DNA from: an uncultured Lentisphaerales bacterium
GTDB lineage: Bacteria > Verrucomicrobiota > Kiritimatiellia > RFP12 > UBA3636
Assembly: GCA_964553035.1 (NCBI GenBank)
Contig: CAZKJH010000003.1
Coordinates: forward strand, 767 to 64,766
Direction of reading: 5' to 3'
Length of the DNA: 64,000 nt
The notes below the pieces were generated by a model. The model had not been told where the DNA came from and did no database searches. It saw only the letters and a list, made by a program, of their open reading frames with translations. Shown here one piece after another: positions 1 to 64,000 of this stretch. Positions within the stretch are counted from its first letter, which is position 1. Each line of letters starts with the position of its first letter. The position numbers and the translations under genes are program-made.

Positions 1-1
1 C

Positions 2-3000
2 CGCCAGATCGGGTCGCTGCAACGTCAGGCCGGCAAGGCGAAGCGTTACAAAGAGCTGCAAAACGAACTCCGCAAATACGATCTCTTTGTTACCACGCGC
101 AAGATCGTTCGACTCAACGAGCACGTCGCCTCGCTCTCCCGCGACATCGCACGCTTGGCGAAAACACTTGAAGATTTACATGCGCAAGTGGATACTGGCG
201 AAGCACTCAATGCCGACGCTCGCGAAAAACTCTTGAAGTCGGAGCGCCACATCGGCTCTGCCCTAGAGCTCGCCATGGAGGCGCAGGGACGTTGCAACCA
301 AGCCACAGACGCCATGCGCGTGAACCACCAGCGCATGGCTGAGTACAAGGCTTGGACAGAACGCGACGAAAAGGAGATCGCCGAAACCAAGGCAGTACGC
401 GCCGCGCAAGAACAGAACATGGAGACCTGCGCAGAACAGCTCAAGAATCTCGAAACAGAACTGGGCAAAGCCGAAGAGGCGCTGACGCTGACACGAACCC
501 AGTTTGATGTCTACCGCAACGAAAACACCACCGCCCGAAACGAGTTACAAAAACTCCGCAACGAGTCGGTCGAATCCGAACGCCTGCACGTAACCTTACA
601 GAACGAACTCACGACATCCGAAAATTCCGCACGCGAAAGCATCCTTAAAAACGAGCGTATTTCATCGGAAAAATCGAATCTAACGCAATCCGTTTCCGAT
701 CTCGCCTCGCGGCTTGATGAACTAGAAGGCGAAACGGAAACGCTCAAGGGCATGGTCGATTCCAATGGTGACGCGGTTGCAGGCAACGAACGCAAGCTCG
801 ACAAGCTACGCGCTTCGCTTCGCGAAAACGAGCAGGCTCGCGGCGAAATTCAGTCACAAATTGCCGTTCGTCAAGCCAGAATCCAGCTCCTTGCCGATGC
901 CGCCAAGCAATCGGGCGACACACCTGCTGGCATTACCATGCTGCTCGACAAGGAGAACCCACTTTCGATGCCGGCCGGTGCCGTTCTCGGCTCGATGGCC
1001 GAACAGTTCTCCGCGCCCAAAGAATACCGTAAGGCTTTAGAAGCCGTTCTGCGCGCGTGGATCGATGCCGTTGCCGTTCGCTCTATTGCCGATGCCGCTG
1101 CCATTGTGACCAAACTTCTCGCCACAGGCAAGAACGCTGGCACTCGACTGATCACCACGGAAACCTCCGAGGCTATGGCGGCACCTGTTGGGCTCCCCTT
1201 CATCAGGCTTCTGGATAAAATCGCCTGCAAGGACGGCTTTAAAAGCACGGCAGAACGCCTTCTTGGCAACGTTTTTCTCGTCGCTTCTCTTGATGAAATT
1301 CCCGACCCTGCGCCCACCGGTTGCACCTTTGCCACGTATACTGGAGCCGTTTTTTTCCATGGCGGGTTTGTCGAACTTTGGATACCAGAAGGCGGAGCCT
1401 CCAATCCTCTCGCCCGCCATTTGCTCATCGAAGATGCCGAAGCAGAGCTCGCGCAACTCGAGCTGGATCGCGATGATGCCGACGACAAGACGGGCGCATT
1501 ACGTCGCGATCTCGATACCGCCGTTCAAGCCTTGCAAGATTCTCGCAACCTTCTCGACCAAAGCCGACGCTCGGCGGCGCAGAAGGAAGGCGAAGAAAAG
1601 ACCATCCGCCGCGATCTTTCGATGGCCAAAGAACGGTTGAAGTCCGTCTCGGAAGCATTAGCCGCACTCGTCACCACGACGGAAAGCACCACGACACGTG
1701 GTCGCGAATTGATGGAACGCCTGCGCAACATGGCCAACAGCCGGGAACGGCTTGCCAACGCCGTTGCGGCGCAATCTGAAACGGTTCATGATACCGAAGA
1801 CAATTTCCTCGATGCACAGACCAAGCTGACCGAATCCCGCCTGATGCATGCCTCCATTAGCCACCGCACGGAGACGATGCGCTCGCAGTTCCATGCAGGT
1901 TCCGCACGCATTGCTGAACTCGACCGAATGGCGCAGAGCCGTCAAAATGGAATCAAGTCCTACGAAGAAGGCATTGAGCGACTGAGCGAAGAGAATGAGC
2001 AGCTTGAAGAGAATCTTTCGGCACTTGATGCCGATGTCGAAGCCCGCAAAGCCGAAGTGGCAAGGCTCCGCGAAGAACGCGCCTCGAACCAAATCGCATT
2101 GGAGCAGGCCGAGCGAACCCTGCAGGGGCTACGCCGTTCGCTGGATCAGGCGAACGATGTTAACGGAAAAACGGAGCTTGCGCTTGCCGAGGCGAAGATG
2201 CGGCTTCAGAACATCCAAGACCGGCTGATGATCGACTGGCATATTAACGTCGAGCAGCTCGTCGCCGAACCGATGCCCGAGTGGGGCGAGGAAGGCGAAC
2301 CGCCAATTGAAGATGCTGAAACAAGGACGGCGGAAATCCGAAGCAAGATGGAGGAGATGGGACCCGTCAATCTCGTGGCCATCGAAGAGTACCAAGAAAT
2401 TGAGGAGCGCCACGCATTCTTGACGGCGCAGGAATCGGATTTGACTGGTGCCAAAGCAAAGCTGATGGAGCTTATCAAAGATATTGACAAGCAGTCCACC
2501 GAGCTGTTCAAGGACACCTTCGAAAAGGCAAGCGTCAACTTCCAAACAATGTTTCAGCGGCTTTTCGATGGCGGAACGGCGGAACTCAGCCTTGTTGACG
2601 ACGAGAATGTTCTCGAATGTGGCATTGAAATCCTCGCTCGTCCACCGGGAAAGAAGCCGCAGAGCATTTCGCTACTTTCCGGTGGCGAACGAACGATGAC
2701 CGCTGTGGCCTTGCTCTTCGCGATCTATATGATCAGGCCCAGTCCGTTCGCCATGCTCGACGAACTCGATGCCGCGCTCGACGATTCCAACATCGGCCGT
2801 TTTGTTGGTGTCCTTAAAGATTTCCTTGATCAATCACAGTTTTTAATCATCACCCACAACCAGCACACCATTGCCGGCGCAGACATCGTGTATGGCGTCA
2901 CCCAGCAGGAACAAGGTATTTCGCGAATCGTCTCGATGCGCCTCAAGCGCGTCGGCATCGAGGAGCCAAAAGCCGAAGAAATGCCAGAGATCGCCGCACC

Positions 3001-3037
3001 GCCTCCGCCCCGAAAAAGAAAGAAAAAACCCGAATGA
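2..3037 (+). CDS. smc: Chromosome segregation protein SMC, C-terminal ~1010 aa; 5' end lies outside the window
   Basis: The reading frame is open from position 2 (RQIGSLQRQAGKAKRYKELQNEL...). Long coiled-coil region. C-terminal ABC signature LSGGERTMTAVALLFAIYMIRPSPFAMLDELDAALDD. Lys-rich tail PPPPRKRKKKPE. Confidence 0.9.
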   Translation, partial: RQIGSLQRQAGKAKRYKELQNELRKYDLFVTTRKIVRLNEHVASLSRDIARLAKTLEDLHAQVDTGEALNADAREKLLKSERHIGSALELAMEAQGRCNQATDAMRVNHQRMAEYKAWTERDEKEIAETKAVRAAQEQNMETCAEQLKNLETELGKAEEALTLTRTQFDVYRNENTTARNELQKLRNESVESERLHVTLQNELTTSENSARESILKNERISSEKSNLTQSVSDLASRLDELEGETETLKGMVDSNGDAVAGNERKLDKLRASLRENEQARGEIQSQIAVRQARIQLLADAAKQSGDTPAGITMLLDKENPLSMPAGAVLGSMAEQFSAPKEYRKALEAVLRAWIDAVAVRSIADAAAIVTKLLATGKNAGTRLITTETSEAMAAPVGLPFIRLLDKIACKDGFKSTAERLLGNVFLVASLDEIPDPAPTGCTFATYTGAVFFHGGFVELWIPEGGASNPLARHLLIEDAEAELAQLELDRDDADDKTGALRRDLDTAVQALQDSRNLLDQSRRSAAQKEGEEKTIRRDLSMAKERLKSVSEALAALVTTTESTTTRGRELMERLRNMANSRERLANAVAAQSETVHDTEDNFLDAQTKLTESRLMHASISHRTETMRSQFHAGSARIAELDRMAQSRQNGIKSYEEGIERLSEENEQLEENLSALDADVEARKAEVARLREERASNQIALEQAERTLQGLRRSLDQANDVNGKTELALAEAKMRLQNIQDRLMIDWHINVEQLVAEPMPEWGEEGEPPIEDAETRTAEIRSKMEEMGPVNLVAIEEYQEIEERHAFLTAQESDLTGAKAKLMELIKDIDKQSTELFKDTFEKASVNFQTMFQRLFDGGTAELSLVDDENVLECGIEILARPPGKKPQSISLLSGGERTMTAVALLFAIYMIRPSPFAMLDELDAALDDSNIGRFVGVLKDFLDQSQFLIITHNQHTIAGADIVYGVTQQEQGISRIVSMRLKRVGIEEPKAEEMPEIAAPPPPRKRKKKPE

Positions 3038-3309
3038 GTCTGAGTCCCTTTGAAATTGGAATGCTTGCCTGTTTCGGAATCAGTTGGCCCACGGCCATTG
3101 CAAAAAGTCTCAGGACGAAAAATGTTTCGGGGAAAAGCCCGATGTTCATGGGTATCGTTGCTCTCGGCTACGTCTCTGGAATCCTGCATAAGATCTTCTA
3201 CTCCTACAACTGGGTTATCTGGCTGTACGTGCTGAACTTCACGATGGTCTCCTTCGATCTCTACCTTTACTTCCGCTACTCCGCACGAGCAAAGGCAAAA
3301 GCCCTGTAG
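3034..3309 (+). CDS. Small hydrophobic protein (91 aa, about 3 predicted TM helices), translationally coupled to smc by an ATGA overlap
   Basis: ORF start overlaps the smc stop (ATGA). Three hydrophobic stretches: FEIGMLACFGISWPTAIA, PMFMGIVALGYVSGILHKIF and WVIWLYVLNFTMVSFDLYLYF. No recognisable family. Confidence 0.5.
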   Translation: MSLSPFEIGMLACFGISWPTAIAKSLRTKNVSGKSPMFMGIVALGYVSGILHKIFYSYNWVIWLYVLNFTMVSFDLYLYFRYSARAKAKAL

Positions 3310-3345
3310 GGCTGATTAACGAATACTCCCAAACAGAGATTTGCG

Positions 3346-4269
3346 ATGACGGCTGTAGTAGAAGCTCCTGGCAAGATCAACCTCACCTTGGAAATCCTCG
3401 GCAAACGGCCCGATGGATACCATGACATTCGAAGTTTGCTACTACCTGTATCGCTCACCGAGACGATCACGGTTTCCGAGCGCGACGACGATACGGTAAC
3501 CTGTTGCACAACGAGCGAGGACGTCGATACGCACGAGCTTGCGCTTTTGCCTCTTGAAAAGCATCTTGCCGTCAAGGCCGTCCGTGTCATGCAGAAGCTC
3601 TGCGCAACCACGCGCGGTTGTGACATCACCATCACCAAACGCATTCCTATTGGTGCGGGTATGGGCGGTGGAAGCGCAGATGCCGCCGGTGTCATGGCCG
3701 CCCTGCGTTTACTTTGGGGTAGCCATCTCACGCAGGAAGCACTCTTTGATGCAGCCGCGAGAATCGGATCAGACGTGCCTGCCCTACTCCATGGTGGAGC
3801 CGTGTTGATGGAAGGTCGTGGAGAGAGGGTTTCCCCGGTTCTTCGACCCGAAGAAGCCAATCCATCCCCCTTCTGGCTCGTCGTTGTCTTCCCCGGTATG
3901 CCGGTGTCCACAAAAAGTATCTACGAAAAATGCTCCCCGCGCTTGACACCGAGGTCTGAAATATGTGATAATGCAATTTCATCCGTACGTAATGGCGATG
4001 TACGGGCGGCGAGCTTCTGGGTTCACAATGGACTTCAGAACACCGTTTATGAGCTTCATCCAGAGACTGAGCGCTTTTGCCTGGCGCTTAGAAATGGTGG
4101 TGCTTTGTCTTCACTCCTTTCGGGGAGCGGGTCAGCGGTGTTCGGTTTAGCGGAGAGCAGAAGCCACGCGCTCGAGATTCAAAAGAGCTTACGGGAGAAC
4201 GTGTGGAGCAGAGTCCTTTCGACACTGCCCGATGGTGTAATGGTAGCACACGGGCTTTTGATGCCCTGA
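3346..4269 (+). CDS. ispE: 4-diphosphocytidyl-2-C-methyl-D-erythritol kinase
   Basis: GHMP kinase motifs PGKINLTLEI and KRIPIGAGMGGGSADAAGVMAAL. Length is typical. The 3' ~44 nt run into tRNA-Gln. Confidence 0.85.
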   Translation: MTAVVEAPGKINLTLEILGKRPDGYHDIRSLLLPVSLTETITVSERDDDTVTCCTTSEDVDTHELALLPLEKHLAVKAVRVMQKLCATTRGCDITITKRIPIGAGMGGGSADAAGVMAALRLLWGSHLTQEALFDAAARIGSDVPALLHGGAVLMEGRGERVSPVLRPEEANPSPFWLVVVFPGMPVSTKSIYEKCSPRLTPRSEICDNAISSVRNGDVRAASFWVHNGLQNTVYELHPETERFCLALRNGGALSSLLSGSGSAVFGLAESRSHALEIQKSLRENVWSRVLSTLPDGVMVAHGLLMP

Positions 4270-4299
4270 GCCATGGTTCGAATCCATGTCGGGCAACCA
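4226..4299 (+). tRNA. tRNA-Gln (anticodon TTG)
   Basis: Cloverleaf read by eye. Acceptor stem TGCCCGA/TCGGGCA. Anticodon loop TTTTGAT. T-arm GGTTCGAATCC. CCA is encoded. Confidence 0.8.
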
Positions 4300-4394
4300 T
4301 TTCGGAGATTCCGGAATCGGTTGCACTACACAAATCACGATGATTTTTCCGCACGGTTGCGGAACACGAACTTTCAACCAACAATCCCCTATCT

Positions 4395-5324
4395 GTGAAG
4401 ATTTTCTCAGGAACCTCAAATCCGCAACTTGCCGCCAGCATCTGCTCCTACTTGGGAACGGAACTGGGAGCTGCGGATATCATGACCTTCCCGGACGGCG
4501 AAACGTTCGTAAAGATCAAGGACAGCGTCCGTGGTTCCGACTGTTTCATAATTCAGTCAATTTGCGGACAACCCAATGAGCGGCTCATGGAGCTACTCAT
4601 TATGATCGACGCAATGAAGCGGTCTTCTGCGGCGCGCATCACGGCGGTACTCCCCATTTACGGATATGCAAGGCAAGATCGCAAAGATCAGCCGCGCGTT
4701 CCCATCACAGCCAAGCTGGTTGCCAATTTGCTCGTAGCAGCAGGTGCGAACCGCCTTCTCACCATGGATCTGCATGCCGCGCAGATCGTCGGTTATTTCG
4801 ATATTCCGGTCGACCAACTCCACGCATCTCCCGTACTCGTAAAATATTTACGAGAGAAGGAGCTCACCAACCCAGTCGTTGTCGCTCCAGACACCGGTAG
4901 CGTTAAGAACGCCTACACCTATTCTCACATTTTCGGCTGTGGCCTCGCCATTACAGCGAAGCAGCGCAAAGGTGCCAATGATGTGGAGGCCTACTCCCTC
5001 GTTGGCGATGTCGATGGCTGCGATGTCATCATGATCGACGACCTGACCAGCACCTGCGGCACTCTGTCGGCGGCCGCGGGTCTGGTGAAGAAGAAAGGCG
5101 CTCGCAATATCTATGCGGCCGTCACGCACGCCCAGCTCAACCAGCAAAGCATCGACCGTCTCAAGAAATCCGACATCTGCGAGCTTATCGTCACGGATAC
5201 GGTACCTCAGCAGAAGTACGACGACACGGTGCCGATCACCGTGCTCTCCGTTGCGGAGCTTTTCGGTGAAGCAATCCGGCGGATTCACAACAATCAGTCC
5301 GTTAGTTCGCTTTTTAGAATGTAA
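4395..5324 (+). CDS. prs: Ribose-phosphate pyrophosphokinase (GTG start)
   Basis: N-terminus MKIFSGTSNPQLAASICSYLG...DGETFVKIKDSVRGSDCFIIQS, colinear with Prs. The PRPP-binding loop DDLTSTCGTL is present. Confidence 0.9.
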   Translation: MKIFSGTSNPQLAASICSYLGTELGAADIMTFPDGETFVKIKDSVRGSDCFIIQSICGQPNERLMELLIMIDAMKRSSAARITAVLPIYGYARQDRKDQPRVPITAKLVANLLVAAGANRLLTMDLHAAQIVGYFDIPVDQLHASPVLVKYLREKELTNPVVVAPDTGSVKNAYTYSHIFGCGLAITAKQRKGANDVEAYSLVGDVDGCDVIMIDDLTSTCGTLSAAAGLVKKKGARNIYAAVTHAQLNQQSIDRLKKSDICELIVTDTVPQQKYDDTVPITVLSVAELFGEAIRRIHNNQSVSSLFRM

Positions 5325-5362
5325 CAAGACCCCCTTGATAGGGGCAGGAGAAAACAAGAGTC

Positions 5363-6106
5363 ATGGCACAAGAAATCAAAGTCATCGCGGAACCGCGCAC
5401 GTGCAGCGGATCCACGGCCGCACGCCGTTTGCGCCGCTCAGGCGTCATCCCGGCAGTGCTCGCCACCACAGGCGGAGAAACCGCACTCATCCAGCTCAGC
5501 GCCCACGACTTCGAGCGCGTGATGAGCCAGCACGCAAGCACACAGCTCCTCGTTAGCCTAACGGTTGGCGACAAAACATGCCTCGCACTTTTGCGCGAAA
5601 TACAGCGCAACGGTATAACAGGCCGCGTGAGCCATGCCGATTTCGGTGAAATCGACGCTACCCGCAAGATCCACGTCAAAATCAAGATTGTCCTTGATGG
5701 CGAACCGGAAGGCGTACGCAGCCAGAACGGCGTTCTCGAGCAGCACATGCGCTTCGTTGAAGTTTCCTGCCTGCCAGCGGATATTGTGGAAAGCTTTACC
5801 GTTAACACGGCGGCACTCAAACTCGGCGAGGATATCACGGTCGCAGAGCTCACCCTCGGAGACCGCTACACGCTCGTTTCCCATAGCGATAACATCGTGG
5901 CAACGGTTTCAGCAGTAGCCGCCGAAGAGATAGCCCCTGTAGCAGCCGAAGGTGCCGAGGCTCAGCCTGCACTCAGCGCAAAGAAAGGCAAAGCCGAAGA
6001 GGCAGGGGCCGCTGCTCCTGCGGCGGGAGCCAAGCCTGCGGCGGGAGCCAAACCTGCGGCGGGAGCCAAGCCTGCAGCAGCAGCCAAACCTGCGGCCAAA
6101 AAATAA
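5363..6106 (+). CDS. ctc: 50S ribosomal protein L25 / general stress protein Ctc, with a low-complexity C-terminal (A/K/P) repeat tail
   Basis: Gene position prs-ctc-pth. L25 beta-barrel region. Tail AGAKPAAGAKPAAGAKPAAAAKPAAKK encoded by 18-nt tandem DNA repeats. Confidence 0.75.
   Translation: MAQEIKVIAEPRTCSGSTAARRLRRSGVIPAVLATTGGETALIQLSAHDFERVMSQHASTQLLVSLTVGDKTCLALLREIQRNGITGRVSHADFGEIDATRKIHVKIKIVLDGEPEGVRSQNGVLEQHMRFVEVSCLPADIVESFTVNTAALKLGEDITVAELTLGDRYTLVSHSDNIVATVSAVAAEEIAPVAAEGAEAQPALSAKKGKAEEAGAAAPAAGAKPAAGAKPAAGAKPAAAAKPAAKK
6020..6090 (+). repeat. 18-nt tandem repeats (GCGGGAGCCAARCCTGCG x3) encoding the AGAKPA repeats of the L25 tail
   Basis: Read directly within the ctc 3' end. 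Confidence 0.85.
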
Positions 6107-6150
6107 TCAGACCCGCTTGACGACAGACGACAACAACGAGGAAGATTGAA

Positions 6151-6831
6151 GTGAAGATGATTGCAGGACTAGGCAACCCAGGCCGCGACTACGAAGGAAC
6201 ACCACACAACGTGGGCTTCGTTGCCGTCGACTCGATTTGCCAGTCGCTCGGAGGAGACTGGCGCATTGAACCGCGCTTTAAGGCGGATGTCGCCAAAGTC
6301 TCTAACGATGGCCAATCGCTCCTGCTGGTCAAGCCCATGACGTACATGAACGCCAGCGGCGAGGCCATCGGACAGATCATGCGCTACTACCGTATGACGC
6401 CCGAAGAAATCATCGTGATCTCCGACGACGTTAACCTGCTGCCAGGACGCATTCGTGTCCGCGCGACAGGAAGCGCCGGAGGTCATAACGGACTAAAGTC
6501 CACAATCGAACATCTGAGTTCACAGCAGTTCACACGCATTCGAATCGGTGTGGGACTTGGCAAAAGTGAATCCGGAACCCTAATAGGCCATGTGCTCGGG
6601 CGCATTGCGAATGAAGATGCTGAAGGCGTTGCCAACGGAATCAAGACGGCAGCCGAAGCGGCACTTTTCGCAGCACACGATGGCACGGAGGCGGCGATGA
6701 ACCATTACAATGTATCGTCGACGCCCCAGCCCTCGGGAGAAGAAGAGCCTGCGGACAAGCGGAACACAACTAACAACGATAAAACCAAACAGCTTAACAA
6801 CAAGGAACATGAACATGCCCAGGAAATATGA
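6151..6831 (+). CDS. pth: Peptidyl-tRNA hydrolase with ~35-aa C-terminal extension
   Basis: MIAGLGNPGRDYEGTPHNVGF and HNGLKS motifs of Pth. Extension is rich in N/K/E/T. It overlaps the rpsF start by ~17 nt. Confidence 0.85.
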   Translation: MKMIAGLGNPGRDYEGTPHNVGFVAVDSICQSLGGDWRIEPRFKADVAKVSNDGQSLLLVKPMTYMNASGEAIGQIMRYYRMTPEEIIVISDDVNLLPGRIRVRATGSAGGHNGLKSTIEHLSSQQFTRIRIGVGLGKSESGTLIGHVLGRIANEDAEGVANGIKTAAEAALFAAHDGTEAAMNHYNVSSTPQPSGEEEPADKRNTTNNDKTKQLNNKEHEHAQEI

Positions 6832-7225
6832 AGCCCTTTTCATCTTCGCAGGCAACGTCAAGGACGAATCGCTTGACAAAGTAGTCGAGCAGAGCACAAC
6901 CGAGATTCAAAAACTCGGCGGTGTCATCGAAAAGACGGATGCCCTCGGTCGCCGTACCTTCGCCCGCACCATGCAAAAGCACGACCATGGCGTCTATGTG
7001 AAAATCCGATTCACAATCGAACCGGAAAAGATCGCCAAAATCCACTCCCGCTTCGTGTACAACGAAGACTGCTTCCGCATGCAGATTGTCTCGCGCAATG
7101 AGCGCGTTGAAGTTGCAAAATCCGCTGACAACAACCGCCGCGCACTGTTCAAGGCTTCTCTCGAAGCCGCTGGCGACGTGCCGGTCGCAAAGTCGAGACC
7201 TCGTTACAACGACGACAACGACTAA
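6815..7225 (+). CDS. rpsF: 30S ribosomal protein S6
   Basis: Internal ATG preceded by AAGGAA (spacing ~8). MPRKYEALFIFAGNVKDE... Context rpsF-ssb-rpsR-rplI. The track ORF 6710 has a spurious 5' extension. Confidence 0.8.
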   Translation: MPRKYEALFIFAGNVKDESLDKVVEQSTTEIQKLGGVIEKTDALGRRTFARTMQKHDHGVYVKIRFTIEPEKIAKIHSRFVYNEDCFRMQIVSRNERVEVAKSADNNRRALFKASLEAAGDVPVAKSRPRYNDDND

Positions 7226-7305
7226 GTCGCAAAGCCCCCGTCGAAGAGGCAGGGTCCCAACACCACCACGAACACACCTACGCAGAAAGCAGAAAGGAGA
7301 CAATC

Positions 7306-7758
7306 ATGGCAAGCTACAACAGAGTCATCGTTATAGGCAACCTCACCCGAAACCCCGAACTCAAACGTACACCCTCGGGTGCTGCCGTGTGCGACATCCG
7401 TCTGGCCGTCAGCGAATCCTACCGTAACAAGGAAGGCGAACGCATTGAGCGTCCGGTGTATATCGATGTGGTTGTCTGGAATCAGCAGGCGGAAGCCTGC
7501 AACCAGTACTTGTCGAAAGGAAGCCCTCTCTTCGTTGAAGGCCGCCTCCAATACGACGAATGGAAAACACCACAAGGCGACACCAGAAGCAAACTTCGCA
7601 TCGTCGCTCAGCGTACGCAATTCATCGGTGCCCACCAGGGACAGAGTCAAGATTCGGCAGGAAAACCTTCCGGAAACCCCTCTGCAGCCGATGCAGTGCC
7701 CTCGGATTCTACAGAATCCGATACAGAACCCGAGACCGATGAAGTAATCCCCTTCTGA
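7306..7758 (+). CDS. ssb: Single-stranded DNA-binding protein
   Basis: OB-fold N-terminus MASYNRVIVIGNLTRNPELKRTPSGAAVC. Acidic C-terminal tip DEVIPF. Confidence 0.9.
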   Translation: MASYNRVIVIGNLTRNPELKRTPSGAAVCDIRLAVSESYRNKEGERIERPVYIDVVVWNQQAEACNQYLSKGSPLFVEGRLQYDEWKTPQGDTRSKLRIVAQRTQFIGAHQGQSQDSAGKPSGNPSAADAVPSDSTESDTEPETDEVIPF

Positions 7759-7796
7759 GTCAACAATCTAAATCAGAAATCCACGAGGAAAAGCAT

Positions 7797-8027
7797 ATGG
7801 CAATGCGCAACCACAAAACCACACGCAGAAACGAGACTCCCCTCCGCAAGAAGACCCCGGATGGCGATGTCACCGTCGTTGACATCAACGACGTCGAATT
7901 CCTTCGCCGCTACGTCAGCGAGCAGGGGAAAATCCTACCCCAGCGCCTCAGCGGCCTCAACGCAACCAATCAGCGCAAGGTGAAGCGCGGCATCCGCCGG
8001 GCTCGCACCATGGGCTTGATGATGTAA
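7797..8027 (+). CDS. rpsR: 30S ribosomal protein S18
   Basis: FLRRYVSEQGKILPQRLSGL...QRKVKRGIRRARTMGLM conserved S18 core. Confidence 0.9.
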   Translation: MAMRNHKTTRRNETPLRKKTPDGDVTVVDINDVEFLRRYVSEQGKILPQRLSGLNATNQRKVKRGIRRARTMGLMM

Positions 8028-8049
8028 TCACCGAAAAGGCAAACTGAAT

Positions 8050-8502
8050 ATGTCCACAGAACTCTTTCTCAGCAGCGATGTCCCCGGCCTTGGCAATGAA
8101 GGCGATATCGTTAAAGTCGCCGACGGGTATGCCCGCAACTTCCTTCTACCCCAGAAAAAGGCAGAAGCCGTAACCGAAGGTGCACGCCGCCGCCTCGCCA
8201 AGATCCAGGCCGAACGCGAAAAAGTCCGCAAGGAAACTCTTGCCGATGCCAAGAAGCTCGGTGCAAAACTCAAAGCTGCGTCCGTCACAATCCGCGCTAA
8301 AACCAGCGATGCCGATACCCTCTACGGTTCCGTCAACGCCGCGCAGATCCTCGCCGCACTCAAGGAGCAGGGCTTCACCTCCCTCGAGGAACCCATGATC
8401 CTCCTCGCCAGCCTCATCAAGACACTCGGAACCTTCGACGTTCCCGTCAAAGTCCACACCGACATCACCGAGACCGTCAAGGTCTGGGTCGTCGCCGAGT
8501 AG
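8050..8502 (+). CDS. rplI: 50S ribosomal protein L9
   Basis: 150 aa. N-terminus MSTELFLSSDVPGLGNEGDIVKVADGYARNFLLPQKKA typical of L9. Confidence 0.9.
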   Translation: MSTELFLSSDVPGLGNEGDIVKVADGYARNFLLPQKKAEAVTEGARRRLAKIQAEREKVRKETLADAKKLGAKLKAASVTIRAKTSDADTLYGSVNAAQILAALKEQGFTSLEEPMILLASLIKTLGTFDVPVKVHTDITETVKVWVVAE

Positions 8503-8527
8503 ACCCTACATCATCTGATGATTCTCA

Positions 8528-8564
8528 CGACTATTCCGCAGCTTCTGCGGAATAGTCGTTTTTT
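8528..8564 (+). terminator. Rho-independent terminator after rplI
   Basis: Perfect 13-bp stem CGACTATTCCGCAG/CTGCGGAATAGTCG followed by TTTTTT. Confidence 0.6.
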
Positions 8565-8700
8565 CATACACGTCATGTGCGAAATGCATCAAAACGACGT
8601 CGTTTTGAACACGACAATTCGTATGTTTCTCGGAGCAATATTACGATACTGCCGCGAAGAAGGACGATAGACCATGGACTATAGACTATCAGCGATGGTG

Positions 8701-11700
8701 TCACATCTGCACATCCGCGGCATAGCAGAGGTACTTGTCGCAAACAGAGAGCATTCTGGCGAGAAAATCATCGGAGAGAGAGGTTCCGAAGAGGGTTTTA
8801 TTGGAAACGTTATCACCATCGCCTGGACGATAAAGACCGTCATTGCCCTTGAACCCATACCATTTTTTTGAAGCCTTTTTAACTTTCTCCTGCATGACAA
8901 CTTCTGGTAAATCCCCGTCTTTCCCTTTTTCCTGATAACCAGCGAGGGCCATCGCGTCAGCAATTAACATGAGGGGCTCGGGATCGCCGGCCATCGCGGA
9001 CATCATGCCGTCAAAATACAAGTGAATGCGCTCCTGTGCGAGTTCTGCGGTTTCGGGAGGAATCGATTGAATCACGCCAGCCTCATGAATGTAAATCGAG
9101 GTGCCGAGGGTCATGCCGTTTACGTTAATTTCAGCAAAGGGAAGCAGAGCCGTCTGTATAGAAAGCTTCATCCAGTCTTTCAACTTGAGCGAACTCGGCC
9201 GCACCGTCATGAGCCTCACGTCCGTACCATTCGTATAAAGATTGCCGATTTTTCCAACCAGCACTTTGTCACCAAAGGTGACCCGCACCGAAGCAGCTTC
9301 CGGCAGCGGCATCCAGCCAGAAAAAGCCGTCCGGACGCGTTCCGCCATTTCACCAAATCCGTCCAGTGTTTGTTTAACCATCTGCTCACCGCGCACACCA
9401 ACGGGCAATTTTCCGTTGCAACGGAACAGGGCGACACATTCTGAAATGCGCTCGGGATCTTTGAGCCAGGTATCATCAGGACATCCTGCCTCGAGAAACT
9501 TTCGGACGATCAAGTCCTTCATGAGATATTTATCCAGCCCATTAACCACCACCGGTTCATCATCGCTGTAAGTCGCCGCTTCGCTCTCCTTGTAAATCTT
9601 CAGCACGTTTTTCAGGAAGGTCTCGGCGGGTGCGCCCCAAAATTTAATCAGATCATCAGGGGATATTTCTTCCCTCGACAAGTATTCGCAGTCGCTGGTA
9701 CATCCCACTGTCAACTTCTCAAAAATCCCTTGTTCTTCGGCATCCTTGAATTCACTCAAGGCCGCCCTTGCGCCAAGCTGAGTCCGATAATTACAGAGTG
9801 CTCCGGCTGAAGAAAAATCTTCCTGAGACAGATTTTGCCACAGACGTTGCGTATCCTCTTTTCGCCAGAAGCCCGCTTCATCAAAGTACTCCGGCGCGAA
9901 ATGGTGTAGGTGGTGGCGGAGTTCGAACGCTGCCACCTGTTTCCCTGCAACGACTGCGTTATCAGCATCACCGAAGGCTTGCACCAGCTCGCTGCGGATT
10001 TCATTCAGCAACACGCCGGGAGGGATCGGCTTGTTGTCATGCGCATTGCTGCCAACGTAGGAGAAGCGCAAATAGCGCCGTGCGGAAAGCAGTGCCTCAA
10101 TGAGTAGCTGGCAATCATCATCGCGATCCGAGCGATCGCCAGGACGCTTCGTATTCTTGAGTAAGTCGAAGCTGCGACGCTTGTCACGCCGCGGATATTC
10201 GTTATCATTCATCCCCGCGATCCAGATGTATTTCGCGGGAATGTTACGCAGCGGCTGAAGACGACAAAAGGTAATGCCACCTGAGAGGAAGCGACCCGCA
10301 TCGGCTACGCTCCAGAGTGTACTTTCAAGATAGGCACTAATGATCTCGCACGAGAGAATTAAATCATCCGCACCGGCATCGGCACAGGTAGTGCGAAGTT
10401 CGTCTATCGATTTTTTGAGCATCTCGGCATCGCGAATGCTCATGTTATCCGTCGCAAGAAATTCGTCAATCATCGCGAGCAAAAGCCTGCTCCATTCCTC
10501 TGGCATCTGTGTCGTCGTGAGCGTCTCGCCCAGCGCATAAACGCGCGTGGCAAGGTCGGCAACTGCCCCCAGCGCACGCCCAATGGAATCGTTCATTTCC
10601 CTGCCGCTATGTTCGCCTTCCAGATCCGTTCCCAGCACGTAAGCGCGCGCCAGCGCATTGAGTCCTTGAACCCACGAATTTTCTTCAAAGCCGACACCAC
10701 AGACTTTGCGTCGATGCTCTGCATCCCAGCCCCAGCGAATTCCGCTGTCGTAGAGATGCGCCATCACGAGATCGCGATGCGCTTCATTCTCGATGCCGAG
10801 TTTATCCCAGATCGCACGGAACGAAAGCAGTTCGCGAAATTCGTTGAACTTCATGCGCCCCCGCCACTGCGACAACAGCATCTTGTAAGCGTTTGCGAGC
10901 TGGCTCTCCTCGGCATGGGGGCGGTCGGTGATGGAGTAGTGCAGAAACCCACGGGCGCGATGCTTCGTGTTCCAAAGCCCGAACACGGCATCAATGGCAG
11001 GCGCATATCTGGAAATATCCGGTGCCATCACCACGATGTCATGCGGCTCGAGTAGCCCTCCCCTGACTAATGTGGGATCGAGATGACACAGGATGTCATC
11101 ACGCAGGATTTCCATCTCACGCATTTCACTATGGCAAATGTGCATGACGAGTGAATCATCCACGCTGTGGTCGCTCAAATTCGGATCGTCGTTCTCGAGA
11201 ATCGCCGTCTGGAGTTCATCGAGAACGGTGTGCGACTCGGCCTCATCCCACAACTCCTCGACCGCTCCGTATTCTTCAAGGTCCAGCAATTGATTGAAAA
11301 GCGCTTTGCCAGATTCTGCCAGTGACGTGAGAAGTTGGTTGCCCATCTTCGTGGCAGAGTCCTCACCGTGCCGCTGACGCCAAATCGCCTGACGCTCCGT
11401 CGTGTTGTCGCCCCAGAATTCGCGACAAGGATTGAGGTAGAAAAATTGCACATCCACGAAGGTGGCAAGCTTGCGGAAGAGATCGACTTGGAGCGGTGGC
11501 ATGGTGCCGATACCGAAGACAAACACCCGCTTTGTTGGAAAAGACTTCTTCGCAAGCTCCCCCGCCTCTGCATCGAGTTTTCCATCGAGAAAATGGCAGA
11601 ATAACTCGGCCGGCGATTTTCCGCCGGTGGCAGCGTGTAGACTCTGCCACAACTTTTTCTGCCACTGCGCATGCGTGGCAAGTTCGACTTCGGGCCGCGC

Positions 11701-12162
11701 GTCTTTGTGTGTAGCCCATGCGCGCATGACATCGGCGCGATAGACTTGGTAGACATCGAAGATGCTGGCAATCTCGGACGCTAATTCGAAATGCGAGCGC
11801 GAGACTCCCTCGGCACCACGCAGGTAGGTCTTGAGGGCTACATCATCAACGGTGGAGTCGGCCAGCATTTTCAGTAGCCGCCACGACATGACTTTCGGGT
11901 TGAAGCGCTTAGCGGAATCCTCCATGCCCGGGATAATGCGGTTCCAGAATCCACCCCGCGTGATGAACTCGATATTGGCGCACACACCCATGCTTTGCGC
12001 CAGTTCATGCGTTAGCCATGTTGCGTTGCCCGGATTCATGACCACAATCACCTCACGGTCGAACGGAGTCGAATTCTGGGTGCGCACCTTCAGACGAGTA
12101 GCAAGCGCCTCCGCCAACGTCTCTAGTCTATTGCCTACAATAAAATTCAGTCTCATTGCCAT
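8701..12162 (-). CDS. recC: Exodeoxyribonuclease V gamma subunit (RecC) homolog, 1153 aa
   Basis: N-terminal colinearity with RecC (MRLNFIVGNRLETLAEAL...; FFYLNPCREFWGD vs E. coli LLFTNPCRYYWGD). Size is typical. No recB or recD in the window. Confidence 0.7.
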   Translation of the reverse strand: MAMRLNFIVGNRLETLAEALATRLKVRTQNSTPFDREVIVVMNPGNATWLTHELAQSMGVCANIEFITRGGFWNRIIPGMEDSAKRFNPKVMSWRLLKMLADSTVDDVALKTYLRGAEGVSRSHFELASEIASIFDVYQVYRADVMRAWATHKDARPEVELATHAQWQKKLWQSLHAATGGKSPAELFCHFLDGKLDAEAGELAKKSFPTKRVFVFGIGTMPPLQVDLFRKLATFVDVQFFYLNPCREFWGDNTTERQAIWRQRHGEDSATKMGNQLLTSLAESGKALFNQLLDLEEYGAVEELWDEAESHTVLDELQTAILENDDPNLSDHSVDDSLVMHICHSEMREMEILRDDILCHLDPTLVRGGLLEPHDIVVMAPDISRYAPAIDAVFGLWNTKHRARGFLHYSITDRPHAEESQLANAYKMLLSQWRGRMKFNEFRELLSFRAIWDKLGIENEAHRDLVMAHLYDSGIRWGWDAEHRRKVCGVGFEENSWVQGLNALARAYVLGTDLEGEHSGREMNDSIGRALGAVADLATRVYALGETLTTTQMPEEWSRLLLAMIDEFLATDNMSIRDAEMLKKSIDELRTTCADAGADDLILSCEIISAYLESTLWSVADAGRFLSGGITFCRLQPLRNIPAKYIWIAGMNDNEYPRRDKRRSFDLLKNTKRPGDRSDRDDDCQLLIEALLSARRYLRFSYVGSNAHDNKPIPPGVLLNEIRSELVQAFGDADNAVVAGKQVAAFELRHHLHHFAPEYFDEAGFWRKEDTQRLWQNLSQEDFSSAGALCNYRTQLGARAALSEFKDAEEQGIFEKLTVGCTSDCEYLSREEISPDDLIKFWGAPAETFLKNVLKIYKESEAATYSDDEPVVVNGLDKYLMKDLIVRKFLEAGCPDDTWLKDPERISECVALFRCNGKLPVGVRGEQMVKQTLDGFGEMAERVRTAFSGWMPLPEAASVRVTFGDKVLVGKIGNLYTNGTDVRLMTVRPSSLKLKDWMKLSIQTALLPFAEINVNGMTLGTSIYIHEAGVIQSIPPETAELAQERIHLYFDGMMSAMAGDPEPLMLIADAMALAGYQEKGKDGDLPEVVMQEKVKKASKKWYGFKGNDGLYRPGDGDNVSNKTLFGTSLSDDFLARMLSVCDKYLCYAADVQM

Positions 12163-12197
12163 TCCTTAGTGGTATGAGTATACAATAGCGGGAGAGC

Positions 12198-12227
12198 AGT
12201 AGCGAGTAGCGAGTAGCGAGTAGCGAG
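12198..12227. repeat. Heptanucleotide microsatellite (AGTAGCG) x4 in the recC upstream / rpoC downstream intergenic region
   Basis: GCAGTAGCGAGTAGCGAGTAGCGAGTAGCGAG read directly. Confidence 0.9.
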
Positions 12228-12240
12228 AAAAATTTTGGCG

Positions 12241-12272
12241 AAAAAAACCGCTCGCACGAGGTGCGAGCGGCT
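12241..12272 (-). terminator. Rho-independent terminator after rpoC
   Basis: On the minus strand: GC-rich hairpin CCGCTCGCAC-GAGG-TGCGAGCGG followed by TTTTTTT. Confidence 0.55.
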
Positions 12273-12298
12273 CATGAAAACCTGTTGAATCAAAACGA

Positions 12299-15200
12299 TT
12301 AGTTGTTGAGACCAGCGGGTTCTTTCATTCTGCTACGAATCTTGTCTTCGTCTTCAGGAATAGGCATCGAATCCTCTGAGATAGGCTCGGCGGTGGTCAC
12401 CAGCTTGATGTAGCGGTGCATCGGGAATCCGGTGCCGCCAGGGATGAGGTGACCGAGGATGACATTCTCCTTGAAGCCGCGCAACTCATCCCGGCGACCC
12501 ATCGTAGCGGCATCCGTGAGGACACGCGTGGTGTCTTGGAAAGATGCAGCGGAGATAAAGCTGTCGGTTTCGAGCGATGCCTTGGTGATACCGAGGAGTA
12601 CAGGAACAGCCTCTGCCGGGCGCTTGCCTTCGCTGAGTGCCTGCTCGTTGACTTCGATACGGCGCTCATGTGTGACCTGCTCGCCCCAGAGAAACTCGGT
12701 ATCGCCTGGGTTCGTGATCTTGACCTTGCGCAACATCTGGCGGACGATGATTTCAATGTGCTTGTCATTGATTTCTACGCCTTGCAGACGGTAGACCGAT
12801 TGCACTTCGTTGACGAGGTAGCGCTGGAGTTCCTGAGAACCGGAAACTTCGAGCACTTCCTGAGGTGCGATCGGGCCTTCTGTGAGTTGCTGACCCTTAC
12901 GAACCTTGTCATTTTTAACCACGACGACGTGCTTGCCCATCGGGATAAGGTGCCTTTCCTCAGTATCCGTAACGGGGTCGCGGACGATGAGGACGCGCTT
13001 ACCGCGTTCGTTGTCGCCGAAGTCCACAACGCCTTCGATCTTCGCGATGTCGGCCGCATCTTTCGGATGCCGCGCTTCGAAAAGCTCGGAAATTCGTGGC
13101 AGACCACCGGTGATGTCGCGGGTTTTTGATTCCTTACGCGGGGTTTTGGCAAGCTGTTCGCCTGCCGTTACCTTCTGACCATCTCGAACCATGACAATAG
13201 CGGCTGTCGGGATCGAGTAGTAAGCAAGGGCTTCGTTGGAAGCGCCCTTGAGGATGATCTGTGGGTGCAGGTTTTCGTGCGTTTCAATGATCTTCGCCTG
13301 ATTATGCCCGGTCTGGGCGTCGATTTCGTTGTCGACCGTAACGCCATCGACGAAATCATGCAATTGCACGACACCGGCAAATTCAGAAAGAATCGGCGTT
13401 GCGTAGGCATCCCACGTAGCAAGCTTGAACTTAGCTGTGACGACCTCACCATTGTCGGCATAAATGATAGCACCAAGGGGTGGCGTAAACTTCTCGATTT
13501 CTTCGTCATCCTTATTGCACACCGAGATCGTGGCGCTCTTGTTGAGAACCACCATGTCGCCTGTCGTGTTACGAACCACGCGGAGATCGTCGCTGAACTT
13601 GACAATACCGGCTTTCGATGTCATGTACTCTGGAGTGGAGAAGGCTGTAGAAGCCGTTCCACCGATATGGAAAGTACGCATCGTAAGCTGGGTTCCCGGC
13701 TCACCGATCGACTGCGCGGCGATAATGCCGACAGCAGAACCGATTTCCACCGGCCGGCCCATAGCAAGGTCACGACCGTAGCACTTGGCACACATACCGT
13801 GTGCACTGGTGCACGTGAGACCGCTACGAATCCAGATGGACTGAAGGTCGAGTGGCTCAATGCGGTCGCAGCAAGCTTCGTCGATCTCTTGGTTGGCAGC
13901 AATGGCAATTTCGCCGGTAGCTGGATCGATGATGTCGTTGAGCGACGTACGACCGAGAATTCGCTGACGAAGTGCCGCAACGACCTTCTCTCCCTCTAAG
14001 ATGGGCACCACTTCAATGCCGTTCACCGTGTTGCAGTCTTCCTCGGTAATAATCACGTCCTGCGAGACATCGACGAGCTTACGCGTCAAATAACCGGCAT
14101 CAGCCGTCTTGAGCGCAGTATCGGCGAGACCCTTGCGGGCACCGTGCGTCGAGATAAAATACTCAAGGATGGACAAGCCTTCGCGGAAGTTCGACTTAAT
14201 CGGAGTTTCAATAATCTCGCCAGAGGGGTTAGCCATACAACCACGCATACCCGCCAACTGGCGGATCTGTTGCTTGGAGCCTCGGGCCTTGGAGTCGACC
14301 ATCATGAAAACCGGATTGATTTCTAGGTAAGACTTGGACTCATCCCAACCGTTATCTTCGATCGCCTTGTACATGACGGTGGCGACCTTTTCGGTTGTCT
14401 CCGACCAGACGTCGACCACCTTGTTATGGCGTTCACCATCGGTGATAACACCGGCGCGGTACTGCTTGCGGATTTCCTCCACTTCGCCCTGCGCCTTATT
14501 AAGAATCGTTTGCTTCTCCTGCGGCACGATCATGTCCACAAGACCGATCGACACGCCGGCAAGCGTAGCCTGCGCAAAGCCTAACGACTTGAGGTCGTCG
14601 AGGACGCGCACCGTGACATCATGCCCTGAGAGGAAATGACACCACCAGATGAAGTCGCCCAAAAGGGACTTGTCGACGGCACGATTAATGAAGCCGAGAG
14701 TACTCGGCCAAACCTCGTTGAAGAACACGCGACCAACGGTGGTTTCAATAACCGTACTTGTCTTGTCACCAAACTTAGTCTCGCGGCCATAATCTCCATT
14801 TTTGAAGCGGATTCGAGTATGCGTCTTAATCGCGCCATCTTGGAATGCAAGCCTGACTTCATTCGCGTCGTTAAACAGCGGAATCATTTCCTTACGCACT
14901 TTGTCGAGATTGTTCTTACGACGCATCTTGTCCACCTGCGACTCTGCCGTGAGGTAGTAGATGCCGAGTGCGATATCCTGCGTCGGCGTCATGATAGACT
15001 TGCCGGATGCGGGCGAAAAGATGGAGTTGCTGGAGAGCATGAGCAGGCGGGACTCGAGCTGAGCCTCAACGGAAAGCGGCACGTGAACGGCCATCTGGTC
15101 TCCATCGAAGTCGGCGTTAAACGCCGTACAAACCATCGGATGCAGCCGGATGGCTTCGCCTTCGATGAGAACTGGCTCGAACGACTGAATCGAAAGCCTG

Positions 15201-16495
15201 TGCAAGGTCGGTGCGCGGTTGAGCATCACCGTCTTGCCGTTCGTGACCTCGTCAAGGACATCCCAAACGATTTCATCTTGCCTCTCGATCAGCTTCTTGG
15301 CGCTGCGAACGGTGTGCGCGTAACCGCGCTCCTTGAGGCGACGGATGATAAAAGGCTCGAAGAGCACAAGTGCCATCTTCTTAGGAAGACCGCACTGCCA
15401 GAGCTTCAGATCAGGGCCGCAAATAATGACGGAACGTCCCGAGTAGTCCACGCGCTTTCCGAGCAGGTTCTGACGGAAACGGCCTGTCTTTCCCTTGAGC
15501 ATGTCGCTGAGCGACTTGAGTGGACGTCCTCCGGCACCGGTGACGGCGCGGCCATGACGACCATTGTCAAAAACGGCATCAACAGCCTCCTGGAGCATCC
15601 GCTTCTCGTTACGGATAATGACATCCGGAGTCTTGAGTTGCTGGAGGTTACGGAGACGATTGTTACGGTTGATAACGCGGCGATAGAGATCGTTGAGATC
15701 AGAGGTTGCAAAGCGGCCACCCTCAAGAGGAACGAGCGGACGCAACTCAGGCGGAATGACCGGCATCACCGTGAGGATCATGTGCTCTGGGCGGCTAGTG
15801 CTGGTACGGAAGCCTTCGCAAATCTTCATCCGCTTCGTAATCTTTTTGCGGTTTTGCTTCGACTTCGTGCTCTCAATTTCCTCTTCGAGTTGGCTCATGA
15901 GCTGCTCAAGGTCGACGCGAGAAAGGACCTTGCGAATGCCTTCAGCTCCCATCATGGCCTCAAAAGAATCACCATACTGCTCAAAGTAATCCTGATATTC
16001 GGACTCCGTGAGGAGCTGGTTCGGCTTGAGTGGTGTGTCGCCAGGATCGGTAACGAGGTAATCCTCGTAATAAATAACGCGCTCAAGGTTCGTGGCAGTC
16101 ATGTCCAGCATCAGGCCGATACGGCTCGGTGAACACTTCAGGAACCAGATGTGAGAAACGGGGACGGCAAGTTCAATGTGCCCCATGCGGTGACGACGCA
16201 CACGAGAAACCGTGACCTCGACTCCGCAACGATCGCAGATGATGCCCTTGTGCTTGATGCGCTTGTACTTGCCGCAGGCGCATTCCCAGTCGCGAGTGGG
16301 GCCGAATATCTTCTCACAGAAGAGGCCATCACGCTCAGGTCGGTACGTGCGGTAGTTGATCGTCTCAGGATTCCGGACTTCGCCGTGACTCCACGAACGA
16401 ATGATGTCAGGAGACGCGAGGGTAATACCGACTGCGTCATATTGGTCGACGTTACGCTTCTCGTCGAAAATTTCTTTGGCAACAAATGGATTCAA
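12299..16495 (-). CDS. rpoC: DNA-directed RNA polymerase subunit beta'
   Basis: 1398 aa. Zn-finger [23 protein letters not shown]. Catalytic [16 protein letters not shown] motif. Confidence 0.97.
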
Positions 16496-16513
16496 GTTTT
16501 TGCCTCCCGTAGA

Positions 16514-20419
<3,906 letters not shown>

Positions 20420-20532
20420 AATCGGGAAACCTTTTCAGGCCTCCCCACAAAACTGGCTTGGGCTCGGATCGCCCAGGGGGATTCTTCTTCATCTAAGGCG
20501 AGCTGCAACTCATCTTCCGCCTCTCAAAAATC

Positions 20533-20640
20533 CTTAGACAAGGAAAGCAAGAACGGCGGGCCGAAGCCCGCCCTCGCTTACCTTTGTGGCTTTTCCATGT
20601 ATTTCCAAATAAATAAGGTCCTATATGGAAAGCCACAGTT
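20533..20640 (-). terminator. rplL-rpoB intergenic stem-loops (partial terminator/attenuator)
   Basis: On the minus strand: hairpin GGGCGGGC-TTCG-GCCCGCC followed by a T-rich run. A second 13-bp stem TGTGGCTTTTCCAT/ATGGAAAGCCACA lies immediately 3' of rplL. Confidence 0.4.
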
Positions 20641-20648
20641 CTTCAGAA

Positions 20649-21014
20649 TTACTTCATTTCGACCTTGGCACCGGCCGTCTCGAGCTTCTTCTTCAGCTCT
20701 TCTGCTTCTGCCTTTGAGATGCCTGTCTTCACAACACCGTTGCTCTCAACAAGGGCTTTGGACTCAGCAAGACCGAGGCCAGTTGCGGCACGGACTTCCT
20801 TAATCACAGAGATCTTCTTGTCAGCAGGTGTTTCGACGAGCTTCACGTCAAATTCTGTCTTCTCCTCGACAGGGGCAGCAACGGCAGCAGGTGCAGCAGC
20901 GGCAGCAGGTGCTGCGGCAGAAACGCCCCACTTGTCTTCAAGCTTCTTCACGAGGTCAGCAATGTCAAGAACGGTCAGGCCGCTCAAATAATCAACAATT
21001 TCTTCTTGGGTCAT
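20649..21014 (-). CDS. rplL: 50S ribosomal protein L7/L12 (start at internal Met; the track ORF is 5'-extended)
   Basis: [31 protein letters not shown], Ala/Pro hinge, C-terminal domain. Confidence 0.9.
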
Positions 21015-21125
21015 TTTATTTCTCTTTTCTTTTGGTGTAACCGCGTACGTTAATTCGCATGCGGAACCGGGAGGCTTGGCTTTCGACACACGTCGAGCCG
21101 AGCCATCCCATTTTTACGACACACC

Positions 21126-21674
21126 TTATGCCGCAGATTCGTTTTTCTCTTCTTTTGCCTTGAGGACGTAGAGGACACTCGCGAGCGGGGCAACCAACAC
21201 GCGCACCAGGCTGGTAGCCGGGGCGAGCATGGTGCCGAGCAACGTGGAGCGCAAGACATCCTTGGGAGGCAGCGAGGAGAGACTCAAGACCTGAGCGGCC
21301 GAGAGCATGGTCTTGTCAAGCTGTGCGCCCTTAACGGAAGCCGCCTCGAACTTCTTGAGGAAGTTCACAAGTACCTTAGCGACTTCAGCCGGGTCGCCAG
21401 AACCGGTAATCATTGCGGTCGGGCCTACGAGCACGGACTCCATAGAGTCCCAGCCCTTCTTGGCAGCCGCACGCGAAAGATAAGAATTTTTCACAACCTT
21501 AATCGCCGACTTCGCCCCTGCAAGCTCCTTGCGGAGTGCAGCGAAGGTCGAGACCGTGAGATTGCCATAGTTGAGGACAAAGCAATAATCCGACTTCTCA
21601 ACAAGCGCAATGACTTCGTTGATGGCGGAAAGCTTTTCCGGACGCTTTGAATTTGCCGCTGATTTCATATTCAC
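21126..21674 (-). CDS. rplJ: 50S ribosomal protein L10
   Basis: Position between rplA and rplL. L10-like sequence of ~180 aa. Confidence 0.85.
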   Translation of the reverse strand: MNMKSAANSKRPEKLSAINEVIALVEKSDYCFVLNYGNLTVSTFAALRKELAGAKSAIKVVKNSYLSRAAAKKGWDSMESVLVGPTAMITGSGDPAEVAKVLVNFLKKFEAASVKGAQLDKTMLSAAQVLSLSSLPPKDVLRSTLLGTMLAPATSLVRVLVAPLASVLYVLKAKEEKNESAA

Positions 21675-21681
21675 TTTCCCC

Positions 21682-22365
21682 TTATTCCTTGACGGCGATC
21701 TTCACAGGAACGCCCATGGTGGAACTGACGGACATCTTGCGGATGTACTGACCCTTCGTGGAGGAAGGACGCTCGGCACGGATGGCGTTGAGAATCACCG
21801 TGGCGTTCTCCACCAGCTTGTCTGCCTCAAAGCTAACCTTCCCGAACAGGACGCAGATGTTACCCTGGCGATCCATGCGGAATTCTACTTTACCGGCCTT
21901 CTGGGCCTTCACGGCAGCCGCCGTGTCGTCCGTAATTGTCCCGGTCTTCGGATTCGGCATCAAGCCGCGAGGGCCGAGCTGGCGAGCCAGCTTACGAACG
22001 TTCTGCATGGCATCCGGCGTGGCAATCGCCACATCGAAATCCATCCAGCCGCCCTTGACCTTTTCAATGAGATCATCGTTTCCTACAAAGTCTGCACCCG
22101 CTTCGCGTGCTGCATCAGCAGCAAGGCCTCCTGCGAACACTGCAATTCGGATTTTCTTGCCTGTCCCGTGGGGAAGGCTGACGGTGCCACGAACCATCTG
22201 GTCCGACTTGCGAGGATCGCATCCCATGCGCATTCCCATTTCAACCGTCTCGTCGAATTTAGCCGCCGGATTTGCCTTGATGAAAGCAACAGCTTCCTCG
22301 ATGGAAACCCCATCTGTCGGTAGCTTCTTCGCAATGTCTACGTATTTTTTGCCGTGTTTAGCCAT
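21682..22365 (-). CDS. rplA: 50S ribosomal protein L1 (start MAKHGKKY; gives a 16-nt gap to rplK)
   Basis: MAKHGKKYVDIAKKL... L1 N-terminus. Synteny. Confidence 0.9.
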   Translation of the reverse strand: MAKHGKKYVDIAKKLPTDGVSIEEAVAFIKANPAAKFDETVEMGMRMGCDPRKSDQMVRGTVSLPHGTGKKIRIAVFAGGLAADAAREAGADFVGNDDLIEKVKGGWMDFDVAIATPDAMQNVRKLARQLGPRGLMPNPKTGTITDDTAAAVKAQKAGKVEFRMDRQGNICVLFGKVSFEADKLVENATVILNAIRAERPSSTKGQYIRKMSVSSTMGVPVKIAVKE

Positions 22366-22381
22366 GGTTAGTTCCTTTTCC

Positions 22382-22807
22382 TCAGCCTTCCACAACGATA
22401 CCCATGCTCCGGGCCGTGCCCTCGATCATGCGCATCGCCGCCTCATCACTCGAAGCATTCAAATCCTTGCCCTTCGCCTTGACGATTTCAAGGAGCTGTG
22501 CCTTCGTTACCTTGCCGATCTTATCGCGGTTCGGTACGCCCGACCCCTTAGCAATGCCTGCCGCCTTCTTGAGAAGAACTGCAGCGGGGGGGCTTTTGAG
22601 AATGAAGGTGAACGAACGATCGGAATACACCGTGATCACAACCGGGATAATAAGCCCCGCTTGCGCTTGGGTAGCCGCATTGAACTCCTTGCAGAACATC
22701 ATAATATTGACGCCCTGAGAACCGAGAGCCGGTCCGATTGGCGGTGCCGGGTTGGCCGCACCTGCCGGCACCTGCAAACGCACAATGCCTGTTACTTTCT
22801 TTGCCAT
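22382..22807 (-). CDS. rplK: 50S ribosomal protein L11
   Basis: [36 protein letters not shown] conserved L11 N-terminus. Confidence 0.92.
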
Positions 22808-22867
22808 TTCAGCATTTCCTTGTCTTTATATTGCTCTCCCGGAATCCCCACCGGTTCGAACGAACAA

Positions 22868-23452
22868 TCATTTAACACCTTGACGTTCTGTCTCGGCGGA
22901 GTCTTCACGCTCCACCTGCCAGTATTCAAGATCGACCGGGGTCTCGCCACCAAAGATGGATACCATCACGGTGAGTCGCCCATGGTCGGGATCAATCGCC
23001 TGTACAACGCCCGAACTACTCATGAACGGACCATCAATAATTTTTACCATTTCGCCGGGCTCGAAGATCACCTTCGGCTTCGGCTTCTCCTGAAGCTCTG
23101 TCGCCTGACCACGAATGGCATCGACCTCAGCAGCAGGCATCTCCCTCGGCGGTTCTCCACCTAGAAAACCAATAACGCCCTGTATACCCTTAATGAAAGA
23201 CCAGACCTGCTCGTTGCGAGTCTTCCGATCCTCCTGATATACAGCCGCCTGAATAAATAAATAGCCTGGAAAGAGCTTCTTTACAACCGTCGTCTTCTTC
23301 CCCATCTTCACGGAAGTGACACGCTCGGTCGGCATCAACACCTCTCCAATCTGATCGGCAAGCCCCTCTTCCTGCGACTTAGCATCGATCAGCTTCTGGA
23401 CTTTCTGCTCCTGTCCCGTCAACGTCTGCAGAACAAACCACCCTTGTCTCAT
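22868..23452 (-). CDS. nusG: Transcription termination/antitermination factor NusG
   Basis: WFVLQTLTGQEQKV NGN domain. KOW motif GEMVKIIDGPF. Synteny secE-nusG-rplK. Confidence 0.9.
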   Translation of the reverse strand: MRQGWFVLQTLTGQEQKVQKLIDAKSQEEGLADQIGEVLMPTERVTSVKMGKKTTVVKKLFPGYLFIQAAVYQEDRKTRNEQVWSFIKGIQGVIGFLGGEPPREMPAAEVDAIRGQATELQEKPKPKVIFEPGEMVKIIDGPFMSSSGVVQAIDPDHGRLTVMVSIFGGETPVDLEYWQVEREDSAETERQGVK

Positions 23453-23480
23453 TTAAAAACTCCGTTCGTTCCGAAATAAA

Positions 23481-23690
23481 TTAACGCGCTCCCACGACAA
23501 GCTTCAATAGCTGCGTGAGCACCTGGTCACAAACAAAAACAAAAAGACTGAGGAGCAAAATCACGGCCGCAACCACCCAGGTGGATTCGATCAGCTCCTT
23601 GCGTTTTGGCCAGGATATTTTACCGAATTCAATGCGGCAATCTCGGAAGAACCCACCGAGCGCCTTGACCTCTTCAGCTATTTTGCTCAT
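23481..23690 (-). CDS. secE: Preprotein translocase subunit SecE
   Basis: 69 aa. One TM helix. Position between tRNA-Trp and nusG. Confidence 0.8.
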   Translation of the reverse strand: MSKIAEEVKALGGFFRDCRIEFGKISWPKRKELIESTWVVAAVILLLSLFVFVCDQVLTQLLKLVVGAR

Positions 23691-23760
23691 TTGCCTAATC
23701 TCCGAATCTCATCATGTCCGCCCTTACATGCCAAATCGAACAAGTGTTAGGGCATAAAAT

Positions 23761-23836
23761 TGGCACGTCGGGCAGGACTCGAACCTGCAACAGGCGGTTT
23801 TGGAGACCGCTGCTCTACCAATTGAACTACCGACGT
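23761..23836 (-). tRNA. tRNA-Trp (anticodon CCA)
   Basis: Reverse complement gives acceptor stem ACGTCGG/CCGACGT, anticodon loop CTCCAAA, T-arm GGTTCGAGTCC, 3' CCA. Confidence 0.8.
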
Positions 23837-23846
23837 AACACAGAAA

Positions 23847-23999
23847 TCACTTGGTCTCTTTATGCATCGTCCGTTTGCGCTCGTTCGGGCAAAACTTCTT
23901 GATCTCAAGCCGTGCCGTCATCGTCCGCTTATTGCGCGTCGTCGTATAATTACGGCGTTTGCACTCTGTGCACTCTAAAATTGCGAGGTCTCTTGGCAT
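23847..23999 (-). CDS. rpmG: 50S ribosomal protein L33 (50 aa; below the ORF-track cutoff)
   Basis: Minus-strand translation [50 protein letters not shown] (C4 zinc-ribbon L33). Between tuf and tRNA-Trp. Confidence 0.8.
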
Positions 24000-24140
24000 T
24001 TGAATACTCCAATGCTGGTAAAAAATGAACTATTATGTTATCACAACCCCAACTCTGTCTGCAAGCATAAAAAAACTGCCACAAACAACTGGGAAATGCG
24101 AGCGGTGGCTATTCAGTCACTGCTCGCCAAGATAACATCC

Positions 24141-24178
24141 GGAAAAGACCGACCTCTCGATTAGAAGGGGTCGATCTT
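24141..24178 (-). terminator. Probable terminator after tuf
   Basis: On the minus strand: 9/10-bp stem (AAGATCGACC...GGTCGGTCTT) followed by TTTTCC. Confidence 0.35.
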
Positions 24179-24192
24179 CCGGTTGAGAGGCT

Positions 24193-25401
24193 TTACTTCG
24201 TGATCTTCGAAACCGTGCCGGCACCGACCGTGCGGCCACCTTCGCGGATTGCGAAGCGCATCTTCTCTTCAAGCGCACAAGGCGAGATGAGCTTCACCGA
24301 CATACGGATGTTGTCGCCAGGCATAACCATCTCGACGCCTTCCGGCAGCGTGATGTCACCGGTGACATCTGTCGTACGAATGTAAAACTGCGGACGATAT
24401 CCCTTGAAGAACGGAGTGTGGCGACCACCTTCATCCTTCGAGAGAACGTAAACTTCGCAATCGAATTCGGTGTGAGGCGTGATCGAGTTTGGCTTCGCGA
24501 GAACCTGACCGCGTTCGACATCTTCTTTCTTGGTTCCGCGGAGCAAGCATCCGACATTATCGCCAGCTTGGCCTTGATCCAGAAGCTTACGGAACATTTC
24601 AACACCGGTAACAGTCGTCTTGACCGTGTCGCGGATGCCAATGATCGAGACTTCTTCGCCAACTTTGACGATACCACGGTCAATGCGTCCCGTGACGACT
24701 GTTCCACGACCTTCAATCGAGAACACGTCTTCAATCGGCATAAGGAAAGGCTGATCAATGGCACGAACCGGCTCGGGCACGTATTCGTCAAGTGCGTCAA
24801 CCAACGCCGTGATGCATGCGCAAGCAGGATCGCCAACCGTCTCCGCCTTCGTCGCGGCAAATGCATTACCGCGGATGATGGGGATATTGTCGCCATCGAA
24901 GTCGTACTTCGTGAGCAGTTCACGGATTTCCATTTCAACAAGCTCGAGAAGCTCCGGATCGTCAACGAGGTCAACCTTGTTCAAGAACACCACGATGCGG
25001 GGAACGCCAACCTGACGAGCCAGCAACACGTGCTCTTTGGTCTGAGGCATAGGGCCGTCAGCCGCGGAAACCACGAGGATCGCGCCGTCCATCTGAGCCG
25101 CGCCAACGATCATGTTTTTAATAAAGTCAGCATGTCCCGGACAGTCGACGTGCGCATAGTGGCGCTTCTCGGTGCTGTATTCGACGTGGGACGTTGCAAT
25201 GGTGAGGATCTTCGTTGCATCGCGGCGACCGGCAGATTCAGATGCCTTCGCCACTGCGTCGTATGCAATGTAGTTCGCCAGACCCTTGAGGGACTGGACG
25301 CGGGTCAGTGCCGCGGTAAGCGTCGTCTTGCCGTGATCGACGTGACCGATGGTACCGACGTTAACGTGCGGCTTGTCACGATTAAAGGATTCTTTTGCCA
25401 T
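24193..25401 (-). CDS. tuf: Elongation factor Tu
   Basis: [31 protein letters not shown] and other EF-Tu G-domain motifs. 402 aa. Confidence 0.97.
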
Positions 25402-25466
25402 GGTCTAAAACCTTAACGTATTGTGTTGTTTAGGGGGTTGATGAGAAGTACTTCTTCTTGTCTTGG

Positions 25467-25542
<76 letters not shown>

Positions 25543-26910
25543 CTGTTACCTGCGGTTCAGAGGCGCAAAAACCCCAAGCATGCAAGTTCTCTGGTGAAAA
25601 CCGCCATGTTTGGCACTTTCTTAGGAGCAGGCCCGTACTCGTAGACCTGCCTCGCCTATAATGCAGGTGAAACAAGCAACGGAGTTTTACATATCCGCTG
25701 CAGATAGTCAACTCTAAAATTAGATTTTAACGAAAAATCCCGCCTAGTACATTGTACAGGCAGAAATGACGGTAATTTTCAGGTAGAGTACATGATTAAC
25801 AATATTGAAACCAAGAACTTAATCTTGTAAATCTTGTAATCTTGTCTTACCAATACGCGCTGTACAGAGTACTAGATCGCCAGCACCTCGCACAGGACCC
25901 CAAAAAATACGTTGCGAGCTTTCGTGGGAACCTCGGCCCGGCAAGTAGTATCGCAGCAACGCTGACAGAAATGCCAGTCACGGCTAAAAAGGCTTGCTTT
26001 TAACCGATATGGTAAGTATAATTATTTCCCATTAAAACAAAACCATCACTCAAAGCCAGACGCCGCAAGGCGATGGAGAGTCTCGGCGCCCTCGGCAATC
26101 TGCTGGAGGGCAGCCTCTGCCGCGCTGACCGCGGCGAGGCCGTCCGCTACCAGCTCACCGACAAGGTTGTGGGCCGAAGCCGCACGCTCTACGTCCCTGC
26201 GGACATGGCCGAGGAGGTACGGCAATGGACGCAAAACTGGAAGCAGGCAAAGCGATTACTCAAGGAGCTCTCGGCACTTTCAAGAGAAGAGGTCCGCGCG
26301 GGCACCCAGGGCGCCCTCCCACGCGGAACCCCGAAGGCTCCGTAGTGTGCCGACGCGCTTCTAAAGATGATCCTGGGTCGCTCCGCCTTCATCAACGAGG
26401 CCTTCGAGAATCTTGAGGATAGACGTAGCGCCTCGCGCATCCTCTACAGCGCTACGACTTTGTGCTGGACGCCGACGCTGGGATTCCTGAACCGGTGCGA
26501 CTCGCGCAACGCCATGGACTCAGACCGCAACGACGTCCCCCTACGCGCGCACGGTGATGGCTTTGAGCGGACAGGACTGGTGGCCGGAAGGGGAGGTGCT
26601 GACCACGGCATAGACGCCAAGCGGATCGCGTGCTCCAGCCCGAGCCATCCGATTCACCGGAGCCGTCGCAGACCGCGACGCTCGGCACCGCTCGGTCATA
26701 AGGCGGCGGTGCTGCGGTTATTCTTCTGTCCTAGGTGGAAAGTCGGCGGGACAGGGTCGCGAGGAGAGATGATTTGGAATCCATGTGGCATCAACTTGTC
26801 GCTTGCCCTTTTTTTTCTATTTGCTATACTTTTTTAATAGAAGTAGGGTTGCTCTGTATTAAAATGGAGCGAGCCTAGGGATGCCGTTGACATTTATAAC
26901 GGAGGAGATT

Positions 26911-27012
26911 ATGACAAAACGAAAGCTTTATATTACCGAATTTGACAAATCACGCCTTGAAGAACTCATTGCAGTGGCCGAAGAGTTCGGTGGGAAAAAG
27001 AGACCCTCATGA
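26911..27012 (+). CDS. 33-aa upstream ORF translationally coupled (ATGA) to aguA; possible leader peptide or regulator remnant
   Basis: GGAGGAG SD sits 6 nt before the ATG. MTKRKLYITEFDKSRLEELIAVAEEFGGKKRPS. Stop overlaps the aguA start. Confidence 0.35.
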   Translation: MTKRKLYITEFDKSRLEELIAVAEEFGGKKRPS

Positions 27013-28037
27013 TGCAAAGACGTCTGCCCGCCGAATGGGAACCGCAAGAAGCGGTACTCCTCGGCTGGCCCCACGAAGCGACAGACTGGGCAGATACCCT
27101 CAACTTGGTTCTACCCATCTTCATCCGCATCGCCAAAGAAATCACTCGCTTTGAGGCGGTCATTATACCCACCCCCGATCCCGATGCCGTCTACACCCAA
27201 TTAGTGGCGGCTGAAGCTAATATGAATCGGATTTGCATCTGTGCCATACCGACGAACGACACGTGGGCACGCGATTTCGGTCCCATCACGGTCTACCAGG
27301 ACGGTAAGCCCATTTTACTCGACTATGGCTTTAATGGCTGGGGTTTGAAATTCCGAGCCTGTGATGACAACCAAATCACCTCACGACTTCAGAGGGTGGG
27401 TGCGTTCGGTGATCGCATTCGCGAAATACCCGGACTCGTTCTGGAAGGCGGTAGCCTCGAAAGCGATGGCGCAGACACACTGCTCACAACCAGTGCCTGT
27501 CTGCTCGAAGCCAATCGGAATCCGCACCTCTCGCGCGCCGAACTCGAACAACAGCTCCAACAGCAACTGGGTGTAAAACGAGTGCTCTGGCTCGATCACG
27601 GCTATTTGGTCGGTGACGATACAGACAGCCATGTCGATACCCTCGCCAGACTCGCCCCCAACCATACAATTATTTATCAAGCTTGCGATGATCCCGCAGA
27701 CGAGCATTTCGCAGAATTGAAAGCCATGGCGGAAGAACTTGCCGCGCTACGCACCGCCGGTGGGCAACCCTTCAAACTGTATGCGCTGCCTTGGCCCGAA
27801 GCCTGTTATGCTCAGGATGGACATCGTCTCCCAGCGACCTACGCGAATTTTCTGATCATCAACGGTGCCGTGCTAGTGCCAGTTTACGGCCTCCCCCAAG
27901 ACAAAGCGGCATTGGCCATTATCGCGCACGTTTTTCCTGACCGTGAAATCATCCCCGTTCCCTGTCGCCAGTTGATTGAACAGCACGGCTCATTACACTG
28001 CGTCACCATGCAAATACCCCGAGGAGTCTTGACATGA
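27009..28037 (+). CDS. aguA: Agmatine deiminase
   Basis: MMQRRLPAEWEPQEAVLLGWPH...DTWARDFGP signature of agmatine deiminase / porphyromonas-type PAD family. Confidence 0.85.
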   Translation: MMQRRLPAEWEPQEAVLLGWPHEATDWADTLNLVLPIFIRIAKEITRFEAVIIPTPDPDAVYTQLVAAEANMNRICICAIPTNDTWARDFGPITVYQDGKPILLDYGFNGWGLKFRACDDNQITSRLQRVGAFGDRIREIPGLVLEGGSLESDGADTLLTTSACLLEANRNPHLSRAELEQQLQQQLGVKRVLWLDHGYLVGDDTDSHVDTLARLAPNHTIIYQACDDPADEHFAELKAMAEELAALRTAGGQPFKLYALPWPEACYAQDGHRLPATYANFLIINGAVLVPVYGLPQDKAALAIIAHVFPDREIIPVPCRQLIEQHGSLHCVTMQIPRGVLT

Positions 28038-28915
28038 ATGAACTAAGGGTCGGTCTCGTGCAACATGCCGTTGACATCACTCCCGAAAAAACGCTTGCCC
28101 GCACCGTTGCCGGCATTCGCAATGCAGCCGCACACAGTGCCAAGCTCGTGGTCTTGCAAGAGCTCCACGGTGGATCTTATTTCTGCCAAACCGAGGACAC
28201 GGCGGTGTTCGATCAGGCGCAAGCGATACCAGGTCCTAGCACGGCTGTTTTTGGTGCGCTAGCGAAAGAACTTGGCGTCGTGCTGGTCACCTCGCTTTTC
28301 GAACGACGAGCCCCCGGACTTTACCACAATACGGCGGTCGTGTTTGAGGCGGATGGTAGCATCGCTGGTCAATACCGCAAGATGCACATCCCTGACGACC
28401 CAGGCTACTACGAAAAATTTTACTTCACCCCAGGCGACTTGGGCTTCACCCCCATCGACACCAGCATCGGCCGATTGGGCGTACTCGTCTGCTGGGATCA
28501 GTGGTACCCAGAAGCGGCGAGACTAATGGCATTGGCCGGAGCAGAACTGCTGATTTATCCCACCGCCATCGGCTGGAATCCGCACGATCTCCCAGACGAG
28601 CAGCAACGACAGCGCGATGCCTGGATCACGGTACAGCGCGGCCACGCTGTCGCAAACGGTCTGCCGTTAATTTCAGTCAACCGAGTGGGAATCGAGACCT
28701 CACCTGATGGTGTCGGCAAGCAACATTTTTGGGGTAGCAGTTTCGTTGCCGGCCCACAAGGCGAAATGCTCGCGCAAGCCGAAACGGATCAAGAACAAAC
28801 ACTCGTGGTCATGATCGATCGCGCCCGTAGCGAACAGGTTCGCCGGATTTGGCCGTTCTTACGCGACCGCCGCGTCGACGCTTACGCTGACCTGACGAAA
28901 CGCTATCGAGACTAA
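28034..28915 (+). CDS. aguB: N-carbamoylputrescine amidase (carbon-nitrogen hydrolase)
   Basis: CN-hydrolase catalytic context (VVLQELH..., VCWDQWYPE). ATGA overlap with aguA. Classic aguA-aguB pairing. Confidence 0.85.
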   Translation: MNELRVGLVQHAVDITPEKTLARTVAGIRNAAAHSAKLVVLQELHGGSYFCQTEDTAVFDQAQAIPGPSTAVFGALAKELGVVLVTSLFERRAPGLYHNTAVVFEADGSIAGQYRKMHIPDDPGYYEKFYFTPGDLGFTPIDTSIGRLGVLVCWDQWYPEAARLMALAGAELLIYPTAIGWNPHDLPDEQQRQRDAWITVQRGHAVANGLPLISVNRVGIETSPDGVGKQHFWGSSFVAGPQGEMLAQAETDQEQTLVVMIDRARSEQVRRIWPFLRDRRVDAYADLTKRYRD

Positions 28916-29047
28916 GATTTTTCGCAACGGTCCCCATGGATGCCAATCAAAAGCCAAGCGATGATCACGTTCACGCCCGAGCAATTCGAAAGCCATGCCG
29001 TCGAACTTGTCCAAGACCTCTATGTCACAGATGCTAACAAGGTCGTA

Positions 29048-32000
29048 CTAAAGAAAATCGACTAAAGACATTACGACCGTGTCTGCACTTCGCCCTTGCG
29101 TCTTGAGCGCGGCCTTCATATACAGATCATAATCCGCCGAACCAAACATGGTACGCTCTAATACCGTTTTACGCCGCACGCTGACTTCGAGTCGGCCTGC
29201 TTCCATCTTGGTGATCTCGCAAGAGGTCGTCAGCACCGTGTTCCCATCGCCAAGTCTGAAATCATTTCTCGAAGGGAGGAGTTCAATGCCCGAGACCTTG
29301 GCAGGTAGCCGAACCGTCCACACTTCATCAAATTGGTTTGCTCCACTGCGGAAAAATGGAAGCCTTCTTACCCCGTAACGAGGTGCAATAGAGGTGCTCC
29401 CCGCACCAGGCAAGCGAAGATTCATAAATTCGCCTTCACCAAGAGCCCATCCGGGCATGCGAATGCGGAAGTTCCTTTTGCCAGGATACGACTGGGTGTT
29501 CACAACATACTCGCCTTCGAGCACCGCACGGCGTGAATATGCCGACACGAGCTCGAGCACATGACGGCGGCGATCTTCGGGCATCATCTCCTCATACAAG
29601 CGCCGGAAACCCTCAACAGCCGATCCAAAATAATCCGTCTCCACGTCCATGATCACCGTGCCGTCTTCCTGCACGTCCATGTTGTATCGTGTCGACACAC
29701 GCCGTTCATATCCAGCATCAGGCTTCAGCTTCATCCATTTTTTTGCCGCTACATCAGCAACCATCATGCCGTTCGCACTTGTCGCACGTAGTTCGGAATA
29801 CTGCGAGCCGTCATTGACATAATATGTCGCGCCACCATCGTCAACGGCAACCAAAAGAGAATCAAACATGCCGTAAGCATCAACATCCACACGCTCAACA
29901 TCGTTCTCCAGTCGGCCTCCATCGACGAATACAATGCGTGATTCGATTTCCACTGCGCGTAGCATCGCCTGAAGCAAAATTGCGACATCAACGGCGTGGC
30001 CGTATCCCGAACGAAGTGTTTCATCGGCTGCCGAAAGCATGGAGAGCGGCAACGTTGTATAGTCAGGCCCGTTAACGCGAATGTTCTTCACGACAAAGTC
30101 GCGAATGGTGCGCACCCTCTCAACAACAGTCGTTACCCCCACAACCAACTCTTCTGCTTTCTTTGTCGCAAACGGCTGGCTCTCTGCCTTCTCGTTCATG
30201 CAATCTTGAATGATAGCAGCGTATCCAAAGGCATCGACTTCCGGCACTACGCTGTATCGCCCACGAAACACATAGCGTGCCGATGGCATGTTGTCCTCAC
30301 GAATCACGCCGGGAATGTTGGTGCAAACGGCAGTTATGCCATCGTCCGAACCTCCAACATTATGCAAAACATATTCAGTTTCAATCGGCTCAGAGCCTGA
30401 AGACTTTGTGACCTTTTCTGAACCTTTTTTATATCGCTTTCCGACAATGCGTTTCATGTGAACAGAACTCGGCATTACCATACTCGTTTTGGCGAACTGA
30501 CTGTCGTTTTTACCCTTGATCGTCAGGGATTGCTTCTCGATGTCGTCAAAGCCGCCGAAGCGCTTCGTGTAGGCATGGAAGGGTGCGCCATAACATCGGT
30601 GACGAATCGTATAGTCGATGACGCTTCCCACTTCAAGTCCCGGGAAGTTCACGACGAGCATCTTCCCGGCTGGATAGCGCGGTGCAGATGCCACCCACGA
30701 CTGATCCATGATGTTCTTTTCCAGATCGGTCACTTCATGAACCGTTCCATCTGGACTGGTTACCGTCGCGGATACCAGCTCCACAGAATTCATCGCCGAG
30801 TTGAAAGGTATTTTAATATCTCCCTCTCGAATCTTACCCGCATACGAGAGAATCTTCTTGCGAACATGTACCGTCTCGACCCATGCGTTCGTCGCATTCT
30901 CAGGCTCCAGCACGGTTTCTTCAAGCAACACAAGCACATCGCCAGGTTTCTCCGCTTCCAACGGATTAGGACCTGATACCTCGTCTTGGAACTGAACGTC
31001 GCACCCGCTGAAAATCGGCACCGCCCGCACCGCCGCCTCGGTCTTTTGCAATGCCGTTCGTAACTCCAAATACGCTTCAGGTGAATACAAGCTCTTCGAC
31101 ATCACGAAGCTCGTTTCGGCCGATAGCACGCCGCTTGTGTACGCAGTTCGTTGCGAGTACGACATCCCTTCGCACGCAATTGCGACATCGCCGCCGCCTG
31201 CATAGGTGCCCTCTAAACCCGTATACAACGCAATGCGCTCTTCCACCCCACATGGAATTTCTGTTTCCAGCGGGAAGCGACGTTTCTCAAGCCCGGTGCC
31301 GCCGATCAAATAATTGACATAGCCAAACACCTCAGTCAGCCGTGGTAGAGTCACGACATTGACACCGCCCGTGATAATACTCCCCGGCACACAGTAGTCG
31401 AACGTAAACGAAATCGGCGTAGTCGTGTCTTGCATGTCTGCCGGCGTGATCTGTAAATCGGTGAGGAACGCACCTGGAGCCGAAGCTTGTAGCATGCGCT
31501 CAACGAACAGTCTGCGGTCTTCCCTCCGCATCTTCGAAAAGCCGCTACGGTACATGGTGTCATTAATGCCCTTCAATGTCACTGAGCTTTTTGCATACTG
31601 CCAGCCATTGCTGATTGTGCCCGTTGTTTCAATAGAAGCCATGTTTTCCTCGGCAGGCAATGCCGCCGATTCCAGTAAGGTCTCGCCTTCGGGCTTCGCC
31701 ACAAGAAAGCTCTTCTCGCAAAGATACTCGGGAAGCAGCCGCGCCGAATTCTCGTTGGTGGGGTCCATGAGAATGTACTGAGCAGCACCTTTTGCACCGG
31801 GCTTCTCGCTCGCGACGCCGACGATGGCGTGATTGAAATAAATCTGGGGCACGTCAGGGTCGCGGCGTTCGCCGACATGAATGAGAACCGGATACGCCTC
31901 GATTCCCGCCATGCGAAGCATCACGACGAGGAGCGCTGCCTTATCACGGCAAACGCCGTACTTGTTCTGGAAGGTCAGGCTCACATCATGCGGTTCGTAG

Positions 32001-32974
32001 CCCGGAGCTTCGTTTTCTGGCGTGATGCCCATGTAGCGAATCTTCTGCGACACGTAGGTAAACACACGCCAAATTTTTTCATCGCGCGTCTGCGCTCCGT
32101 CGATCAGCGCATCTGCGGTCTGCTGCATTTCTGGCACAGTTGCCGCCATGCGCGGGGCACTAAGATTCCAATACCATTTCGAAAGCTCCTGCCAGCTTGG
32201 CAGTGTCGACACCAGAAGACGCTGCGCACACGTGTGTAGCGGCGGCATGTCTGGCTCCGGAAATGCTTGCGGCACATTCTTGACACTCCAACGGTGGCGC
32301 GTGGCACCATCGGCAAGCACCTCTGTCTCGTACTTAAGGCCATCGTTGATTTCATCGCGTACCTTAATAACTTTGAGAGGCAATGCGACTGGCGCGATAA
32401 TCTCGTGGACCAGCTCCACGATCGGCGATGTGATCTCAAACACCGTGTAGTCGCTGAAGGCGTTTGGCACGCGAGCCTTCGTGGTGTTGCGTGTTACCAC
32501 AAGGTGGAGTGTGTCGCCAATCTCTACGCCGGGAAAGGCGAGGGTGAGGATCTTGTTGTTGGGATCGTAGATATTCGAATCCATCTGACCCGACTCGGTC
32601 ATCAGGCGACTGTTGTCCGCAACGTCGATTTCGACTGAAGTTCCATCGCATTTAATAATTTCCGCCTTGTCGACGATCACATCGCCGTAGGAGAGGCTCA
32701 TCCAGAAAGAAGCTGTGCGCGAGTTGCGTCTGCCCTTTTCAGTAAGAATCTTCTCATACCATTCGTTTGTGCTCTTGCCCGTGCCGTCAGGATTATACGA
32801 TTCAACCGTATAGTCGCATACCAGCACGCTGTCAGCATCTGGATAAGCCACAGCATCGACGCGCGTCGCGCGTTCTACCGCCACCGCCTGATCTATCAGC
32901 GGCTCGCCTGCCGCGTGGCAGAGTCCACACCCAGCTATCCATGCCACCATACAAAGAACAACAAATCGCTCCAT
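29048..32974 (-). CDS. Large secreted protein (~1300 aa) with transglutaminase-like cysteine-protease core and DUF3857-like regions; start at MERFVVLCMVAWIAGCGLCHA signal/lipobox
   Basis: Signal peptide with Cys after internal Met. Motif YGVCRDKAALLVVMLRMAGIEAYPVLI (TGase-like Cys core). Very long beta-rich sequence. Confidence 0.7.
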   Translation of the reverse strand: MERFVVLCMVAWIAGCGLCHAAGEPLIDQAVAVERATRVDAVAYPDADSVLVCDYTVESYNPDGTGKSTNEWYEKILTEKGRRNSRTASFWMSLSYGDVIVDKAEIIKCDGTSVEIDVADNSRLMTESGQMDSNIYDPNNKILTLAFPGVEIGDTLHLVVTRNTTKARVPNAFSDYTVFEITSPIVELVHEIIAPVALPLKVIKVRDEINDGLKYETEVLADGATRHRWSVKNVPQAFPEPDMPPLHTCAQRLLVSTLPSWQELSKWYWNLSAPRMAATVPEMQQTADALIDGAQTRDEKIWRVFTYVSQKIRYMGITPENEAPGYEPHDVSLTFQNKYGVCRDKAALLVVMLRMAGIEAYPVLIHVGERRDPDVPQIYFNHAIVGVASEKPGAKGAAQYILMDPTNENSARLLPEYLCEKSFLVAKPEGETLLESAALPAEENMASIETTGTISNGWQYAKSSVTLKGINDTMYRSGFSKMRREDRRLFVERMLQASAPGAFLTDLQITPADMQDTTTPISFTFDYCVPGSIITGGVNVVTLPRLTEVFGYVNYLIGGTGLEKRRFPLETEIPCGVEERIALYTGLEGTYAGGGDVAIACEGMSYSQRTAYTSGVLSAETSFVMSKSLYSPEAYLELRTALQKTEAAVRAVPIFSGCDVQFQDEVSGPNPLEAEKPGDVLVLLEETVLEPENATNAWVETVHVRKKILSYAGKIREGDIKIPFNSAMNSVELVSATVTSPDGTVHEVTDLEKNIMDQSWVASAPRYPAGKMLVVNFPGLEVGSVIDYTIRHRCYGAPFHAYTKRFGGFDDIEKQSLTIKGKNDSQFAKTSMVMPSSVHMKRIVGKRYKKGSEKVTKSSGSEPIETEYVLHNVGGSDDGITAVCTNIPGVIREDNMPSARYVFRGRYSVVPEVDAFGYAAIIQDCMNEKAESQPFATKKAEELVVGVTTVVERVRTIRDFVVKNIRVNGPDYTTLPLSMLSAADETLRSGYGHAVDVAILLQAMLRAVEIESRIVFVDGGRLENDVERVDVDAYGMFDSLLVAVDDGGATYYVNDGSQYSELRATSANGMMVADVAAKKWMKLKPDAGYERRVSTRYNMDVQEDGTVIMDVETDYFGSAVEGFRRLYEEMMPEDRRRHVLELVSAYSRRAVLEGEYVVNTQSYPGKRNFRIRMPGWALGEGEFMNLRLPGAGSTSIAPRYGVRRLPFFRSGANQFDEVWTVRLPAKVSGIELLPSRNDFRLGDGNTVLTTSCEITKMEAGRLEVSVRRKTVLERTMFGSADYDLYMKAALKTQGRSADTVVMSLVDFL

Positions 32975-33279
32975 ATTCACCTCTTTCTTAGCGTGGGAGT
33001 ATAACAAAGCACTTTTGCCAAGCGCAAATCTATTCTCAGGGATGCCAGCTCCGCATCGCCTATGGCTCGCTCCGTGGCAGAGTCGGCACCGTACCACCTG
33101 CTGGCGAGAACAAAGAACGTAGCTTGGTGGGAAGGCAAAAGAGGGAGGAATAACTCGCTTTATAGCGGTGTGTTGGAGGCACTGCCTCTTGGCATTTGCG
33201 TCTGGAGCGAGGCGAAGACGACGCTGAGGTTGCAAGCGCAGCTTGCGCCACGGAGGGGATATCCGCTATAATTGAGCGC

Positions 33280-34620
33280 ATGGATATAGATGAAGACAAT
33301 TTTTTCGAGCTTACGGCAAATGGCGATGTCCCTTCGGGGCGGCAGCCGCTTGCAGCGCGGATGCGCCCGCGTTGCATGAACGATATCGTCGGTCAGCAGC
33401 ATATCATCGGACCGGGCAAGCTCCTGCGGCGGGTGATCGAAGCCGACCGCCTTTCTAGCATCATCCTCTACGGACCTCCGGGCTGCGGAAAGACCTCCAT
33501 CGCCGAGGTGATCGCGCTGAGCACGAAACGGCACTTCCAGCGGGCCAGCGGCGTACTGTCGAATGTTGCGACATTGCGCGTCATTTTGGAGACCGCGCGC
33601 AAGGTGGCAACAGGACGTGGCACGATTCTCTTTATCGACGAAATTCATCGCTTCAACAAAGCGCAACAAGACGTGTTGCTCCCCTACGTGGAAGACGGTA
33701 GCATCACGCTCATCGGAGCCACCACGCACAACCCACAGATGTTCGTGAATACGCCGCTGACCTCGCGTTCGCTGGTTTTTGAGCTCAAGCCGGTGTCGGA
33801 AGACGAGATCTCGACGCTCCTGCGTCGCGCGCTCGCCGATGCCGAGTATGGCCTAGGCGGAATGGGTGTGGAGGCAGACGACGATGCGCTCGCGCACATC
33901 GCCATGATCTGCGAAGGCGATGCCCGTAAGGCACTCAATGCGCTCGAGGTAGCAGCACTCAGCACACCACCAGGCGAAAACGATATTCGGCGCATTACAA
34001 CGCACGTCGCACAAGAGTGTGTGCAACGCAAGATGCTCAATTACGACAAGGATGAAGAAGGACACTACAACACCATCTCGGCCTTCATCAAGTCAATACG
34101 CGGTTCGGATCCTCATGCGGCGATCTACTGGCTTGCCAAGATGCTGGTGGCGGGAGAAGACCCACGCTTTATTGCGCGCCGCCTCGTCATCAGTGCTTCA
34201 GAAGACATCGGCAATGCTGATCCGCGCGGCATCTCTATCGCCGTCGCAGCCATGCAGGCTGTGGAGTTTATCGGCATGCCCGAGGCGCGCATTACGCTGG
34301 CGCAAGCCACAACCTACCTTGCCACAGCGCCCAAGAGCAACGCCGCTTACCTCGCGATTAGCGAGGCAGAGGCCGACATCCATGCGGGGCGGGTGATGGA
34401 AGTGCCCGAACATCTGCATAATGTCCATATCAAGGCCGTAGGTAAAGATCTTGGCGAAGGCTATCAATACCCACACGATTTTAACAACAGCTATGTCGCT
34501 CAGGATTACATCCCCGTTGCGAAGGAATACTATAAGCCCAAAGATGTAGGCTATGAAGAGACGGTCGCTAAGCGTATGGCGTGGTGGAAGGCGCAGCAAC
34601 AAACCTCAACCAAAGCGTAG
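33280..34620 (+). CDS. rarA: Replication-associated recombination protein A (AAA+ ATPase)
   Basis: PLAARMRPRCMNDIVGQQH, Walker A LYGPPGCGKTSIAE, FIDEIHRFNKAQQD. Start moved to MDIDED internal Met. Confidence 0.9.
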   Translation: MDIDEDNFFELTANGDVPSGRQPLAARMRPRCMNDIVGQQHIIGPGKLLRRVIEADRLSSIILYGPPGCGKTSIAEVIALSTKRHFQRASGVLSNVATLRVILETARKVATGRGTILFIDEIHRFNKAQQDVLLPYVEDGSITLIGATTHNPQMFVNTPLTSRSLVFELKPVSEDEISTLLRRALADAEYGLGGMGVEADDDALAHIAMICEGDARKALNALEVAALSTPPGENDIRRITTHVAQECVQRKMLNYDKDEEGHYNTISAFIKSIRGSDPHAAIYWLAKMLVAGEDPRFIARRLVISASEDIGNADPRGISIAVAAMQAVEFIGMPEARITLAQATTYLATAPKSNAAYLAISEAEADIHAGRVMEVPEHLHNVHIKAVGKDLGEGYQYPHDFNNSYVAQDYIPVAKEYYKPKDVGYEETVAKRMAWWKAQQQTSTKA

Positions 34621-34627
34621 TCGGTTA

Positions 34628-36937
34628 TTAAATCAACTGAATCTTTCGCCGCCGTCCCATTACGGCGAATCCAGTGATCATCGACGTCAGCAAGAGAATC
34701 GGTACGGCAATCCACAGCAGGCTGTGGCCCAACGTGATTTGGAAGTAGAGCGTCGCAACGGACCAGCCCAACACCGTGAGGTAAACCATCATCACCACGC
34801 CGTAGTACCGTCCCAGCTCTCGGAAAGCCGCACCCATCGCGGCCAGGCACGGTACGTAGAGCAGAATAAAGAGCAGGTAGGCAAACGCTTGATGGCGACC
34901 CTTCGAAAACTTGATGCGCATGTTTGTGAAGACCGAGGTTTCGGTATCGAAAGCTTCCGCTACCGCCGCCTCATCGCCCGAAACATCGCGAAAGCCAAGC
35001 GGATCGCTCAGGGCCCTGAAGATTTTGCCAAAGGCAGGCGGGATAGTTGCGAAGGCATCTCGGACGCCGCCCCAGAAACTATATTTTGGCTCGTTTAAAT
35101 CCACATCCTCCGCAGAAAATGCCAAGGTGCTGTTCTGTCCATAGAGACTGGTCATTGTGCCGATTACGGCTTCTTTGGCAAACAGTCCAGTAAAGATGGC
35201 AACGGTGGCAGGCCAGTTATCTTTCTCTACGCCCATCGGTTCAAAAACTGGCGTGCAGGCCGTGGCGACGGCTGACAGCACCGATTTTTCACTATCCTTA
35301 TTACCGATCGAGCCATCCGTTCCAATCGTGTTGAGGACGCCGAGGATGAGCACCATGGGCACGATTACTTTACCTGCACGGAAAATGAAGACATGCAATC
35401 GATCCCAGGAATGGAGCAGAATGTGCTTCAGACGCGGCATGTGGTAGGGCGGTAGCTCCATGATAAAATGGGATGGTTCGCCGTAGAAAATGGTCTTCTT
35501 GAGAATCAGACCGGTAAGGATGCCCATGAGCATACCTGCGAGATAGATCATGAAGACAAGTCTTCCCGGATTTTCAGAAAAGAACGCCGCACCGAACACC
35601 ACATAGACAGGCAACTTGGCTCCGCACGACATGAAAGGCGTCATAAAAATGGTCAAAAAACGGTCGCGCTTGCTCTCCAGCGTCCGCGTTGCCATGATGG
35701 CCGGCACCGAGCAACCGAAGCCCACGAGCAGCGGCACGAAAGACTTGCCGGGAAGGCCGAGCCAGCGCATGAATCGATCCATCACAAACGCCGCACGCGC
35801 CATGTACCCTGAGTCTTCCAAGATAGCCAGACAGAAGAACATGAAGAAGATTGGCGGAAGGAACGTGGCCATCGTCTGCAAACCAGCACCCAAGCCGCTC
35901 GCGATCAACGCAACGAGGAACCCGGGCAGTCCCATCTTCTCCATCAGCACCGTGGGGCCATCAACGAAAAACGTCCCACCTAGGACATCGAAAAAGTCAA
36001 TGAACGCACCTCCCACAACTTGGGTGATCCAGAACACAATGTACATCACCAACAGGAAGAACGGGATGCCGAGCCATTTGTTAAGGATAACGGTGTCGGC
36101 CTTTTGGGTAAAGAAAACCCTCGGTGCGGCATGGGTCACCACCTCGTGGCAGAGCCCTTGAATCACGCCATAGCGAGAGTTGGCCAGCGATTCGTCGGGA
36201 TACTCCTTGAGAATTTTGACGATCCGAGAGCGTGCTTCGTCGAGTGTTTCTGTAGTCACCGCACCCATCGCGACTGCCTTATCGCACACGGGCTGGTCGC
36301 CTTCCAGCAATCGGATGGCAATCCAGCGATCATTGACGTGATACGACTGCGCAACGGGGCCACACGAAGGCAATAAGGCCGCGATTTCCACCTCAACCTC
36401 GTTTGTGTAGCCGATCTTCACGATCGGCTGTGCGGGGTGAAGCAAGGCTGATTCGATTGAGGCGATTAACGACTTGATACCCGACGGCTTTCGAACATCC
36501 ACACCGACAACAGGGCAGCCAAGGTGCTTCTCTAAATGAGCGAGGTCAATCTTAATTCCGCGGCACTGCACCATATCCATCATCGTGACGATGTGGATCA
36601 TCGGCACCCGAAGCTCGGTGAGCAATAACGTCAGATAGAGATTTCTCTCCAGATTAGTTCCGTCGATCACATTGACGAACATATCCGCTTCTCCACCCAA
36701 GGTGTACTCGACGGCTACTCGCTCGTCTTCACTACTCGACGTCAGTGAATAAATCCCAGGCAAATCAACCAACTCCACATCTGAGGCGTCGGCAAGCTTG
36801 AATATCCCAGTCTTGCGCTCAACCGTCACACCAGGCCAGTTGCCGATGTGCTGCCGTGATCCCGTCAACGCATTGAAGACGGTTGTCTTTCCGCAGTTCG
36901 GATTGCCGATGAGGCCAACTTTATAGGTTTTCTTCAC
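34628..36937 (-). CDS. feoB: Ferrous iron transport protein B
   Basis: N-terminal G-domain GNPNCGKTTVFNALTG. Polytopic membrane region. 769 aa. Confidence 0.92.
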   Translation of the reverse strand: MKKTYKVGLIGNPNCGKTTVFNALTGSRQHIGNWPGVTVERKTGIFKLADASDVELVDLPGIYSLTSSSEDERVAVEYTLGGEADMFVNVIDGTNLERNLYLTLLLTELRVPMIHIVTMMDMVQCRGIKIDLAHLEKHLGCPVVGVDVRKPSGIKSLIASIESALLHPAQPIVKIGYTNEVEVEIAALLPSCGPVAQSYHVNDRWIAIRLLEGDQPVCDKAVAMGAVTTETLDEARSRIVKILKEYPDESLANSRYGVIQGLCHEVVTHAAPRVFFTQKADTVILNKWLGIPFFLLVMYIVFWITQVVGGAFIDFFDVLGGTFFVDGPTVLMEKMGLPGFLVALIASGLGAGLQTMATFLPPIFFMFFCLAILEDSGYMARAAFVMDRFMRWLGLPGKSFVPLLVGFGCSVPAIMATRTLESKRDRFLTIFMTPFMSCGAKLPVYVVFGAAFFSENPGRLVFMIYLAGMLMGILTGLILKKTIFYGEPSHFIMELPPYHMPRLKHILLHSWDRLHVFIFRAGKVIVPMVLILGVLNTIGTDGSIGNKDSEKSVLSAVATACTPVFEPMGVEKDNWPATVAIFTGLFAKEAVIGTMTSLYGQNSTLAFSAEDVDLNEPKYSFWGGVRDAFATIPPAFGKIFRALSDPLGFRDVSGDEAAVAEAFDTETSVFTNMRIKFSKGRHQAFAYLLFILLYVPCLAAMGAAFRELGRYYGVVMMVYLTVLGWSVATLYFQITLGHSLLWIAVPILLLTSMITGFAVMGRRRKIQLI

Positions 36938-36955
36938 TGAAAGACCTCCGCGAAT

Positions 36956-37192
36956 TTACAGAATACAGACCTCAACCACGGCGGCCTCTGCCTTGCGGAG
37001 CGAGAGATGAAAACCCCTCACTTCAATTTCGATCGGATCCCCCAAGGGAGCCTGGTTAACAAGCTGCACAACGGCTCCCCGAGTCAGGCCAAGCGAAAGA
37101 AGCTTGGCCCGATAGGCCGGATTTCCTTCGGCATACCCCACCACCTTCGCCTTCACGCCTCTGACAAGATTACTGAGTGAGTATTTAGTCAT
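36956..37192 (-). CDS. feoA: Ferrous iron transport protein A
   Basis: 78 aa SH3-like FeoA. Immediately upstream of feoB. Confidence 0.8.
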   Translation of the reverse strand: MTKYSLSNLVRGVKAKVVGYAEGNPAYRAKLLSLGLTRGAVVQLVNQAPLGDPIEIEVRGFHLSLRKAEAAVVEVCIL

Positions 37193-37322
37193 GGAACGCC
37201 TCGTTTGTTATAATAGCCTAACATTTGAAAAAGAAATAAATATAGCCCTATGCGCGGTACTTGTCAACATAAAAAATCCCTTGGCTTCCTGTTCCTGTTA
37301 CTTTATACTGTTCGCCTCCATC

Positions 37323-38390
37323 ATGAAAATAATAGTCGGTCTCAGTGGCGGCGTCGATTCCTCGGTCGCAGCGCTACTTCTCAAGAACGAGGGACATGAG
37401 GTCACAGGTGTGACCATGAAAATCTGGCGTTCTGGCAAATATGCCGGCGGCGACAGGGATGCTTGTTTTGGTTCTGGCGAGGACGAGGATGTTGCCGTCG
37501 CAGAGGCACTTTGCGCCCGCATCGGCATTCCCTACCGCACCTTTGACTGTTCCAGTCAATATGACGATCTGATCGTCTCGCACTTCCGCAATGAATACAT
37601 GGCTGGCCGCACCCCGAATCCGTGTGTGCGCTGCAACGCCATGATGAAATTTGGTCTTCTTCCTGAGCTGGCTAAGGCCGAAGGGATCGCCTTCGATCGC
37701 TTCGCAACGGGCCATTATGCCCGCACGGATATTGTCGACGGACACTCCCGCTTGCTCCGGGCTGTCGATTCTTTCAAGGATCAGTCATACTTCCTTTATC
37801 GACTTTCGCAGGAGCAACTGGCGCGCCATCTCTTCCCGTTAGGTAGTCTCTCAAAGAACGAGGTGAGGCAAATAGCGCGAGAAAATCAGCTTGATGCCGC
37901 CGAGAAGCCAGACAGCCAAGACTTCTATAGTGGCGACCGCGATGAACTGATCGGCGAGCCAGATCGTTCAGGAAACATTGTCGATGAAACCGGCAAAATC
38001 CTCGGACATCATACCGGATTCTGGAAATACACCATCGGCCAGCGCAAAGGGCTCTGCATTGCTCATCCGTTACCCCTCTATGTCGTCGAGCTCAACGCCT
38101 GCACGAACGAAGTGGTCGTCGGCACCGTTGAACGCACACTCGGTCATTCGCTCGTTGCTGACTCCTGCAACTGGACTTCGATTCCTGCGCCGGAGACGAC
38201 AATGGATGTCCAGATCAAAGTCCGTTCCGCAGGGAAGCCGCTTGAAGGCGCAACCGTGCGCCCGCTTGGCGAAGGACGCTATGAAGCGCGCTTCGCCACT
38301 GGCATTGCTGGCGTTGCGCCCGGACAATCCGCCGTCTTCTTCCAGGGCGATGTCGTCCTCGGCGGCGGCATTATCAGGAGCGCCGAATGA
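37323..38390 (+). CDS. mnmA: tRNA-specific 2-thiouridylase MnmA (start at internal MKIIVGLSGG)
   Basis: PP-loop SGGVDSSVAA. Catalytic cysteines CVRCN. The track ORF has a 44-codon spurious extension. Confidence 0.9.
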   Translation: MKIIVGLSGGVDSSVAALLLKNEGHEVTGVTMKIWRSGKYAGGDRDACFGSGEDEDVAVAEALCARIGIPYRTFDCSSQYDDLIVSHFRNEYMAGRTPNPCVRCNAMMKFGLLPELAKAEGIAFDRFATGHYARTDIVDGHSRLLRAVDSFKDQSYFLYRLSQEQLARHLFPLGSLSKNEVRQIARENQLDAAEKPDSQDFYSGDRDELIGEPDRSGNIVDETGKILGHHTGFWKYTIGQRKGLCIAHPLPLYVVELNACTNEVVVGTVERTLGHSLVADSCNWTSIPAPETTMDVQIKVRSAGKPLEGATVRPLGEGRYEARFATGIAGVAPGQSAVFFQGDVVLGGGIIRSAE

Positions 38391-39502
38391 TCCCGCTAGA
38401 AACCATTCTCGAACGAGCAAAAGCCAATCCCCACGCCTTGTCGCGCGATGAACTTGCGCTTCTGCTCTCACTGACCGCCCCCGCCGATCTGCAGAAACTG
38501 CATGATGCGGCTTACGAGGTCAAATGCCGCTACGCAGGTAAAATCGTCAGCTTCCGCGGAATCATCGAGATGGGCAATGTCTGCTCGAAAGACTGTTTCT
38601 ACTGCGGCATCCGTAAAGGCAACGCCAAGGTCGAACGCTTCCAGCTCGACGAGGCCACGATCTTGCGCGGCATCAAACGCACCCTCGACATGGAATACGG
38701 CTCGCTGGTACTCCAGTCCGGCGAACTCGAATCCGAAGCGCATACCGCCTTCATCGAAAATATCCTGCACCGCATCTCGGAAATGTCGGACGGCAAACTC
38801 GGCGTTACCCTTTCCCTTGGAGAACAGTCGGACGAAACCTTCTGGCGCTGGCGTGCCGCTGGTGCGCATCGCTACCTGCTCCGCATCGAATCGTCGAATC
38901 CGGAAATCTACGCCAGACTTCATCCCGCCGACCACAGCTTTGAACGTCGCGTGGATTGCCTGCGTCTGCTACGCAAACACGACTACCAGGTCGGCAGTGG
39001 CGTCATGAGCGGTCTTCCCGGACAGACCAGCGACGATCTGGCCAACGACATTGTGTTCTTCCGCGAAATGGATCTCGACATGATCGGCATGGGCCCGTAC
39101 ATACCGCATCACGACACACCGCTCGGACAGGACATCCCCTTCACGCCGGAGTATGCAGCCGACCATCTGCGCCTCGGCCTCAACATGATCTCGGCCACCC
39201 GTCTCTTCCTGCACGATGTCAACATCGCCGCCACCACGGCGCTGCAGGCACTCGCCGATGATGGTCGCGAACAAGGCATTCTTGCCGGGGCCAACATCGT
39301 GATGCCCAACGTCACCGACACCGAATACCGTCGCAACTACCAGCTCTACGAGAACAAGCCCTGCCTCGACGAAAACTCAGAGCAATGCCGCTACTGCCTT
39401 GCCCGCCGACTCGAAAAAATCGGCGAAACCGTCAACTGGAACCACCGCGGCGATTCGCCTCACTACGCCGCCCGGCACGAGAATGACGAACGGAGGAAAT
39501 AG
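38387..39502 (+). CDS. hydE: [FeFe]-hydrogenase maturase HydE-type radical SAM protein
   Basis: CSKDCFYCGIRKGN radical-SAM cluster motif. Block SLGEQSDETFWRWRAAGAHRYLLRIESSNPEIYARLHPADHSFERR is colinear with HydE (BioB/HydE family). MVGLPGQT-like GLPGQTSDDL. Confidence 0.75.
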   Translation: MIPLETILERAKANPHALSRDELALLLSLTAPADLQKLHDAAYEVKCRYAGKIVSFRGIIEMGNVCSKDCFYCGIRKGNAKVERFQLDEATILRGIKRTLDMEYGSLVLQSGELESEAHTAFIENILHRISEMSDGKLGVTLSLGEQSDETFWRWRAAGAHRYLLRIESSNPEIYARLHPADHSFERRVDCLRLLRKHDYQVGSGVMSGLPGQTSDDLANDIVFFREMDLDMIGMGPYIPHHDTPLGQDIPFTPEYAADHLRLGLNMISATRLFLHDVNIAATTALQALADDGREQGILAGANIVMPNVTDTEYRRNYQLYENKPCLDENSEQCRYCLARRLEKIGETVNWNHRGDSPHYAARHENDERRK

Positions 39503-39886
39503 TTTTTGGAATTGGGTTTTTGACAAGATTGCAATACCCACTCCACTAAGCTTCTTGTTCTTCTCGCCCTTCCGGTTAAAAACCCTTCGCCACTCACCTC
39601 AGCCTCCTCTGCACATTAAACAATTCGTATAATCCGTGTTTAATCCGTGAATCACGATGCACGCCCCTCGCTTTAGCTGCTCTAAAATACCACCCGAAAA
39701 GCCAAGCTACGTTTAAACCGAAAGTATTACTTTACATTTAGACGTCCTAAGCGCCAAAAAACTCACGTCATCCGGAATTAAAATTGAACTTTAATTTTGC
39801 ATAATTTCATTTATATCATTGGATGTAAGTACTTTACCATGTAATACTTTTTATAAATAGCGTTTATTTTCACTAACTTTTATGCA

Positions 39887-39909
39887 AAATTAAAATTGAA
39901 TTTTAATTT
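39887..39909. promoter_or_regulatory. Perfect 23-bp AT-rich palindrome AAATTAAAATTGAATTTTAATTT, ~50 bp upstream of the ATPase gene (putative operator)
   Basis: 11-bp arms around a central G. A related copy ATTAAAATTGAACTTTAATTTT sits at ~39777-39800. Confidence 0.4.
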
Positions 39910-39955
39910 CGCGTATTTTATGGTATGATATTTTCACTTCACAAGGAGACCGTCA

Positions 39956-41140
39956 ATGATCTATCGAAATATTACTCCTCATCTGGAAAAACTCGCTACC
40001 TTGTTCCCAGTTGTTACGATCCTCGGGCCTCGGCAGTCGGGAAAGACAACGCTGGCGCGTATGACATTCAAAAACTATTCATACGCCAACCTCGAATTGC
40101 CGCCGGTGCGGCAGCTTGCACGCGAAGACCCACAAACTTTTTTTGTTAACTTTCCGGCCCCCTTGATCATCGATGAAGTCCAACATGCCCCTGAGTTGCT
40201 GAGCTATATTCAGGTTTTCGTTGACGAGCACAAAGCGCGTGGGCAATACATTTTGACGGGATCACATCAGCCACTCCTTCAGGCAAAAGTCACCCAGTCG
40301 CTGGCAGGACGTACCGCCTTGCTGACACTGCTCCCACTCTCTTTGCCCGAACTTGCCAATGCTGGATTTTCAATGGACAGGGACGAGTGGCTATTTAAAG
40401 GATTCATGCCCAGGATTTATGATGAGTCAATTCCGCCGACATTGCTCTATGAGAACTACTACCGGACCTACGTCGAACGAGACGTCCGGCAACTCATCAA
40501 CGTGAAAGATCAAAATGCTTTTGAAACGTTCGTACGCTTTCTCGCAGGGCGTGTGGGGCAGGTGGTCAATCTCGAAAGCATGTCCAACGACATCGGCGTC
40601 TCGTCCCCCACCTTGGCCGCATGGCTTTCCGTGCTCGAAGCGAGTTATATCGTTTTCAAGCTCCATCCCTATTACAACAATTTCGGGAAACGACTGATCA
40701 AATCCCCAAAAATCTACTTCACGGATGTGGGTCTGGCGTCGTACCTGCTTCGAATTGAAAATCGTGATCAAATCGCTCGGGATCCGCTTATCGGAGGCCT
40801 TTTCGAGAATCTTGTCGTACTCGAGGCACTCAAGGCACGTTACAATGCAGGGCTTTCTCCTGATTTATATTACTTCAGGGATAGCAGTGGACTTGAGATC
40901 AACTTGATTCTGGATCAGGCACGCCAACTACACGCCTTCGAAATCAAATCGTCCAGGACGTGGAACTCAGCATTCGGAAAGAATATGGGGAAATTCCGTG
41001 AAAGAATTTCCAGCCTTCTTTCATCCACAGTTATCTATTCAGGTGAGCCCATAGCTGGCAGCGAAAGCCGCCCCTCATGCGTCCACTTCACTAACACAGC
41101 AAGCCTGTTTGTCAAGACGCCAGAAAGCGTTGGGCCTTAG
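39956..41140 (+). CDS. AAA+ superfamily ATPase of the COG1373 / AAA_14 + DUF4143 type
   Basis: Walker A GPRQSGKTT, Walker B LIIDEVQ, C-terminal KIYFTDVGL. AAGGAG SD. Sits in a low-GC island. Confidence 0.8.
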   Translation: MIYRNITPHLEKLATLFPVVTILGPRQSGKTTLARMTFKNYSYANLELPPVRQLAREDPQTFFVNFPAPLIIDEVQHAPELLSYIQVFVDEHKARGQYILTGSHQPLLQAKVTQSLAGRTALLTLLPLSLPELANAGFSMDRDEWLFKGFMPRIYDESIPPTLLYENYYRTYVERDVRQLINVKDQNAFETFVRFLAGRVGQVVNLESMSNDIGVSSPTLAAWLSVLEASYIVFKLHPYYNNFGKRLIKSPKIYFTDVGLASYLLRIENRDQIARDPLIGGLFENLVVLEALKARYNAGLSPDLYYFRDSSGLEINLILDQARQLHAFEIKSSRTWNSAFGKNMGKFRERISSLLSSTVIYSGEPIAGSESRPSCVHFTNTASLFVKTPESVGP

Positions 41141-41163
41141 ATAAGATTATAGCAGCGCCATTC

Positions 41164-41404
41164 CCTGTGGCAAAGTGGACACCCTGCCACAGGCATCTCC
41201 GCATCCGCACCACACGCCGAGCGGCTGGGTGGCAGCCTCATCTCGTATTGTAATCTCGACATTTAGTTCAAGATTACGGTGGCGTAATTGCCTGTGGCAA
41301 AGTGGACACCCTGCCACAGGCATCTCCGCATCCGCACCACACGCCGAGCGGCTGGGTGGCAGCCTCATCTCGTATTGTAATCTCGACATTTAGTTCAAGA
41401 TTAT
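41164..41404. repeat. Tandem duplication, 2 x ~127 bp (114 bp identical per unit), each unit with a 9-bp-stem hairpin CCTGTGGCA...TGCCACAGG and a GGCTG...CAGCC hairpin
   Basis: Direct sequence identity between 41164-41277 and 41291-41404. This explains the duplicated peptides in minus-strand ORFs 41147-41389 and 41274-41618. Confidence 0.85.
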
Positions 41405-41425
41405 AATGACGAGATTGCTTGTGTC

Positions 41426-41942
41426 CATAATCGGTCAGCCATCGGGGGGATGGGTGAAAGTATTTTGCGGGGGTGACGCCTGAGATCTGCTCTGCTGTGC
41501 TATCAACCCAGTTGTCGCAATAAGCGCGGTGCGGTTTTAAACACAGAGAGTTGGAGACACAGAGATTGAGCCACTGGGAGCGATATGCTTCCAGCCTGTG
41601 CAAACGACAAACAGGCAAGATGCCTGTTCTCCCAGTAGGGCAACATTTTTCTGTCCACCCATTTTTCTGTCCCTCTCTACACTAAAACAAGGGGCATATC
41701 TCTAGAAATCCCCGATACCGATTTTTCGTTTTGGATCCCGATACCGATACCGATTTCGATTACAGACGCGGAGGTCTGCATCGCTCCAGTTTTCTAGTAA
41801 AACAAGAGACAGGCGTCTAGAAATTGCGGCCAATCAGGAGATTGGCTCTCCTATTCCCATCCCTCTGTGCCTCAAACTCTCTGTGTTTAAAACCCAAACC
41901 CCATTACCCACATACTTGCCCCCGGTCACTGACCGATTACGA
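41426..41942. repeat. Non-coding element with nested inverted repeats (MITE-like or structured-RNA candidate)
   Basis: Outer IR TAATCGGTCAG...CGGGGG at 41426-41450 pairs with 41916-41942. Inner perfect 20-bp IR GGTTTTAAACACAGAGAGTT at 41533-41552 pairs with 41878-41897. Internal short repeats TCTAGAAAT x2, ATTTTTCTGTCC x2, CCGATACCGAT x2. Confidence 0.7.
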
Positions 41943-41989
41943 GTTTCATCTGAAAAACACTTGTCTTCTCGAGAACGAATGGTTATGCT

Positions 41990-43135
41990 TTGGATCACCT
42001 CTATATGATGGAGGCTGATACAAAGGACGGCTATGACGAAGGGAGATTATTGATGAATCGACGCGCTATTATTGGTGATCTTGTGTTGCCAGACCGCATC
42101 CTGCGAGGTGGAGCGGTCGTTATTGCAGACGGCGTTATCGAATACGCAGGCCCGGCGGACAGCGTTGCGTTGCCCGACAACCAGATTCGAACGGGCGGGC
42201 GGCTCGTGGCACCGGGCTTTGTTGACATTCATTGTCATGCGGGAGCTGGAGTTATGTCGCACGATGATCCCGCTGCCGTGGCAGCGTATCACCGCCGCCA
42301 CGGAACGACGGGATTGCTGCTTTCGTTTTATCGTAATCTCTCAAATGACCAAGTGCTGGAAGGGTTACGGAAAATCGCGGCATGTCAGGCACCGAATGTG
42401 TTGGGCGTTCACATGGAGGGGCCATACCTTAACCCGGAATACGGAGCCAGAAAGCAGCCATTTTCGTCTGTTGATCCGGTTTTTTATCGTCAGGTCATCA
42501 ATTCCGGGCTTGTTCGTCAATGGACTTATGCTCCGGAAATGCCTGGCACTTCTGCCTTTGCACGCGAAATTGCGGCGGCAGGCATCGTGCCTGCAATCGG
42601 CCATAGTGCGGCTTCGCCTGCCGAAGTGGATCAGGCGGTCTGTGACGGTGCCCGCATCGTTACACATTTGATGAACGCCACGGGTTGCAGTATATCACCA
42701 ACGCGCTACGGTGGAACGATCGAGGTCTCGTTTGATCTCGCGGCGATGCGCCATGACAAGATGTTCTTCGAGGTTATCTTCGACCGTGAGGGTATACACG
42801 TCCGGCGCGAGATGATCGAATTCATTCTGAAGACGGCTGGGGTAGATTTTGTGGTGGGTATTACGGATTGTGCGGCGGGTGGACTAGATGTCGATGACGG
42901 CCGGGATGTGATCGGCGAGGGTCGCGCATTGTCCGGTACCCGATTGACAATGAGCGGTGTGGCACGCAACTTCCTTTCGCTTGGTATGCCGCTTCAAGAT
43001 GTCTTTAAGATTGTCGCGCTCAATCCCGCGCGTGCGATTGGAATGGATGATCGTGTTGGGAGTCTGGCGCAAGGTCGGCGCGCTGACCTCCTGTTGATTG
43101 ATGCCGAATTAAATAAAGTAGAGGTGGTTACCTGA
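41990..43135 (+). CDS. nagA: N-acetylglucosamine-6-phosphate deacetylase-like amidohydrolase
   Basis: GFVDIHCHAG metal-binding motif, GVHMEGPYLNPE, and IGHSAASPAEVDQAVCDGARIVTHLMNA match NagA blocks. True start may be the internal Met at ~42053. Confidence 0.7.
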   Translation: MDHLYMMEADTKDGYDEGRLLMNRRAIIGDLVLPDRILRGGAVVIADGVIEYAGPADSVALPDNQIRTGGRLVAPGFVDIHCHAGAGVMSHDDPAAVAAYHRRHGTTGLLLSFYRNLSNDQVLEGLRKIAACQAPNVLGVHMEGPYLNPEYGARKQPFSSVDPVFYRQVINSGLVRQWTYAPEMPGTSAFAREIAAAGIVPAIGHSAASPAEVDQAVCDGARIVTHLMNATGCSISPTRYGGTIEVSFDLAAMRHDKMFFEVIFDREGIHVRREMIEFILKTAGVDFVVGITDCAAGGLDVDDGRDVIGEGRALSGTRLTMSGVARNFLSLGMPLQDVFKIVALNPARAIGMDDRVGSLAQGRRADLLLIDAELNKVEVVT

Positions 43136-43165
43136 ACGTAGTGCGCAGTCGCTTCTGTCAGAGAC

Positions 43166-46003
43166 TCACTTGTCAAACACCAGCCATGCCATCCGTTCCT
43201 CTCCTGAATCGATCGGTGGCGGTAGTAGGGTCTGCGACTCATAGCCGCCCAGCAGATCCGCGACACGTGTGACACCGAACCTAAGTGCCCTGCACGTCTT
43301 GCGTTCAATTCCGAGCGAAGCAAAAGGCAGCCGCAGGGTCACCGCCCAGTAGTCCGGTCCTTGCGTGGCTTGAGCAGTCCAGCGATGATTCTTCGGTGAC
43401 CCCAGAGTACTGAGGCGCTCTTCTCCTCCAACAGGATTGACATCGTTCATGGCACGCCCCGCGTAGAACTCGCGGGCGCCAAGCGAATTGACCATGAATC
43501 CACGGCTTTCCTCGAACTGGCTGGGGTACACGACGAAATGCACTTGATCATCGGGCCCAAGATCGTTTGGATCAAGCGGGTCGGCTCGCACAAGCTCCAT
43601 ACGCGGCTCGCGGCACATAATCCCGACGTAGAGCCCTGCGTCGTCATAGCCGGCACGCCAGGTCGTAACCCGTCCGGTTTTCATTTTATCCGGAGCGACA
43701 TGCAGAGGCGGAGCTTCCGGTAGCGAATCCCACTCGCCCCCTGCGGGAGATCCATTGATCTTGGGTGCTTGAGTAACCCTCTGACACCGGTACACGTAGC
43801 CACCCGGTGCTTCGCCGATATAGGCGGGAAAGAGCGGACAGCCTGGCTTCAGCCGCCGGGCAACGCGTGGGAATTCCTTTGCCAACAGTGTCTTCAATTC
43901 ACGCATGCGCCAGCGAATCAGCTCCGGGAAGTACTTGAAGGCTCCAGCCTCCGGGCAATAGCCGAGGCGCGGATTCCGTTCGACCAGCGGCAGCAGCAGC
44001 CGGTCTACTTCGATCTCGCGCCTCACAAGCGTCCTCATGGTGTCCAGCAACGTGCGACGCTTGTTGCCGCAACTGTGGGCCAGTCGTTCACGCAGGGCAT
44101 AGAATGTCAGAATGTTGACGCCGCTTTCGAAGTGCAGTTCCAGTACCCGGGCCAGATCGATCTGTCGCTGACGCTCTCGATTCCCGATGGCGGTCGGATG
44201 CAAGGCTTCCAGCAGGCGCACACCACGCCCCCAGCGATCGCGCATGCGAGTGCACAACGTGATGATTTCGCTGAGCGTGTGATAGCCCGTGCAATTTCCG
44301 ATGATGTCGCCACCCGGCGAATCCGGACGCCAGTTGCCGCCCAATTTTAAGCCACGGGGCTCAAGGTAGAGCGGCCATACCGGGCCGTTGTGCATAGGGC
44401 CAAAATAGCTGAACCCGATGGACACCGGATAGTGGGCGTAGGCGGCACTGAAATGCTTCCAGGCGCGCACAACCGTTGGAGCGTGGATCCCCCAGTCGCG
44501 GCGTGCCTGGCGATCAAGAAAGGCCGCTTCTGTATCCGGAAGAGGCGCGAAGGCAAGGTCGCCTGCGGCTCGGTTCATCAACGACGGATCGTTGCCGGAG
44601 CCCCAGTTCTGTAAAGCACCGCTAACGCCCAGCGCATGCATACCCTGAAACCGCTGGTAGAGGTTTCTAGGCACCGGGATGTAGGGGACGCTGGCCAGTT
44701 CATGCGAACAGCCAGCCATGATCTTGGCGTAAACCGTCGTACCTTTTGCTCGGGCCGCTTGCGCACAGTCGCGGAACAGGGTACTCGGTCCCGGAACGGA
44801 CAACCAATAATCGTCCGCGCGCCGAATCTTTCCCAACTGGCGAACCTTCGCCGCGCTATCGTAGTTGTGCAGGAGGACGACCTTCGGAGGGACATGCGCC
44901 GCAGCATCGCGAGTCAGGCGCTCTCCCCAGCAAACGTATTGCGAGTAAGGCCAAGCGATGAACTCCGCTTCAGGATCGGCGGTGTGAACGCCGCGTTCCA
45001 TCGCCGCCAACGTATCGCGCAGCACGTCCCGTGGAGCACGCTTCGAACAGCGGGGGCAGCGGCTCGGACGGACTCTCGCCTCATAAGACCCCGAGTAGCA
45101 GTGCGTGGACCGTTCGCCGACGCAGATGACGATCAGTCCGCCCAGACCTGGTGCTCCGGCCATGAGCTTCCGGAATCCTTCGGCAAGGGCATCGCAGCCC
45201 TGCTTCGTGCTGGTGCAGTAGTAGGTTATCCCGTGCGCATCGCCGCCCAGCAGATGCGGATGTTTCGCACGCAATGGGCTGCCCGCCGAAAATGATTTCG
45301 GCTCATTGAGGTAAAGATAAAGCCGGATGCCATAGCGTGCGTAACGCCGCACGCGCTCCCGGAGTGCCTCAAACAGAGATTCTGGTGGTGCCTCGAACTC
45401 CGGCACGATACGATGAGGATAGAGCAACTCCATCGGCAACATCACGCCGTTGACACCTTCGTGCGCCAGTCGGTTCAGGAACTCATCCGGAAGAATATCG
45501 AGCCCGATGTGGTCGAACATGCCTACGTGGAATTCGATCCGGCGACGGATAACCGCCGTACGCGTGATGACTTGCACGGGCAGAAACGGGCCACCACGCC
45601 GCAGCATTTCGTCTTCCAGATAAACTAGCGCACGGCGAAACCCTTCTGTGCTGCCGCTCAACACGACGCAGTCTGTCCGGCCGATTTCGATTCGGTAGGA
45701 TTCATCGCATGATTCGCCGGTACACCTGAACCGCAGCCGATAGTCTCCGGTTTCCGGGATACCCGCCGCATGCAGGAAACGCTTGAAGTCCTGAAAGGCG
45801 GTTTCCAGTAGCCCGTCCGGATCGGACGGCCCTCCATCCACCGTAACGCCGCTGGTCAGCGACACCTCGTCGACTCGCGGCTGTGTGCGTTCCCACTGAA
45901 TCGGCTCGCCATGCAAGGGCTCGGTCAGCTCGTGCAGAAAAGTAGTGTCCAGTGGCTGGTCAGGGATAGGGTAAAAATAGCGGGAGTGGATTGGTTTAGT
46001 CAT
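43166..46003 (-). CDS. Hypothetical 945-aa cytoplasmic protein; TIM-barrel-like hydrolase region plus C-terminal carbohydrate-binding (CBM9-like) domain
   Basis: No signal peptide. Cys-cluster CVGERSTHCYSGSYEARVRPSRCPRCS. Head of the co-directional glycan locus. Confidence 0.45.
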   Translation of the reverse strand: MTKPIHSRYFYPIPDQPLDTTFLHELTEPLHGEPIQWERTQPRVDEVSLTSGVTVDGGPSDPDGLLETAFQDFKRFLHAAGIPETGDYRLRFRCTGESCDESYRIEIGRTDCVVLSGSTEGFRRALVYLEDEMLRRGGPFLPVQVITRTAVIRRRIEFHVGMFDHIGLDILPDEFLNRLAHEGVNGVMLPMELLYPHRIVPEFEAPPESLFEALRERVRRYARYGIRLYLYLNEPKSFSAGSPLRAKHPHLLGGDAHGITYYCTSTKQGCDALAEGFRKLMAGAPGLGGLIVICVGERSTHCYSGSYEARVRPSRCPRCSKRAPRDVLRDTLAAMERGVHTADPEAEFIAWPYSQYVCWGERLTRDAAAHVPPKVVLLHNYDSAAKVRQLGKIRRADDYWLSVPGPSTLFRDCAQAARAKGTTVYAKIMAGCSHELASVPYIPVPRNLYQRFQGMHALGVSGALQNWGSGNDPSLMNRAAGDLAFAPLPDTEAAFLDRQARRDWGIHAPTVVRAWKHFSAAYAHYPVSIGFSYFGPMHNGPVWPLYLEPRGLKLGGNWRPDSPGGDIIGNCTGYHTLSEIITLCTRMRDRWGRGVRLLEALHPTAIGNRERQRQIDLARVLELHFESGVNILTFYALRERLAHSCGNKRRTLLDTMRTLVRREIEVDRLLLPLVERNPRLGYCPEAGAFKYFPELIRWRMRELKTLLAKEFPRVARRLKPGCPLFPAYIGEAPGGYVYRCQRVTQAPKINGSPAGGEWDSLPEAPPLHVAPDKMKTGRVTTWRAGYDDAGLYVGIMCREPRMELVRADPLDPNDLGPDDQVHFVVYPSQFEESRGFMVNSLGAREFYAGRAMNDVNPVGGEERLSTLGSPKNHRWTAQATQGPDYWAVTLRLPFASLGIERKTCRALRFGVTRVADLLGGYESQTLLPPPIDSGEERMAWLVFDK

Positions 46004-46006
46004 ATT

Positions 46007-48322
46007 TTATCTTTCTTTCGGCAGACCGAGCAGGGACGGCTTTTCCATCCGCACTGCAGCGATCACCGTCTTTGCGTCGAACCGATAACCGGGCCGCTGT
46101 AGCACCACCGCTTGCCCGGACAACAACGTGGCTTCGTAGCAGCCATCCTTCACGCACGCTTCGCCTTCCAGCACCTCGGCGATCTCGCCGCAAAAGGGAT
46201 CGCGCAGCCGCAACGTGTTCGGCATGGTGGCTACGACCTTGACCCAGACCGTCCGGCCCAGATGCCGCACGGCAGAGACTTTCCATGCCCCTTCGGTCAA
46301 CAGATCGCGGAAGGCCAGTTCACGCCAGTGTGCCGGCACGGCGGGAAAGATGCGTACGACATCGCGCCAGCCCTGCACTAACATATCGTTGATCCCGGCG
46401 CATGCGCCGCAGTTCGCCTCATACGTGAACGGCGCCGTCTCGCGCTTGCGTTTCTGGGTCGATCCAAAATAGGAATTGTTGGTTTCGCGCCAATCGGAAT
46501 TGATATGCAATCCGTTGGGCATCACCCAGTGGTCGGCAAACTCCCGGAGGCAATCATGAGCCCATTCGCCCTGCCCCAGCACGGCGGCGAAACTAGCCAT
46601 TTGCGTATACGTCCACCCCCACCAGTTATGTTTGCCCAGTTCCATGTAGTGATCTACGCTCATCTGGATTCGCCGGCGGGTTTCTGCGTCGTCCTCGATT
46701 GTCCAGTCCATGGCCGGATGAATGGCCATCAGATGGCTGGGATGCCGGTGGGATTCGTCCAGTGCCTTTCCGGGCCAGAGGCACAAGGCACCCTGCTCGG
46801 TCAAGGCATACGGTACCAGACGCTCCTTGATGCGCACTGCATCCGGGCTCAAATCGCTCCGCCCCAGAGCCGTTTCCATTTCGACTATCCAGTCGCAACA
46901 GCGCCGGATCAGTGCCAGATCGATGTTGGGGTCTTTGCAGAACGATTCACGAGAAGAAGAGCGGCGATATTCTGGACTGTCCGAGAGCGGCACGTGCAGC
47001 CGACCGTCGGATTCCTCCACCAGATTGGCTCGGAAGAACTTGAAAACTTCGGACACGATGGGATAGCCCGTTCGTGCCAGCCAGTCACGATCCATACTGT
47101 GCCGCCAGCGTAGCCACGGCAGCCAGGCCAGCCAACCCGCGGTAGCCCAGGAAAAACAACCCGAATACCAATTCGAAGAATCACAGAGTTTGAATTTTCC
47201 TGCAAACCCGCCGGGCCAGAACACGCCTTCCGTCCCGAACACTTTTTGAGTATAGGCTTTCGCCGGCTCAGCGCAATCCAGCATGAAATCGCACCAGACA
47301 TCGGCCAAGTCGAGATGCCCCGCAACGTAAGCCGGCCAGAACGTTACCTGGACATTCATATCACAGGTGTAAGCAGCAGTCCAGGGCGGCATGAGCCCAT
47401 CCATAGCCCAAACGCCCTGTAGCCCCGGAGGCATGGCCCCACGCCGGGCCGACGCCGCCAGCAGGTACAGGCCGAAATACCAGAAGAATTCCATCTCCCG
47501 TTCAGGGAGATAAACAGCCGAGACATCCCAGAACTTTTTCCAGGCTCTTTCATGGGTAGCCCGCAGGGAATCAAATCCGCATGTTGCAGCCCAATCCCAG
47601 GTGGCGGTCGCTTTCGCCTCGGCCGCCGCAGCATCGTCTGCACACTCGATGGCCAGATAATGATCCGGCCCCGTGGTATTCCAAACCATGGCCCAAGCGG
47701 GCCCTTCCGGAATCTGTTGAACCCATACGCGTTTATTCCCTCCGGATCGGGTGGTGGGCGGCGGATGTCCCAAAGCCGCCATCGCTTTACACACTTCGGC
47801 CAGTGGGATGAAATCGAGTTCTGCTGATGATGGGTGATCGGATTTCAGGCGCAAGCAAATAATATTTCTTTCACGATGGACAAACGCCGTGAGTGCGATC
47901 TCGCCTTGGTCAGTCCCGATGATGCCGGTCACAAGCGCCCGATCCAGATCCAGACGGCAATCGTAGGCGACAGCGGCTCCAAGGTTGATCGTCGCGCGTC
48001 CAAGGCTGATTTTAGTGGGGGTAGGCGCACCTGTCGGAGTTCCAAAAATGGCCTCGGCGTCCTCATAACGCTTTGCTGCGATCAACTCGCGCAAGTGGGT
48101 ATAGTTGTAGGCCGGATTCTTCCAGTAGCGGTCGTCGGTTCGTGAATCAAATAAATCGGCGCAATCCAGTGTGAGGTTGAGCGGATCCCCGGTGCCCCAT
48201 AGCATTGCGCCCAGAAAACCGTTACCAAGTGGAAAACCGTCTTGCCAGATCCGCGGCGCGGATTGGTGATGTACTCCGTGAATGACGGGATCGCGATTTG
48301 ATGGCCATAAACTGTGTTTCAT
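46007..48322 (-). CDS. Glycoside hydrolase family 95-like (alpha-L-fucosidase family), no signal peptide
   Basis: N-terminus W..FPLGNGFLGAMLWG matches the GH95 N-terminal signature. 771 aa. Confidence 0.65.
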   Translation of the reverse strand: MKHSLWPSNRDPVIHGVHHQSAPRIWQDGFPLGNGFLGAMLWGTGDPLNLTLDCADLFDSRTDDRYWKNPAYNYTHLRELIAAKRYEDAEAIFGTPTGAPTPTKISLGRATINLGAAVAYDCRLDLDRALVTGIIGTDQGEIALTAFVHRERNIICLRLKSDHPSSAELDFIPLAEVCKAMAALGHPPPTTRSGGNKRVWVQQIPEGPAWAMVWNTTGPDHYLAIECADDAAAAEAKATATWDWAATCGFDSLRATHERAWKKFWDVSAVYLPEREMEFFWYFGLYLLAASARRGAMPPGLQGVWAMDGLMPPWTAAYTCDMNVQVTFWPAYVAGHLDLADVWCDFMLDCAEPAKAYTQKVFGTEGVFWPGGFAGKFKLCDSSNWYSGCFSWATAGWLAWLPWLRWRHSMDRDWLARTGYPIVSEVFKFFRANLVEESDGRLHVPLSDSPEYRRSSSRESFCKDPNIDLALIRRCCDWIVEMETALGRSDLSPDAVRIKERLVPYALTEQGALCLWPGKALDESHRHPSHLMAIHPAMDWTIEDDAETRRRIQMSVDHYMELGKHNWWGWTYTQMASFAAVLGQGEWAHDCLREFADHWVMPNGLHINSDWRETNNSYFGSTQKRKRETAPFTYEANCGACAGINDMLVQGWRDVVRIFPAVPAHWRELAFRDLLTEGAWKVSAVRHLGRTVWVKVVATMPNTLRLRDPFCGEIAEVLEGEACVKDGCYEATLLSGQAVVLQRPGYRFDAKTVIAAVRMEKPSLLGLPKER

Positions 48323-48367
48323 AGAAGTTTCCTGATATTTTTTCGGCGGAGTCGGTTTTAGTTTAGC

Positions 48368-49771
48368 CTAGTCTTCGGGATTGCTCTGCGCGGCGTTGCC
48401 GATGCTACCTGTGGGACCCAGCAGGGAACTTGCCGCCTGCAAGCCAGCGTTCGTGGACGCGCTGGCTTGGGTGTCCGCGCCCAATTGTTTGCGAATTGTC
48501 GAGGCCATCTGGGCGACGAGTCGTTCAACGTATTCCGAGCTGTTTTCCGCCGCTGGGAAAGGGTCGTTGATCGGAATGTTGTTCTCTTTCATCACTCTGG
48601 AAGCGGCGGCAGTTAGCTCCTTGACCTCCATTGGGCGATTCCCCTCGTGCCATGGAACAGAGCCCGCCCAGATGATCTTTGCCCCTTTTCCTTCATCGCG
48701 AATCAGCTTGACGACCTCGCGTAGACCTGTTTCCCATCCAGAGATGTCCGGCAAAATGGTTTTCCAAATAGGATCGGTTTCGTTGCAGTGTAGCCCGTTG
48801 TTGAACAAGATGATGTCGTAGGAGTATTCATCAAAAATATAGTTCAGATTTTTGACATACAAGGGGTCGGCGAAGCTTCTGCTGGTGCTGTAGGTGGATA
48901 AGTAGGCCGTCCCGGTCAGCGCCTTGTTGACGGAACGCTGGTAATCGTCATAAATGGAATCTCCTATCACCAGCACACGCGGGAGTTCGCTCTTTTCGCC
49001 ATCATACCAGAAGATTCTGGTCCACTCTACTTTTTCCGTGCTTTTATCGTCGCCTGAAACGGCAGGCTGGGCTTGGGAAGCTGGGTCTGTCGATAGCGGA
49101 CTGGAGGCTTTTTTCACGTCAAGATTCGCGCGAATCACGGCGGCCACTTGTTTGGCCGCAAGCTTCCGTCCTTCGACGGAGTGGTGTAAATTATCCGTCC
49201 AGTACTGCTTACGGTCAAGAGGATCCATCAAGGCAAAAAGGTCGTTGATCGGGATGTTGTTTTCTTTCATCACCCCGGCCGCGATAGCATTGAATTCTTT
49301 CACCAGTCTTGTATTGTCCTCAAAAGCTGCCGGAGTAATAGAAGCCCAAATGATGACTGCCCCTTTTTCTTCTTCACGAATCAGTTTTATAACCTCCTTC
49401 AGGGTTGTTTCCCACGCCTTGAAATCGCTGCCGAAGCTGTGCAATCCGTTGTTGAGCTGGATCAGCGCATAGTCGTTTTCAGAAAGCATCAGTTTGAGCT
49501 CTTTAAGGTAAGAGCGGTCAGTCATGCATTTGGCCGTTGTATACGTGCTGACGTAAGCCATTCCGGAAAGCTCTGCGCTGACATACTCCTGATACATGTT
49601 GGCGATGGAATCTCCAATCAGCAGGACGCGAGGGAGATTAGTAGCTCCGGGTTTATGGCAAACCGTGTAGATCCATTCAATGCTTTCGCGTTTGCGTTCC
49701 GCATACAAGGTTGTTGCTATCATGCTGAAACACGAGAACAGAAGAACTCTTTTTAAAGTACGTATTCTCAT
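48368..49771 (-). CDS. Secreted tandem SGNH/GDSL-type hydrolase (two esterase domains; carbohydrate O-acetylesterase-like)
   Basis: Signal peptide. Two GDS blocks VLLIGDSIANMY and VLVIGDSIYDDY, each followed by an NNGLH motif. Confidence 0.7.
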   Translation of the reverse strand: MRIRTLKRVLLFSCFSMIATTLYAERKRESIEWIYTVCHKPGATNLPRVLLIGDSIANMYQEYVSAELSGMAYVSTYTTAKCMTDRSYLKELKLMLSENDYALIQLNNGLHSFGSDFKAWETTLKEVIKLIREEEKGAVIIWASITPAAFEDNTRLVKEFNAIAAGVMKENNIPINDLFALMDPLDRKQYWTDNLHHSVEGRKLAAKQVAAVIRANLDVKKASSPLSTDPASQAQPAVSGDDKSTEKVEWTRIFWYDGEKSELPRVLVIGDSIYDDYQRSVNKALTGTAYLSTYSTSRSFADPLYVKNLNYIFDEYSYDIILFNNGLHCNETDPIWKTILPDISGWETGLREVVKLIRDEGKGAKIIWAGSVPWHEGNRPMEVKELTAAASRVMKENNIPINDPFPAAENSSEYVERLVAQMASTIRKQLGADTQASASTNAGLQAASSLLGPTGSIGNAAQSNPED

Positions 49772-49835
49772 TTTAACCTCCTTTCTTTATAAGATGCCGT
49801 AATTCTTGAGACAGACTTTTAAATTCCAGCTCATC

Positions 49836-51347
49836 TCAGAGGATGCCATCCCACGTGTTAACTTTCTTTTGTTTTATTTCTGCGTCATCGAACCACCGCG
49901 TCGTGACGGCTTTTGTTTCCGTGAAGAACCGGATCCCGTCTTTGCCTAGTGCGTGCAAGTCTCCGAAAAAGGAATCCTTATGGCCGGTGAACGGGAATAT
50001 CCCAGCTGGAACCGGGATTCCAACGTTGATCCCTACCATGCCTCCATGTACGCGTCTTGCAAACTCACGGCTGAAGTACCCATTCTGGGTGAATATCACC
50101 GCGCCGTTAGCAAATTTATTATTATTAATGACTTGCAAACCTTCTTCAAAGTCGCTCACCCGTTTGACACACAATACGGGGCCGAATATTTCTTCATTGC
50201 CAATGGTCATCTTGGGAGTCACATGGTCAAAGATTGTCGGTTTAAGATAAAAGCCATTTTCAAACCCTTTGACACTGACCGTTCTCCCATCCAGAGCAAG
50301 TGTTGCGCCTTCCAGGATCCCTTTTTCGATCCAGTCCAGCACCGACTTCCGGTGGCTTTCCGTAACCAGTGGGCCGAGTTCTGATTTTTTGTCGTATGCA
50401 GGGCCCACTTTGAGCTCCCCTGCGAATTTCTTAAGCAGTTCGACAAGCTGATCTGCGATACTTGACTGGACGACGACAGCCGGTAAAGCCATGCATCGTT
50501 CACCAGCGCATCCGAACGCGGCATTGATAAGCCCGCGCGCCGTGCGTTCGAGGGGAGCGTCTTCCAGTACCAGGGCATGGTTCTTGGCCTCGCACAATGC
50601 CTGTACTCGTTTGCCGTTTGCGGCCGCTGTCGCGTAGATATGCATGCCGACTGCTGTTGAGCCGACAAACGTTATCCCCTTTACATCAGGATGTTTCAGG
50701 AACAGTTCGGCCTCATTGCGGCTACAGGTGACGAGGTTTACCACACCTTCAGGCAAACCCGCTTCCTGCAACAGTTCCGCGCACCGCATCGCGGTCATCG
50801 GGGTTGTACTGGAGGCCTTCAGCACCAGCGTATTGCCGGAGGCAATGCACAGCGGCATCATCCAGCCAAAAGGAATCATAGCAGGGAAGTTGAACGGCGC
50901 AATCCCTGCGAATACACCTACCGCTTCTTTATAAAGCACGGTATCAAAACCTGCGGTGACATTCATCAAGGATTCGCCCATCAACAAGGAAGGAATACCA
51001 CAGGCAAATTCAATCGCCTCCTTGGCCTTGAGGATATCCCCCTTTGCTTCATCCCATACTTTGCCGTTTTCGCGGCACACGATGGTTATAAGTTCGTCCA
51101 GATGATTCTCAATCAATTCTCTGAATCTGAACAAAACCTGTACCCTTTTTATGGCTGGGGTTTCTGACCAGCTTGGGAAAGCGGCTGCAGCAGATTCTAT
51201 GGCCGAGTTGACTTCTTCCTCGGTACAACAAGGCGTCCTGGCTATGATATCCCCCGTATTCGGATCGTAGATGTCCATATACTTGGTGGTTTTCGAGTCA
51301 TGCCATTTGCCTCCTGAAAGATATTTCAGGTATTTTACTTCACTCAT
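49836..51347 (-). CDS. mmsA: CoA-acylating methylmalonate/malonate-semialdehyde dehydrogenase (start at MSEVKY)
   Basis: Colinear with IolA/MmsA (PFNFPAMIPFGW, GERCMA catalytic Cys, KVGP, FTGHKDSFFGDLHALGKDG). No catalytic Glu typical of non-acylating ALDHs was confirmed by eye. Confidence 0.8.
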   Translation of the reverse strand: MSEVKYLKYLSGGKWHDSKTTKYMDIYDPNTGDIIARTPCCTEEEVNSAIESAAAAFPSWSETPAIKRVQVLFRFRELIENHLDELITIVCRENGKVWDEAKGDILKAKEAIEFACGIPSLLMGESLMNVTAGFDTVLYKEAVGVFAGIAPFNFPAMIPFGWMMPLCIASGNTLVLKASSTTPMTAMRCAELLQEAGLPEGVVNLVTCSRNEAELFLKHPDVKGITFVGSTAVGMHIYATAAANGKRVQALCEAKNHALVLEDAPLERTARGLINAAFGCAGERCMALPAVVVQSSIADQLVELLKKFAGELKVGPAYDKKSELGPLVTESHRKSVLDWIEKGILEGATLALDGRTVSVKGFENGFYLKPTIFDHVTPKMTIGNEEIFGPVLCVKRVSDFEEGLQVINNNKFANGAVIFTQNGYFSREFARRVHGGMVGINVGIPVPAGIFPFTGHKDSFFGDLHALGKDGIRFFTETKAVTTRWFDDAEIKQKKVNTWDGIL

Positions 51348-51369
51348 GTCAGTCTCCTTTTCATTTTGA

Positions 51370-52257
51370 TTAAGGGTAAATGGGCGTTCCTTCTTTCTTG
51401 ACTTTTTCAAGGAAGGTTTTTGTTAACTGAGCCGTTATAGGGCCGGGAGTTCCGCTTCCTATCTGCCTTCCATCAACCCAGACGATGGGCACCACTTCAA
51501 TGCGGGTCGCGGTGCAAAAACATTCATCACTGGTATACAAGTCGTGCAGGGTTAACGGTTCTTCTACCGATTCCAGCCCTGCCGCTTTGGCGATCCGCAA
51601 GATCGTCCGTCTCGTGACACCATCCAGAATTCCTAACCAAAGTGGCGGGGTTATGACCCGTGAGCCTTTGACAATAAATAAGTTGTCTCCCGTCAACTCA
51701 CATACAAAGCCTTGTTCGTTTAAAAAAATGGCATCTTGTACATTGACGGCGTTGGCCTGCAATTTGGCTAGGATGTTGTTCAAATAATTGGTCGACTTTA
51801 TCCGTGGACTCAGAACATCCGGCCCATTGCGTCGGCATGAGGTGGAGATGACCTTAATTCCTTTTGTGCTGGAAGCGTTATTGCCTGTATCTTCAGGGTG
51901 GCGGGTTTCGGCATCCACAATGATGACCACAGTCGCAGTCGGACAACTTTTTGGATCAAGCCCCAGAGCCCCCTTACCGCGGCTTGCCACTGGCCGGATG
52001 TAAGCATCTCGCAAGTTATTACGCCTGACGGTCTCAAGGATCGCCACTTTCATCTCGTCACGACTGAGAGGTAGTTTAAGTTGGATCGACTGTGCGGATT
52101 CATAAAAACGATCAACATGCTCATCCAGTGCAAAGATTCGTCCATTATAGGCTTTGATGCCTTCAAAAACCCCATCGCCATAGAGAAAGCCATGGTCAAA
52201 TACGGACACGGTGGCTTCATTCTCGCCCACGAAACGGCCATTTACATATACGATCAT
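51370..52257 (-). CDS. ilvE: Class IV aminotransferase (branched-chain amino acid aminotransferase-like)
   Basis: SVFDHGFLYGDGVFEGIKAY and AYIRPVASRG (BCAT YIRP motif). Colinear with IlvE. Confidence 0.8.
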   Translation of the reverse strand: MIVYVNGRFVGENEATVSVFDHGFLYGDGVFEGIKAYNGRIFALDEHVDRFYESAQSIQLKLPLSRDEMKVAILETVRRNNLRDAYIRPVASRGKGALGLDPKSCPTATVVIIVDAETRHPEDTGNNASSTKGIKVISTSCRRNGPDVLSPRIKSTNYLNNILAKLQANAVNVQDAIFLNEQGFVCELTGDNLFIVKGSRVITPPLWLGILDGVTRRTILRIAKAAGLESVEEPLTLHDLYTSDECFCTATRIEVVPIVWVDGRQIGSGTPGPITAQLTKTFLEKVKKEGTPIYP

Positions 52258-52266
52258 AAAAACTCC

Positions 52267-53988
52267 TTAATAGGACGGTTCGAAATCTGGTTTATACTTT
52301 TCATCTGTTATAACATCAATTAATACAGGTTTGTCGGCCTTCAAGGCTGTCTGAAAGGCACTTTTGAGCTGTTTCGGATCGTCAACTCGAATTCCAAGGC
52401 AGCCGAATTCCTCTGCGATTTTAGCAAAATCTACGTTGCTGAACTGAAAGAGATCACCCTTCTTCCCGGGATAATTACCATACGCCTTTTCCACGCCGAC
52501 AGAACATTGGCTCATGCAAGAATTATTGTTCAACACGGTTATTGTTTTTATACCATTTCGGGCAGCGGTCTCCAGTTCGCAGAGGTGGTAAAAAAATCCA
52601 CCATCTCCTGTGAAACAGAATACCGGTCTGTCAGGCGCTGCGCATTTTGCACCTAAAGAAGCAGGAAATGCCCAACCCAAGGATCCGGCTGCCCGAATAT
52701 ACGTTTGCCCGGAGTAATTTAAATCAACCATTGAGCAGGTCCAAATACTAGCATATCCAGTATCCGCAACCAATATTGCGTTCGGTGGAAGACTCTCTGT
52801 AATCTCCTGACATAACCTCTCCGGTCGTATAGGCGACGCATCCGAAGTCCGAAGGGGTGCCACTTCACGCCGCCATTCCGCAACGACTCCAGCCACATAT
52901 TTCGCCCACTGGGTTTTCTTCTGCTTGGGGCGAATCGATTCCAATAGTTTATTAACCGTTAACAGGGCATCTCCCATGACGCCCTTCATGATGGGAAAGT
53001 TCCTTCCCAGCTCGGATGGATTGATGTCTATCTGTATGATGAGCGTACCCTTTTTCGGTAATTTCCAGTTGTCCGTAACCATGTCTCCGGTATTAGAGCC
53101 GATGAAGAGAACGAGATCGGCTTCTGACACAACTTTGTTAGCTGTTGCCCGGGAATAGGAGCCAACAACCCCCACGCTCAGGGGATGATTGTCTGGGATC
53201 GTTCCTCTGCCGCTCATGGAAGTGGCAACGGGGATGGATAAAAGTTCGGCCATTCTTACTACTGAAGGCCCCGCCGAGGATGCGATCACGCCACCACCCG
53301 CCACAATGACCGGTTTTTTTGCTGCTTCCAACGCGCGGGCCACGACGAGAATTTCTTGGGTGTCCGGGGCAACGCGATGCGCTGGATATTGAGCATAATT
53401 CTCCTCAACGACGACGTCCGAGTTAATTTGAAAACTCTCAGCGATCTGTCCGAGATGCCCTGGAACATCTACATGGACTGGCCCGATTGCTCCGGACGTT
53501 GCCTCGCGAAAAGCTTGACGCAATAAGTAGGGAAGTTGTTCCGCCACATCCACACATACATTGTATTTGGTTACCGCGTCAAAAACGGATTGGTGCGAAA
53601 TCTCTTGATAAGCATTTCGATATTGAGAAAGAGATCTCTTCTTTCCTGTTATGGCAATCACCGATGAATGCCCGAGGAAGGGATCCTGAAGGCCTGATGC
53701 CAAATTGGCCGCCCCCACGGATTGAGCCATACAGATGCCGGGCCTGTGGCTGACACGGGCATAACCATCCGCCATATAGGCGGCCGCCTTTTCAGAGTGA
53801 GCCAATATACGGCGAATACCCAGCTTCTCCATTTCAACCAACGCATGCCTGAGAATAGCTTCAACAAAGAAAACATGCGTGACTCCGTAACTCTGAAATG
53901 TTTGAGCGATGAATGTTGAGCCGGACTGTATGCCGGAAGAACTGGAATCAACGATTTTCTTTGTCTCTTGTTTTTTTTGAATAGCCAT
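52267..53988 (-). CDS. Thiamine-diphosphate-dependent enzyme of the acetolactate synthase / pyruvate oxidase family
   Basis: N-terminal ThDP-pyrimidine domain GVTHVFFVEAIL. Central domain. C-terminal ThDP-binding GDGGF motif (CFTGDGGFFYH). 573 aa. Confidence 0.75.
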   Translation of the reverse strand: MAIQKKQETKKIVDSSSSGIQSGSTFIAQTFQSYGVTHVFFVEAILRHALVEMEKLGIRRILAHSEKAAAYMADGYARVSHRPGICMAQSVGAANLASGLQDPFLGHSSVIAITGKKRSLSQYRNAYQEISHQSVFDAVTKYNVCVDVAEQLPYLLRQAFREATSGAIGPVHVDVPGHLGQIAESFQINSDVVVEENYAQYPAHRVAPDTQEILVVARALEAAKKPVIVAGGGVIASSAGPSVVRMAELLSIPVATSMSGRGTIPDNHPLSVGVVGSYSRATANKVVSEADLVLFIGSNTGDMVTDNWKLPKKGTLIIQIDINPSELGRNFPIMKGVMGDALLTVNKLLESIRPKQKKTQWAKYVAGVVAEWRREVAPLRTSDASPIRPERLCQEITESLPPNAILVADTGYASIWTCSMVDLNYSGQTYIRAAGSLGWAFPASLGAKCAAPDRPVFCFTGDGGFFYHLCELETAARNGIKTITVLNNNSCMSQCSVGVEKAYGNYPGKKGDLFQFSNVDFAKIAEEFGCLGIRVDDPKQLKSAFQTALKADKPVLIDVITDEKYKPDFEPSY

Positions 53989-54058
53989 TTAATCCTGCTC
54001 CTTAAAAGTTAGTAGCTTGTTTTCCAACTTCAATGTTGGACGTTCGATGTTCCGTGTT

Positions 54059-55123
54059 TTAAATAAAGCAAAGGAATCGCGCCGGGTTCTCAACCATGAT
54101 AGTCTTGATCTGCTCTTCCGTGATGCCTCGAGCCAACATTTGCGGCACGATGTTGCTCAAGATATGTGCGTAACCTTGGCCGCCATAACATACAAGTTTT
54201 GACTTCAAGCAGGTGTCCTGTGAAACGAGGATCTGTTTTAAATATCCTGTGTCGATCAGTTCAATAATTTGCTCAATTCGTTCTCTGTCGCATGGCCTGT
54301 TAAACACGCCAAAACGCAGAGGGTAGAACGGGTTGCCGCCAAAAATATCATATTCAACATAGCAACCTGTTTTTGCTATTTCCTGTATTGTGGCCGGCAA
54401 AAAACCTGTTCGATCCATGTGTCCCATGATGACACGACCGATGTCCGCCCCGGCGTCATCGAGAAACCCGATAATGTCGATAGGCGAATTCGCGTGGCGA
54501 CCGGGATGAATGGTAATGGGTGCCCCTGTTTTCTGCTGCGCCCGTGCAGACGCACGAAGCAACTTCTTCTCCGAGTCCTGCAAAGGCCAGGAGCATCCGA
54601 TTTCGCCGATAATGCCCGCCCGGATTTTGGTATGACTGTCACCAACGAGGATTTCTGCAATGATTTCTTCGGCAATCTCGTCTACCGTTTTTTTGTCAAA
54701 TTCCTGCCTTGCTTCTCCGGCCAGAACGTAATAACCTGCTCCGGCAATGATATTGAGGCCTGTTGCTTGAGATATTCGTTTTAATGCTGGAAAGTTAGGG
54801 GATAGACCGGCGGTGGTCACGTCTACAATCGTACCCCCGCCCACATTCTTGAAAAACATCGCCTCCTTGATCGCGACATCTTCATCCAGCAAGCGCACGT
54901 TGTCTAAATTGCTGTACTGGTTGTAGTTAATCCAACTGATATTGTCGATGCTAACCGGTTCGAATGCCCTTTTTTTTAACTCAGCCTCTTGGGGTTCGGA
55001 AAATAATATCTTCGCGTCAACGAGAAGATGTTCATGGGGCAACGTTATTCCAAGCTCATCGGGATGAACTAAGCCCAAAACAGTTTGCGCCTTTTTAATG
55101 GGTTCTTTTGTTGTAGCAGACAT
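54059..55123 (-). CDS. Phosphotriesterase-family (PTE/PHP-like) metal-dependent hydrolase, likely lactonase
   Basis: TLPHEHLLVD His-His metal motif at N-terminus. TIM-barrel amidohydrolase length of 354 aa. Confidence 0.7.
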   Translation of the reverse strand: MSATTKEPIKKAQTVLGLVHPDELGITLPHEHLLVDAKILFSEPQEAELKKRAFEPVSIDNISWINYNQYSNLDNVRLLDEDVAIKEAMFFKNVGGGTIVDVTTAGLSPNFPALKRISQATGLNIIAGAGYYVLAGEARQEFDKKTVDEIAEEIIAEILVGDSHTKIRAGIIGEIGCSWPLQDSEKKLLRASARAQQKTGAPITIHPGRHANSPIDIIGFLDDAGADIGRVIMGHMDRTGFLPATIQEIAKTGCYVEYDIFGGNPFYPLRFGVFNRPCDRERIEQIIELIDTGYLKQILVSQDTCLKSKLVCYGGQGYAHILSNIVPQMLARGITEEQIKTIMVENPARFLCFI

Positions 55124-55195
55124 ATTTCTTCTTTCCTGTCGTGTGGCGTATTATGTGACTCTGAATTCGGCTTTTAGCACATTTCCACTAATAAT

Positions 55196-58174
55196 TTATT
55201 GATGTGATACCTTGACGGGGCCGAGCAGTCCTGACGCAATCTTGGCTCCACCCCAAATATTGGCTGGAGTATTCGCGACAGTTATCTCAACATCCAGTTC
55301 ATTTTTCTGGCTGAACTTGGCTATGTCGACACGCCATGGGGCGGCGATTTTGACTCCGGCAGGTTGTCCGCAGATACGGATTTCAGCCGAGTTGCCGGGA
55401 CGACCAAAAGAAAGCGTTAGCGGACAGTTTTGAAATTCTGGAGGCAGGATTATTCTTTTTGAATATGAGGCAGTTCCCGAGTAATAAGGATAGCCATTCC
55501 CGGCCCAGTCTCCAAGTGGGAGTTCAGTCTTGGGACGCGCAAGAGAGTCTCTCTCAATTGCAAAAGCACCGAATATGATCGGGGCATCCCTGTGTCGTGC
55601 ATTATTAAGAATCACGGTGGATTTTTCAATTTTAAGCTCATTCTCTCCTTTGCGGAGAAGTTGTGTGATATCCGCTTCAAGAATCCAGTGGTCAAATGTC
55701 TTCCCAGGAGCAAAACCTTTTATCAATTGACCATTTAGGTAACACGTGAGACGGTCAAAATAATATCCGAAAAACAGTTCGCGGTCTGACATCTCCTCGT
55801 CAATGGCCACTCCTGCAGATTCTGGGATGAAATCGGCGTTGAAGACAAATACGCTCGTCTGCAGATCCCTGTTGAATGTTGTCCGGCAATCCCGGAGCGG
55901 TAGCGCATTGGGCTTGTGTGGGCGGAAATTCCAATCTCCATGGATTTCCATCTCGGATTTGCATGTGCTTCCGGGTTTGTTATTTACGCTTGCAGCAATC
56001 CCTTCTCCTGAGACAAGGACAAGCGATTCAGCCGCGGCAAAATCATGTTTGATCGCGTATTTTCCGTCGGCCGTCTTTTCTCCGGCCTCACCAAGTTCCG
56101 CAGTGTCAAGATCGAGTATGAGCGGCGCATTTTTTCCAGAAAAAGATAGTGAGACTCCCTTGATATCGGATCTGGAAATATTTTGAAGCAGGCAGAAGCT
56201 GAAGCCGTTCTTGATCCACTCCTTGGAGACAATCTTTCCGTTTCCTCCGGAAACCTGGAGCACCCTGGAAGTGTTCGTAAGAAGAAACTCGAGAAGCTTG
56301 TCGGGATTCGCCTTCAGTTCCTCATCCGAGCTGAAACTTATGCTAAGATCACAAGTTTCTCCGTTTGGAACTTGTGAAACCCGGCTGTTTTCCGGATCAA
56401 AAAGATCTTCAGTTTTGGAGTTGAGTGCTGCGATCTTTCCACCGGACTTGCGCCATTTCTGGAGCATGTTGAAAGTTTTCTCCTCAAGGACTTTTGCGCA
56501 AGGCAGGATCAACGCCTTGAAAGATACTTTTTTGCCGTTTGCCGCCTTAATACACAGCGTGCCATTTTCAATGCTCGCCTCCTGTAGATAAGTCTCGTCG
56601 ATTATCTCGTAGGGTATATTGTTTTCGAGCAGGAAATTTCCGGCGGCACGGAATGTCATATCAATCATTCCGCAGACCTCGCCTCGGCCAGCCCGCGTAT
56701 GTTCGGGACCTCCTATGGCGATATGAGCCTCCTGCGAAGAAACGGGGTAGAGCAGGGCTGTCTGGCTTGTCCTTTCTCCGTAGCTGGTCAGATAGCATAA
56801 TTTTGAGATCCAATCAGCCCATTCTTTGTAATGCTCCCATATCGGGCTGTGATAATGATCGGGAAAGCTTTCCCATTTCCGGTGTCCGGCGATGGAATAA
56901 TATATCCCATGCGGAACAAACAAATCCGTTCCAAGCACGGAAAGCAGCCCCGTGGCACGCTTGATTTCCGCCAAATCCAAATTCCATCCGCCGGCGAGGC
57001 CCATGCACTCGCACATGGTCCTTGAGCCTGCGGAGAAATAAGCCGGGCACGATGTTCCCGGTATGGAAATGCTCAGGCAGTCTTTTTGTTTCATCCTGAG
57101 CAAATCATCCATCTCCTCAAGGTTTTCCCTGCCAAGCATGTCAACGCCCGGAAGCCCCTGATTGCGCTTCTGGTCAAAGCGGTCACCCAATTGTCTTATG
57201 TGCTCGGAGGCTCCATCCTCTATGCAATAGTGGCCTGTACTCAATATTCCGTTTTTGCGGCATGAATCGTCAATGGGCCTGATGAACGAATCCCTGTATT
57301 CGTCATTGATGAATCTCCAGAATATAAGTCTGCATATCTTGCTTTGCGGGATGCCGAAAAATACTCCCGGAAGGACATCCTCCAAATGTTTTCCGGTCCT
57401 TTTCTTGAAACGTTCAGGGAAGTCCTTCGACCAGGGAACGCTCCTTCTTGCATATCCGAAACTGGCACATGAATTATCGGTGAATTCCCCTTTGATCACC
57501 GTGCCGAAATATTTCCCGAATTCCTCTGCATACCAGTCATAAGACAAACTGACAAATTTGTGCATGGCCTCTTTGTCAAAATAGTCAGGGTATTTGTCGA
57601 AATGGTCGGGAAACTTGTTGTCCCCAGACGAATCCTCTTTTTGATCGAGGGCGATAATTGTCACCGGTGCGCCACTGGAGTTTTTCCATAGCAACGCTTT
57701 TTTTCCTGCAATCAGAGGCGTGAGGTTTTCAGTCTTGCCATCCTCAGCCACGGCGAAGATGAAGAAAGTAGTTTCGCTGTGCGGAATTTCCACGGATTCT
57801 CCTGCTGACACCTTACGCTCGAAAGATGATTTCAGGCACAGCATGGAACATTCAGGGAAATAGAAGAACAGTTTGCCTCCGGCAGGGCCTGTAGGGTAGT
57901 TGAGCTCGTCGTAAAGCCAGACGCTCAGATTATGCTTGACAGCCTCCTTGATGCAGAAATCAACGGCTTTGCGCCATTCAGGGTCAAGGTATCCGCTTCT
58001 GAGACCGTCGCGGGCATGAAGCATTATGCCACCAAAACCCTTGTCAGCCATATCCGCTATCTGCCTGCCCATTTCATCCTCGAGCAGATAATGGTTCAGA
58101 AACCAGAACGCGACAGGGCGGAATTCATTGGACGGATTTTTCACGCCCTGAATAAAACGCATGTCGGGCATCAT
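55196..58174 (-). CDS. Large (992 aa) cytoplasmic putative glycoside hydrolase, family not assignable by eye
   Basis: No signal peptide. N-terminal TIM-barrel-like block FGGIMLHARDGL...WLYDELNYPTG. Long beta-rich C-terminus. Co-oriented in the glycan locus. Confidence 0.45.
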   Translation of the reverse strand: MMPDMRFIQGVKNPSNEFRPVAFWFLNHYLLEDEMGRQIADMADKGFGGIMLHARDGLRSGYLDPEWRKAVDFCIKEAVKHNLSVWLYDELNYPTGPAGGKLFFYFPECSMLCLKSSFERKVSAGESVEIPHSETTFFIFAVAEDGKTENLTPLIAGKKALLWKNSSGAPVTIIALDQKEDSSGDNKFPDHFDKYPDYFDKEAMHKFVSLSYDWYAEEFGKYFGTVIKGEFTDNSCASFGYARRSVPWSKDFPERFKKRTGKHLEDVLPGVFFGIPQSKICRLIFWRFINDEYRDSFIRPIDDSCRKNGILSTGHYCIEDGASEHIRQLGDRFDQKRNQGLPGVDMLGRENLEEMDDLLRMKQKDCLSISIPGTSCPAYFSAGSRTMCECMGLAGGWNLDLAEIKRATGLLSVLGTDLFVPHGIYYSIAGHRKWESFPDHYHSPIWEHYKEWADWISKLCYLTSYGERTSQTALLYPVSSQEAHIAIGGPEHTRAGRGEVCGMIDMTFRAAGNFLLENNIPYEIIDETYLQEASIENGTLCIKAANGKKVSFKALILPCAKVLEEKTFNMLQKWRKSGGKIAALNSKTEDLFDPENSRVSQVPNGETCDLSISFSSDEELKANPDKLLEFLLTNTSRVLQVSGGNGKIVSKEWIKNGFSFCLLQNISRSDIKGVSLSFSGKNAPLILDLDTAELGEAGEKTADGKYAIKHDFAAAESLVLVSGEGIAASVNNKPGSTCKSEMEIHGDWNFRPHKPNALPLRDCRTTFNRDLQTSVFVFNADFIPESAGVAIDEEMSDRELFFGYYFDRLTCYLNGQLIKGFAPGKTFDHWILEADITQLLRKGENELKIEKSTVILNNARHRDAPIIFGAFAIERDSLARPKTELPLGDWAGNGYPYYSGTASYSKRIILPPEFQNCPLTLSFGRPGNSAEIRICGQPAGVKIAAPWRVDIAKFSQKNELDVEITVANTPANIWGGAKIASGLLGPVKVSHQ

Positions 58175-58258
58175 AGGACAGGCTCCTGTGAAAAAAACTG
58201 GCGGTAAAGATAATCTGAAGACTTGCTTTTCATTTCAATGTTCTTTATCCGAAATCAG

Positions 58259-60673
58259 TCACGGAATGGGTTTCTTCACAAAAATGATCTGGTCGCACAA
58301 CACCGAGTAAGGGGTGTTGGTGTCCGGGGGCGTTGGCGGGTCGAACTTCAGCGAGACATGCACATCGTACCGGTTATCGTTGTCCGGCGATGTAGGACCG
58401 TACAGGCGCTCGCCAAGCTGCAGTTGCGTCGCCCAGCTCCAGCCCGAAAACCAAATGATACAGTCCTCAGAGACCTGAATTTCACCCAGCGGGTATAGTT
58501 TATACGAGCCCATGGCGATGTCATTGGTGGCTACGGTATACGTTGCTCCGCGGATGTTGGTGTCGTTCTGATGAAAGCCGAAATGGAACGGTTTGTCCGG
58601 TTTGTCCACGACCGCCGCAAACCCGAACGCCGCATCGGGATCCTTGACGTTCACCGGAGTACTCCAGCCCGACCGGTGCGGGACGAATCGCTTGACCAGA
58701 GCCTTGTCCATGGCATCAAAAGGCGGCGGCAGCGGTTTCTCTGCCCCGGCCAATTGGATCATCATTTCCCAACCCTCGACCAGCGAGTCTATTCCCCAAT
58801 GCGGTGGCGTTGGAGCCAGCCGTGCCTTGACAACGCGATAATCGATGAACGTCTCCGGGTAGGCCTTGGCCAAGTCGTTCCAGTGCGCCAGAGTGGCATA
58901 GTCCAGTGTTTGCCGCAGTCGGCGCACATTCTTCAGGCGCAGCGGATCAGCGGCCGTATCGTTTTCCATGCGATTGAAATAACCCTGCCAGCGGCGCAGC
59001 ATCTTGGGCGTCAGCCCTGTCATGACGCGATTGATCGTTCCACCGGCGCTGATCGAGGTGTCCTTGCTTGCCTCTTTCTGCGCCGCTTCCAGCTCTTTCA
59101 GGTACGTCCGCGTCAGTGAGGCAGCCGATCCATACTGGTAGTCTGTAAATTCCCGAATCAAGGCGGCAACATCACGATCAACATCCTTAAACAGCTCGAC
59201 GTAAATGTATTTTTGCAGTTCCGTAAAATTGAAGCCGCCCGGCACGGCAAAGGAGCCCTGTTCAATATAAACACCCTGTACACCCGCCTTTTTCATCAGC
59301 CGGAGATCGGTGACCATCCGCCCAATGTTGTTCCCAGACGGCATACTGCCGCCTGCGTGGTAACTATTGGGATAATAATGGGTCCAGAGATTCGTGGTCA
59401 ACCTGGACCAGGCCAGCAGGTCCTCGTAGCTCGGGCGGTTGCGAGGATGATTCCAGTCCTTGTCAACCTCGTCATGAATGTTAGCGAACAGCATGATCAA
59501 GTTATCGGGAAATGTCTGCCCGGTCGGCATCACGGGCGGCTTCTGTGTCTGGGTCAGCCGGTAGGCCAGCGTCCGGATCCGTGTGCCCGGATGCTTAACG
59601 TTGACGACTGCGCAAAGCTCGAAAAGATAGTCGAAGAACGGTCCTCCCGGAGTCTCGTACTTCTGCTTCAACGCCTGACAGTCTGGACAGAAACAGAAAT
59701 CGCCGGTCCAGAGATCCATGGCGCCGATGCTCAAAATCAGTGGGAGAGAATTCTGTTCCTCCCCGAGGATGCGGAGATGCTCCAGAACGTTTTTGGTGAA
59801 CACGTCGCGAAGTGCGCGGTTGCTGAAGCAAAGCTGCTGGTAGGGCACCCGCGTTCCGGCCTTGCTCATGCTGAAGAAGTCGGGGTGACTGGTGAAGTAA
59901 TCCTTTTTTTTCTGCCAGTCAAACGTATCGGCACCCACGGAGTTGGGTGCCGGCGTAACATAGCTGAACAGGGAGTGGCCGCCCCCCGCCAGAAACGCCT
60001 TCGATTCCACTCCGTCCGGAAAGGGATCCGTACCGCCTGCTTTTCGAACGGCCTGTCTTCTCTCGCTGAATTCCATATTCAGCCCGTGTTGGTACTGGAA
60101 TAACCTTGGATCTGAGAGCATGCGATAGGCAAAGGGAAATCCGCCTTTGCGGTCAAACGGCTTAACGGACAGGGTACGCTGGACGGTGAAAACCGGTTCC
60201 CCTTCATGAGGTTCCCGTTTCGACGCCGCTTCGCCGTACCAGACGCCATCGGTGTACCAGCGCCAACCGAGCGTGTTTTCCATGAAATCCATCACGGCAT
60301 ACAGGTTCCCGTGCATCCCTTTGCCGTAGAGCGCGATGTCCCCGTCAACACTTCGCACGACATATTCCTGATCCTGAAGCCCGGCCAGTGGATCGGTGCC
60401 GACGGCCTTTACCGCCGGGTCGCTCAGACCGACAAAAATATGCCTCCCAGTTCCCGTAACCTTGTCGGACGAGATGACAGCGAAGGACGCGCCGGTCTTC
60501 TGAAACAGGAAGTTGGTGAGCACACTGACCGCATAGCCGTCAACCGCGCTCGCTTCAGTGGGCAGCACGAGCACGTAATCGGTCGCGCCGTCGCGGGCCA
60601 GCATGAGCGGCCCGGCGACGGAGGTGGAGACAAGCAGAGCAAGACCTAAGATAGGGTATAAACGGTGATGCAT
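58259..60673 (-). CDS. Secreted DUF4838-like protein (glycoside-hydrolase-like, about 800 aa); start at MHHRLYPILGLALLVSTSVAG signal peptide
   Basis: Signal peptide after internal Met. Architecture resembles DUF4838 proteins common in glycan loci of PVC-group bacteria. Confidence 0.5.
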   Translation of the reverse strand: MHHRLYPILGLALLVSTSVAGPLMLARDGATDYVLVLPTEASAVDGYAVSVLTNFLFQKTGASFAVISSDKVTGTGRHIFVGLSDPAVKAVGTDPLAGLQDQEYVVRSVDGDIALYGKGMHGNLYAVMDFMENTLGWRWYTDGVWYGEAASKREPHEGEPVFTVQRTLSVKPFDRKGGFPFAYRMLSDPRLFQYQHGLNMEFSERRQAVRKAGGTDPFPDGVESKAFLAGGGHSLFSYVTPAPNSVGADTFDWQKKKDYFTSHPDFFSMSKAGTRVPYQQLCFSNRALRDVFTKNVLEHLRILGEEQNSLPLILSIGAMDLWTGDFCFCPDCQALKQKYETPGGPFFDYLFELCAVVNVKHPGTRIRTLAYRLTQTQKPPVMPTGQTFPDNLIMLFANIHDEVDKDWNHPRNRPSYEDLLAWSRLTTNLWTHYYPNSYHAGGSMPSGNNIGRMVTDLRLMKKAGVQGVYIEQGSFAVPGGFNFTELQKYIYVELFKDVDRDVAALIREFTDYQYGSAASLTRTYLKELEAAQKEASKDTSISAGGTINRVMTGLTPKMLRRWQGYFNRMENDTAADPLRLKNVRRLRQTLDYATLAHWNDLAKAYPETFIDYRVVKARLAPTPPHWGIDSLVEGWEMMIQLAGAEKPLPPPFDAMDKALVKRFVPHRSGWSTPVNVKDPDAAFGFAAVVDKPDKPFHFGFHQNDTNIRGATYTVATNDIAMGSYKLYPLGEIQVSEDCIIWFSGWSWATQLQLGERLYGPTSPDNDNRYDVHVSLKFDPPTPPDTNTPYSVLCDQIIFVKKPIP

Positions 60674-60723
60674 AGTTTTCTTTTTTCGTTCAAATTTCAC
60701 AGGTTTAATCAAAACGTCTCCGT

Positions 60724-62331
60724 TCACCGTATCGTCAGAAGGAGACCCTGGTACACAAACTCATACGCTCCCATGTCCACATTGCCACTGAACTTGTCGA
60801 TCCGTGGATTGCCGTCCAAGTCCAATGCGCCGGCCATCCAGCTCTGACTCAGTCCCGTGTTGAGGCAAGGCGAATTCGGGCGCACATGGTAGTCGCCAAC
60901 AACATGGCTGGCTCCGTAACCACCCCCAGAGGTCAGGAATAGAGGGTTGTTCGTGGTGTTTGCAGAATCCCAGCCGGCTTTTTCCGATCGGACGCAGGAG
61001 TTGGAAAACGTCACGTTCCCCCTCCACTCTGAATAGCTGGCATTGGCCGTTGCATTGTTGGAGTAGACGATGCTGTTGACTACATAAGAGGGCCCCGCAC
61101 CTTCCACCCCAACGCCACCTCCGACATAGGCCTCATTGCCGACGAATGTGCAGTTTACTGCCTGGGCACCATCCGCGAGGGACGCGCCGCCCCCATAGTA
61201 ACCGGAACTGTTGCCGTAGAACAGGCAGTTATAGTAGCTGCCATTGAGACCCCCGCCGCCGCTTCCAATGCCGGTATTAAAGGCCACGATGCAGTTGGTC
61301 ATGGCGCAGTCGCCCACGCCCCCGCCGTAGACAGCACGGTTGCTGGTTACACGACAGTTTAACAAGGTCGATAAGCGCGCCCCTCCACCTTGCCCCGTGA
61401 CCGTATTGAACGCCACAGTGCAGTTGGATAACGTGGTGTAGTTTGCTCCCCCGCCATAAACGGCCGAATTGGAGACCACCGTGCAGTCATACGCTCTGCA
61501 TGGGTTTGCGGCACTCGGGCCACCAAGGCCGCCGCCATCATAACCGGCCGAGTTATTCGAAACCACGCAGCCGTAGAGTGTGCTGCTGAATGCCCCGCCG
61601 CCTGATTCGGCCCTATTGCCAATAAAGTCGCAACGATACAGCTTCGCATTGTACGCGCCCCCACCTTTGGGAGCGTTGGGAGTATTCGCAAAACCGTTGT
61701 TGATGAATTTCGAGTCGTAGAACGTTCCGCCCAAGGCACCGCCACCGCCGTTGCCCGAATAGCCATAACCCATGTTGCCGACAATCACACAGTTGGAAAT
61801 AATGGCCGATGAGTGCGCGTGGATACCGCCGCCGCAACGCGCTTCCGTGCTTTCTCCCGTCACATGCGTCGCGCCGTTGGTGAGCGTGAACCCTATCAAG
61901 CGCGAGCCCGATGCCTGCAAATACACCGGTCGCACAGCCGCCGGTCCATTGGTCGTCACCGGATCCCAGGCACCTTGAATGATGGTGTTGGCTGGATCGT
62001 TATTTTCGCTCCGCAACGTGATCGCCCTGTCGACATGCACGCGATTTGTCAGCCCAACGATTGCGACCCCTCCGGTATCGTAGACTCCAGCACGGACAAT
62101 CACCTCATCGCCTTGAGCCGCCACGGCGGCGTTCACCGCCGATTGGATGTCGGTGGCGGCGTTCGTCCAGGCATTGTAGGGCGACGAAGGCGTAGCATTC
62201 GCCTTGTCCACATAACGGTCGATGCGGGCAGCCCGAGCTGCGGTGAGAGACGTTAGCGCAAGCAGCGCCAGAGACATGAGCCAGAACTTGCGGACTGGCA
62301 ATGTTGATCGACAGGGTCTAAGCGTGTTCAT
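60724..62331 (-). CDS. Secreted right-handed beta-helix repeat protein with conserved ~75-aa C-terminal module
   Basis: Signal peptide FWLMSLALLALTSLTAARA. Gly/Asn-rich beta-helix repeats. C-terminal ...SPCLNTGL...LDLDGNPRIDK...VDMGAYEFVY. Confidence 0.6.
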   Translation of the reverse strand: MNTLRPCRSTLPVRKFWLMSLALLALTSLTAARAARIDRYVDKANATPSSPYNAWTNAATDIQSAVNAAVAAQGDEVIVRAGVYDTGGVAIVGLTNRVHVDRAITLRSENNDPANTIIQGAWDPVTTNGPAAVRPVYLQASGSRLIGFTLTNGATHVTGESTEARCGGGIHAHSSAIISNCVIVGNMGYGYSGNGGGGALGGTFYDSKFINNGFANTPNAPKGGGAYNAKLYRCDFIGNRAESGGGAFSSTLYGCVVSNNSAGYDGGGLGGPSAANPCRAYDCTVVSNSAVYGGGANYTTLSNCTVAFNTVTGQGGGARLSTLLNCRVTSNRAVYGGGVGDCAMTNCIVAFNTGIGSGGGGLNGSYYNCLFYGNSSGYYGGGASLADGAQAVNCTFVGNEAYVGGGVGVEGAGPSYVVNSIVYSNNATANASYSEWRGNVTFSNSCVRSEKAGWDSANTTNNPLFLTSGGGYGASHVVGDYHVRPNSPCLNTGLSQSWMAGALDLDGNPRIDKFSGNVDMGAYEFVYQGLLLTIR

Positions 62332-62432
62332 GATTGAGTCTCCTCTTTGGTTAGGTAACCGGTTACATTTCCGGGGTAGGGTAGCCCCGACAATCTTGTC
62401 GGGGAATAGGTAAAATTTATAGACAACGTTTT

Positions 62433-63524
62433 TTATTTCTCCCACGGATAGTTGATCTTAAGCAGTGCTCCGTTCTGCTTCGCTGATTCCGCTGCAAAAA
62501 TTCCAGGAATTGACATCAGTAAACCGTCACGTGCTGAGATCGGATCCGCTTCTCCGCGAATCGCTTTGCAGAAACGCACAAGTAACGCGCCGTCCGCTCC
62601 TTGATGACTTCCGGATGCCTTGCCCGCAAATTCAGCTCGCCATAAGTGCGAAGAGAGTTCCGTGATACCGTTTAAGCCGAAAAGTTTTGTTGAACTGACC
62701 AATGTTTTTGGCGGTAGGATTGTGCCGCGCCCGGAGAAGCGTTCAAAATATCCTTCCGTTCCAAAAATACGATACGAATGGGCTCCGATATGGTTGCTGT
62801 TGATAAAGGAAACGGTAAGTCTGACAACGGAACCTGAATCCGTATTGAAATGGGCTGTCATGAGATCATGCATCCCTTCTTCGCCTACGATTTGGGAGCC
62901 CGTTGAAATACAGGAAACCGTGCGCAACACGTCATTGCCAAGGACTCGGAGCAAGGGGCCGAGCGAATGCGTACAATACTTGATCGAAACATATTTTTTC
63001 CGCCACGGGGTCACTTCGAACAAATGCCTTATATCATGGATGTATTCAGCTTCAAGGTATGACGCTTTCCCCAGCAGGCCTTTTTTGTAAAAATCCTCGA
63101 GAGAATACACGAAATCATATTCATTCGCGTTGGCACCGGTCATGAATATCGCTTTGCTTTTTGACGCCGCGTTCCATAACCGTTCGCCTTCTTCTAAGGA
63201 ATCGACGGGAGGGATGTCAGAAAGCACCGCGATACCGCGCTCGAGCGCGTCAATGCTATGTTGCACATGGATCTCGGCTGGAGTCTCAACGATAACGGCA
63301 TCCGGTCTGACTTTATCAAGCATCGTGTGATAATCGCCAAATAATTCAATATGAGGGAAGCGTTCTTTCATGGGAGCCTTCCCGTCTTGCGGTGTGGTCC
63401 AGTACACAGGCTGAACATCGCAGGCCCCGACGACTTCAAAATAATCCTTGAACAACTCAGCTTCAGCAAGCATGGTTCGCCCGCGTTCCCCAAGTCCCAA
63501 TACGGTTATTCTTACTTTTTTCAT
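62433..63524 (-). CDS. Gfo/Idh/MocA family NAD(P)-dependent oxidoreductase
   Basis: Rossmann N-terminus MKKVRITVLGLGERGRTM. 363 aa. Confidence 0.8.
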   Translation of the reverse strand: MKKVRITVLGLGERGRTMLAEAELFKDYFEVVGACDVQPVYWTTPQDGKAPMKERFPHIELFGDYHTMLDKVRPDAVIVETPAEIHVQHSIDALERGIAVLSDIPPVDSLEEGERLWNAASKSKAIFMTGANANEYDFVYSLEDFYKKGLLGKASYLEAEYIHDIRHLFEVTPWRKKYVSIKYCTHSLGPLLRVLGNDVLRTVSCISTGSQIVGEEGMHDLMTAHFNTDSGSVVRLTVSFINSNHIGAHSYRIFGTEGYFERFSGRGTILPPKTLVSSTKLFGLNGITELSSHLWRAEFAGKASGSHQGADGALLVRFCKAIRGEADPISARDGLLMSIPGIFAAESAKQNGALLKINYPWEK

Positions 63525-63540
63525 AATTTTGCCCTGACGC

Positions 63541-64000
63541 TCACCGAATCAGGATCGTTGTTCCCGTGTAGACATACTCGTATGAACCCATGTCCACAAT
63601 TCCGGACATTTTGTCCAAGCGCGGGTTACCGTCCAGGTCCTTAAGGCCAGTCATCCAACTCAATGTCAGTCCCGTGTTCAAGCAGGGTGAAGTTCCCCGC
63701 AGACGGTAATTGCCCGCCAGATGATTGGTTCCATAGCCGCTGCCCATATCCATCAAGAGCGGATGGTTGGTGGTACTGTTATTTATAGCGATCAAAGAAT
63801 GCCCCGCATCCAGTGTGTAGCAGCAATTGGAGAGAATGAGGTTTCCCCCGCAATCGGCACGGCTTATTCCGGCCTTGTTGCCATAAATAATACTGTTGCC
63901 GACGTTGCGCGTGCCGCCCCAGACCGCGACACCTCCACCGTTGTATACGCTGTAATTGCCGACTACGGTGCAATTCATCAAGCTGGATTCATAAACGCCG
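63541..64000 (-). CDS. Second beta-helix protein (paralog of 60724-62331); only the C-terminal part is in the window
   Basis: C-terminal 75 aa are about 60% identical to the paralog (SPCLNTGL, DLDGNPRLDK, VDMGSYEYVY). The ORF runs off the window end. Confidence 0.6.
   Translation of the reverse strand, partial: GVYESSLMNCTVVGNYSVYNGGGVAVWGGTRNVGNSIIYGNKAGISRADCGGNLILSNCCYTLDAGHSLIAINNSTTNHPLLMDMGSGYGTNHLAGNYRLRGTSPCLNTGLTLSWMTGLKDLDGNPRLDKMSGIVDMGSYEYVYTGTTILIR

Follow-up and report, generated by a model that had tools for sequence, protein, structure and literature searches.

The stretch of DNA analysed here (the window) comprises 64,000 nucleotides of an uncultured Lentisphaerales genome, and the region of interest extends from the end of hydE at position 39502 to the start of a NagA-like gene at 42053. 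This span holds an ORF-free leader, one ATPase gene and about 910 bp of repeats, with the ATPase gene (39956-41140, forward strand; 394 aa) being the sole credible gene between hydE and the next locus. On the left it is bounded by hydE (38387-39502, forward strand), which encodes the [FeFe]-hydrogenase maturase (TIGR03956, 332.7 bits against a cutoff of 254.6) and forms the final gene of a conserved block, rarA-feoAB-mnmA-hydE, in our synteny table. Synteny with relatives stops at the 3' end of this gene, the alignments to the related sequences L003, L004, L005 and L044 ending at 39477-39481. On the right, a second conserved block (42002-43135, forward strand) displays 87.9% DNA identity to L109 from 42002 on and includes the coding sequence of the NagA-like amidohydrolase (42053-43135, forward strand), which scores 139.5 bits with TIGR00221, below the cutoff of 225.65, and is preceded in L109 by mutS. 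Because homologues of this protein are 358 aa long, its true start is the ATG at 42053, and the non-coding tail behind the ATPase gene therefore measures about 910 bp: the structured repeats described in an earlier note on this DNA are indeed present, and only the length of about 850 bp that it gave has to be revised.

The same note had described an AT-rich segment with a lone gene between hydE and the glycan locus, with which both the ORF scan and the GC profile agree. Likewise, its ORF-free, AT-rich leader of about 450 bp with a perfect 23-bp palindrome was recovered; it measures 453 bp (39503-39955), has no ORF of 50 aa or more wholly within it, and has a GC content of 36.0%, the minimum 500-nt value of the 64-kb window (mean 53.7%, sd 4.1). 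The ATPase gene has a GC content of 49.8% (GC3 55.7%), about one sd under the window mean, and resembles the genes at 48-58 kb. Tetranucleotide deviation reaches a z of about 2.2 only in intervals that include the non-coding flanks, and the gene alone yields a z of 0.9. The 'low-GC island' is mostly the leader.

Domain architecture and affinities of the ATPase

Searches with Pfam recovered an AAA_14 domain (PF13173, E 5e-25) and a DUF4143 domain (PF13635, E 1e-46, model positions 1-160 of 160) in the ATPase, bearing out its earlier assignment to COG1373. In the PADLOC collection the PDC-S01 model PDLC04790 matches the protein over its full length (E 5e-92), as do six further PDC-S01 models. 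PDC-S01 has been described as the fourth most common defence candidate, with its validation pending (PMC12988326), and DUF4143 has been classed among the PD-(D/E)xK proteins (PMC3424549). Members of this type were found on 134 plasmids and are nearly absent from phages, and defence or toxin-antitoxin genes occur as neighbours of the family, namely a DNA methylase with a truncated GmrSD gene (L044), BrnA (L083) and AbiEii (L098). Judged by the presence of both Pfam domains, the full-length PADLOC match and the single-gene organization of the module, the window protein is an ordinary member of the very common candidate anti-phage family PDC-S01/DUF4143.

The AlphaFold2 model of the protein (pLDDT 89.8) consists of an AAA+ segment, a winged helix-turn-helix segment and an alpha-beta-beta-beta-alpha-beta segment. 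The predicted AAA+ domain contains the Walker A (G24-T32) and Walker B (D73-E74) motifs, the predicted winged helix spans approximately residues 186-256, and the C-terminal segment (279-377) is modelled as a PD-(D/E)xK nuclease fold with E284, D316, E329 and K331 as its characteristic positions. In an alignment of homologues the Walker A sequence GPRQSGKTT (residues 24-32) and D73-E74 are invariant across 31 members, as are E284, E314, E329 and K331, while D316 is present in 29 of the 31. The window protein differs from typical PDC-S01 members precisely at this near-invariant position, in that the aspartate of strand beta2 is replaced by asparagine (D316N). This replacement is unique among its close relatives, with L003, L084, L086 and L083 all having Asp, and leaves the E...D...ExK catalytic set incomplete, with E284, E329 and K331 kept and Asn316 in place of Asp. 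Since the altered residue is the predicted metal-binding aspartate, the window ATPase may lack the capacity for cutting; the substitution would bear on the activity of the protein and not on its homology.

Structural searches with Foldseek recovered the archaeal AAA+ ATPases 2qen and 2fna, STAND proteins (Avs4, RPP1), Orc1/Cdc6 and, additionally, the CARF nucleases VC1899 and Cdn1. In the STAND/Avs and Orc1/Cdc6 proteins (2qen, 2fna, 8dgf, 2qby) an ATPase core followed by a helical or winged-helix module superposes on the model with a probability of 1.0 and E-values of 2e-6 to 5e-5, though the overall TM-scores are 0.25-0.45 and the sequence identity is 12-16%. As in Avs proteins, a nuclease effector is joined to an NTPase switch, but the window ATPase has no sensor repeats (TPR, LRR) and is much smaller at 394 aa. 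By analogy to these nearest folds, the protein would probably function as an NTP-dependent switch that binds nucleic acid via the winged helix and cuts it with the C-terminal nuclease, a mechanism consistent with the domain architecture, the conserved Walker A/B motifs and the E-D-ExK residues.

The leader and its operator-like palindrome

Near the left end of the leader lies a half-site, ACAAGATTGCAATAC (39523-39537, forward strand), identified by 12-mer matches and comparison with L084 as the right arm of a palindrome, S, that recurs downstream of the gene. This half-site marks where, on the left, the similarity of the window to L084 and L085 starts; in these two a full S palindrome abuts the leader, whereas the window has the right half-site only. 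The distal leader (39538-39772, forward strand) is 93.6% identical to L003, and contains no ORF and no folding signal (RNA fold z of -0.02 and -0.16 on the two strands). It is followed by an imperfect, distal copy of the operator-like palindrome, GGAATTAAAATTGAACTTTAATTTTGC (39773-39804), recognized by sequence comparison and located inside a 112-nt segment (39776-39887), which the window and L084/L085 have and L003 lacks.

The proximal operator-like palindrome (39883-39913) has a perfect 11-1-11 core of 23 bp, AAATTAAAATTgAATTTTAATTT, at 39887-39909, with its core motif at -63 from the ATG. A survey of 15 homologous loci recovered the core AA[AG]TTN[AG][AG][CT]TT at -55 to -76 in 13 of them, against a background of 4.6e-5 per nt, with about 0.003 occurrences expected by chance at each locus; it was absent at L098 (60% identity). 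The palindrome thus accompanies ATPase genes in many lineages, keeping its place ahead of the promoter in homologues whose identity ranges from 54 to 97%. Its changes are symmetric in L089 and L091b, the recognition helix of the ATPase is conserved inside the clade, and in the divergent paralogue L091a the recognition helix and the palindrome both differ. Downstream of it an extended -10 box, TGGTATGAT (39921-39929, forward strand), and an RBS, AAGGAG (39943-39948, forward strand), can be read from the sequence. In L003 (TGATATAAT), L106, L097 and L089 the corresponding position also holds a TGn-extended -10-like box, and in most homologues read such a box follows the core motif by 9-14 nt. 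The generic promoter scan did not call the box of the window, because no -35 is present.

The ATPase gene would hence be transcribed from its own extended -10 promoter, with the palindrome centred some 35 nt ahead of the point where transcription is expected to begin. These observations suggest that the 23-bp palindrome is an autoregulatory operator. Read most economically, it would be the binding site for the ATPase's own winged helix, resulting in autoregulation, probably repression; alternatively, another host factor could be the binder. The earlier proposal that the flanking non-coding parts are functional partners of the ATPase thus receives support with respect to the palindrome, but not with respect to the downstream repeats, copies of which occur at unrelated loci (see below).

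Sequence variation at the site downstream of hydE

Comparison with L003 revealed an uneven distribution of similarity: DNA identity is 96.7% in the ATPase gene, 88.2% in the neighbouring mnmA and 83.6% in hydE, with the leader at 93-94%. Along the ATPase gene the allele is a mosaic of segments with 99.5%, 88% and 94% identity: a 600-nt stretch matches at 597 positions, synonymous sites among them, and adjoins a 200-nt block at 88%. In the divergent stretch the alternative closest partner is L084. A further, intact homologue (P0002, 89%) lies at a different locus in JBBQIY, a sister MAG. Together, the excess of similarity over the flanks, the mosaic alleles and the second locus support horizontal exchange of the ATPase module, and in this respect the horizontal acquisition postulated previously is supported; alleles are probably being reshuffled among lineages via homologous recombination. 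Plain vertical inheritance, under which the gene was always located after hydE and its similarity to L003 is due to selection, could account for the ATPase or its remnant behind hydE in all three closest genomes and for a GC3 (55.7%) inside the window range. However, it is highly improbable given the identity at synonymous sites directly beside a block at 88%, the flanking genes at 84-88%, the 93-94% identity of the non-coding leader and the fact that the more distant L004, L005 and L006 are without the gene.

A discrete, recent island with repeat borders is not supported. The scan of large ORFs turned up neither an integrase nor a transposase, there is no tRNA gene nearby (the nearest being more than 13 kb off), and in terms of flanking direct repeats the left side has a half-site only. 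The suggested synteny check for an empty hydE-NagA site returned none, because NagA follows mutS in the L003 MAG, and no relative has hydE and NagA side by side. As the three closest genomes all have the ATPase or a remnant after hydE, the site is most readily understood as an old variable spot and not a fresh island, probably no younger than the genus-level clade. One sister MAG keeps the same ATPase gene after hydE. In JBBQIY, the flank of hydE holds an N6/N4 methylase gene with a 202-aa ORF beside it, a GmrSD gene that is truncated and, 160 nt long, a 3' remnant of the ATPase gene, most of which appears to have been overwritten by the methylase and adjacent ORF, probably a restriction-modification system.

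Downstream repeats and their relation to the ATPase

The ATPase gene is followed by an array of tandem units (41143-41423, forward strand), comprising U1 (41143-41269), U2 (41270-41396) and a 27-nt partial U3. U1 and U2 are 127 nt each, of which 113 nt are identical; each contains a 9-bp hairpin (41164-41193, 41291-41320) and its end is an S palindrome. Hairpin comparison defined S1 (41245-41282) as a 15-8-15 inverted repeat, GTATTGTAATCTCGA / CATTTAGT / TCAAGATTACGGTGG, with S2 (41372-41409) as a second copy. An alignment of the units from the window, L084, L086 and L083 showed that the ends are conserved and the centre variable. In L003 the gene is accompanied by just 52 nt of a degraded U unit and neither S site is present, while in L083 the units lie only upstream of the ATPase, 300-460 nt away, with none downstream. 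Next to the array is a MITE-like element (41428-41939), recovered by repeat analysis, with 21-nt P2 arms (41428-41449, 41919-41939) and an inner 32-nt inverted repeat (41533-41564 / 41863-41894); no target-site duplication is visible at 41428/41939 or 41533/41894. At L112:6649-6883, a sulfatase gene and a DeoR gene flank a second, partial copy of this element (of 41424-41918), which is inverted relative to that of the window. P2 also occurs in L003, L109:4034 and L112:13330, in each case as a bare hairpin, and in L112:6869 and L086.

One potential role of the tandem units is that they encode an RNA partner of the ATPase, such as a regulator acting in antisense or from the 3'-UTR, or a repeat RNA of the antitoxin type. 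The 290-nt tandem region has a fold z of -6.0, the window shares the conserved unit hairpin GTGGCRAAGTGRRCACC..GCCAC with L084 and L086, and promoter-like sites on the minus strand (41173-41146, 41427-41400) match at 11 of 12 positions and are directed antisense toward the 3' end of the ATPase gene. However, the low folding energy stems from the palindromic unit ends, the centre of the unit is variable and only its ends are conserved, and the minus-strand -10 is not kept in U2 or L084. Rfam yielded no match even at E <1 in 38000-44000 or in L003, L083, L084 and L086. The persistence of the L003 gene with a degraded unit, the upstream position of the unit in L083 and the lack of units beside homologues of other lineages further argue against such a role, rendering it very improbable.

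A second possibility is that the leader, ATPase gene and U unit form a site-specifically mobile cassette between S palindromes, whose 15-8-15 organization resembles loxP/FRT and plasmid dif, with a host recombinase encoded elsewhere excising and reinserting a circle of about 1.6 kb and U2 representing an empty cassette. In line with this, the Logan contigs L084 and L085, which come from separate, independent samples, have a length of 1.6 kb, begin and end inside S, and have full S abutting the leader exactly where the window keeps the right half-site. The S arms are complementary at 14 of 15 positions around an asymmetric 8-nt spacer, AAGATT is common to the leader start and the unit starts, such that the 'empty' unit equals the 'loaded' one minus leader and gene, and the 89% paralogue elsewhere also has S/U units close by. 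Features shared with attC sites and the dif modules of Acinetobacter plasmids are the imperfect palindromic element of about 127 nt behind a gene, the 'empty' unit beside a 'loaded' one and, in L084, the directly repeated palindromes that bound the unit. However, the scan of large ORFs yielded no IntI or other recombinase, the attC R''/R' cores (RYYYAAC / GTTRRRY) are absent, the unit ends being AAGATTAC and GTAATCT, and, unlike integron cassettes, the proposed cassette would carry a 430-nt promoter region of its own. The S spacer of 8 nt and arms unlike XerC/D sites also set S apart from dif. Furthermore, the overlap of the contig ends is equally explained by two chromosomal S copies at which an assembly graph with k=31 would break, terminal overlap is absent from the short contigs of other homologues, and the junction motif has no match in the JGI metagenome collection or IMG/VR. 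The same gene occurs without either S site in L003 and with upstream units alone in L083, and, in the manner of a REP family, S-like hairpins are found amid housekeeping genes as well (L109). We therefore regard a mobile cassette as unlikely.

The repeat ends also allow the ATPase to be read as the enzyme of a selfish IS-like element with no role in defence, the 127-nt units being miniature derivatives. It would have terminal inverted repeats of 12-15 bp, AGATTGCAATAC at 39526 and GTATTGTAATCT at 41245, with one ORF between them. Three exact copies of the 12-mer AGATTRCAATAC are located at 39526-39537 (+), 41245-41256 (-) and 41372-41383 (-), in the right orientations and with four matches against 0.42 expected, and the layout resembles an IS in its single ORF and promoter beside the left repeat. 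Moreover, many homologues are on very short contigs, and the family is multi-copy, with tandem paralogues in L091. Against this, DDE, HUH and recombinase domains are all lacking from the protein, which has only AAA+, winged-helix and PD-(D/E)xK folds, a target duplication is not clearly seen, the context of P0084 is identical in eight samples, homologues outside the lineage are without the repeats, as is, at both ends, the near-identical gene of L003, and gene-less copies of the repeat ends occur in L109 and L044. An IS-like element is hence quite improbable.

S and P2 resemble REP/REPIN sequences in being short hairpins of near-identical sequence, with arms of 15-21 bp, that recur between genes at several places in related MAGs, and the 512-nt P2-bounded element with its second copy elsewhere resembles a MITE. 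They differ from these in that no RAYT or other transposase was identified among the large ORFs of the window and no target duplication was seen, and in that the U units form a local tandem array beside ATPase genes only. The proposed partnership of the repeats with DUF4143 genes is not supported for S, P2 and the long element, which are also present in unrelated intergenic regions of related MAGs, and the complex was not found beside ATPase homologues of other lineages. By this distribution, S, P2 and the P2-bounded element are lineage-wide, REP/MITE-like dispersed repeats and not dedicated partners of the ATPase. Thus, the locus probably represents a PDC-S01 module with a self-operator, situated in an old, recombining spot after hydE, next to a pile of REP/MITE-like repeats that does not partner the ATPase. 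The 910-bp tail would consist of lineage-specific palindromes accumulated at the junction of two otherwise unlinked conserved blocks, as by-products, perhaps agents, of rearrangement rather than RNA or protein-binding partners.

Some linkage of the S/U repeats to ATPase genes may still exist. The S copies, read from fragmentary MAGs (as all relatives are), comprise two in the window, two in L083 (6714 and 6872), one in L044 (3439-3478) and one in L109 (2942-2975, between PFOR and TauE); in about 132 kb of lineage sequence, an ATPase gene or a remnant of one is present no more than about 1 kb away from five of the six full palindromes (three of the four loci), and the U-body hairpin was seen solely beside ATPases.

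The ATPase gene and its predicted architecture

The segment that follows hydE (gene end 39502; assigned as a true HydE by TIGR03956 at 332.7 bits, above the cutoff) contains, as the earlier note had proposed, a single gene before the NagA-like gene. This gene (39956-41140) encodes a COG1373/DUF4143 ATPase with Pfam AAA_14 and DUF4143 domains and is matched full-length by the PADLOC PDC-S01 models (E 5e-92). The 453-bp leader preceding it, 3' of hydE, is free of ORFs as had been described (none of at least 50 aa lies wholly within it) and with 36.0% GC is the lowest 500-nt stretch of the window (mean 53.7%, sd 4.1). The repeat tail downstream comprises two 127-nt tandem units that agree at 113 nt, part of a third unit and two pairs of nested inverted repeats. 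Because all homologues of the NagA-like protein are 358 aa long, its start is placed at ATG 42053 rather than TTG 41990, and the conserved DNA upstream of it starts at 42002; the non-coding tail therefore spans about 910 bp, against the earlier estimate of about 850 bp.

The description of the whole segment as an AT-rich island applies mainly to the leader. The gene has 49.8% GC and a GC3 of 55.7%, about one sd under the window mean, and in this resembles the genes at 48-58 kb. In tetranucleotide composition it departs from the window by z 0.9, and z 2.2 is reached only in stretches that take in the non-coding flanks. The compositional break is thus mainly the leader. A compositionally larger and more deviant block than the ATPase gene is found at 48368-58174, where six consecutive minus-strand genes with 47.6-50.9% GC code for an SGNH/GDSL hydrolase, an aldehyde dehydrogenase, a class IV aminotransferase, a TPP enzyme, a phosphotriesterase-family protein and a 992-aa protein without a Pfam match; the top tetranucleotide deviation of the window (z 2.0-2.4) falls at 55-58 kb. 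The glycan-utilisation neighbourhood includes two large minus-strand proteins of 945 and 992 aa (43166-46003 and 55196-58174) that have no Pfam or NCBIfam match.

An AlphaFold2 model of the ATPase, built with 31 homologues (mean pLDDT 89.8), predicts an AAA+ core, a winged helix at about residues 186-256 (three-helix plus beta-hairpin) and an alpha-beta-beta-beta-alpha-beta domain at 279-377. Foldseek searches of the PDB with this model recovered the archaeal AAA+ ATPases 2qen and 2fna, the STAND proteins Avs4 and RPP1, Orc1/Cdc6 and the CARF-nucleases VC1899 and Cdn1, with low identity throughout; a sequence search of the PDB yielded P-loop noise only, and PHROGs and NCBIfam searches gave no match. 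DUF4143 has been catalogued among the PD-(D/E)xK families (PMC3424549). The Walker A and Walker B motifs, E284, E314, E329 and K331 are invariant across the homologues, and position 316 in the second strand is an Asp in 29/31 of them, including the four closest relatives of the window protein, namely those of L003 (the sister MAG locus), L084 (a 1.6-kb Logan contig), L086 and L083 (a locus with an 89% paralogue). In the window ATPase codon 316 (40901-40903) specifies Asn. As this residue is the predicted metal-binding position of the PD-(D/E)xK motif (E-I-D-L on strand beta2), the window allele may have lost its nuclease activity or be attenuated.

PDC-S01 has been ranked as the fourth most common prokaryotic defence candidate, with validation pending (PMC12988326), and was the most frequent single locus in a rumen survey (PMC13356809); it is thus reported among the most abundant of such candidates, yet its function is a candidate one only. 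The family was counted in 134 plasmids versus only four uncultured phage fragments, and a protein-based metagenome scan returned three loci only. The gene is an unremarkable one within a very large family that has a candidate, unproven defence function.

A putative operator upstream of the ATPase gene

The 200 nt before the start codon were compared at 15 loci with ATPases of 54-100% identity to that of the window. A palindromic core AA[AG]TT-N-[AG][AG][CT]TT is present at -55 to -76 in 13 cases, mostly at -63 to -69, while its background rate is 4.6e-5 per nt (1.39 Mb of sequence). Among closer homologues the symmetry continues into the flanks, as GGCGRAATTAAARTT-N-RAYTTTAATTYCGCC, and at one locus (L089) both arms have changed jointly (AACCAAAGTT / GACTTGGGTT). 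Most of the homologues read carry a TGn-extended -10 box 9-14 nt past the palindrome (window 39921-39929, TGGTATGAT; L003, TGATATAAT). Because of this spacing the palindrome would cover the -35 region of the predicted extended -10 promoter and lie outside its transcript. The recognition helix is conserved in sequence within the ATPase clade and is different in a tandem paralogue, L091a, whose palindrome also differs. Given that this is a single-gene module, that its product has a predicted winged helix, and that helix and palindrome differ together in L091a, we infer that the ATPase probably regulates itself, the palindrome being a putative operator for which the winged helix of the protein itself is the simplest reader.

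The suggestion that the non-coding parts of the segment are partners of the ATPase therefore fits this upstream palindrome, as a cis partner. A conserved palindrome that is a candidate operator ahead of one clade of PDC-S01 genes is the useful product of this analysis: if bound by the ATPase, it would show how a potentially toxic ATPase-nuclease is kept at low expression. For the specialist, neither such an operator nor the turnover and allele shuffling described below comes as a surprise.

A second, imperfect copy of the palindrome (39773-39804) lies within a 112-nt segment that is absent from L003, and the distal leader (39538-39772) lacks ORFs and gives no folding signal on either of its strands. 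An Orc1/Cdc6-plus-origin arrangement was considered, as a 75-nt AT-rich stretch with a box on each side precedes the ORC-like ATPase; it was dropped since only one box is present in L003 and in most homologues and since the gene is stably chromosomal. In L091:1590-4230 (JGI 3300044950) a tandem pair of DUF4143 ATPase paralogues is present, each with its own distinct upstream palindrome: that of the first, TTGCATTTTCGGATA-tag-TATCCGAAAATACAA, overlaps its -10, and that of the second is of the AAAGTTgAACTT type.

Allele exchange and gene turnover behind hydE

The relatives of its hydE place the window in a MAG of Lentisphaerota/Kiritimatiellia type. In L003 the gene after hydE is the same ATPase. 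The neighbouring proteins are 94% (mnmA) and 87% (hydE) identical to those of the window; at the DNA level the ATPase gene reaches 96.7% identity, versus 88.2% for mnmA and 83.6% for hydE, with the leader at 93-94%. The resemblance is patchy along the gene: 597/600 nt match L003 in its first half; at 40556-40755 the window is 88% identical to L003, but 98.5% identical to the third allele, L084; and at 40956-41055 L003 equals L084 and the window differs. Such a mosaic reflects recombination between alleles rather than gradual divergence.

A second sister MAG, JBBQIY, has an 89% ATPase homologue at a different locus. Its hydE flank (L044, JBBQIY010000009.1:660-3500) encodes an N6/N4 DNA methylase and an adjoining 202-aa ORF without a Pfam match, plausibly a restriction-modification pair, together with a truncated GmrSD gene, an S palindrome (see below) and a 160-nt remainder of the 3' end of the ATPase gene with the DNA that follows it. 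This arrangement documents the replacement of a defence gene at the same chromosomal spot. More distant relatives (hydE identity 82-83%) have unrelated genes after hydE. Taken together, these comparisons indicate that the ATPase has stood after hydE since the ancestor of a genus-level group, has been overwritten once and is now exchanged among lineages, so that the locus is best regarded as a variable defence spot and not as a fresh island.

The earlier view of a horizontally acquired module hence survives as exchange of alleles but is not supported as a bounded island. The large ORFs scanned include no integrase or transposase, and a tRNA scan gave no tRNA near the segment. The empty site looked for between hydE and the NagA-like gene does not exist, because NagA follows mutS in the L003 MAG; nor was a clean empty site found among the relatives, each of which has different genes after hydE. 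The locus illustrates turnover at a fixed spot, with the ATPase replaced by a methylase-containing, probably restriction-modification, module, as well as allele shuffling among related uncultured lineages. Directly 3' of the 89% paralogue, at L083:8375-8945, there is a perfect 30-nt palindrome (CAGAATCACATATTC/GAATATGTGATTCTG), past which lie two small minus-strand genes, one of them weakly resembling the BrnA antitoxin (21.5 bits, below the gathering cutoff of 26.1).

The downstream repeat complex

The tandem units U1 (41143-41269) and U2 (41270-41396) and the partial U3 have conserved ends and a variable centre, and each of their junctions forms a 15-8-15 palindrome, S, of the form GTATTGTAATCTCGA-CATTTAGT-TCAAGATTAC..., the right arm of which recurs as the start of the leader (39523-39537). 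Beyond them is a MITE-like element (41428-41939) bounded by 21-nt arms, P2, and enclosing an inner 32-nt inverted-repeat pair; in L003 both arms are adjacent and form a plain hairpin. In L112, a related-MAG locus, window 41424-41602 and 41843-41918 recur inverted, flanked by a sulfatase and a DeoR gene. P2 hairpins occur twice in L112 and also in L109, the NagA/mutS locus of the L003 MAG, and S-type hairpins lie between PFOR and TauE in L109 and in the variable region of L044. None of the S, U and P2 repeats is found beside the homologues of other lineages, and a BLAST search of plasmids with the 850-bp tail found nothing. The complex thus consists of repeats dispersed lineage-wide, and its proposed partnership with the ATPase is not supported. 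As 41194-42001 lies past the end of the left-block homology (L003) and before the start of the right-block homology (L109), the complex marks a rearrangement junction.

Full S copies are enriched near ATPase genes: in about 132 kb of lineage sequence 5/6 of them, at 3/4 loci, lie no further than about 1 kb from such a gene or a remnant of one, and the U-body hairpin was seen only beside such genes or remnants. Further, the 1.6-kb Logan contigs L084 and L085, in which a full S abuts the leader, begin and end in S. This could be taken to mean that leader, ATPase and U unit form a self-contained mobile defence cassette, which a recombinase encoded elsewhere would carry from one chromosomal site to another, as a circle of about 1.6 kb, by recombination at loxP-like S palindromes, the U-only units being empty cassettes; PDC-S01 genes would then have a small system akin to integrons or dif modules in a Kiritimatiellia/Lentisphaerota lineage. 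We consider this improbable. S and P2 are also present in unrelated intergenic regions, S even between housekeeping genes; L003 has the gene without S; in L083 the units are upstream of the gene only; no recombinase was found among the large ORFs scanned; and two S copies in a single chromosome would make a k=31 assembly break in just the same manner. Searches for the exact junction motif GTAATCTYGACATTNNGTTCAAGATTA gave no match in JGI metagenomes or IMG/VR, the short contigs of other homologues (L106-L108, L096) have no terminal overlap, and no attC-type cores or Xer/dif-like arms were found by eye in the unit ends. A target duplication at 12-nt inverted repeats (GACA on both sides, with a one-base offset) was judged compatible with chance.

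It is likewise unlikely that the U units give an RNA partner of the ATPase, as the earlier note had entertained: their strong folding z-score (-6.0) arises from the palindromic ends, a permissive Rfam search of the window region and four related loci gave no match, and the promoter-like sites on the minus strand vary between units. Two sigma-70-like matches (11/12) are found on that strand, at 41146-41173 (TTGCCA-16-TATAAT with TG) and 41400-41427 (TGGACA-16-TATAAT); the starting sequences of U1 and U3 give rise to them, U2 and L084 conserve neither, and the former would read antisense into the ATPase 3' end.

Two Logan contigs of the window's own strain (L001, L002) both break at 41193, inside the U1 hairpin. 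Evidently short-read assembly does not get past the tandem units, and this may be the reason that many homologues are on contigs of 1.3-1.8 kb. In the AT-rich spacer between a tRNA-Thr gene (25467-25542) and the next downstream ORF at 27009, TAATCTTG is repeated three times (25820-25845), reading on the other strand as three copies of CAAGATTA, an 8-mer that also forms the inner part of the S arms. Finally, a 29-nt stretch (GGCAAGATGCCTGTTCTCCCAGT..) with an 8-bp hairpin is identical in the MITE-like element (41608-41636) and in the sister MAG at L083:2019-2047, between convergent PBP and Mur-ligase genes, and may be another short dispersed repeat.

Follow-up and report, generated by a model that had tools for sequence, protein, structure and literature searches.

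The 64-kb window, which is the whole stretch of DNA from an uncultured PVC-like bacterium that we analyzed, carries directly 3' of an ATPase gene a head-to-tail array of two units followed by the stump of a third. We think that this region is probably a REP/BIME-like array, made of a non-coding, non-autonomous mosaic module built from two different palindromes, here called HA and HB. The copies are dispersed, lie mainly outside genes, and occur in clusters; they have been amplified in tandem, turn over fast, and have been homogenized. As far as our searches tell, this is a previously undescribed family of a known kind, the bacterial interspersed palindromic repeats, and not a new system. We do not claim membership in the REP family proper, because the window has a single cluster, there is no REP tag, HA is AT-rich, the two palindromes of a module are unlike each other, and no RAYT was seen in the ORFs of the window or in those flanking HA elsewhere.

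According to the repeat finder, the true extent of the repeat is 41143-41427 (Table 1). Three junctions at 41143, 41270, and 41397, spaced by 127 nt, surround two near-identical bodies. They follow the pattern AAGATTA, 14 variable nt, and C(C/T)TGTG, and their likeness to each other is only 70-74%. The array thus reads J1, HB, about 56 nt, HA, a 13-nt linker, HB, about 56 nt, HA, and J3, where the segment of about 56 nt between HB and HA contains a GGCTG/CAGCC hairpin. The period of 127 nt is no multiple of 3. HA is an AT-rich 28-bp palindrome of the form GTAATCTCGA-N8-TCAAGATTAC, with two matches in the window against 0.01 expected by chance. It is the most conserved and most diagnostic part of the unit, and hence the signature of the family.

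An earlier note on this DNA had described a 127-bp tandem duplication 3' of the ATPase gene, and TRF indeed reports a tandem repeat at 41160-41403 (period 127, 1.9 copies, 99% matches, score 481), with 113 of 114 bases the same between 41164-41277 and 41291-41404. The note had counted two hairpins per unit. Both of those it named, CCTGTGGCA-N12-TGCCACAGG and GGCTG-N5-CAGCC, are present in each copy, the second being one that a sister strain has not conserved (see below). The count itself was too low, since HA had been missed and each unit has three hairpins (HB, GGCTG/CAGCC, and HA). The minus-strand ORFs created by the repeat (80 aa and 114 aa), which the note regarded as spurious, have neither a Pfam match nor a homologue; exact look-ups of both and a homology search run with the 80-aa ORF gave nothing. 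We agree that the units are not classical terminators, because the GC-rich stem followed by a U-tract of an intrinsic terminator, or any T-run or terminator-like site, is absent from both strands of the units in the window and in the related loci L052 and L049. Nor are they a CRISPR array, given that the segments between palindromes are identical between copies, that it is the HA centers that vary, and that no cas-like gene was found near the array among the window ORFs.

Table 1. Positions of the array components and of their neighbors in the 64-kb window
Feature	Position	Strand	Remark
HA right-arm remnant GACAAGATTGC, upstream of the ATPase gene	39522-39532		
AAA_14/DUF4143 ATPase gene	39956-41140	+	Pfam; neighbor of the repeat, not part of it
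J1, lone HA right arm AAGATTAT and 14-nt linker	41143-41163		Begins 2 nt past the ATPase stop codon
HB copy 1, CCTGTGGCA-N12-TGCCACAGG, core GTGGCA...TGCCAC	41164-41193		0 expected by chance
GGCTG-GGTGG-CAGCC hairpin, copy 1	41223-41237		Read in the sequence
HA copy 1, TATT and GTAATCTCGA-CATTTAGT-TCAAGATTAC	41246-41277		28-bp palindrome at 41250-41277; repeat finder and pattern scan
J2 linker GGTGGCGTAATTG	41278-41290		Joins HA copy 1 to HB copy 2
HB copy 2	41291-41320		0 expected by chance
GGCTG-N5-CAGCC hairpin, copy 2	41350-41364		
HA copy 2	41373-41404		28-bp palindrome at 41377-41404; final base T, not C
J3, AATGACGAGATTGCTTGTGTCCA	41405-41427		23-nt decayed start of a third unit
MITE-like element, 512 bp	41428-41939		Directly after J3; a different repeat from the array

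Within the window, the module is found at this locus only and there is no second cluster. Beyond it, an exact-pattern scan for HA found 60 metagenome contigs, 17 of which share one metagenome of origin, and one match in viral contigs. The palindrome extends past the scan pattern in around one third of the sites (5' ATT in 18 of 54 and 3' CAAT in 10 of 54, with less than one expected). Many contigs have 2-4 HA copies spaced by 60-130 nt, such as L056 with four copies around 60 nt apart, and there are tandem arrays with identical intervening DNA in L075 (68-nt period, three times) and L099 (65-nt period, twice). The extended palindromes, the clusters and arrays, and the 17 contigs from a single metagenome show that most HA matches represent a real family rather than chance. 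Across this family, variation is found in the inner stem and in the center, with central 6-8 nt that are unlike in most copies, but hardly at all in the outer seven pairs (GTAATCT/AGATTAC). Some stem changes are two-sided (TCTGG/CCAGA in L078 and L095, GCAATC/GATTGC in L103), and several copies are perfect palindromes straight through the center.

The genes around HA are diverse. Two relatives were reached via an unrelated gene, the amidohydrolase. In L037, HA lies between PFOR and TauE, and in L041, the DNA from a PIG-L gene to PNPase holds HB and, 11 nt further on, an HA-like palindrome. Copies between called genes are also found in L049, in L083, and in the window itself (between the ATPase and an amidohydrolase). 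A Pfam analysis of 61 ORFs flanking HA revealed ordinary, unrelated families (e.g., LacI-type regulators, glycoside hydrolases, dehydroquinate synthase, cytosine methylase) and no recurrent transposase, integrase, or ATPase. With a crude stop-to-stop ORF call, intergenic HA sites occur in convergent, tandem, and divergent settings, and 32 of the 60 sites are inside ORFs. Most of these ORFs are short and probably spurious, in high-GC repeat DNA, and the minority of matches in real long ORFs probably arose by chance.

The second palindrome, HB, is GC-rich and of the type GTGGCARRGT...ACYYTGCCAC. It is found beside HA in at least five lineages, with a gap of 7-17 nt in the window, L052 (twice), L049, L041, and L083 (twice), and half-HB motifs (GGTGGCAGAGTC) adjoin HA in L086/L094, L103, and L111. 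A search by nhmmer with one HA-to-HA unit matched L095, L111, L083, and L078 over nearly the entire length, though weakly. In both relatives and metagenome contigs, HA and HB recur jointly or singly in intergenic DNA by unrelated housekeeping genes. A scan of species-representative genomes for the HB hairpin of the window (CCTGTGGCA-N12-TGCCACAGG) returned 34 single matches in unrelated phyla, which we attribute to chance because none extends past the 30-nt pattern. The window itself has an HB-like palindrome, GTGGCAGCGTGTAGACTCTGCCAC, at 11627-11650, which we also treated as chance and not as a copy of the module, as it lies inside recC (in the Exonuc_V_gamma domain). A passage of PMC3733652 does put intragenic REPs in repair genes on record.

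The same locus could be followed in sister strains. The two-unit array is also present on contigs from other sequencing runs (L050-L052), whose ATPase is 97% identical to that of the window. When the window is aligned with L052, the linkers of unit 1 pair with those of unit 1 and the linkers of unit 2 with those of unit 2. J1 is orthologous between the two (common CCATTCCCTG), as is J2, and at the position of J3, L052 retains only GGTG. The two-unit array is therefore older than the split between these strains. Yet, the nucleotide identity is 97.3% in the ATPase CDS and 78.9% in the array, i.e., the array (21% divergence) has changed around eight times faster than the neighboring gene (2.7%). 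The two units of L052 are 79% identical to each other, whereas the two bodies in the window hardly differ. Since the array is ancestral and diverges fast, the near-identity of the window bodies must reflect secondary homogenization and not a recent duplication; the simplest mechanism would be gene conversion or an unequal exchange involving both units. The parts kept between the strains are HA, the HB core GTGGC...GCCAC (also conserved in L049, L041, and L083), CGTATT before HA, and CGGTGG after it, the latter being found at several loci. The GGCTG/CAGCC hairpin, helix 2 of the alignment, is not kept and has unpaired positions in both L052 and L049. The short-read assembly of the source samples lacks 41194-41910: the unitigs with the window's own ATPase (L001/L002) reach precisely to 41193, the final base of HB, and those bearing the amidohydrolase (L115/L116) start at around 41911, in the right end of the MITE-like element. 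Such breaks are expected if the intervening DNA is repeated.

These comparisons bear on the other explanations of the array. The earlier note had treated it as a simple duplication, which is incompatible with its ancestral state. A chance, recent, and functionless local duplication of a unique sequence would fit the near-identity of the copies and the single locus in 64 kb, but the sister strain, which comes from other samples, has the same two units with orthologous although diverged linkers, and the palindromes are present at many unrelated loci. The unit is thus neither unique nor lacking in conservation, and we regard such an accident as very improbable. The note had also listed REP-like elements, an RNA module, and protein-binding sites, and had proposed to look for a dispersed family and to fold the unit. 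The finding of the palindromes at 60 metagenome loci and in relatives, mostly between ordinary genes, backs the REP-like option. As for the RNA option, the units could be genes of structured RNAs, transcribed in tandem as small RNAs from the minus strand, which runs into the ATPase in antisense, or cis-elements forming a module of the ATPase 3' UTR. One unit folds with -46.2 kcal/mol on the plus strand (z = -2.6) and with -54.6 kcal/mol on the minus strand (z = -5.1), the latter far better than shuffles. On this strand, G-U pairs stand in for the A-C mismatches of HB and HA, and there are sigma-70-like sites at J1 and J3 (TTGCCA/TGGACA-16-TATAAT, 11 of 12 matches). However, these sites are missing in the orthologous array of L052 and in L049, and over ten modules, the better-folding strand is the one corresponding to the window's minus strand in six and the opposite one in four. 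The counts of wobbles against mismatches, when oriented by flanking motifs, are 3 against 0, which is too few. In a five-sequence alignment, the stems are maintained through sequence conservation, and covariation is not above that of shuffles (292 of 500 reach the observed score). No Rfam family was matched at the gathering threshold or at E < 10, either locally (best score of 21 bits versus a threshold of 100) or in 80 kb from 20 related loci. The lack of a consistent result in three strand tests argues against a conserved strand-specific RNA, and the pattern fits sequence recognition on a hairpin or a dyad-symmetric duplex. Considering the absence of Rfam matches, the unconserved promoter-like sites, the lack of strand bias and of covariation, and the fast divergence of the array, together with the presence of HA in all gene-orientation contexts, we find the RNA explanation unlikely.

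A different view would take HA as the site of a site-specific recombinase (lox-, dif-, or attC-like), with the units and the ATPase gene as cassettes bounded by a core, AAGATTAC. The loxP and FRT sites have a 13-8-13 geometry, and HA with its flanks can be written in this way (ATTGTAATCTTGA-N8-TCAAGATTACAAT, with 13-bp inverted arms around a variable 8-bp center) or as 11-6-11. Direct copies of the right arm, with AAGATTRC half-sites, stand on both sides of the ATPase segment (GACAAGATTGC at 39522-39532 and ATAAGATTAT at 41141-41150). Where the window retains only GACAAGATTGC, L050 has a complete HA around 290 nt upstream of the ATPase, and L049, whose ATPase is 89% identical and lies in a different genomic context, has a full unit around 300 nt upstream of the gene. 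HA is thus within 350 nt of the ATPase gene in two of the four independent ATPase lineages, which would not be expected of a repeat dispersed purely at random and which counts against the REP-like explanation. We rejected a general link between the two, because the ATPase is found in none of the 60 HA loci and the 79%-identical ATPases of L053 and L117 have no HA nearby. The same observations speak against recombination sites, as does the fact that the homology between the window and L049 does not break off at HA, but at the stop codon and at a point 70 nt before the start codon, and that the 3' end of the ATPase has only a half-site. In most copies, the central 6-8 nt differ and would not allow mutual recombination. 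Contrary to what is seen in loxP, FRT, or dif, the outer and not the inner positions of the arms are the most conserved, many copies have unrelated centers, and there is no recombinase nearby: no RAYT/Y1_Tnp, integrase, or recombinase was identified in 20 window ORFs or in the 61 HA-flanking ORFs. Hence, recombinase sites seem to us a doubtful explanation. With its invariant GTAATCT/AGATTAC arms and lox-like 13-8-13 geometry, HA could also be recognized by an uncharacterized, non-RAYT system of recombination or single-strand transposition in PVC-like bacteria, which would move short non-coding modules and occasionally whole cassettes such as the AAGATTRC-bracketed DUF4143 ATPase segment, but we find this unlikely. 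Finally, HA could serve as an operator for a dimeric regulator that binds DNA, or for a nucleoid protein, whose binding sites the array would multiply. This would explain why each arm hardly varies in its outer seven base pairs when the inner stem and center do, and the several palindromes that are perfect through the center suit recognition of a duplex more than of a hairpin. Still, the sites are found both where convergent genes end and upstream of genes, the neighboring genes have no common function, and the tandem arrays turn over rapidly, which makes a dedicated operator rather improbable. Protein binding to the conserved arms is possible as part of the REP-like model.

The REP-like explanation can be compared with what is known of such elements. 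Passages of PMC2817692 and PMC3733652 define REPs and BIMEs and describe the REP/BIME mosaics of gamma-proteobacteria (E. coli, Stenotrophomonas, Pseudomonas, Xanthomonas) as mobilized by RAYT transposases. Like them, our family consists of short (24-34 bp), imperfect, extragenic palindromes that are dispersed alone, paired, or clustered, and its module has two palindromes and two intervening segments, arranged head-to-tail. The sequence between palindromes is poorly conserved, and the turnover is far above that of neighboring genes. Both palindromes form stems in every fold and are within the 20-40 bp of REPs (HA 28-34 bp, HB 24-30 bp), and they are extragenic if one sets aside the minority of metagenome pattern matches in long ORFs, which look like chance. 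REPs exceed 100 copies per genome; here, we count dozens of contigs plus relatives, but one cluster in the 64-kb window. There are also differences. Neither HA nor HB has a GT(A/G)G or CGTC tag outside the stem, since the GTAA at the start and the TTAC at the end of HA, and the GTGG of HB, are all within the stem. Classical REPs have a GC-rich stem; here, the stem of HB is GC-rich and that of HA, the signature element, AT-rich. Unlike in BIMEs, the palindromes of a module (HB, 56 nt, HA, 13 nt, repeated) are unrelated sequences and not one REP in alternating orientation. RAYTs are single-copy per genome, and no Y1_Tnp was seen in the 20 window ORFs or the 61 HA-flanking ORFs. The host, an uncultured PVC-like bacterium, differs too.

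Other known repeats and systems resemble the module in part. REPINs are REP doublets that form hairpins in Pseudomonas fluorescens (PMC3116915). As in REPINs, the family is a population of related short elements, and some members are long fold-backs centered on HA, as in L089 (CAGGGGATTATTGTAATCTTGAA...TTCAAGATTACAATAATCCCCTG). In contrast to REPINs, the window unit is no doublet of inverted identical REPs and has no known cognate RAYT. In L089, HA is centered in a 51-nt perfect fold-back and there is a direct repeat of more than 190 nt (640-830 and 1520-1710, around 880 nt apart), which indicates that some family members are far longer than the unit in the window. The BOX elements of Streptococcus pneumoniae have a modular boxA-boxB(n)-boxC structure with defined A and C end modules. 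They share with our module its modular non-coding nature, a tandem-variable internal module, a stable predicted fold, and the intergenic scatter, but their sequence and host are unrelated and no equivalent end modules were identified in the array. Integron attC sites have the consensus cores R''/R' RYYYAAC ... GTTRRRY; these are missing from the unit and there is no integrase in the neighborhood. The units are no MITEs, as they are bounded by direct and not inverted copies of HA. A type III toxin-antitoxin system (ToxI-like) was rejected, because no ORF with a homologue or Pfam match lies between the array and the next plus-strand gene, and because the array on the minus strand leads into the antisense of the ATPase gene and not into a toxin gene. 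DGRs and retrons were dropped, their defining partners or motifs being absent. A full-text literature search for the HA sequence returned primers and shRNA loops only, and one on extragenic palindromes of PVC phyla gave nothing specific.

How would such copies spread? By analogy with RAYTs and REPs, a trans-acting enzyme may recognize the conserved arms on the hairpin or the dyad-symmetric duplex and thereby spread them, and the arrays could grow and shrink when the repeated palindromes slip or recombine unequally. We found no empty site, which would have been proof of mobility. If transcription reads through the end of the ATPase gene, the stable hairpins in its 3' UTR might hinder 3' exonucleases or partly terminate transcription, as is the case for REPs. 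Any such effect on the ATPase transcript would be a by-product and not a dedicated function, and the module probably matters little for the biology of the neighboring genes. Should the same hold across the genome, an uncultured PVC-like lineage would have a REP/BIME-like family without the GTAG/CGTC tags shared by almost all REPs described so far, which would imply that a different enzyme or process spreads the copies. In practice, the module interrupts short-read assemblies, precisely where its palindromes lie, and yields spurious ORF calls. It also marks a spacer that holds at least three different repeats.

This spacer, between the ATPase and the amidohydrolase, has 850 nt and is a nest of repeats. 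The amidohydrolase, which is similar to N-acetylglucosamine-6-phosphate deacetylases, is the next plus-strand gene, around 600 nt downstream of the array; its synteny with the closest relative fails, as MutS is found upstream there. The MITE-like element that follows J3 has perfect 11-nt terminal inverted repeats (TAATCGGTCAG at 41428-41438 and 41929-41939) and is possibly flanked by a TA duplication. It is around 90% identical to an intergenic stretch of a relative, located between a sulfatase and a DeoR regulator (L040, 4649-4883), and L052 has the same left end after its array. It contains a nested insert of around 240 nt (41604-41842), missing in the copy of L040, which lies between 32-nt inverted arms (41533-41564 and 41863-41894) and has direct repeats of its own (CATTTTTCTGTCC twice, CCGATACCGATTT twice, and a 27-nt pair at 41683 and 41798). 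A 29-nt stretch of this insert (41608-41636) has a small hairpin, AACAGGCA-AGA-TGCCTGTT, followed by CTCCC. It is 100% identical in L049 (2019-2047) and occurs twice in L037 (2649-2674 and 2695-2720), in both cases between convergent genes, and is probably another dispersed hairpin or terminator-like element of the lineage.

Upstream of the ATPase start, there are two inverted copies of an AT-rich motif, GGAATTAAAATTGAACTTTAATTTTGCA (39773-39804 and 39880-39911). One copy is kept around 50-70 nt upstream of the ATPase homologues in L049, L053, and L117, even where the remaining upstream DNA is unrelated. Judging from this placement, the motif is likely an operator or promoter element of this clade of DUF4143 ATPases. 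In the same upstream region, around 135 nt (39619-39753) are missing in a sister strain (L050, 115-119), with flanks that are 92-94% identical. Elsewhere in the window, the short spacer between rpoC and recC has a perfect heptamer repeat, AGTAGCG, in 4.3 copies (12198-12227), beside a hairpin with a T-run. Downstream of the amidohydrolase, the minus strand has an ORF of 945 aa (43166-46003) that matched no Pfam domain at E < 0.01; it is among the genes called in Logan contigs as well.

Follow-up and report, generated by a model that had tools for sequence, protein, structure and literature searches.

Upstream of a gene for a NagA-like amidohydrolase in an uncultured Lentisphaerales bacterium lies about half a kilobase of DNA in which one inverted repeat is enclosed by another. 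The locus is part of a 64,000-nt stretch of sequence, referred to here as the window, and it raises the question of whether such nested palindromes mark a small mobile element, the closing stems of a large structured RNA or some other kind of repeat. A preliminary description, made from the window alone, had favored a miniature inverted-repeat transposable element (MITE), with structured RNA as the alternative. Here we compare the window copy with its relatives in other genomes and weigh these readings against one another.

Genomic setting

The element follows a DUF4143/AAA_14 ATPase gene on the plus strand (positions 39956-41140) and a 127-bp tandem repeat of 2.2 copies, 94% identical, which occupies positions 41143-41423 and holds the hairpin CCTGTGGCAAAGTGGACACCCTGCCACAGG in each unit; its placement directly after these two features in the preliminary description was accurate. 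A link between the element and the adjoining tandem repeat was considered and rejected, since the tandem repeat is absent from all copies of the element in the related MAG described below. On the other side, 113 nt separate the element from the NagA-like gene, for which a start at 42053 is likely because close homologues are 358 amino acids in length. No effect of the element on this gene or on other neighbors was demonstrated.

Directly upstream of the ATPase gene is a stretch of 28% GC (39503-39955) that contains another 32-nt inverted repeat, 91% complementary (39773-39804 and 39880-39911). The ATPase may perhaps lie on a separately acquired segment between a radical-SAM gene and nagA. Elsewhere in the window, near the end of an open reading frame (ORF), positions 6017-6096 hold an 18-nt tandem repeat of 4.4 copies (CCTGCGGCGGGAGCCAAA) that is Pro/Ala/Gly/Lys-rich and apparently coding.

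Repeats within the window copy

As had been described, a perfect 20-mer, GGTTTTAAACACAGAGAGTT, is present at 41533-41552 on the plus strand and at 41875-41894 on the minus strand. These are its only two matches in the 64 kb when three mismatches are allowed, and none of 100 shuffled sequences gave a match. The repeat extends to 32 nt with 94% complementarity, its left arm at 41533-41564 (plus strand) and its right arm at 41863-41894 (minus strand) being 298 nt apart. Each arm is composed of two tandem 16-nt units (GTTTTAAACACAGAGA and GTTGGAGACACAGAGA), with ACACAGAGA in every unit. Outside this inner repeat lies the imperfect outer repeat that had also been noted (41428-41448 and 41919-41939), in which 18 of 21 nt (86%) are complementary; with three mismatches allowed, it has two matches in the 64-kb window, against 0.02 expected.

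The short internal direct repeats that had been pointed out were all located: CATTTTTCTGTCC occurs twice, at 41644 and 41660; repeats of the CCGATACCGAT type, CCGATA(C), lie at 41711-41756; and an imperfect direct pair of 27 nt containing TCTAGAAAT is found at 41683 and 41798. The inner repeat, the outer repeat and the internal direct repeats are not expected by chance. Searches of the 64-kb window with the 20-mer (three mismatches allowed), the 21-mer outer repeat and a 12-mer of the terminus, together with a whole-window repeat scan, revealed no extra copies.

The earlier view that the interval has no ORF longer than 64 codons requires amendment, since positions 41274-41618 hold a TTG-initiated minus-strand ORF of 114 codons that passes over the left edge of the element into the tandem repeat. 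Several further ORFs of 41 to 54 codons are present. That the interval is noncoding nevertheless agrees with the finding that none of the scanned ORFs, of 114, 64 and 51 codons, matched a Pfam family.

Dispersed copies in a related genome

The 18-mer GGTTTTAAACACAGAGAG, which forms the tip of the inner repeat, was scanned over one genome per bacterial and archaeal species (596 Gb). Thirty loci were found, 21 of which (23 exact matches on 20 contigs) belong to a single MAG, CAZUAY01, named "uncultured Lentisphaerales bacterium SRP294416_co3_591." The other nine are single matches in unrelated genomes, where by our own estimate (both strands, 4^18) about 17 would be expected by chance. CAZUAY01 encodes the closest NagA homologue found (92% amino acid identity and 87.9% DNA identity) and is therefore a close relative of the window organism, probably congeneric with it. 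The many copies that characterize a MITE are present in this MAG in unrelated gene contexts: the copies occupy unrelated intergenic sites, in both orientations relative to their neighbors, which include genes for lysyl-tRNA synthetase, an ABC transporter ATPase, obgE, a tRNA, RNase P RNA and a DeoR regulator, and no consistent orientation toward neighboring genes was seen. Retrieval by an exact 18-mer within the inner repeat inflates the apparent conservation of that repeat.

At least 10 contigs of the MAG carry the 18-mer less than 200 nt from a contig end, the loci having been read as 8-kb contig tiles. For the window organism, Logan short-read contigs, assigned by proteins identical to the window ATPase and NagA, stop at position 41193, within the 127-bp tandem repeat, and restart at 41911. 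If k is 31 for Logan, the restart lies 30 nt (k - 1) before unique sequence resumes at about 41941, where the element ends. The matches at contig ends and the Logan breaks constitute the signature of an assembly-breaking repeat. The case for multiple copies in the window's own genome is indirect and rests on these breaks; multiple copies were shown directly only in the congeneric MAG. Some of the mosaic copies described below could in principle be misjoins in a short-read MAG.

BLASTN in its distant mode found no similar sequence among plasmid and phage records, and viral contigs (IMG/VR) lacked the 18-mer and gave only two solitary matches to the outer arm. The latter, at positions 3867-3887 of L051 and 77-97 of L052, are identical to each other (GTAATCGGTCAGTGACAGGGGT) and lie in sequence with no other similarity to the element. 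A scan of JGI metagenomes with the 20-mer returned four loci (L043 to L046). Two of these, L043 and L044, were rejected as family copies, being a chance match in a coding region that is also found in a Chlorobiaceae genome (L020), and the other two, L045 and L046, are related to the family through the inner repeat alone. A search of the literature found no description of such repeats in Lentisphaerota.

Ends of the element

BLASTN similarity between the window and the MAG copies starts at window position 41428 in six loci (L006, L010, L013, L019, L022 and L029) and stops at 41939-41943 in five (L009, L018, L023, L028 and L031). Because these sharp, shared boundaries (41427/8 and 41939/40) coincide with the outer repeat, it is this repeat that forms the terminus, and the perfect 20-mer is internal; the emphasis first placed on the 20-mer as the flanking end was thus mistaken. 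The inner repeat is likewise internal to the family because its outer flanks are conserved among copies: an alignment of the copies anchored on the 18-mer showed its outer 40 nt to be as well conserved as the inner sequence (left, ...GCTATCAACCCAGTTGTCGCAATAAGCGCGGTGC; right, ...CAAACCCCATTACCCACATACTTGCCCCCGGTCACTGACC).

The termini are therefore the two arms of the 21- to 22-nt outer inverted repeat, (G)TAATCGGTCAG...CTGACCGATTAC. The left terminal inverted repeat, ATAATCGGTCAGCCATCGGGGG, lies at 41427-41448 on the plus strand, the family consensus beginning with G; the right one lies at 41919-41940 on the minus strand, where it reads GTAATCGGTCAGTGACCGGGGG, and it contains the 13-nt palindrome CGGTCACTGACCG. 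Over all collected family ends, the terminal consensus is GTAATCGGTCAG. GTAATCGG is the reading at the right end of the window copy and at almost every MAG end, and the left end of the window copy reads ATAATCGG or, with a longer reading, ATAATCGGTCAG. By comparison of copies, the whole element, one copy of a dispersed repeat family, occupies positions 41427-41940 (plus strand; 514 bp), so that the interval first outlined (41426-41942) was of about the right size but slightly too wide at both ends. In being small and noncoding (514 bp, with scanned ORFs that match no Pfam family) and in having inverted repeats at the boundaries that its copies share, the element has the build of a MITE.

Modular structure of the copies

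Comparison with the MAG loci divides the window copy (plus strand throughout) into a conserved left module of about 190 bp (41427-41620), with up to 14 overlapping matches among these loci; a variable middle (41621-41820), which holds the short direct repeats and is lost or replaced in several copies; and a conserved right module of about 120 bp (41820-41940), with up to seven or eight overlapping matches. Similarity to the right module begins at 41798-41828 in L023, L018, L009, L031 and L003. At the junction of the left module and the middle there is a small hairpin, ACAGGCA-AGA-TGCCTGT (41611-41627, plus strand), which is the point of divergence or the site of an extra module in several copies; L013, L024 and L006 diverge from the window past ...ACAGGCAAG.

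The copies differ widely in size, from 514 bp in the window and 457 bp in L022 to about 235 bp in L038, 150 bp in L025 and about 1.2 kb in L028. L025, L038, L003/L011 and L028 have lost the middle region or carry other sequence in its place, and in L022 the replacement is partial. L003/L011 is without the equivalent of window positions 41650-41822 and has an additional module of about 140 nt, L038 no longer has the right terminus or one of the 16-nt units, and L013 carries the left module twice in tandem, together with other repeated modules. L012 and L032 are solitary ends or fragments that adjoin housekeeping genes; the ORFs beside them were considered as an autonomous partner and were set aside as such genes.

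The 1.1-kb interior of L028 (MAG contig CAZUAY010000375) has no long ORF and matches group II intron domain V/VI at 2415-2517 (Rfam RF00029; 42.6 bits, against a gathering score of 40), so that an ORF-less group II intron remnant, at about 1794-2517, probably lies inside this copy. A 5' end of the GTGTG type is located a few nucleotides past the arm of the inner repeat in the same locus.

The longest repeat common to the MAG loci is about 270 bp, and no retrieved copy therefore carries a multicopy transposase gene. Neither the window nor about 150 kb of sequence from the MAG loci contained an autonomous copy or a transposase; insertion sequence (IS) copies probably went unassembled.

Solitary palindromes and the case for a REP-like origin

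The two termini also occur back to back, without the rest of the element, as a perfect palindrome of 40 bp, GTAATCGGTCAGGCACAGGGGGCTGTGCCTGACCGATTAC, which is possibly an independent REP-like unit. It was found at no fewer than six sites in the MAG loci (L004 5457, L018 5793, L019 195, L021 389, and L024 292 and 4219), where it is usually followed by (AGTCGCT)n heptamer arrays; the window contains no such arms-only palindrome. An intergenic heptamer array, (AGTAGCG) x 4.3, followed by a hairpin, is present at window positions 12198-12227 and is of the same kind as the AGTCGCT and GAATTAC arrays that flank solo palindromes in the MAG.

It can be envisioned that the family is REP/REPIN-like, that is, that the approximately 40-bp hairpin GTAATCGGTCAGGCACAGGGGGCTGTGCCTGACCGATTAC is the mobile unit, spread without target duplication by a transposase of the RAYT type (HUH, Y1) that acts on hairpins in single-stranded DNA, and that the 514-bp copy represents modules inserted in its loop. 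The presence in the MAG of at least six exact arms-only palindromes, short, extragenic and in high copy number, accords with this explanation, as does the lack of a consistent target duplication. A large copy in L006 has a heptamer array beyond its left end, which a "filled" hairpin would be expected to show, and the element in its entirety folds into a nested hairpin (-95.5 kcal/mol as DNA; z = -7.4). The arms-only palindrome is, however, equally well explained by maximal internal deletion of a MITE. Described REPINs are several times shorter than 514 bp, and REP ends have a free 5' tetranucleotide of the GTAG type; the GTAA head of the present family lies inside the stem. Furthermore, in most large copies the arms are noncomplementary in the 5 nt beside the loop (CCATC versus TGACC), and large copies are therefore not simply a perfect hairpin that was split. 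No RAYT gene was seen in the window or in the MAG loci that were read. We consider a REP-like origin of the family unlikely.

The inner repeat as the end of a second element

Another explanation is that of two elements, one inside the other: an inner one, with the 32-nt GGTTTTAAACACAGAGAG... repeats as its ends, would have entered an outer repeat of greater age, and the two would then have spread together. An inner arm with an outside flank unlike that of the family is carried by the JGI contigs L045 and L046, in the latter with 32 of 33 nt identical, the tandem 16-nt units included, and a composite is conceivable because the arm occurs in these unrelated contigs beside different flanks. The conserved sequence in L045 and L046 nevertheless again reaches beyond the repeat. 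Two 16-nt units per arm give four symmetric sites, as in many transposon ends. Among the MAG copies retrieved, none has the inner repeat as its only boundary, and no uninterrupted outer junction was found among loci retrieved with a seed in the inner repeat, which could not have brought up such a junction.

In two Chloroflexota genomes the 18-mer is followed by more (C)ACAGAG-like iterations, which would favor a nested inner element, but by our own estimate chance alone would produce this many matches to an 18-mer. The loci concerned (L005, 725-770, and L030, 7640-7840) come from Chloroflexota/Dehalococcoidia MAGs; L030 has two copies of a repeat of about 100 bp that ends in CTCTGTG(T/C)TTAAA(A)CC. 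These sequences may be distantly related to the inner repeat or may match it by chance. On balance, the nested composite seems very unlikely.

The family might also be a hierarchical palindromic system rather than a plain MITE. The 40-bp hairpin with its heptamer arrays would spread alone and also serve as a landing pad in whose loop modules accumulate, among them an independently occurring element bounded by four 16-nt ACACAGAGA sites and, in one copy, a group II intron. In our judgment, this system as a whole is distinctly unlikely.

Structured RNA and invertible promoter

A large RNA closed by the terminal stem had been put forward as the alternative to a MITE, and a long inverted repeat around some 300 bp directly upstream of a gene might also suggest a phase-variable promoter, inverted between the 32-nt repeats, that acts on the nagA-like gene. 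The strong predicted fold and the greater conservation of the element than of orthologous nagA between the two species are in keeping with these readings. Strong folding (here z = -7.4) is nonetheless expected of any pair of long inverted repeats. At an E value of up to 1, Rfam returned no family save a chance miRNA match in the adjoining tandem repeat, and none was found for the element in 11 related loci at an E value of up to 0.1. A large RNA would require the middle segment, but this part is dispensable, as shown by its loss or replacement in other copies.

Compensatory changes, which covariance analysis of homologous loci had been recommended to reveal, were not seen: differences between arms were one-sided in all seven copies compared, which make up a small sample of young copies. 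At position 21 of the inner repeat, a G/T mismatch is present in five of five copies that have both arms, and it is therefore inherited and uncompensated; in L025, position 3 of both termini has undergone independent, noncompensating changes. These results, together with the Rfam searches and the dispensable middle, speak against the structured RNA that had been proposed.

No sigma-70-like promoter on the plus strand and no terminator were found in the element, its copies have no fixed orientation toward neighboring genes, and no recombinase gene adjoins it. The orientation of the interior relative to the flanks is the same in the four alignable copies (the window, L022, L019 and L003/L011); with no inverted copy among them, the invertible promoter was rejected. 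Taken together, an RNA gene or an inverton appears highly improbable.

Divergence, target sites and gene order

Eleven copies that cover most of the left module are 81 to 97% identical to the window. Mean identity over this module is 93.5% between the window and the MAG copies and 90.5% among the MAG copies themselves, a star-like pattern, and the DNA identity of the orthologous nagA coding sequences (87.9%) falls below both means. It follows that the family was spread or exchanged after the species split or that a master copy was conserved.

The flanks of the window copy (TTGTGTCC versus GAGTTTCA) show no target site duplication. In L022 and L025 there are offset direct 6-nt matches (CGTGTC and AAAAAC, respectively), displaced by 1 to 3 nt, and the flanks of L022 match in 7 of 8 positions only with an offset of 1 nt; L019 has no such match. 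A TA duplication of the IS630/Tc1-like kind was considered and set aside: the base before TA is G at nearly all ends, so that GTA seems to be part of the element, and a "TA" duplication is inseparable from the inverted repeat itself. The two signs of a MITE that had been suggested for examination therefore gave different answers, in that further copies were abundant (23 matches on 20 MAG contigs) and the window copy had no duplication. The MITE proposed at the outset is upheld in its essentials, in that the element is noncoding, bounded by inverted repeats and multicopy in the congeneric MAG; no convincing target site duplication was found.

Two loci could be compared between genomes. At nagA, the MAG orthologue is preceded by mutS and then 89 bp, without the element, and similarity between the window and the MAG starts at window position 42002 (L035 5950), 62 nt beyond the right end of the element. 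Three further candidates for the orthologous nagA site (P0002, P0004 and P0006) were rejected, each being a nagA paralogue from another operon. The 150-bp copy (L025) is found at obgE in the MAG, and the element is absent from this position in the window organism and in a third species. L025 is similar to L049, a probable contig of the window organism that belongs to its sample series, over 4.3 kb (85.5%), as far as L025 position 6791, 3 nt short of the terminus at 6794. L049 and the third species (L050) have a common, ancestral obgE gene order without the element, and beyond the MAG copy the sequence is unrelated. In L050 (GCA_036681025.1), the 9-mer GTAATCGGG, a terminal motif of the family, is present upstream of obgE at about 2925-2935, where the MAG carries the element; this motif may be a footprint, or its position may be due to chance.

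Neither comparison provided an empty site with both flanks alignable, the far flank being nonhomologous in each. Gene order differs at both loci (mutS-nagA versus ATPase-element-nagA, and the region upstream of obgE, at L025 6791/L049 2975), and in both a family copy lies at or near the breakpoint. The location of copies at gene order breaks fits recombination between dispersed copies.

Discussion

In this study, we asked what kind of sequence lies between the tandem repeat and the nagA-like gene, and we consider it probable that positions 41427-41940 are one copy of a small, noncoding, interspersed MITE-like family with inverted ends, carried by an uncultured Lentisphaerales lineage. The element is most likely of the ordinary kind of small nonautonomous mobile element, rather than a structured RNA gene. 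We postulate that, most likely, a transposase that binds the 22-nt termini would mobilize it in trans, by either a cut-and-paste or a copy-out mechanism. The inner 32-nt repeat would then be a set of subterminal protein-binding sites or, alternatively, the ends of a second, nested element. After dispersal, copies may have decayed independently, with middle segments being lost, swapped or gained, and they may have become substrates for recombination, which would explain the copies at gene order breaks.

MITE- and REP-like repeats are common, and one more family carries little weight for biology at large. The present one is nevertheless an undescribed repeat family from a poorly studied lineage of the PVC group. 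It explains the fragmentation of short-read assemblies and MAGs in this Lentisphaerales lineage, here and at many loci, it marks differences in gene order between close relatives (nagA and obgE), and it is a possible strain marker. If the hierarchical system outlined above were the true one, the 93.5% identity of the left module, compared with 87.9% for nagA, would indicate recent interspecies transfer or selection on a function at the DNA or RNA level. A hairpin that takes up cargo would be a modestly interesting variation in the growth of REP-like elements.

Bacterial MITEs include the Correia/NEMIS elements of Neisseria and the RUP elements of Streptococcus pneumoniae. Like these, the MITE-like family described here is small and noncoding, has terminal inverted repeats and is dispersed in tens of intergenic copies; it likewise shows size variants produced by internal deletion, breaks short-read assemblies and coincides with points of rearrangement. 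Unlike typical MITEs, it has a second long inverted repeat, about 105 nt (left) and about 45 nt (right) inside the termini, and its copies are unusually modular. It further differs in that no target duplication was demonstrated and in that no parent IS was found in the searched loci.

The terminal repeat starts with GTAA-N-CG and in this respect resembles the ends of the IS66 family, which start with GTAA (GTAAGCGTCCGG..., GTAACCGTCCGG... and GTAACTGCTCAGCA); for one member, ISDge4, with the end GTAACTGCTCAGCA, an 8-bp direct repeat has been reported (PMC12888890, PMC12898284). The likeness is limited to the terminal 6 or 7 bases, the window copy lacks the 8-bp direct repeat, to which L022 and L025 show no more than an approximation, and neither the window nor some 150 kb of sequence from the MAG loci yielded an IS66 transposase. 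Since the 8-bp repeat was not seen here, the IS66 family provides a lead rather than a classification.

The resemblance to proteobacterial REP/REPIN sequences and BIMEs lies in a short, perfect, extragenic palindrome of high copy number and, for BIMEs, in its combination with other short motifs into mosaics. The family differs from REP/REPIN sequences in the 514-bp length of the window copy, in the arms of large copies, which are mostly imperfect near the loop, and in its occurrence in a PVC-group rather than a proteobacterial lineage; no RAYT was identified in the loci searched. A REP/RAYT-type mechanism is still worth considering because of the arms-only palindrome and the missing duplications. 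With respect to the STRR heptamers of cyanobacteria, the heptamer sequence and the phylum are different, and the window copy has no adjoining heptamer array; the likeness is in the intergenic tandem arrays of AGTCGCT, GAATTAC and AGTAGCG, which lie beside palindromes in the Lentisphaerales genomes studied here.

Follow-up and report, generated by a model that had tools for sequence, protein, structure and literature searches.

The arginine transaminase pathway of Pseudomonas consists of the transaminase AruH, the ThDP-dependent 2-ketoarginine decarboxylase AruI and the aldehyde dehydrogenase KauB. Enzymes of the (methyl)malonate-semialdehyde dehydrogenase (MMSDH) family, whose canonical substrates are malonate or methylmalonate semialdehyde, catalyse the last step of beta-alanine catabolism, and valine catabolism begins with a branched-chain aminotransferase (BCAT) and ends with MMSDH. 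BCATs contain a Y-x-R motif that binds the alpha-carboxylate as well as acidic side chains. Tpa is a class III aminotransferase, as are, to our knowledge, all known beta-alanine and taurine transaminases. Animal PTER, a member of the phosphotriesterase (PTE) family, is an N-acetyltaurine and N-acetyl-beta-alanine amidohydrolase, which hydrolyses N-acetyl-beta-alanine faster than N-acetyltaurine and is inactive on N-acetyl-alpha-alanine as well as on N-acetyl-GABA (PMC11374699, PMC13311154). In known bacteria the uptake of N-acetyltaurine relies on an ABC system that comprises two permeases plus two ATPases (PMC4334477).

The locus described here lies on a 64,000-nt stretch of DNA (the window) from an uncultured Lentisphaerales bacterium (GCA_964553035.1, contig CAZKJH010000003.1, 767-64,766 of the forward strand). 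The genes of the cassette and of its surroundings are as follows.

54059..55123, minus strand: PTER-type binuclear-metal hydrolase of the PTE family, 354 aa (PF02126, 262 bits)
52267..53988, minus strand: acetolactate-synthase (ALS)-like ThDP enzyme, 573 aa (TPP_enzyme_N/M/C, three of three domains)
51370..52257, minus strand: class IV (BCAT-fold) aminotransferase (AT4), 'ATRxE' subfamily, 295 aa (Aminotran_4 PF01063, 207 bits; PRK08320, 409, cut-off 363)
49836..51347, minus strand: CoA-acylating dehydrogenase of the MMSDH family, 503 aa from ATG (Aldedh; TIGR01722 MMSDH, 566, cut-off 448)
49836-51410, minus strand: the MMSDH open reading frame as listed, starting at TTG
41990..43135, plus strand: NagA-like amidohydrolase, convergent with the gene string, context (Amidohydro_1; TIGR00221 nagA, 139 bits, below the cut-off of 226)
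46007..48322, minus strand: GH95 glycoside hydrolase, context (Glyco_hydro_95_cat, 179 bits)
48368..49771, minus strand: GDSL/SGNH esterase, context (Lipase_GDSL_2 and SGNH matches; the N-terminus resembles a signal peptide)
55196..58174, minus strand: rhamnosidase-like glycoside hydrolase, 992 aa, context (weak NCBIfam matches to BT4145-type alpha-L-rhamnosidase and a jelly-roll domain)
58259..60727, minus strand: DUF4838 protein, context (PF16126, 124 bits)
62433..63524, minus strand: GFO/IDH/MocA oxidoreductase, possibly a sugar dehydrogenase, context (PF01408)

The four co-oriented minus-strand reading frames between 49836 and 55123 are present where the sequence-only reading had placed them, and the profile matches bear out the four families it had named. 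Its description of a tightly packed set co-oriented with flanking esterases and glycosidases is likewise accurate: the intergenic gaps are 70, 9 and 22 nt, and the flanks are all on the minus strand. AGGA-type ribosome-binding sites precede all four genes; that of the MMSDH gene (AAGGAG) lies upstream of the ATG at 51347, which is the likely start. No terminator-like site was found between the four genes, and promoter and terminator counts do not exceed those of shuffled sequence. The esterase gene shares a low-GC stretch with the cassette. No signal peptide is apparent in the 992-aa rhamnosidase-like protein, and the GFO/IDH/MocA enzyme has weak NCBIfam matches to glycoside or UDP-GlcNAc 3-dehydrogenases.

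The grouping of the four genes is not due to chance. Among 13 loci with the same aminotransferase subfamily, ten have a ThDP homologue (55-87% identity), eight a PTE homologue (67-86%) and six an MMSDH, as compared to none of 73 loci with ordinary BCATs. The orthologues are co-localised elsewhere, in rearranged order. PTE-ThDP-AT4-MMSDH is the order in the window and its Lentisphaerota-type relatives (L007, L171 and a 29-kb contig), MMSDH-AT4-PTE-ThDP that in Verrucomicrobia (L009/L010 and L095), and AT4-PTE-ThDP, with no MMSDH, that of a planctomycete-like contig (L090), where tartronate-semialdehyde reductase and HpcH aldolase genes lie alongside. In each of the eight loci with both genes, ThDP directly follows PTE on its downstream side, and MMSDH is part of the cassette only where PTE is also present. 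Between the two main lineages the MMSDH copies share only 44% identity, although both score above the TIGR01722 cut-off, and the ThDP copies share 56%; with identities this low, it is a function that was kept, not merely one ancestral operon, which speaks for independent recruitment. In loci that have the aminotransferase and the ThDP enzyme (55-87% identical) but not PTE, a D-glutamate-cyclase-like protein takes the place of the latter, with a CN-hydrolase nearby and an oxidoreductase (NAD-epimerase-like in L091/L093, SDR in L096). An alternative ring- or amide-opening enzyme and an aldehyde/keto oxidoreductase at these loci fit a transaminase - decarboxylase - aldehyde oxidoreductase logic. 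Most ThDP homologues, however, are solitary: those at 64-74% identity are beside TctABC or HAAT ABC transporters, and the other three genes are absent there. A 79% PTE homologue is also solitary, beside TctABC. These solitary copies count against the reading proposed below.

The link to glycan utilisation, proposed earlier from the window, was strengthened by comparison. DUF4838 is the catalytic domain of the HexNAc-cleaving families GH163/GH185 (PMC10570127), and L090 and the 29-kb relative contig likewise have DUF4838 genes next to the cassette. In separate lineages the cassette is repeatedly surrounded by DUF4838/GH163-185, PIG-L, GH63-like, BNR sialidase-like (BNR_2) and esterase genes; in PVC bacteria it sits within HexNAc-glycan degradation loci. 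The substrate is therefore probably released from such glycans, most likely as a by-product or substituent freed during their breakdown; the amino- or keto-sugar acid or lactone suggested by the sequence-only reading is one candidate class.

Our preferred reading, to which we give a probability of roughly 0.4, is a self-contained catabolic cassette that would yield an acyl-CoA from a small, negatively charged amino compound in masked (N-acylated or cyclised) form. Firstly, the PTER-type hydrolase would open an amide (or a lactone or lactam) to give a free amino-carboxylate. Secondly, the specialised BCAT-fold aminotransferase would turn this into a 2-oxo acid, with another 2-oxo acid accepting the amino group. 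Thirdly, the ALS-like ThDP enzyme would remove the carboxylate of the product non-oxidatively and so form a carboxy-aldehyde (semialdehyde), which finally the MMSDH-family enzyme would oxidise, with NAD(P)+ and CoA, to the acyl-CoA. The last three steps would have the net outcome of transamination followed by a 2-oxo-acid dehydrogenase complex, but would need no lipoate. The analysis shows to which families the enzymes belong, that the gene set recurs and is distinct from ilv, and that the pockets are altered and rich in arginine; the order of the steps, the decarboxylase role and the substrate itself are inferred from these.

The hydrolase appears to be a bacterial orthologue of animal PTER. 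Its best solved relative is sponge PTER (9efa, 286 bits, 43% identity over 343 residues), with which it shares the Pfam family and identical metal ligands (H30/H32/E174/H206/H235/D303), including the bridging Glu. It is not the PLL-type lactonase that the sequence-only reading had seen here: its nearest characterised relative is an amidohydrolase, and the bridging ligand is Glu instead of carboxylated Lys. Judged by the residue roles described for PTER (PMC12873775), the oxyanion Tyr (Y132), the anion-binding Arg209 and Arg238 and Phe270 (F271 in the hydrolase) are the same. On the other hand, the proposed proton donor His305 is replaced by Cys305, the gate residue Phe34 by Ala37 and Tyr268 by Leu269, next to which Arg270 adds a further arginine to the pocket; moreover, the window protein is bacterial and embedded in an operon. 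We speculate that its substrate could be a larger or different anionic compound than those of PTER, or a lactone. Since PTER is inactive on N-acetyl-alpha-alanine (PMC13311154), an N-acetyl-alpha-amino acid substrate would require an altered specificity. A lactonase role is conceivable by analogy with an SMP-30 lactonase in the same position before an Achromobacter ThDP homologue; the hydrolase matches the phospho-furanose lactonase model only weakly (50 bits). Elsewhere, the neighbours of PTER homologues handle amines and aldehydes (class III/IV aminotransferases, RidA, and either ALDH or tartronate-semialdehyde reductase) or are transporters of small molecules.

The closest solved structures of the aminotransferase are archaeal BCATs (5e25, 320 bits, 52% identity), and it exceeds the ilvE_I cut-off (306 against 246). 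However, when the pockets of 121 subfamily members were compared with those of 74 ordinary BCATs, the subfamily was, at the sequence level, sharply separated. It has a five-residue insertion and E117, R119, H120, L188, A250, R252 and I/V253, where ordinary BCATs have I/W, L/A, Y/M/F, G/C, G, A/G and A, respectively; E117, R119, H120 and R252 occur in 114 to 121 of the 121 sequences and in none of the 74. The Y86-x-R88 motif, the catalytic Lys K154 and the PLP-binding E187 are retained. We take the four new charged or polar residues to line the side-chain pocket, replacing hydrophobic or small ones, although the AlphaFold model has a pLDDT of 65, too low to place the new Arg/His residues in the pocket. 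Because of these replacements the role of valine entry enzyme, suggested earlier, is unlikely.

Both the catalytic Glu (HSE) and GDG...NN are present in the ThDP enzyme, whose sequence lacks the RFDDR motif of AHAS; no IlvN partner is found at the locus. Its best NCBIfam match is PRK06112 (395 bits, below the cut-off of 673), and it stays below the cut-offs of the models for ALS (TIGR00118, 328 against 538), Gcl (268 against 791), AruI (253 against 500) and Xsc (236 against 676); IolD is not among its 25 best NCBIfam matches, and its best PDB matches reach only about 230 bits. By these scores it is not IlvB, Xsc or Gcl. We propose a 2-oxo-acid decarboxylase, but no characterised decarboxylase was matched, and the enzyme may instead act as carboligase, C-C hydrolase or Xsc-like lyase. 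A 52% identical homologue on Achromobacter plasmids directly follows an SMP-30 gluconolactonase gene, with SDR and glucose-1-dehydrogenase genes nearby.

The MMSDH-family enzyme (467 bits with B. subtilis MSDH 1t90) has the catalytic Cys and the preceding Arg in GERCMA, and Asn in EAKNH at the position of the general-base Glu of hydrolytic ALDHs. The window enzyme has Lys aligned to the substrate-binding Arg124, and the KPSE motif is KASS in its lineage; the copies in verrucomicrobial cassettes are canonical. In the linear scheme the semialdehydes used by MMSDH would derive from oxaloacetate-type 2-oxo acids, and for plain aspartate such a scheme has no obvious physiological advantage; both points run against our reading.

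An unlikely alternative is a branched pathway for N-acetyl-beta-alanine as well as N-acetyltaurine. The PTER orthologue would deacetylate both, the aminotransferase would form malonate semialdehyde from beta-alanine and sulfoacetaldehyde from taurine, MMSDH would convert the former to acetyl-CoA, and the ThDP enzyme, a non-orthologous analogue of Xsc, would desulfonate the latter. Animal PTER does cleave both acetyl compounds (PMC11374699, PMC13311154), and the hydrolase retains His206, Arg209 and Arg238, to which the sulfonate of taurine binds. Other PTER homologues pair with omega-type class III aminotransferases and also with ALDH or tartronate-semialdehyde reductase; the HAAT systems beside AT4/ThDP homologues match the two-permease/two-ATPase composition. 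Xsc is also an ALS-like ThDP enzyme, and MMSDH, which closes beta-alanine catabolism, joins the cassette only with PTE. However, the Xsc score of the ThDP enzyme is below its ALS-model scores, and pta, a sulfite exporter and sulfite oxidase were not found nearby. The aminotransferase retains the Y-x-R motif, and the known transaminases for beta-alanine and taurine are class III. Finally, if the ThDP enzyme served only a side branch, one would not expect PTE-ThDP to be the tightest conserved adjacency, nor AT4 to co-occur more with ThDP than with PTE.

Rather improbable, in our view, is an oxidative route in which released HexNAc/HexN is oxidised at C1, e.g. by the GFO/IDH/MocA enzyme, and the PTE-family enzyme acts as aldonolactonase or N-acetyl-aminoaldonate deacetylase. 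The product would be a 2-amino-2-deoxy-aldonic or -aldaric acid, i.e. an alpha-amino acid whose side chain is polar or anionic; the aminotransferase would turn it into a 2-keto sugar acid, which the ThDP enzyme would decarboxylate or cleave. The recurring HexNAc genes (DUF4838 (PMC10570127), PIG-L de-N-acetylase, NagA-like amidohydrolase, a GH123-like protein) and the SMP-30 gluconolactonase of Achromobacter speak for it, as do the HpcH aldolase and tartronate-semialdehyde reductase adjoining the L090 cassette. Of 78 other PTER-like loci, 11 adjoin an enolase-superfamily protein most like acid-sugar dehydratases, nine an SDR and eight RidA; the polar, charged aminotransferase pocket would also suit a polyhydroxy acid. 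On the other hand, we know of no pathway in which glucosaminate is deaminated by transamination, and decarboxylation of a 2-keto-aldonate yields an aldose, not an expected MMSDH substrate. The nearest characterised relative of the hydrolase is an amidase, its lactonase match being weak, and the window GFO enzyme is only faintly sugar-dehydrogenase-like, with no GFO-type gene seen recurring at other cassette loci.

We give very little weight to a shortcut for branched-chain amino acid (valine) catabolism that has nothing to do with the glycan genes, in which BCAT would form 2-oxoisovalerate, the ThDP enzyme would replace BCKDH E1 by acting as keto-acid decarboxylase, MMSDH would acylate the aldehyde or act as final valine-pathway enzyme, and the glycosidases would be adjacent because PVC genomes are rich in CAZymes. 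The ilvE_I score, the pairing of the first and last valine enzymes, and solitary ThDP homologues near Liv-type ABC transporters, acyl-CoA dehydrogenases, MaoC and PrpD-like genes are in its favour, but Glu117, Arg119, His120 and Arg252 of the subfamily would not fit it, the hydrolase is left without a role, and separate lineages have the same glycan gene families around the cassette. Anabolic ilvB and ilvE lying by chance beside two unrelated genes, as automated annotation of relatives ('acetolactate synthase large subunit', 'branched-chain amino acid aminotransferase') might suggest, is hardly credible and was rejected on the ALS score of 328 bits, the absence of ilvN, ilvC and ilvD nearby and the persistence of the association through rearrangement across lineages.

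It is instructive to compare the cassette with known systems; the earlier statement that it matches no textbook pathway holds. Anabolic ilvE-ilvB(N)-ilvC operons have the same two Pfam families adjacent, but score, motifs, partners and context differ (control loci L101, L124): ordinary BCATs 50-55% identical to ours sit in ilvE-(ilvD)-ilvB-ilvN-ilvC operons with IlvB at 809-871 bits on TIGR00118, and the ThDP enzyme and aminotransferase of the cassette do not group with these. The bacterial N-acetyltaurine pathway (the amidohydrolase NaaS, the transporter NaaABB'CC', Tpa or TauXY, Xsc, Pta) has the deacetylation, deamination and ThDP-dependent C-S cleavage of the branched alternative; it differs in that no window protein is an Xsc orthologue by score, pta is lacking, and a class IV aminotransferase stands in place of the class III enzyme Tpa. 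With the MmsA/IolA end step of beta-alanine and myo-inositol catabolism (malonate semialdehyde to acetyl-CoA) the cassette shares membership of the MMSDH family, though the window enzyme has Lys aligned to Arg124, and IolD with IolA is another known ThDP-MMSDH pairing, but iolB/C/E/J are absent and the 25 best NCBIfam matches of the ThDP enzyme include no IolD model. In the cyanobacterial 2-oxoglutarate decarboxylase/succinic semialdehyde dehydrogenase bypass, an ALS-like ThDP enzyme and an aldehyde dehydrogenase likewise replace a 2-oxo-acid dehydrogenase complex, as they may do here, with MMSDH instead of SSADH and in a catabolic setting instead of the TCA cycle. Compared with the Aru pathway, the aminotransferase is class IV and not of the class I fold of AruH, the ThDP enzyme is by score no orthologue of AruI, and the cassette ends in a CoA-acylating MMSDH and has an added upstream hydrolase. 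By analogy, however, the cassette would share with the Aru and Ehrlich pathways the sequence from amino acid to 2-oxo acid, aldehyde and acid, with an ALS-superfamily ThDP decarboxylase at the middle step, i.e. the overall logic of the pathway is already known from other systems.

Between positions 49836 and 55123 of the window lie the four genes that the sequence-only reading had grouped into a catabolic module, and its assignment of the four families to these positions holds, with all of them on the minus strand.

Genes of the cassette
54059-55123, minus strand, hydrolase of the PTE family (PF02126, 262 bits)
52267-53988, minus strand, ThDP enzyme, all three TPP domains found
51370-52257, minus strand, class IV aminotransferase (AT4), passing the PRK08320 and ilvE_I cut-offs
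49836-51410, minus strand, CoA-acylating methylmalonate-semialdehyde dehydrogenase (MMSDH; TIGR01722, 566 against 448 bits)

The true start of the MMSDH gene is probably the ATG at 51347, and the intergenic gaps are 70, 9 and 22 nt. Each of the four genes is preceded by an AGGA-type ribosome-binding site. No terminator-like site was detected between them in a scan whose promoter and terminator counts over the window equal the shuffled expectation. A riboswitch or regulatory RNA that could give a clue to the ligand was not found in the window with Rfam, the only matches being three tRNA genes (4226-4296, plus strand; 23764-23836 and 25470-25542, minus strand). Co-orientation extends over 43166-63524, where the other genes encode a 945-aa unknown protein, a GH95 enzyme, a GDSL esterase, a 992-aa rhamnosidase-like protein, a DUF4838 protein, a 573-aa unknown protein and a GFO/IDH/MocA oxidoreductase.

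GC content is 0.47-0.50 between 48000 and 58000 and 0.55-0.60 on either side. Six genes fall in the low-GC stretch, namely those for the GDSL esterase, for the four cassette enzymes and for the 992-aa rhamnosidase-like protein, and their acquisition may have been joint. A signal peptide is carried by the DUF4838 protein and by the GDSL esterase; an obvious one is absent from the GH95, 945-aa and 992-aa proteins and the GFO oxidoreductase (43166-48322, 55196-58174 and 62433-63524), so that glycan breakdown is probably partly cytoplasmic. Elsewhere in the window an agmatine deiminase-like (PAD_porph) gene adjoins a CN-hydrolase gene (27009-28915), an arrangement like that of the AguA/AguB putrescine route. 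Three minus-strand ORFs of very large size (1153, 1398 and 1301 aa) occupy 8701-20419 and 29048-33235, and a 1395-aa protein combines transglutaminase-like and DUF3857 domains.

Orthologues of the four genes are also co-localised in other genomes, in rearranged orders, and altogether the cassette was found in three gene orders.

Gene order and neighbours of the cassette in other loci
L007, 86-87% relative of the window: PIG-L, PTE, ThDP, AT4, MMSDH
29-kb contig and L171, lineage as window and L007: PTE, ThDP, AT4, ALDH; near two DUF4838, BNR_2, GH63-like and PIG-L genes
L009 and L010, two Verrucomicrobia MAGs: MMSDH, AT4, PTE, ThDP; near GH4, two esterases, PIG-L and two GH63-like genes
L095, metagenome contig: order as in L009 and L010
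L090, contig with planctomycete-type neighbours: AT4, PTE, ThDP; near DUF4838, GntR, HpcH aldolase, a weakly BNR-like protein and a tartronate-semialdehyde reductase (417 bits, above cut-off)

As to the lineage label, the 90% cluster of the hydrolase includes one member with the name Lentisphaerota. The PTE gene is directly upstream of the ThDP gene in 8 of the 8 loci that have both. The aldehyde dehydrogenase of L009/L010 is an MMSDH too (637 bits), and it shares only 44% identity with its window counterpart. Between the ThDP enzyme of the window and the cassette copies of L010 (11072-12736) and L090 (11076-12749) identity is only 56%, and these two copies share 75% with each other. The cassette has thus kept, or recruited, distinct members of the same families. 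The ThDP enzyme of the window stands closer to stand-alone homologues of other phyla (64-74%) than to the cassette copies, which suggests that one paralogue was replaced by another within a conserved cassette. Small unknown ORFs adjoining the cassette in different loci show no mutual homology.

A metagenome scan with the cassette aminotransferase as query yielded 7 loci with identities of 73-86% and a further 73 that do not exceed 59%, none falling in between, and these 73 contain no PTE at 60% identity or above, no ThDP enzyme above 35% and no MMSDH. The set of four genes is likewise absent at 78 PTE loci of other phyla (mostly Chloroflexota, identity up to 55% save one at 60%). The stand-alone ThDP homologues adjoin TctABC or Liv-type ABC transporters, SDRs and acyl-CoA dehydrogenases, and one 79% PTE homologue adjoins TctABC. 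The combination is therefore specific, although its partners also occur singly, and a modular catabolic unit would be expected to behave in this way. The cassette is real and non-random; a limited literature search found no published description of it, and a plasmid collection contained no member of its aminotransferase subfamily (here called ATRxE).

Subfamily members in loci without PTE keep their link to a ThDP enzyme from this family (identity 59-62%). A second cassette type is seen in L091 (69-6034) and L093 (4360-9836), in the order IclR, ThDP, D-glutamate-cyclase-like protein (PF14336), ATRxE aminotransferase, NAD-epimerase-like reductase, CN-hydrolase and HAAT ABC transporter; in L091 an isochorismatase and a molybdenum hydroxylase follow. 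In L096 the order is AT4, SDR, class III aminotransferase, ThDP. Transaminase, ThDP enzyme and an aldehyde or keto oxidoreductase thus recur together, and in these loci the amine would be supplied by a ring- or amide-opening enzyme.

In the surroundings of the cassette in the Lentisphaerota-type, Verrucomicrobial and planctomycete-like loci one repeatedly meets DUF4838 proteins, PIG-L de-N-acetylases, GH63-like and BNR sialidase-like proteins and esterases, whereas the AT4-ThDP pairs of other lineages have ABC transporters instead. GH163, an endo-GlcNAc-ase active on complex N-glycans, and GH185, a 6-sulfo-GlcNAc-ase, have DUF4838 as their catalytic domain (PMC10570127). In view of this recurrence we read the cassette as a portable small-molecule unit that PVC bacteria would have coupled to the degradation of HexNAc-rich glycans.

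For the chemistry we prefer a linear scheme of four steps, to which we assign a probability of about 0.4. An anionic N-acyl or cyclic amino compound would be hydrolysed, the product transaminated to a 2-oxo acid, this decarboxylated by the ThDP enzyme to a semialdehyde, and the semialdehyde oxidised in a CoA-acylating reaction.

The hydrolase, which exceeds the curated PF02126 cut-off by far (262.5 against 22.4 bits), has as its closest solved structure the sponge phosphotriesterase-related protein (PTER) 9efa (286 bits, 43% identity). Its metal ligands H30, H32, E174, H206, H235 and D303, invariant in 118 homologues, align with His27, His29, Glu174, His206, His235 and Asp303 of sponge PTER. 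PLLs and PTE bridge their metals by a carboxylated Lys. The earlier label of a PTE-like lactonase (PLL) therefore has to be given up, since the bridging residue is Glu174, the protein resembles PTER, and the OPH (69 against 500 bits) and phospho-furanose lactonase (50 against 630) models fall far below their cut-offs. The PTER contact residues retained, with roles taken from PMC12873775, are Y132 (the oxyanion Tyr, PTER Tyr131), R209, R238 and F271 (PTER Phe270); those altered are Tyr268 (Leu269, beside which stands Arg270), His305 (Cys305) and Phe34 (Ala37). Arg209 and Arg238 of PTER bind the sulfonate (PMC12873775). By these alignments the protein is a PTER orthologue with a predicted Arg-rich pocket.

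PTER hydrolyses N-acetyltaurine and, faster, N-acetyl-beta-alanine, and does not hydrolyse N-acetyl-alpha-alanine or N-acetyl-GABA (PMC11374699, PMC13311154). These substrates bring to mind a branched pathway for N-acetyl-beta-alanine as well as N-acetyltaurine, where MMSDH and an Xsc-like ThDP enzyme would handle the two aldehydes; the ThDP enzyme is not Xsc itself (236 against 676 bits on TIGR03457), and we consider this pathway unlikely.

Over 78 other PTER-like loci the neighbours include MFS transporters (16 loci), enolase-superfamily proteins most like acid-sugar dehydratases (11), SDRs (9), TRAP transporters and RidA (8 each), and class III and class IV aminotransferases (5 each). A Rhizobium plasmid has the order class III aminotransferase, ALDH, PTER-like gene, and a Roseovarius plasmid has RidA, SBP, PTER-like gene, D-2-hydroxyacid dehydrogenase, MFS and tartronate-semialdehyde reductase. 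The presence of aminotransferases and semialdehyde enzymes beside PTER-like genes speaks for an amidase releasing an amine. The dehydratase and SDR pairing leaves room for a lactonase role, as does an operon on the Achromobacter insolitus plasmid NZ_CP026974.1 (5290-12524) with TauD/TfdA dioxygenase, GntR, TctC, SMP-30 lactonase, a ThDP homologue (52%), TctC and SDR; this annotated operon of a cultured organism offers a practical way to look for the substrate on which the ThDP clade acts. An oxidative route for amino-sugar acids, in which the PTE protein acts as lactonase or deacetylase, would agree with these latter neighbours, and we judge it rather improbable. In three Chloroflexota loci (L022, L033 and L058) class IV aminotransferases without the BCAT Y-x-R motif adjoin the PTER-like gene; these may be amine or omega-amino-acid transaminases cooperating with the hydrolase.

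The aminotransferase passes TIGR01122 (306 over 246) and PRK08320 (409 over 363) and is 52% identical to Geoglobus BCAT 5e25, among its nearest solved relatives. We set 121 members of its subfamily (identity 72-100%) against 74 ordinary BCATs. Both groups share Y26, F31, the Y86-I-R88 motif (Y86-x-R88), the catalytic Lys K154, Y158, the PLP-binding Glu E187, T251 and E254. Fixed or nearly so in the 121, and absent from the 74, are Glu117 (I/W/L in ordinary BCATs), Arg119 (L/A/I), His120 (Y/M/F), a five-residue insertion after position 123, Leu188 (G/C/A), Ala250 (Gly), Arg252 (Ala/Gly) and Ile/Val253 (Ala). The BCAT G-T-A-A-E loop binds the substrate alpha-carboxylate via backbone NH groups, and a W/Y-containing loop lines the side-chain pocket. 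The window protein does not match the G-T-A-A-E loop, the E-G/C-x-G motif or the hydrophobic pocket loop, and reads A-T-R-I-E, E-L-T-G and A-E-T-R-H-P-E-D there. Two added Arg residues, a His and a Glu in those loops point to a substrate that is anionic or strongly polar, and away from Val, Leu or Ile. A shortcut in branched-chain amino acid breakdown, for which the BCAT scores and MMSDH would speak, is consequently very unlikely. The AlphaFold model (mean pLDDT 65, below 50 in active-site segments, with a shallow alignment of close homologues) is too poor for placing Arg252 and Arg119.

The ThDP enzyme has its best NCBIfam match in PRK06112, below the cut-off (395 against 673 bits). It carries the catalytic Glu and GDG...NN motifs, and the AHAS RFDDR motif is absent. 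It is not the biosynthetic acetolactate synthase IlvB (TIGR00118, 328 against 538), Gcl (268 against 791) or AruI (253 against 500), and AlsS, pyruvate oxidase and IolD are far below their cut-offs or outside the best 25 matches. Gcl is without the canonical catalytic Glu, which is present here in an HSE motif. The nearest solved structures reach only about 230 bits, and the best PDB match, "BbmA", could not be traced in the literature. The window and all cassette loci are free of ilvN and other ilv genes. The two ordinary BCAT loci inspected, L101 and L124, do have them and are genuine ilvE-(ilvD)-ilvB-ilvN-ilvC operons with IlvB proteins at 809-871 bits on TIGR00118. Scores, motifs, missing ilvN/C/D and control operons thus separate the ThDP-aminotransferase pair from anabolic IlvB/IlvE, and an anabolic role is ruled out for practical purposes.

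The window MMSDH (566 bits) and the L010 copy both exceed the TIGR01722 cut-off of 448.5. It has the catalytic Cys (GERCMA, Arg before Cys) and Asn in place of the general-base Glu (EAKNH). We take Arg124 and Arg301 of B. subtilis MSDH to be the residues that hold the substrate carboxylate; the equivalent of Arg301 is present, and at the position of Arg124 the window lineage has Lys and L009/L010 have Arg. The window lineage also has KASS instead of KPSE, where the Verrucomicrobial copies are canonical. A SauS-type role was rejected, SauS being described as an acylating enzyme of the succinic-semialdehyde-dehydrogenase type with no mention of the MMSDH family.

The Arg-rich pockets predicted for hydrolase and aminotransferase are consistent with acidic or sulfonated amino acids, beta-amino acids or amino-sugar acids as candidate substrates. 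We speculate further, as a tentative and somewhat doubtful proposal, that the cassette encodes an undescribed PVC pathway for an amino-acid-like product of HexNAc glycans, with new PTER, transaminase and ThDP specificities. The substrate could for example be an aldonic or aldaric acid of the 2-amino-2-deoxy type, or else a substituent that is an N-acetylated acidic or beta-amino acid. The bacterial PTER would then act as deacetylase or lactonase, Arg and His residues would adapt the BCAT fold to a side chain that is anionic or polar, and an acetolactate synthase-like 2-oxo-acid decarboxylase would feed MMSDH.

The cassette would give a physiological context and testable substrates to three large orphan groups: the PTER orthologues of bacteria (the animal protein was de-orphanised as late as 2024); a class IV aminotransferase subfamily with sharp limits that is everywhere annotated IlvE; and a widespread "acetolactate synthase-like" ThDP clade annotated ALS. 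Automated ilvB and ilvE calls in these genomes are misleading, and the breakdown of HexNAc-rich glycans of host or algal type by Lentisphaerota, Verrucomicrobiota and Planctomycetota may include a downstream step that has gone unrecognised. The re-tooled BCAT-fold transaminase might also be of interest for biocatalysis.

In terms of general design, the cassette shares a known logic, i.e. transaminase, ThDP-dependent decarboxylase and aldehyde dehydrogenase, and it would build a variant of this logic from three orphan subfamilies.
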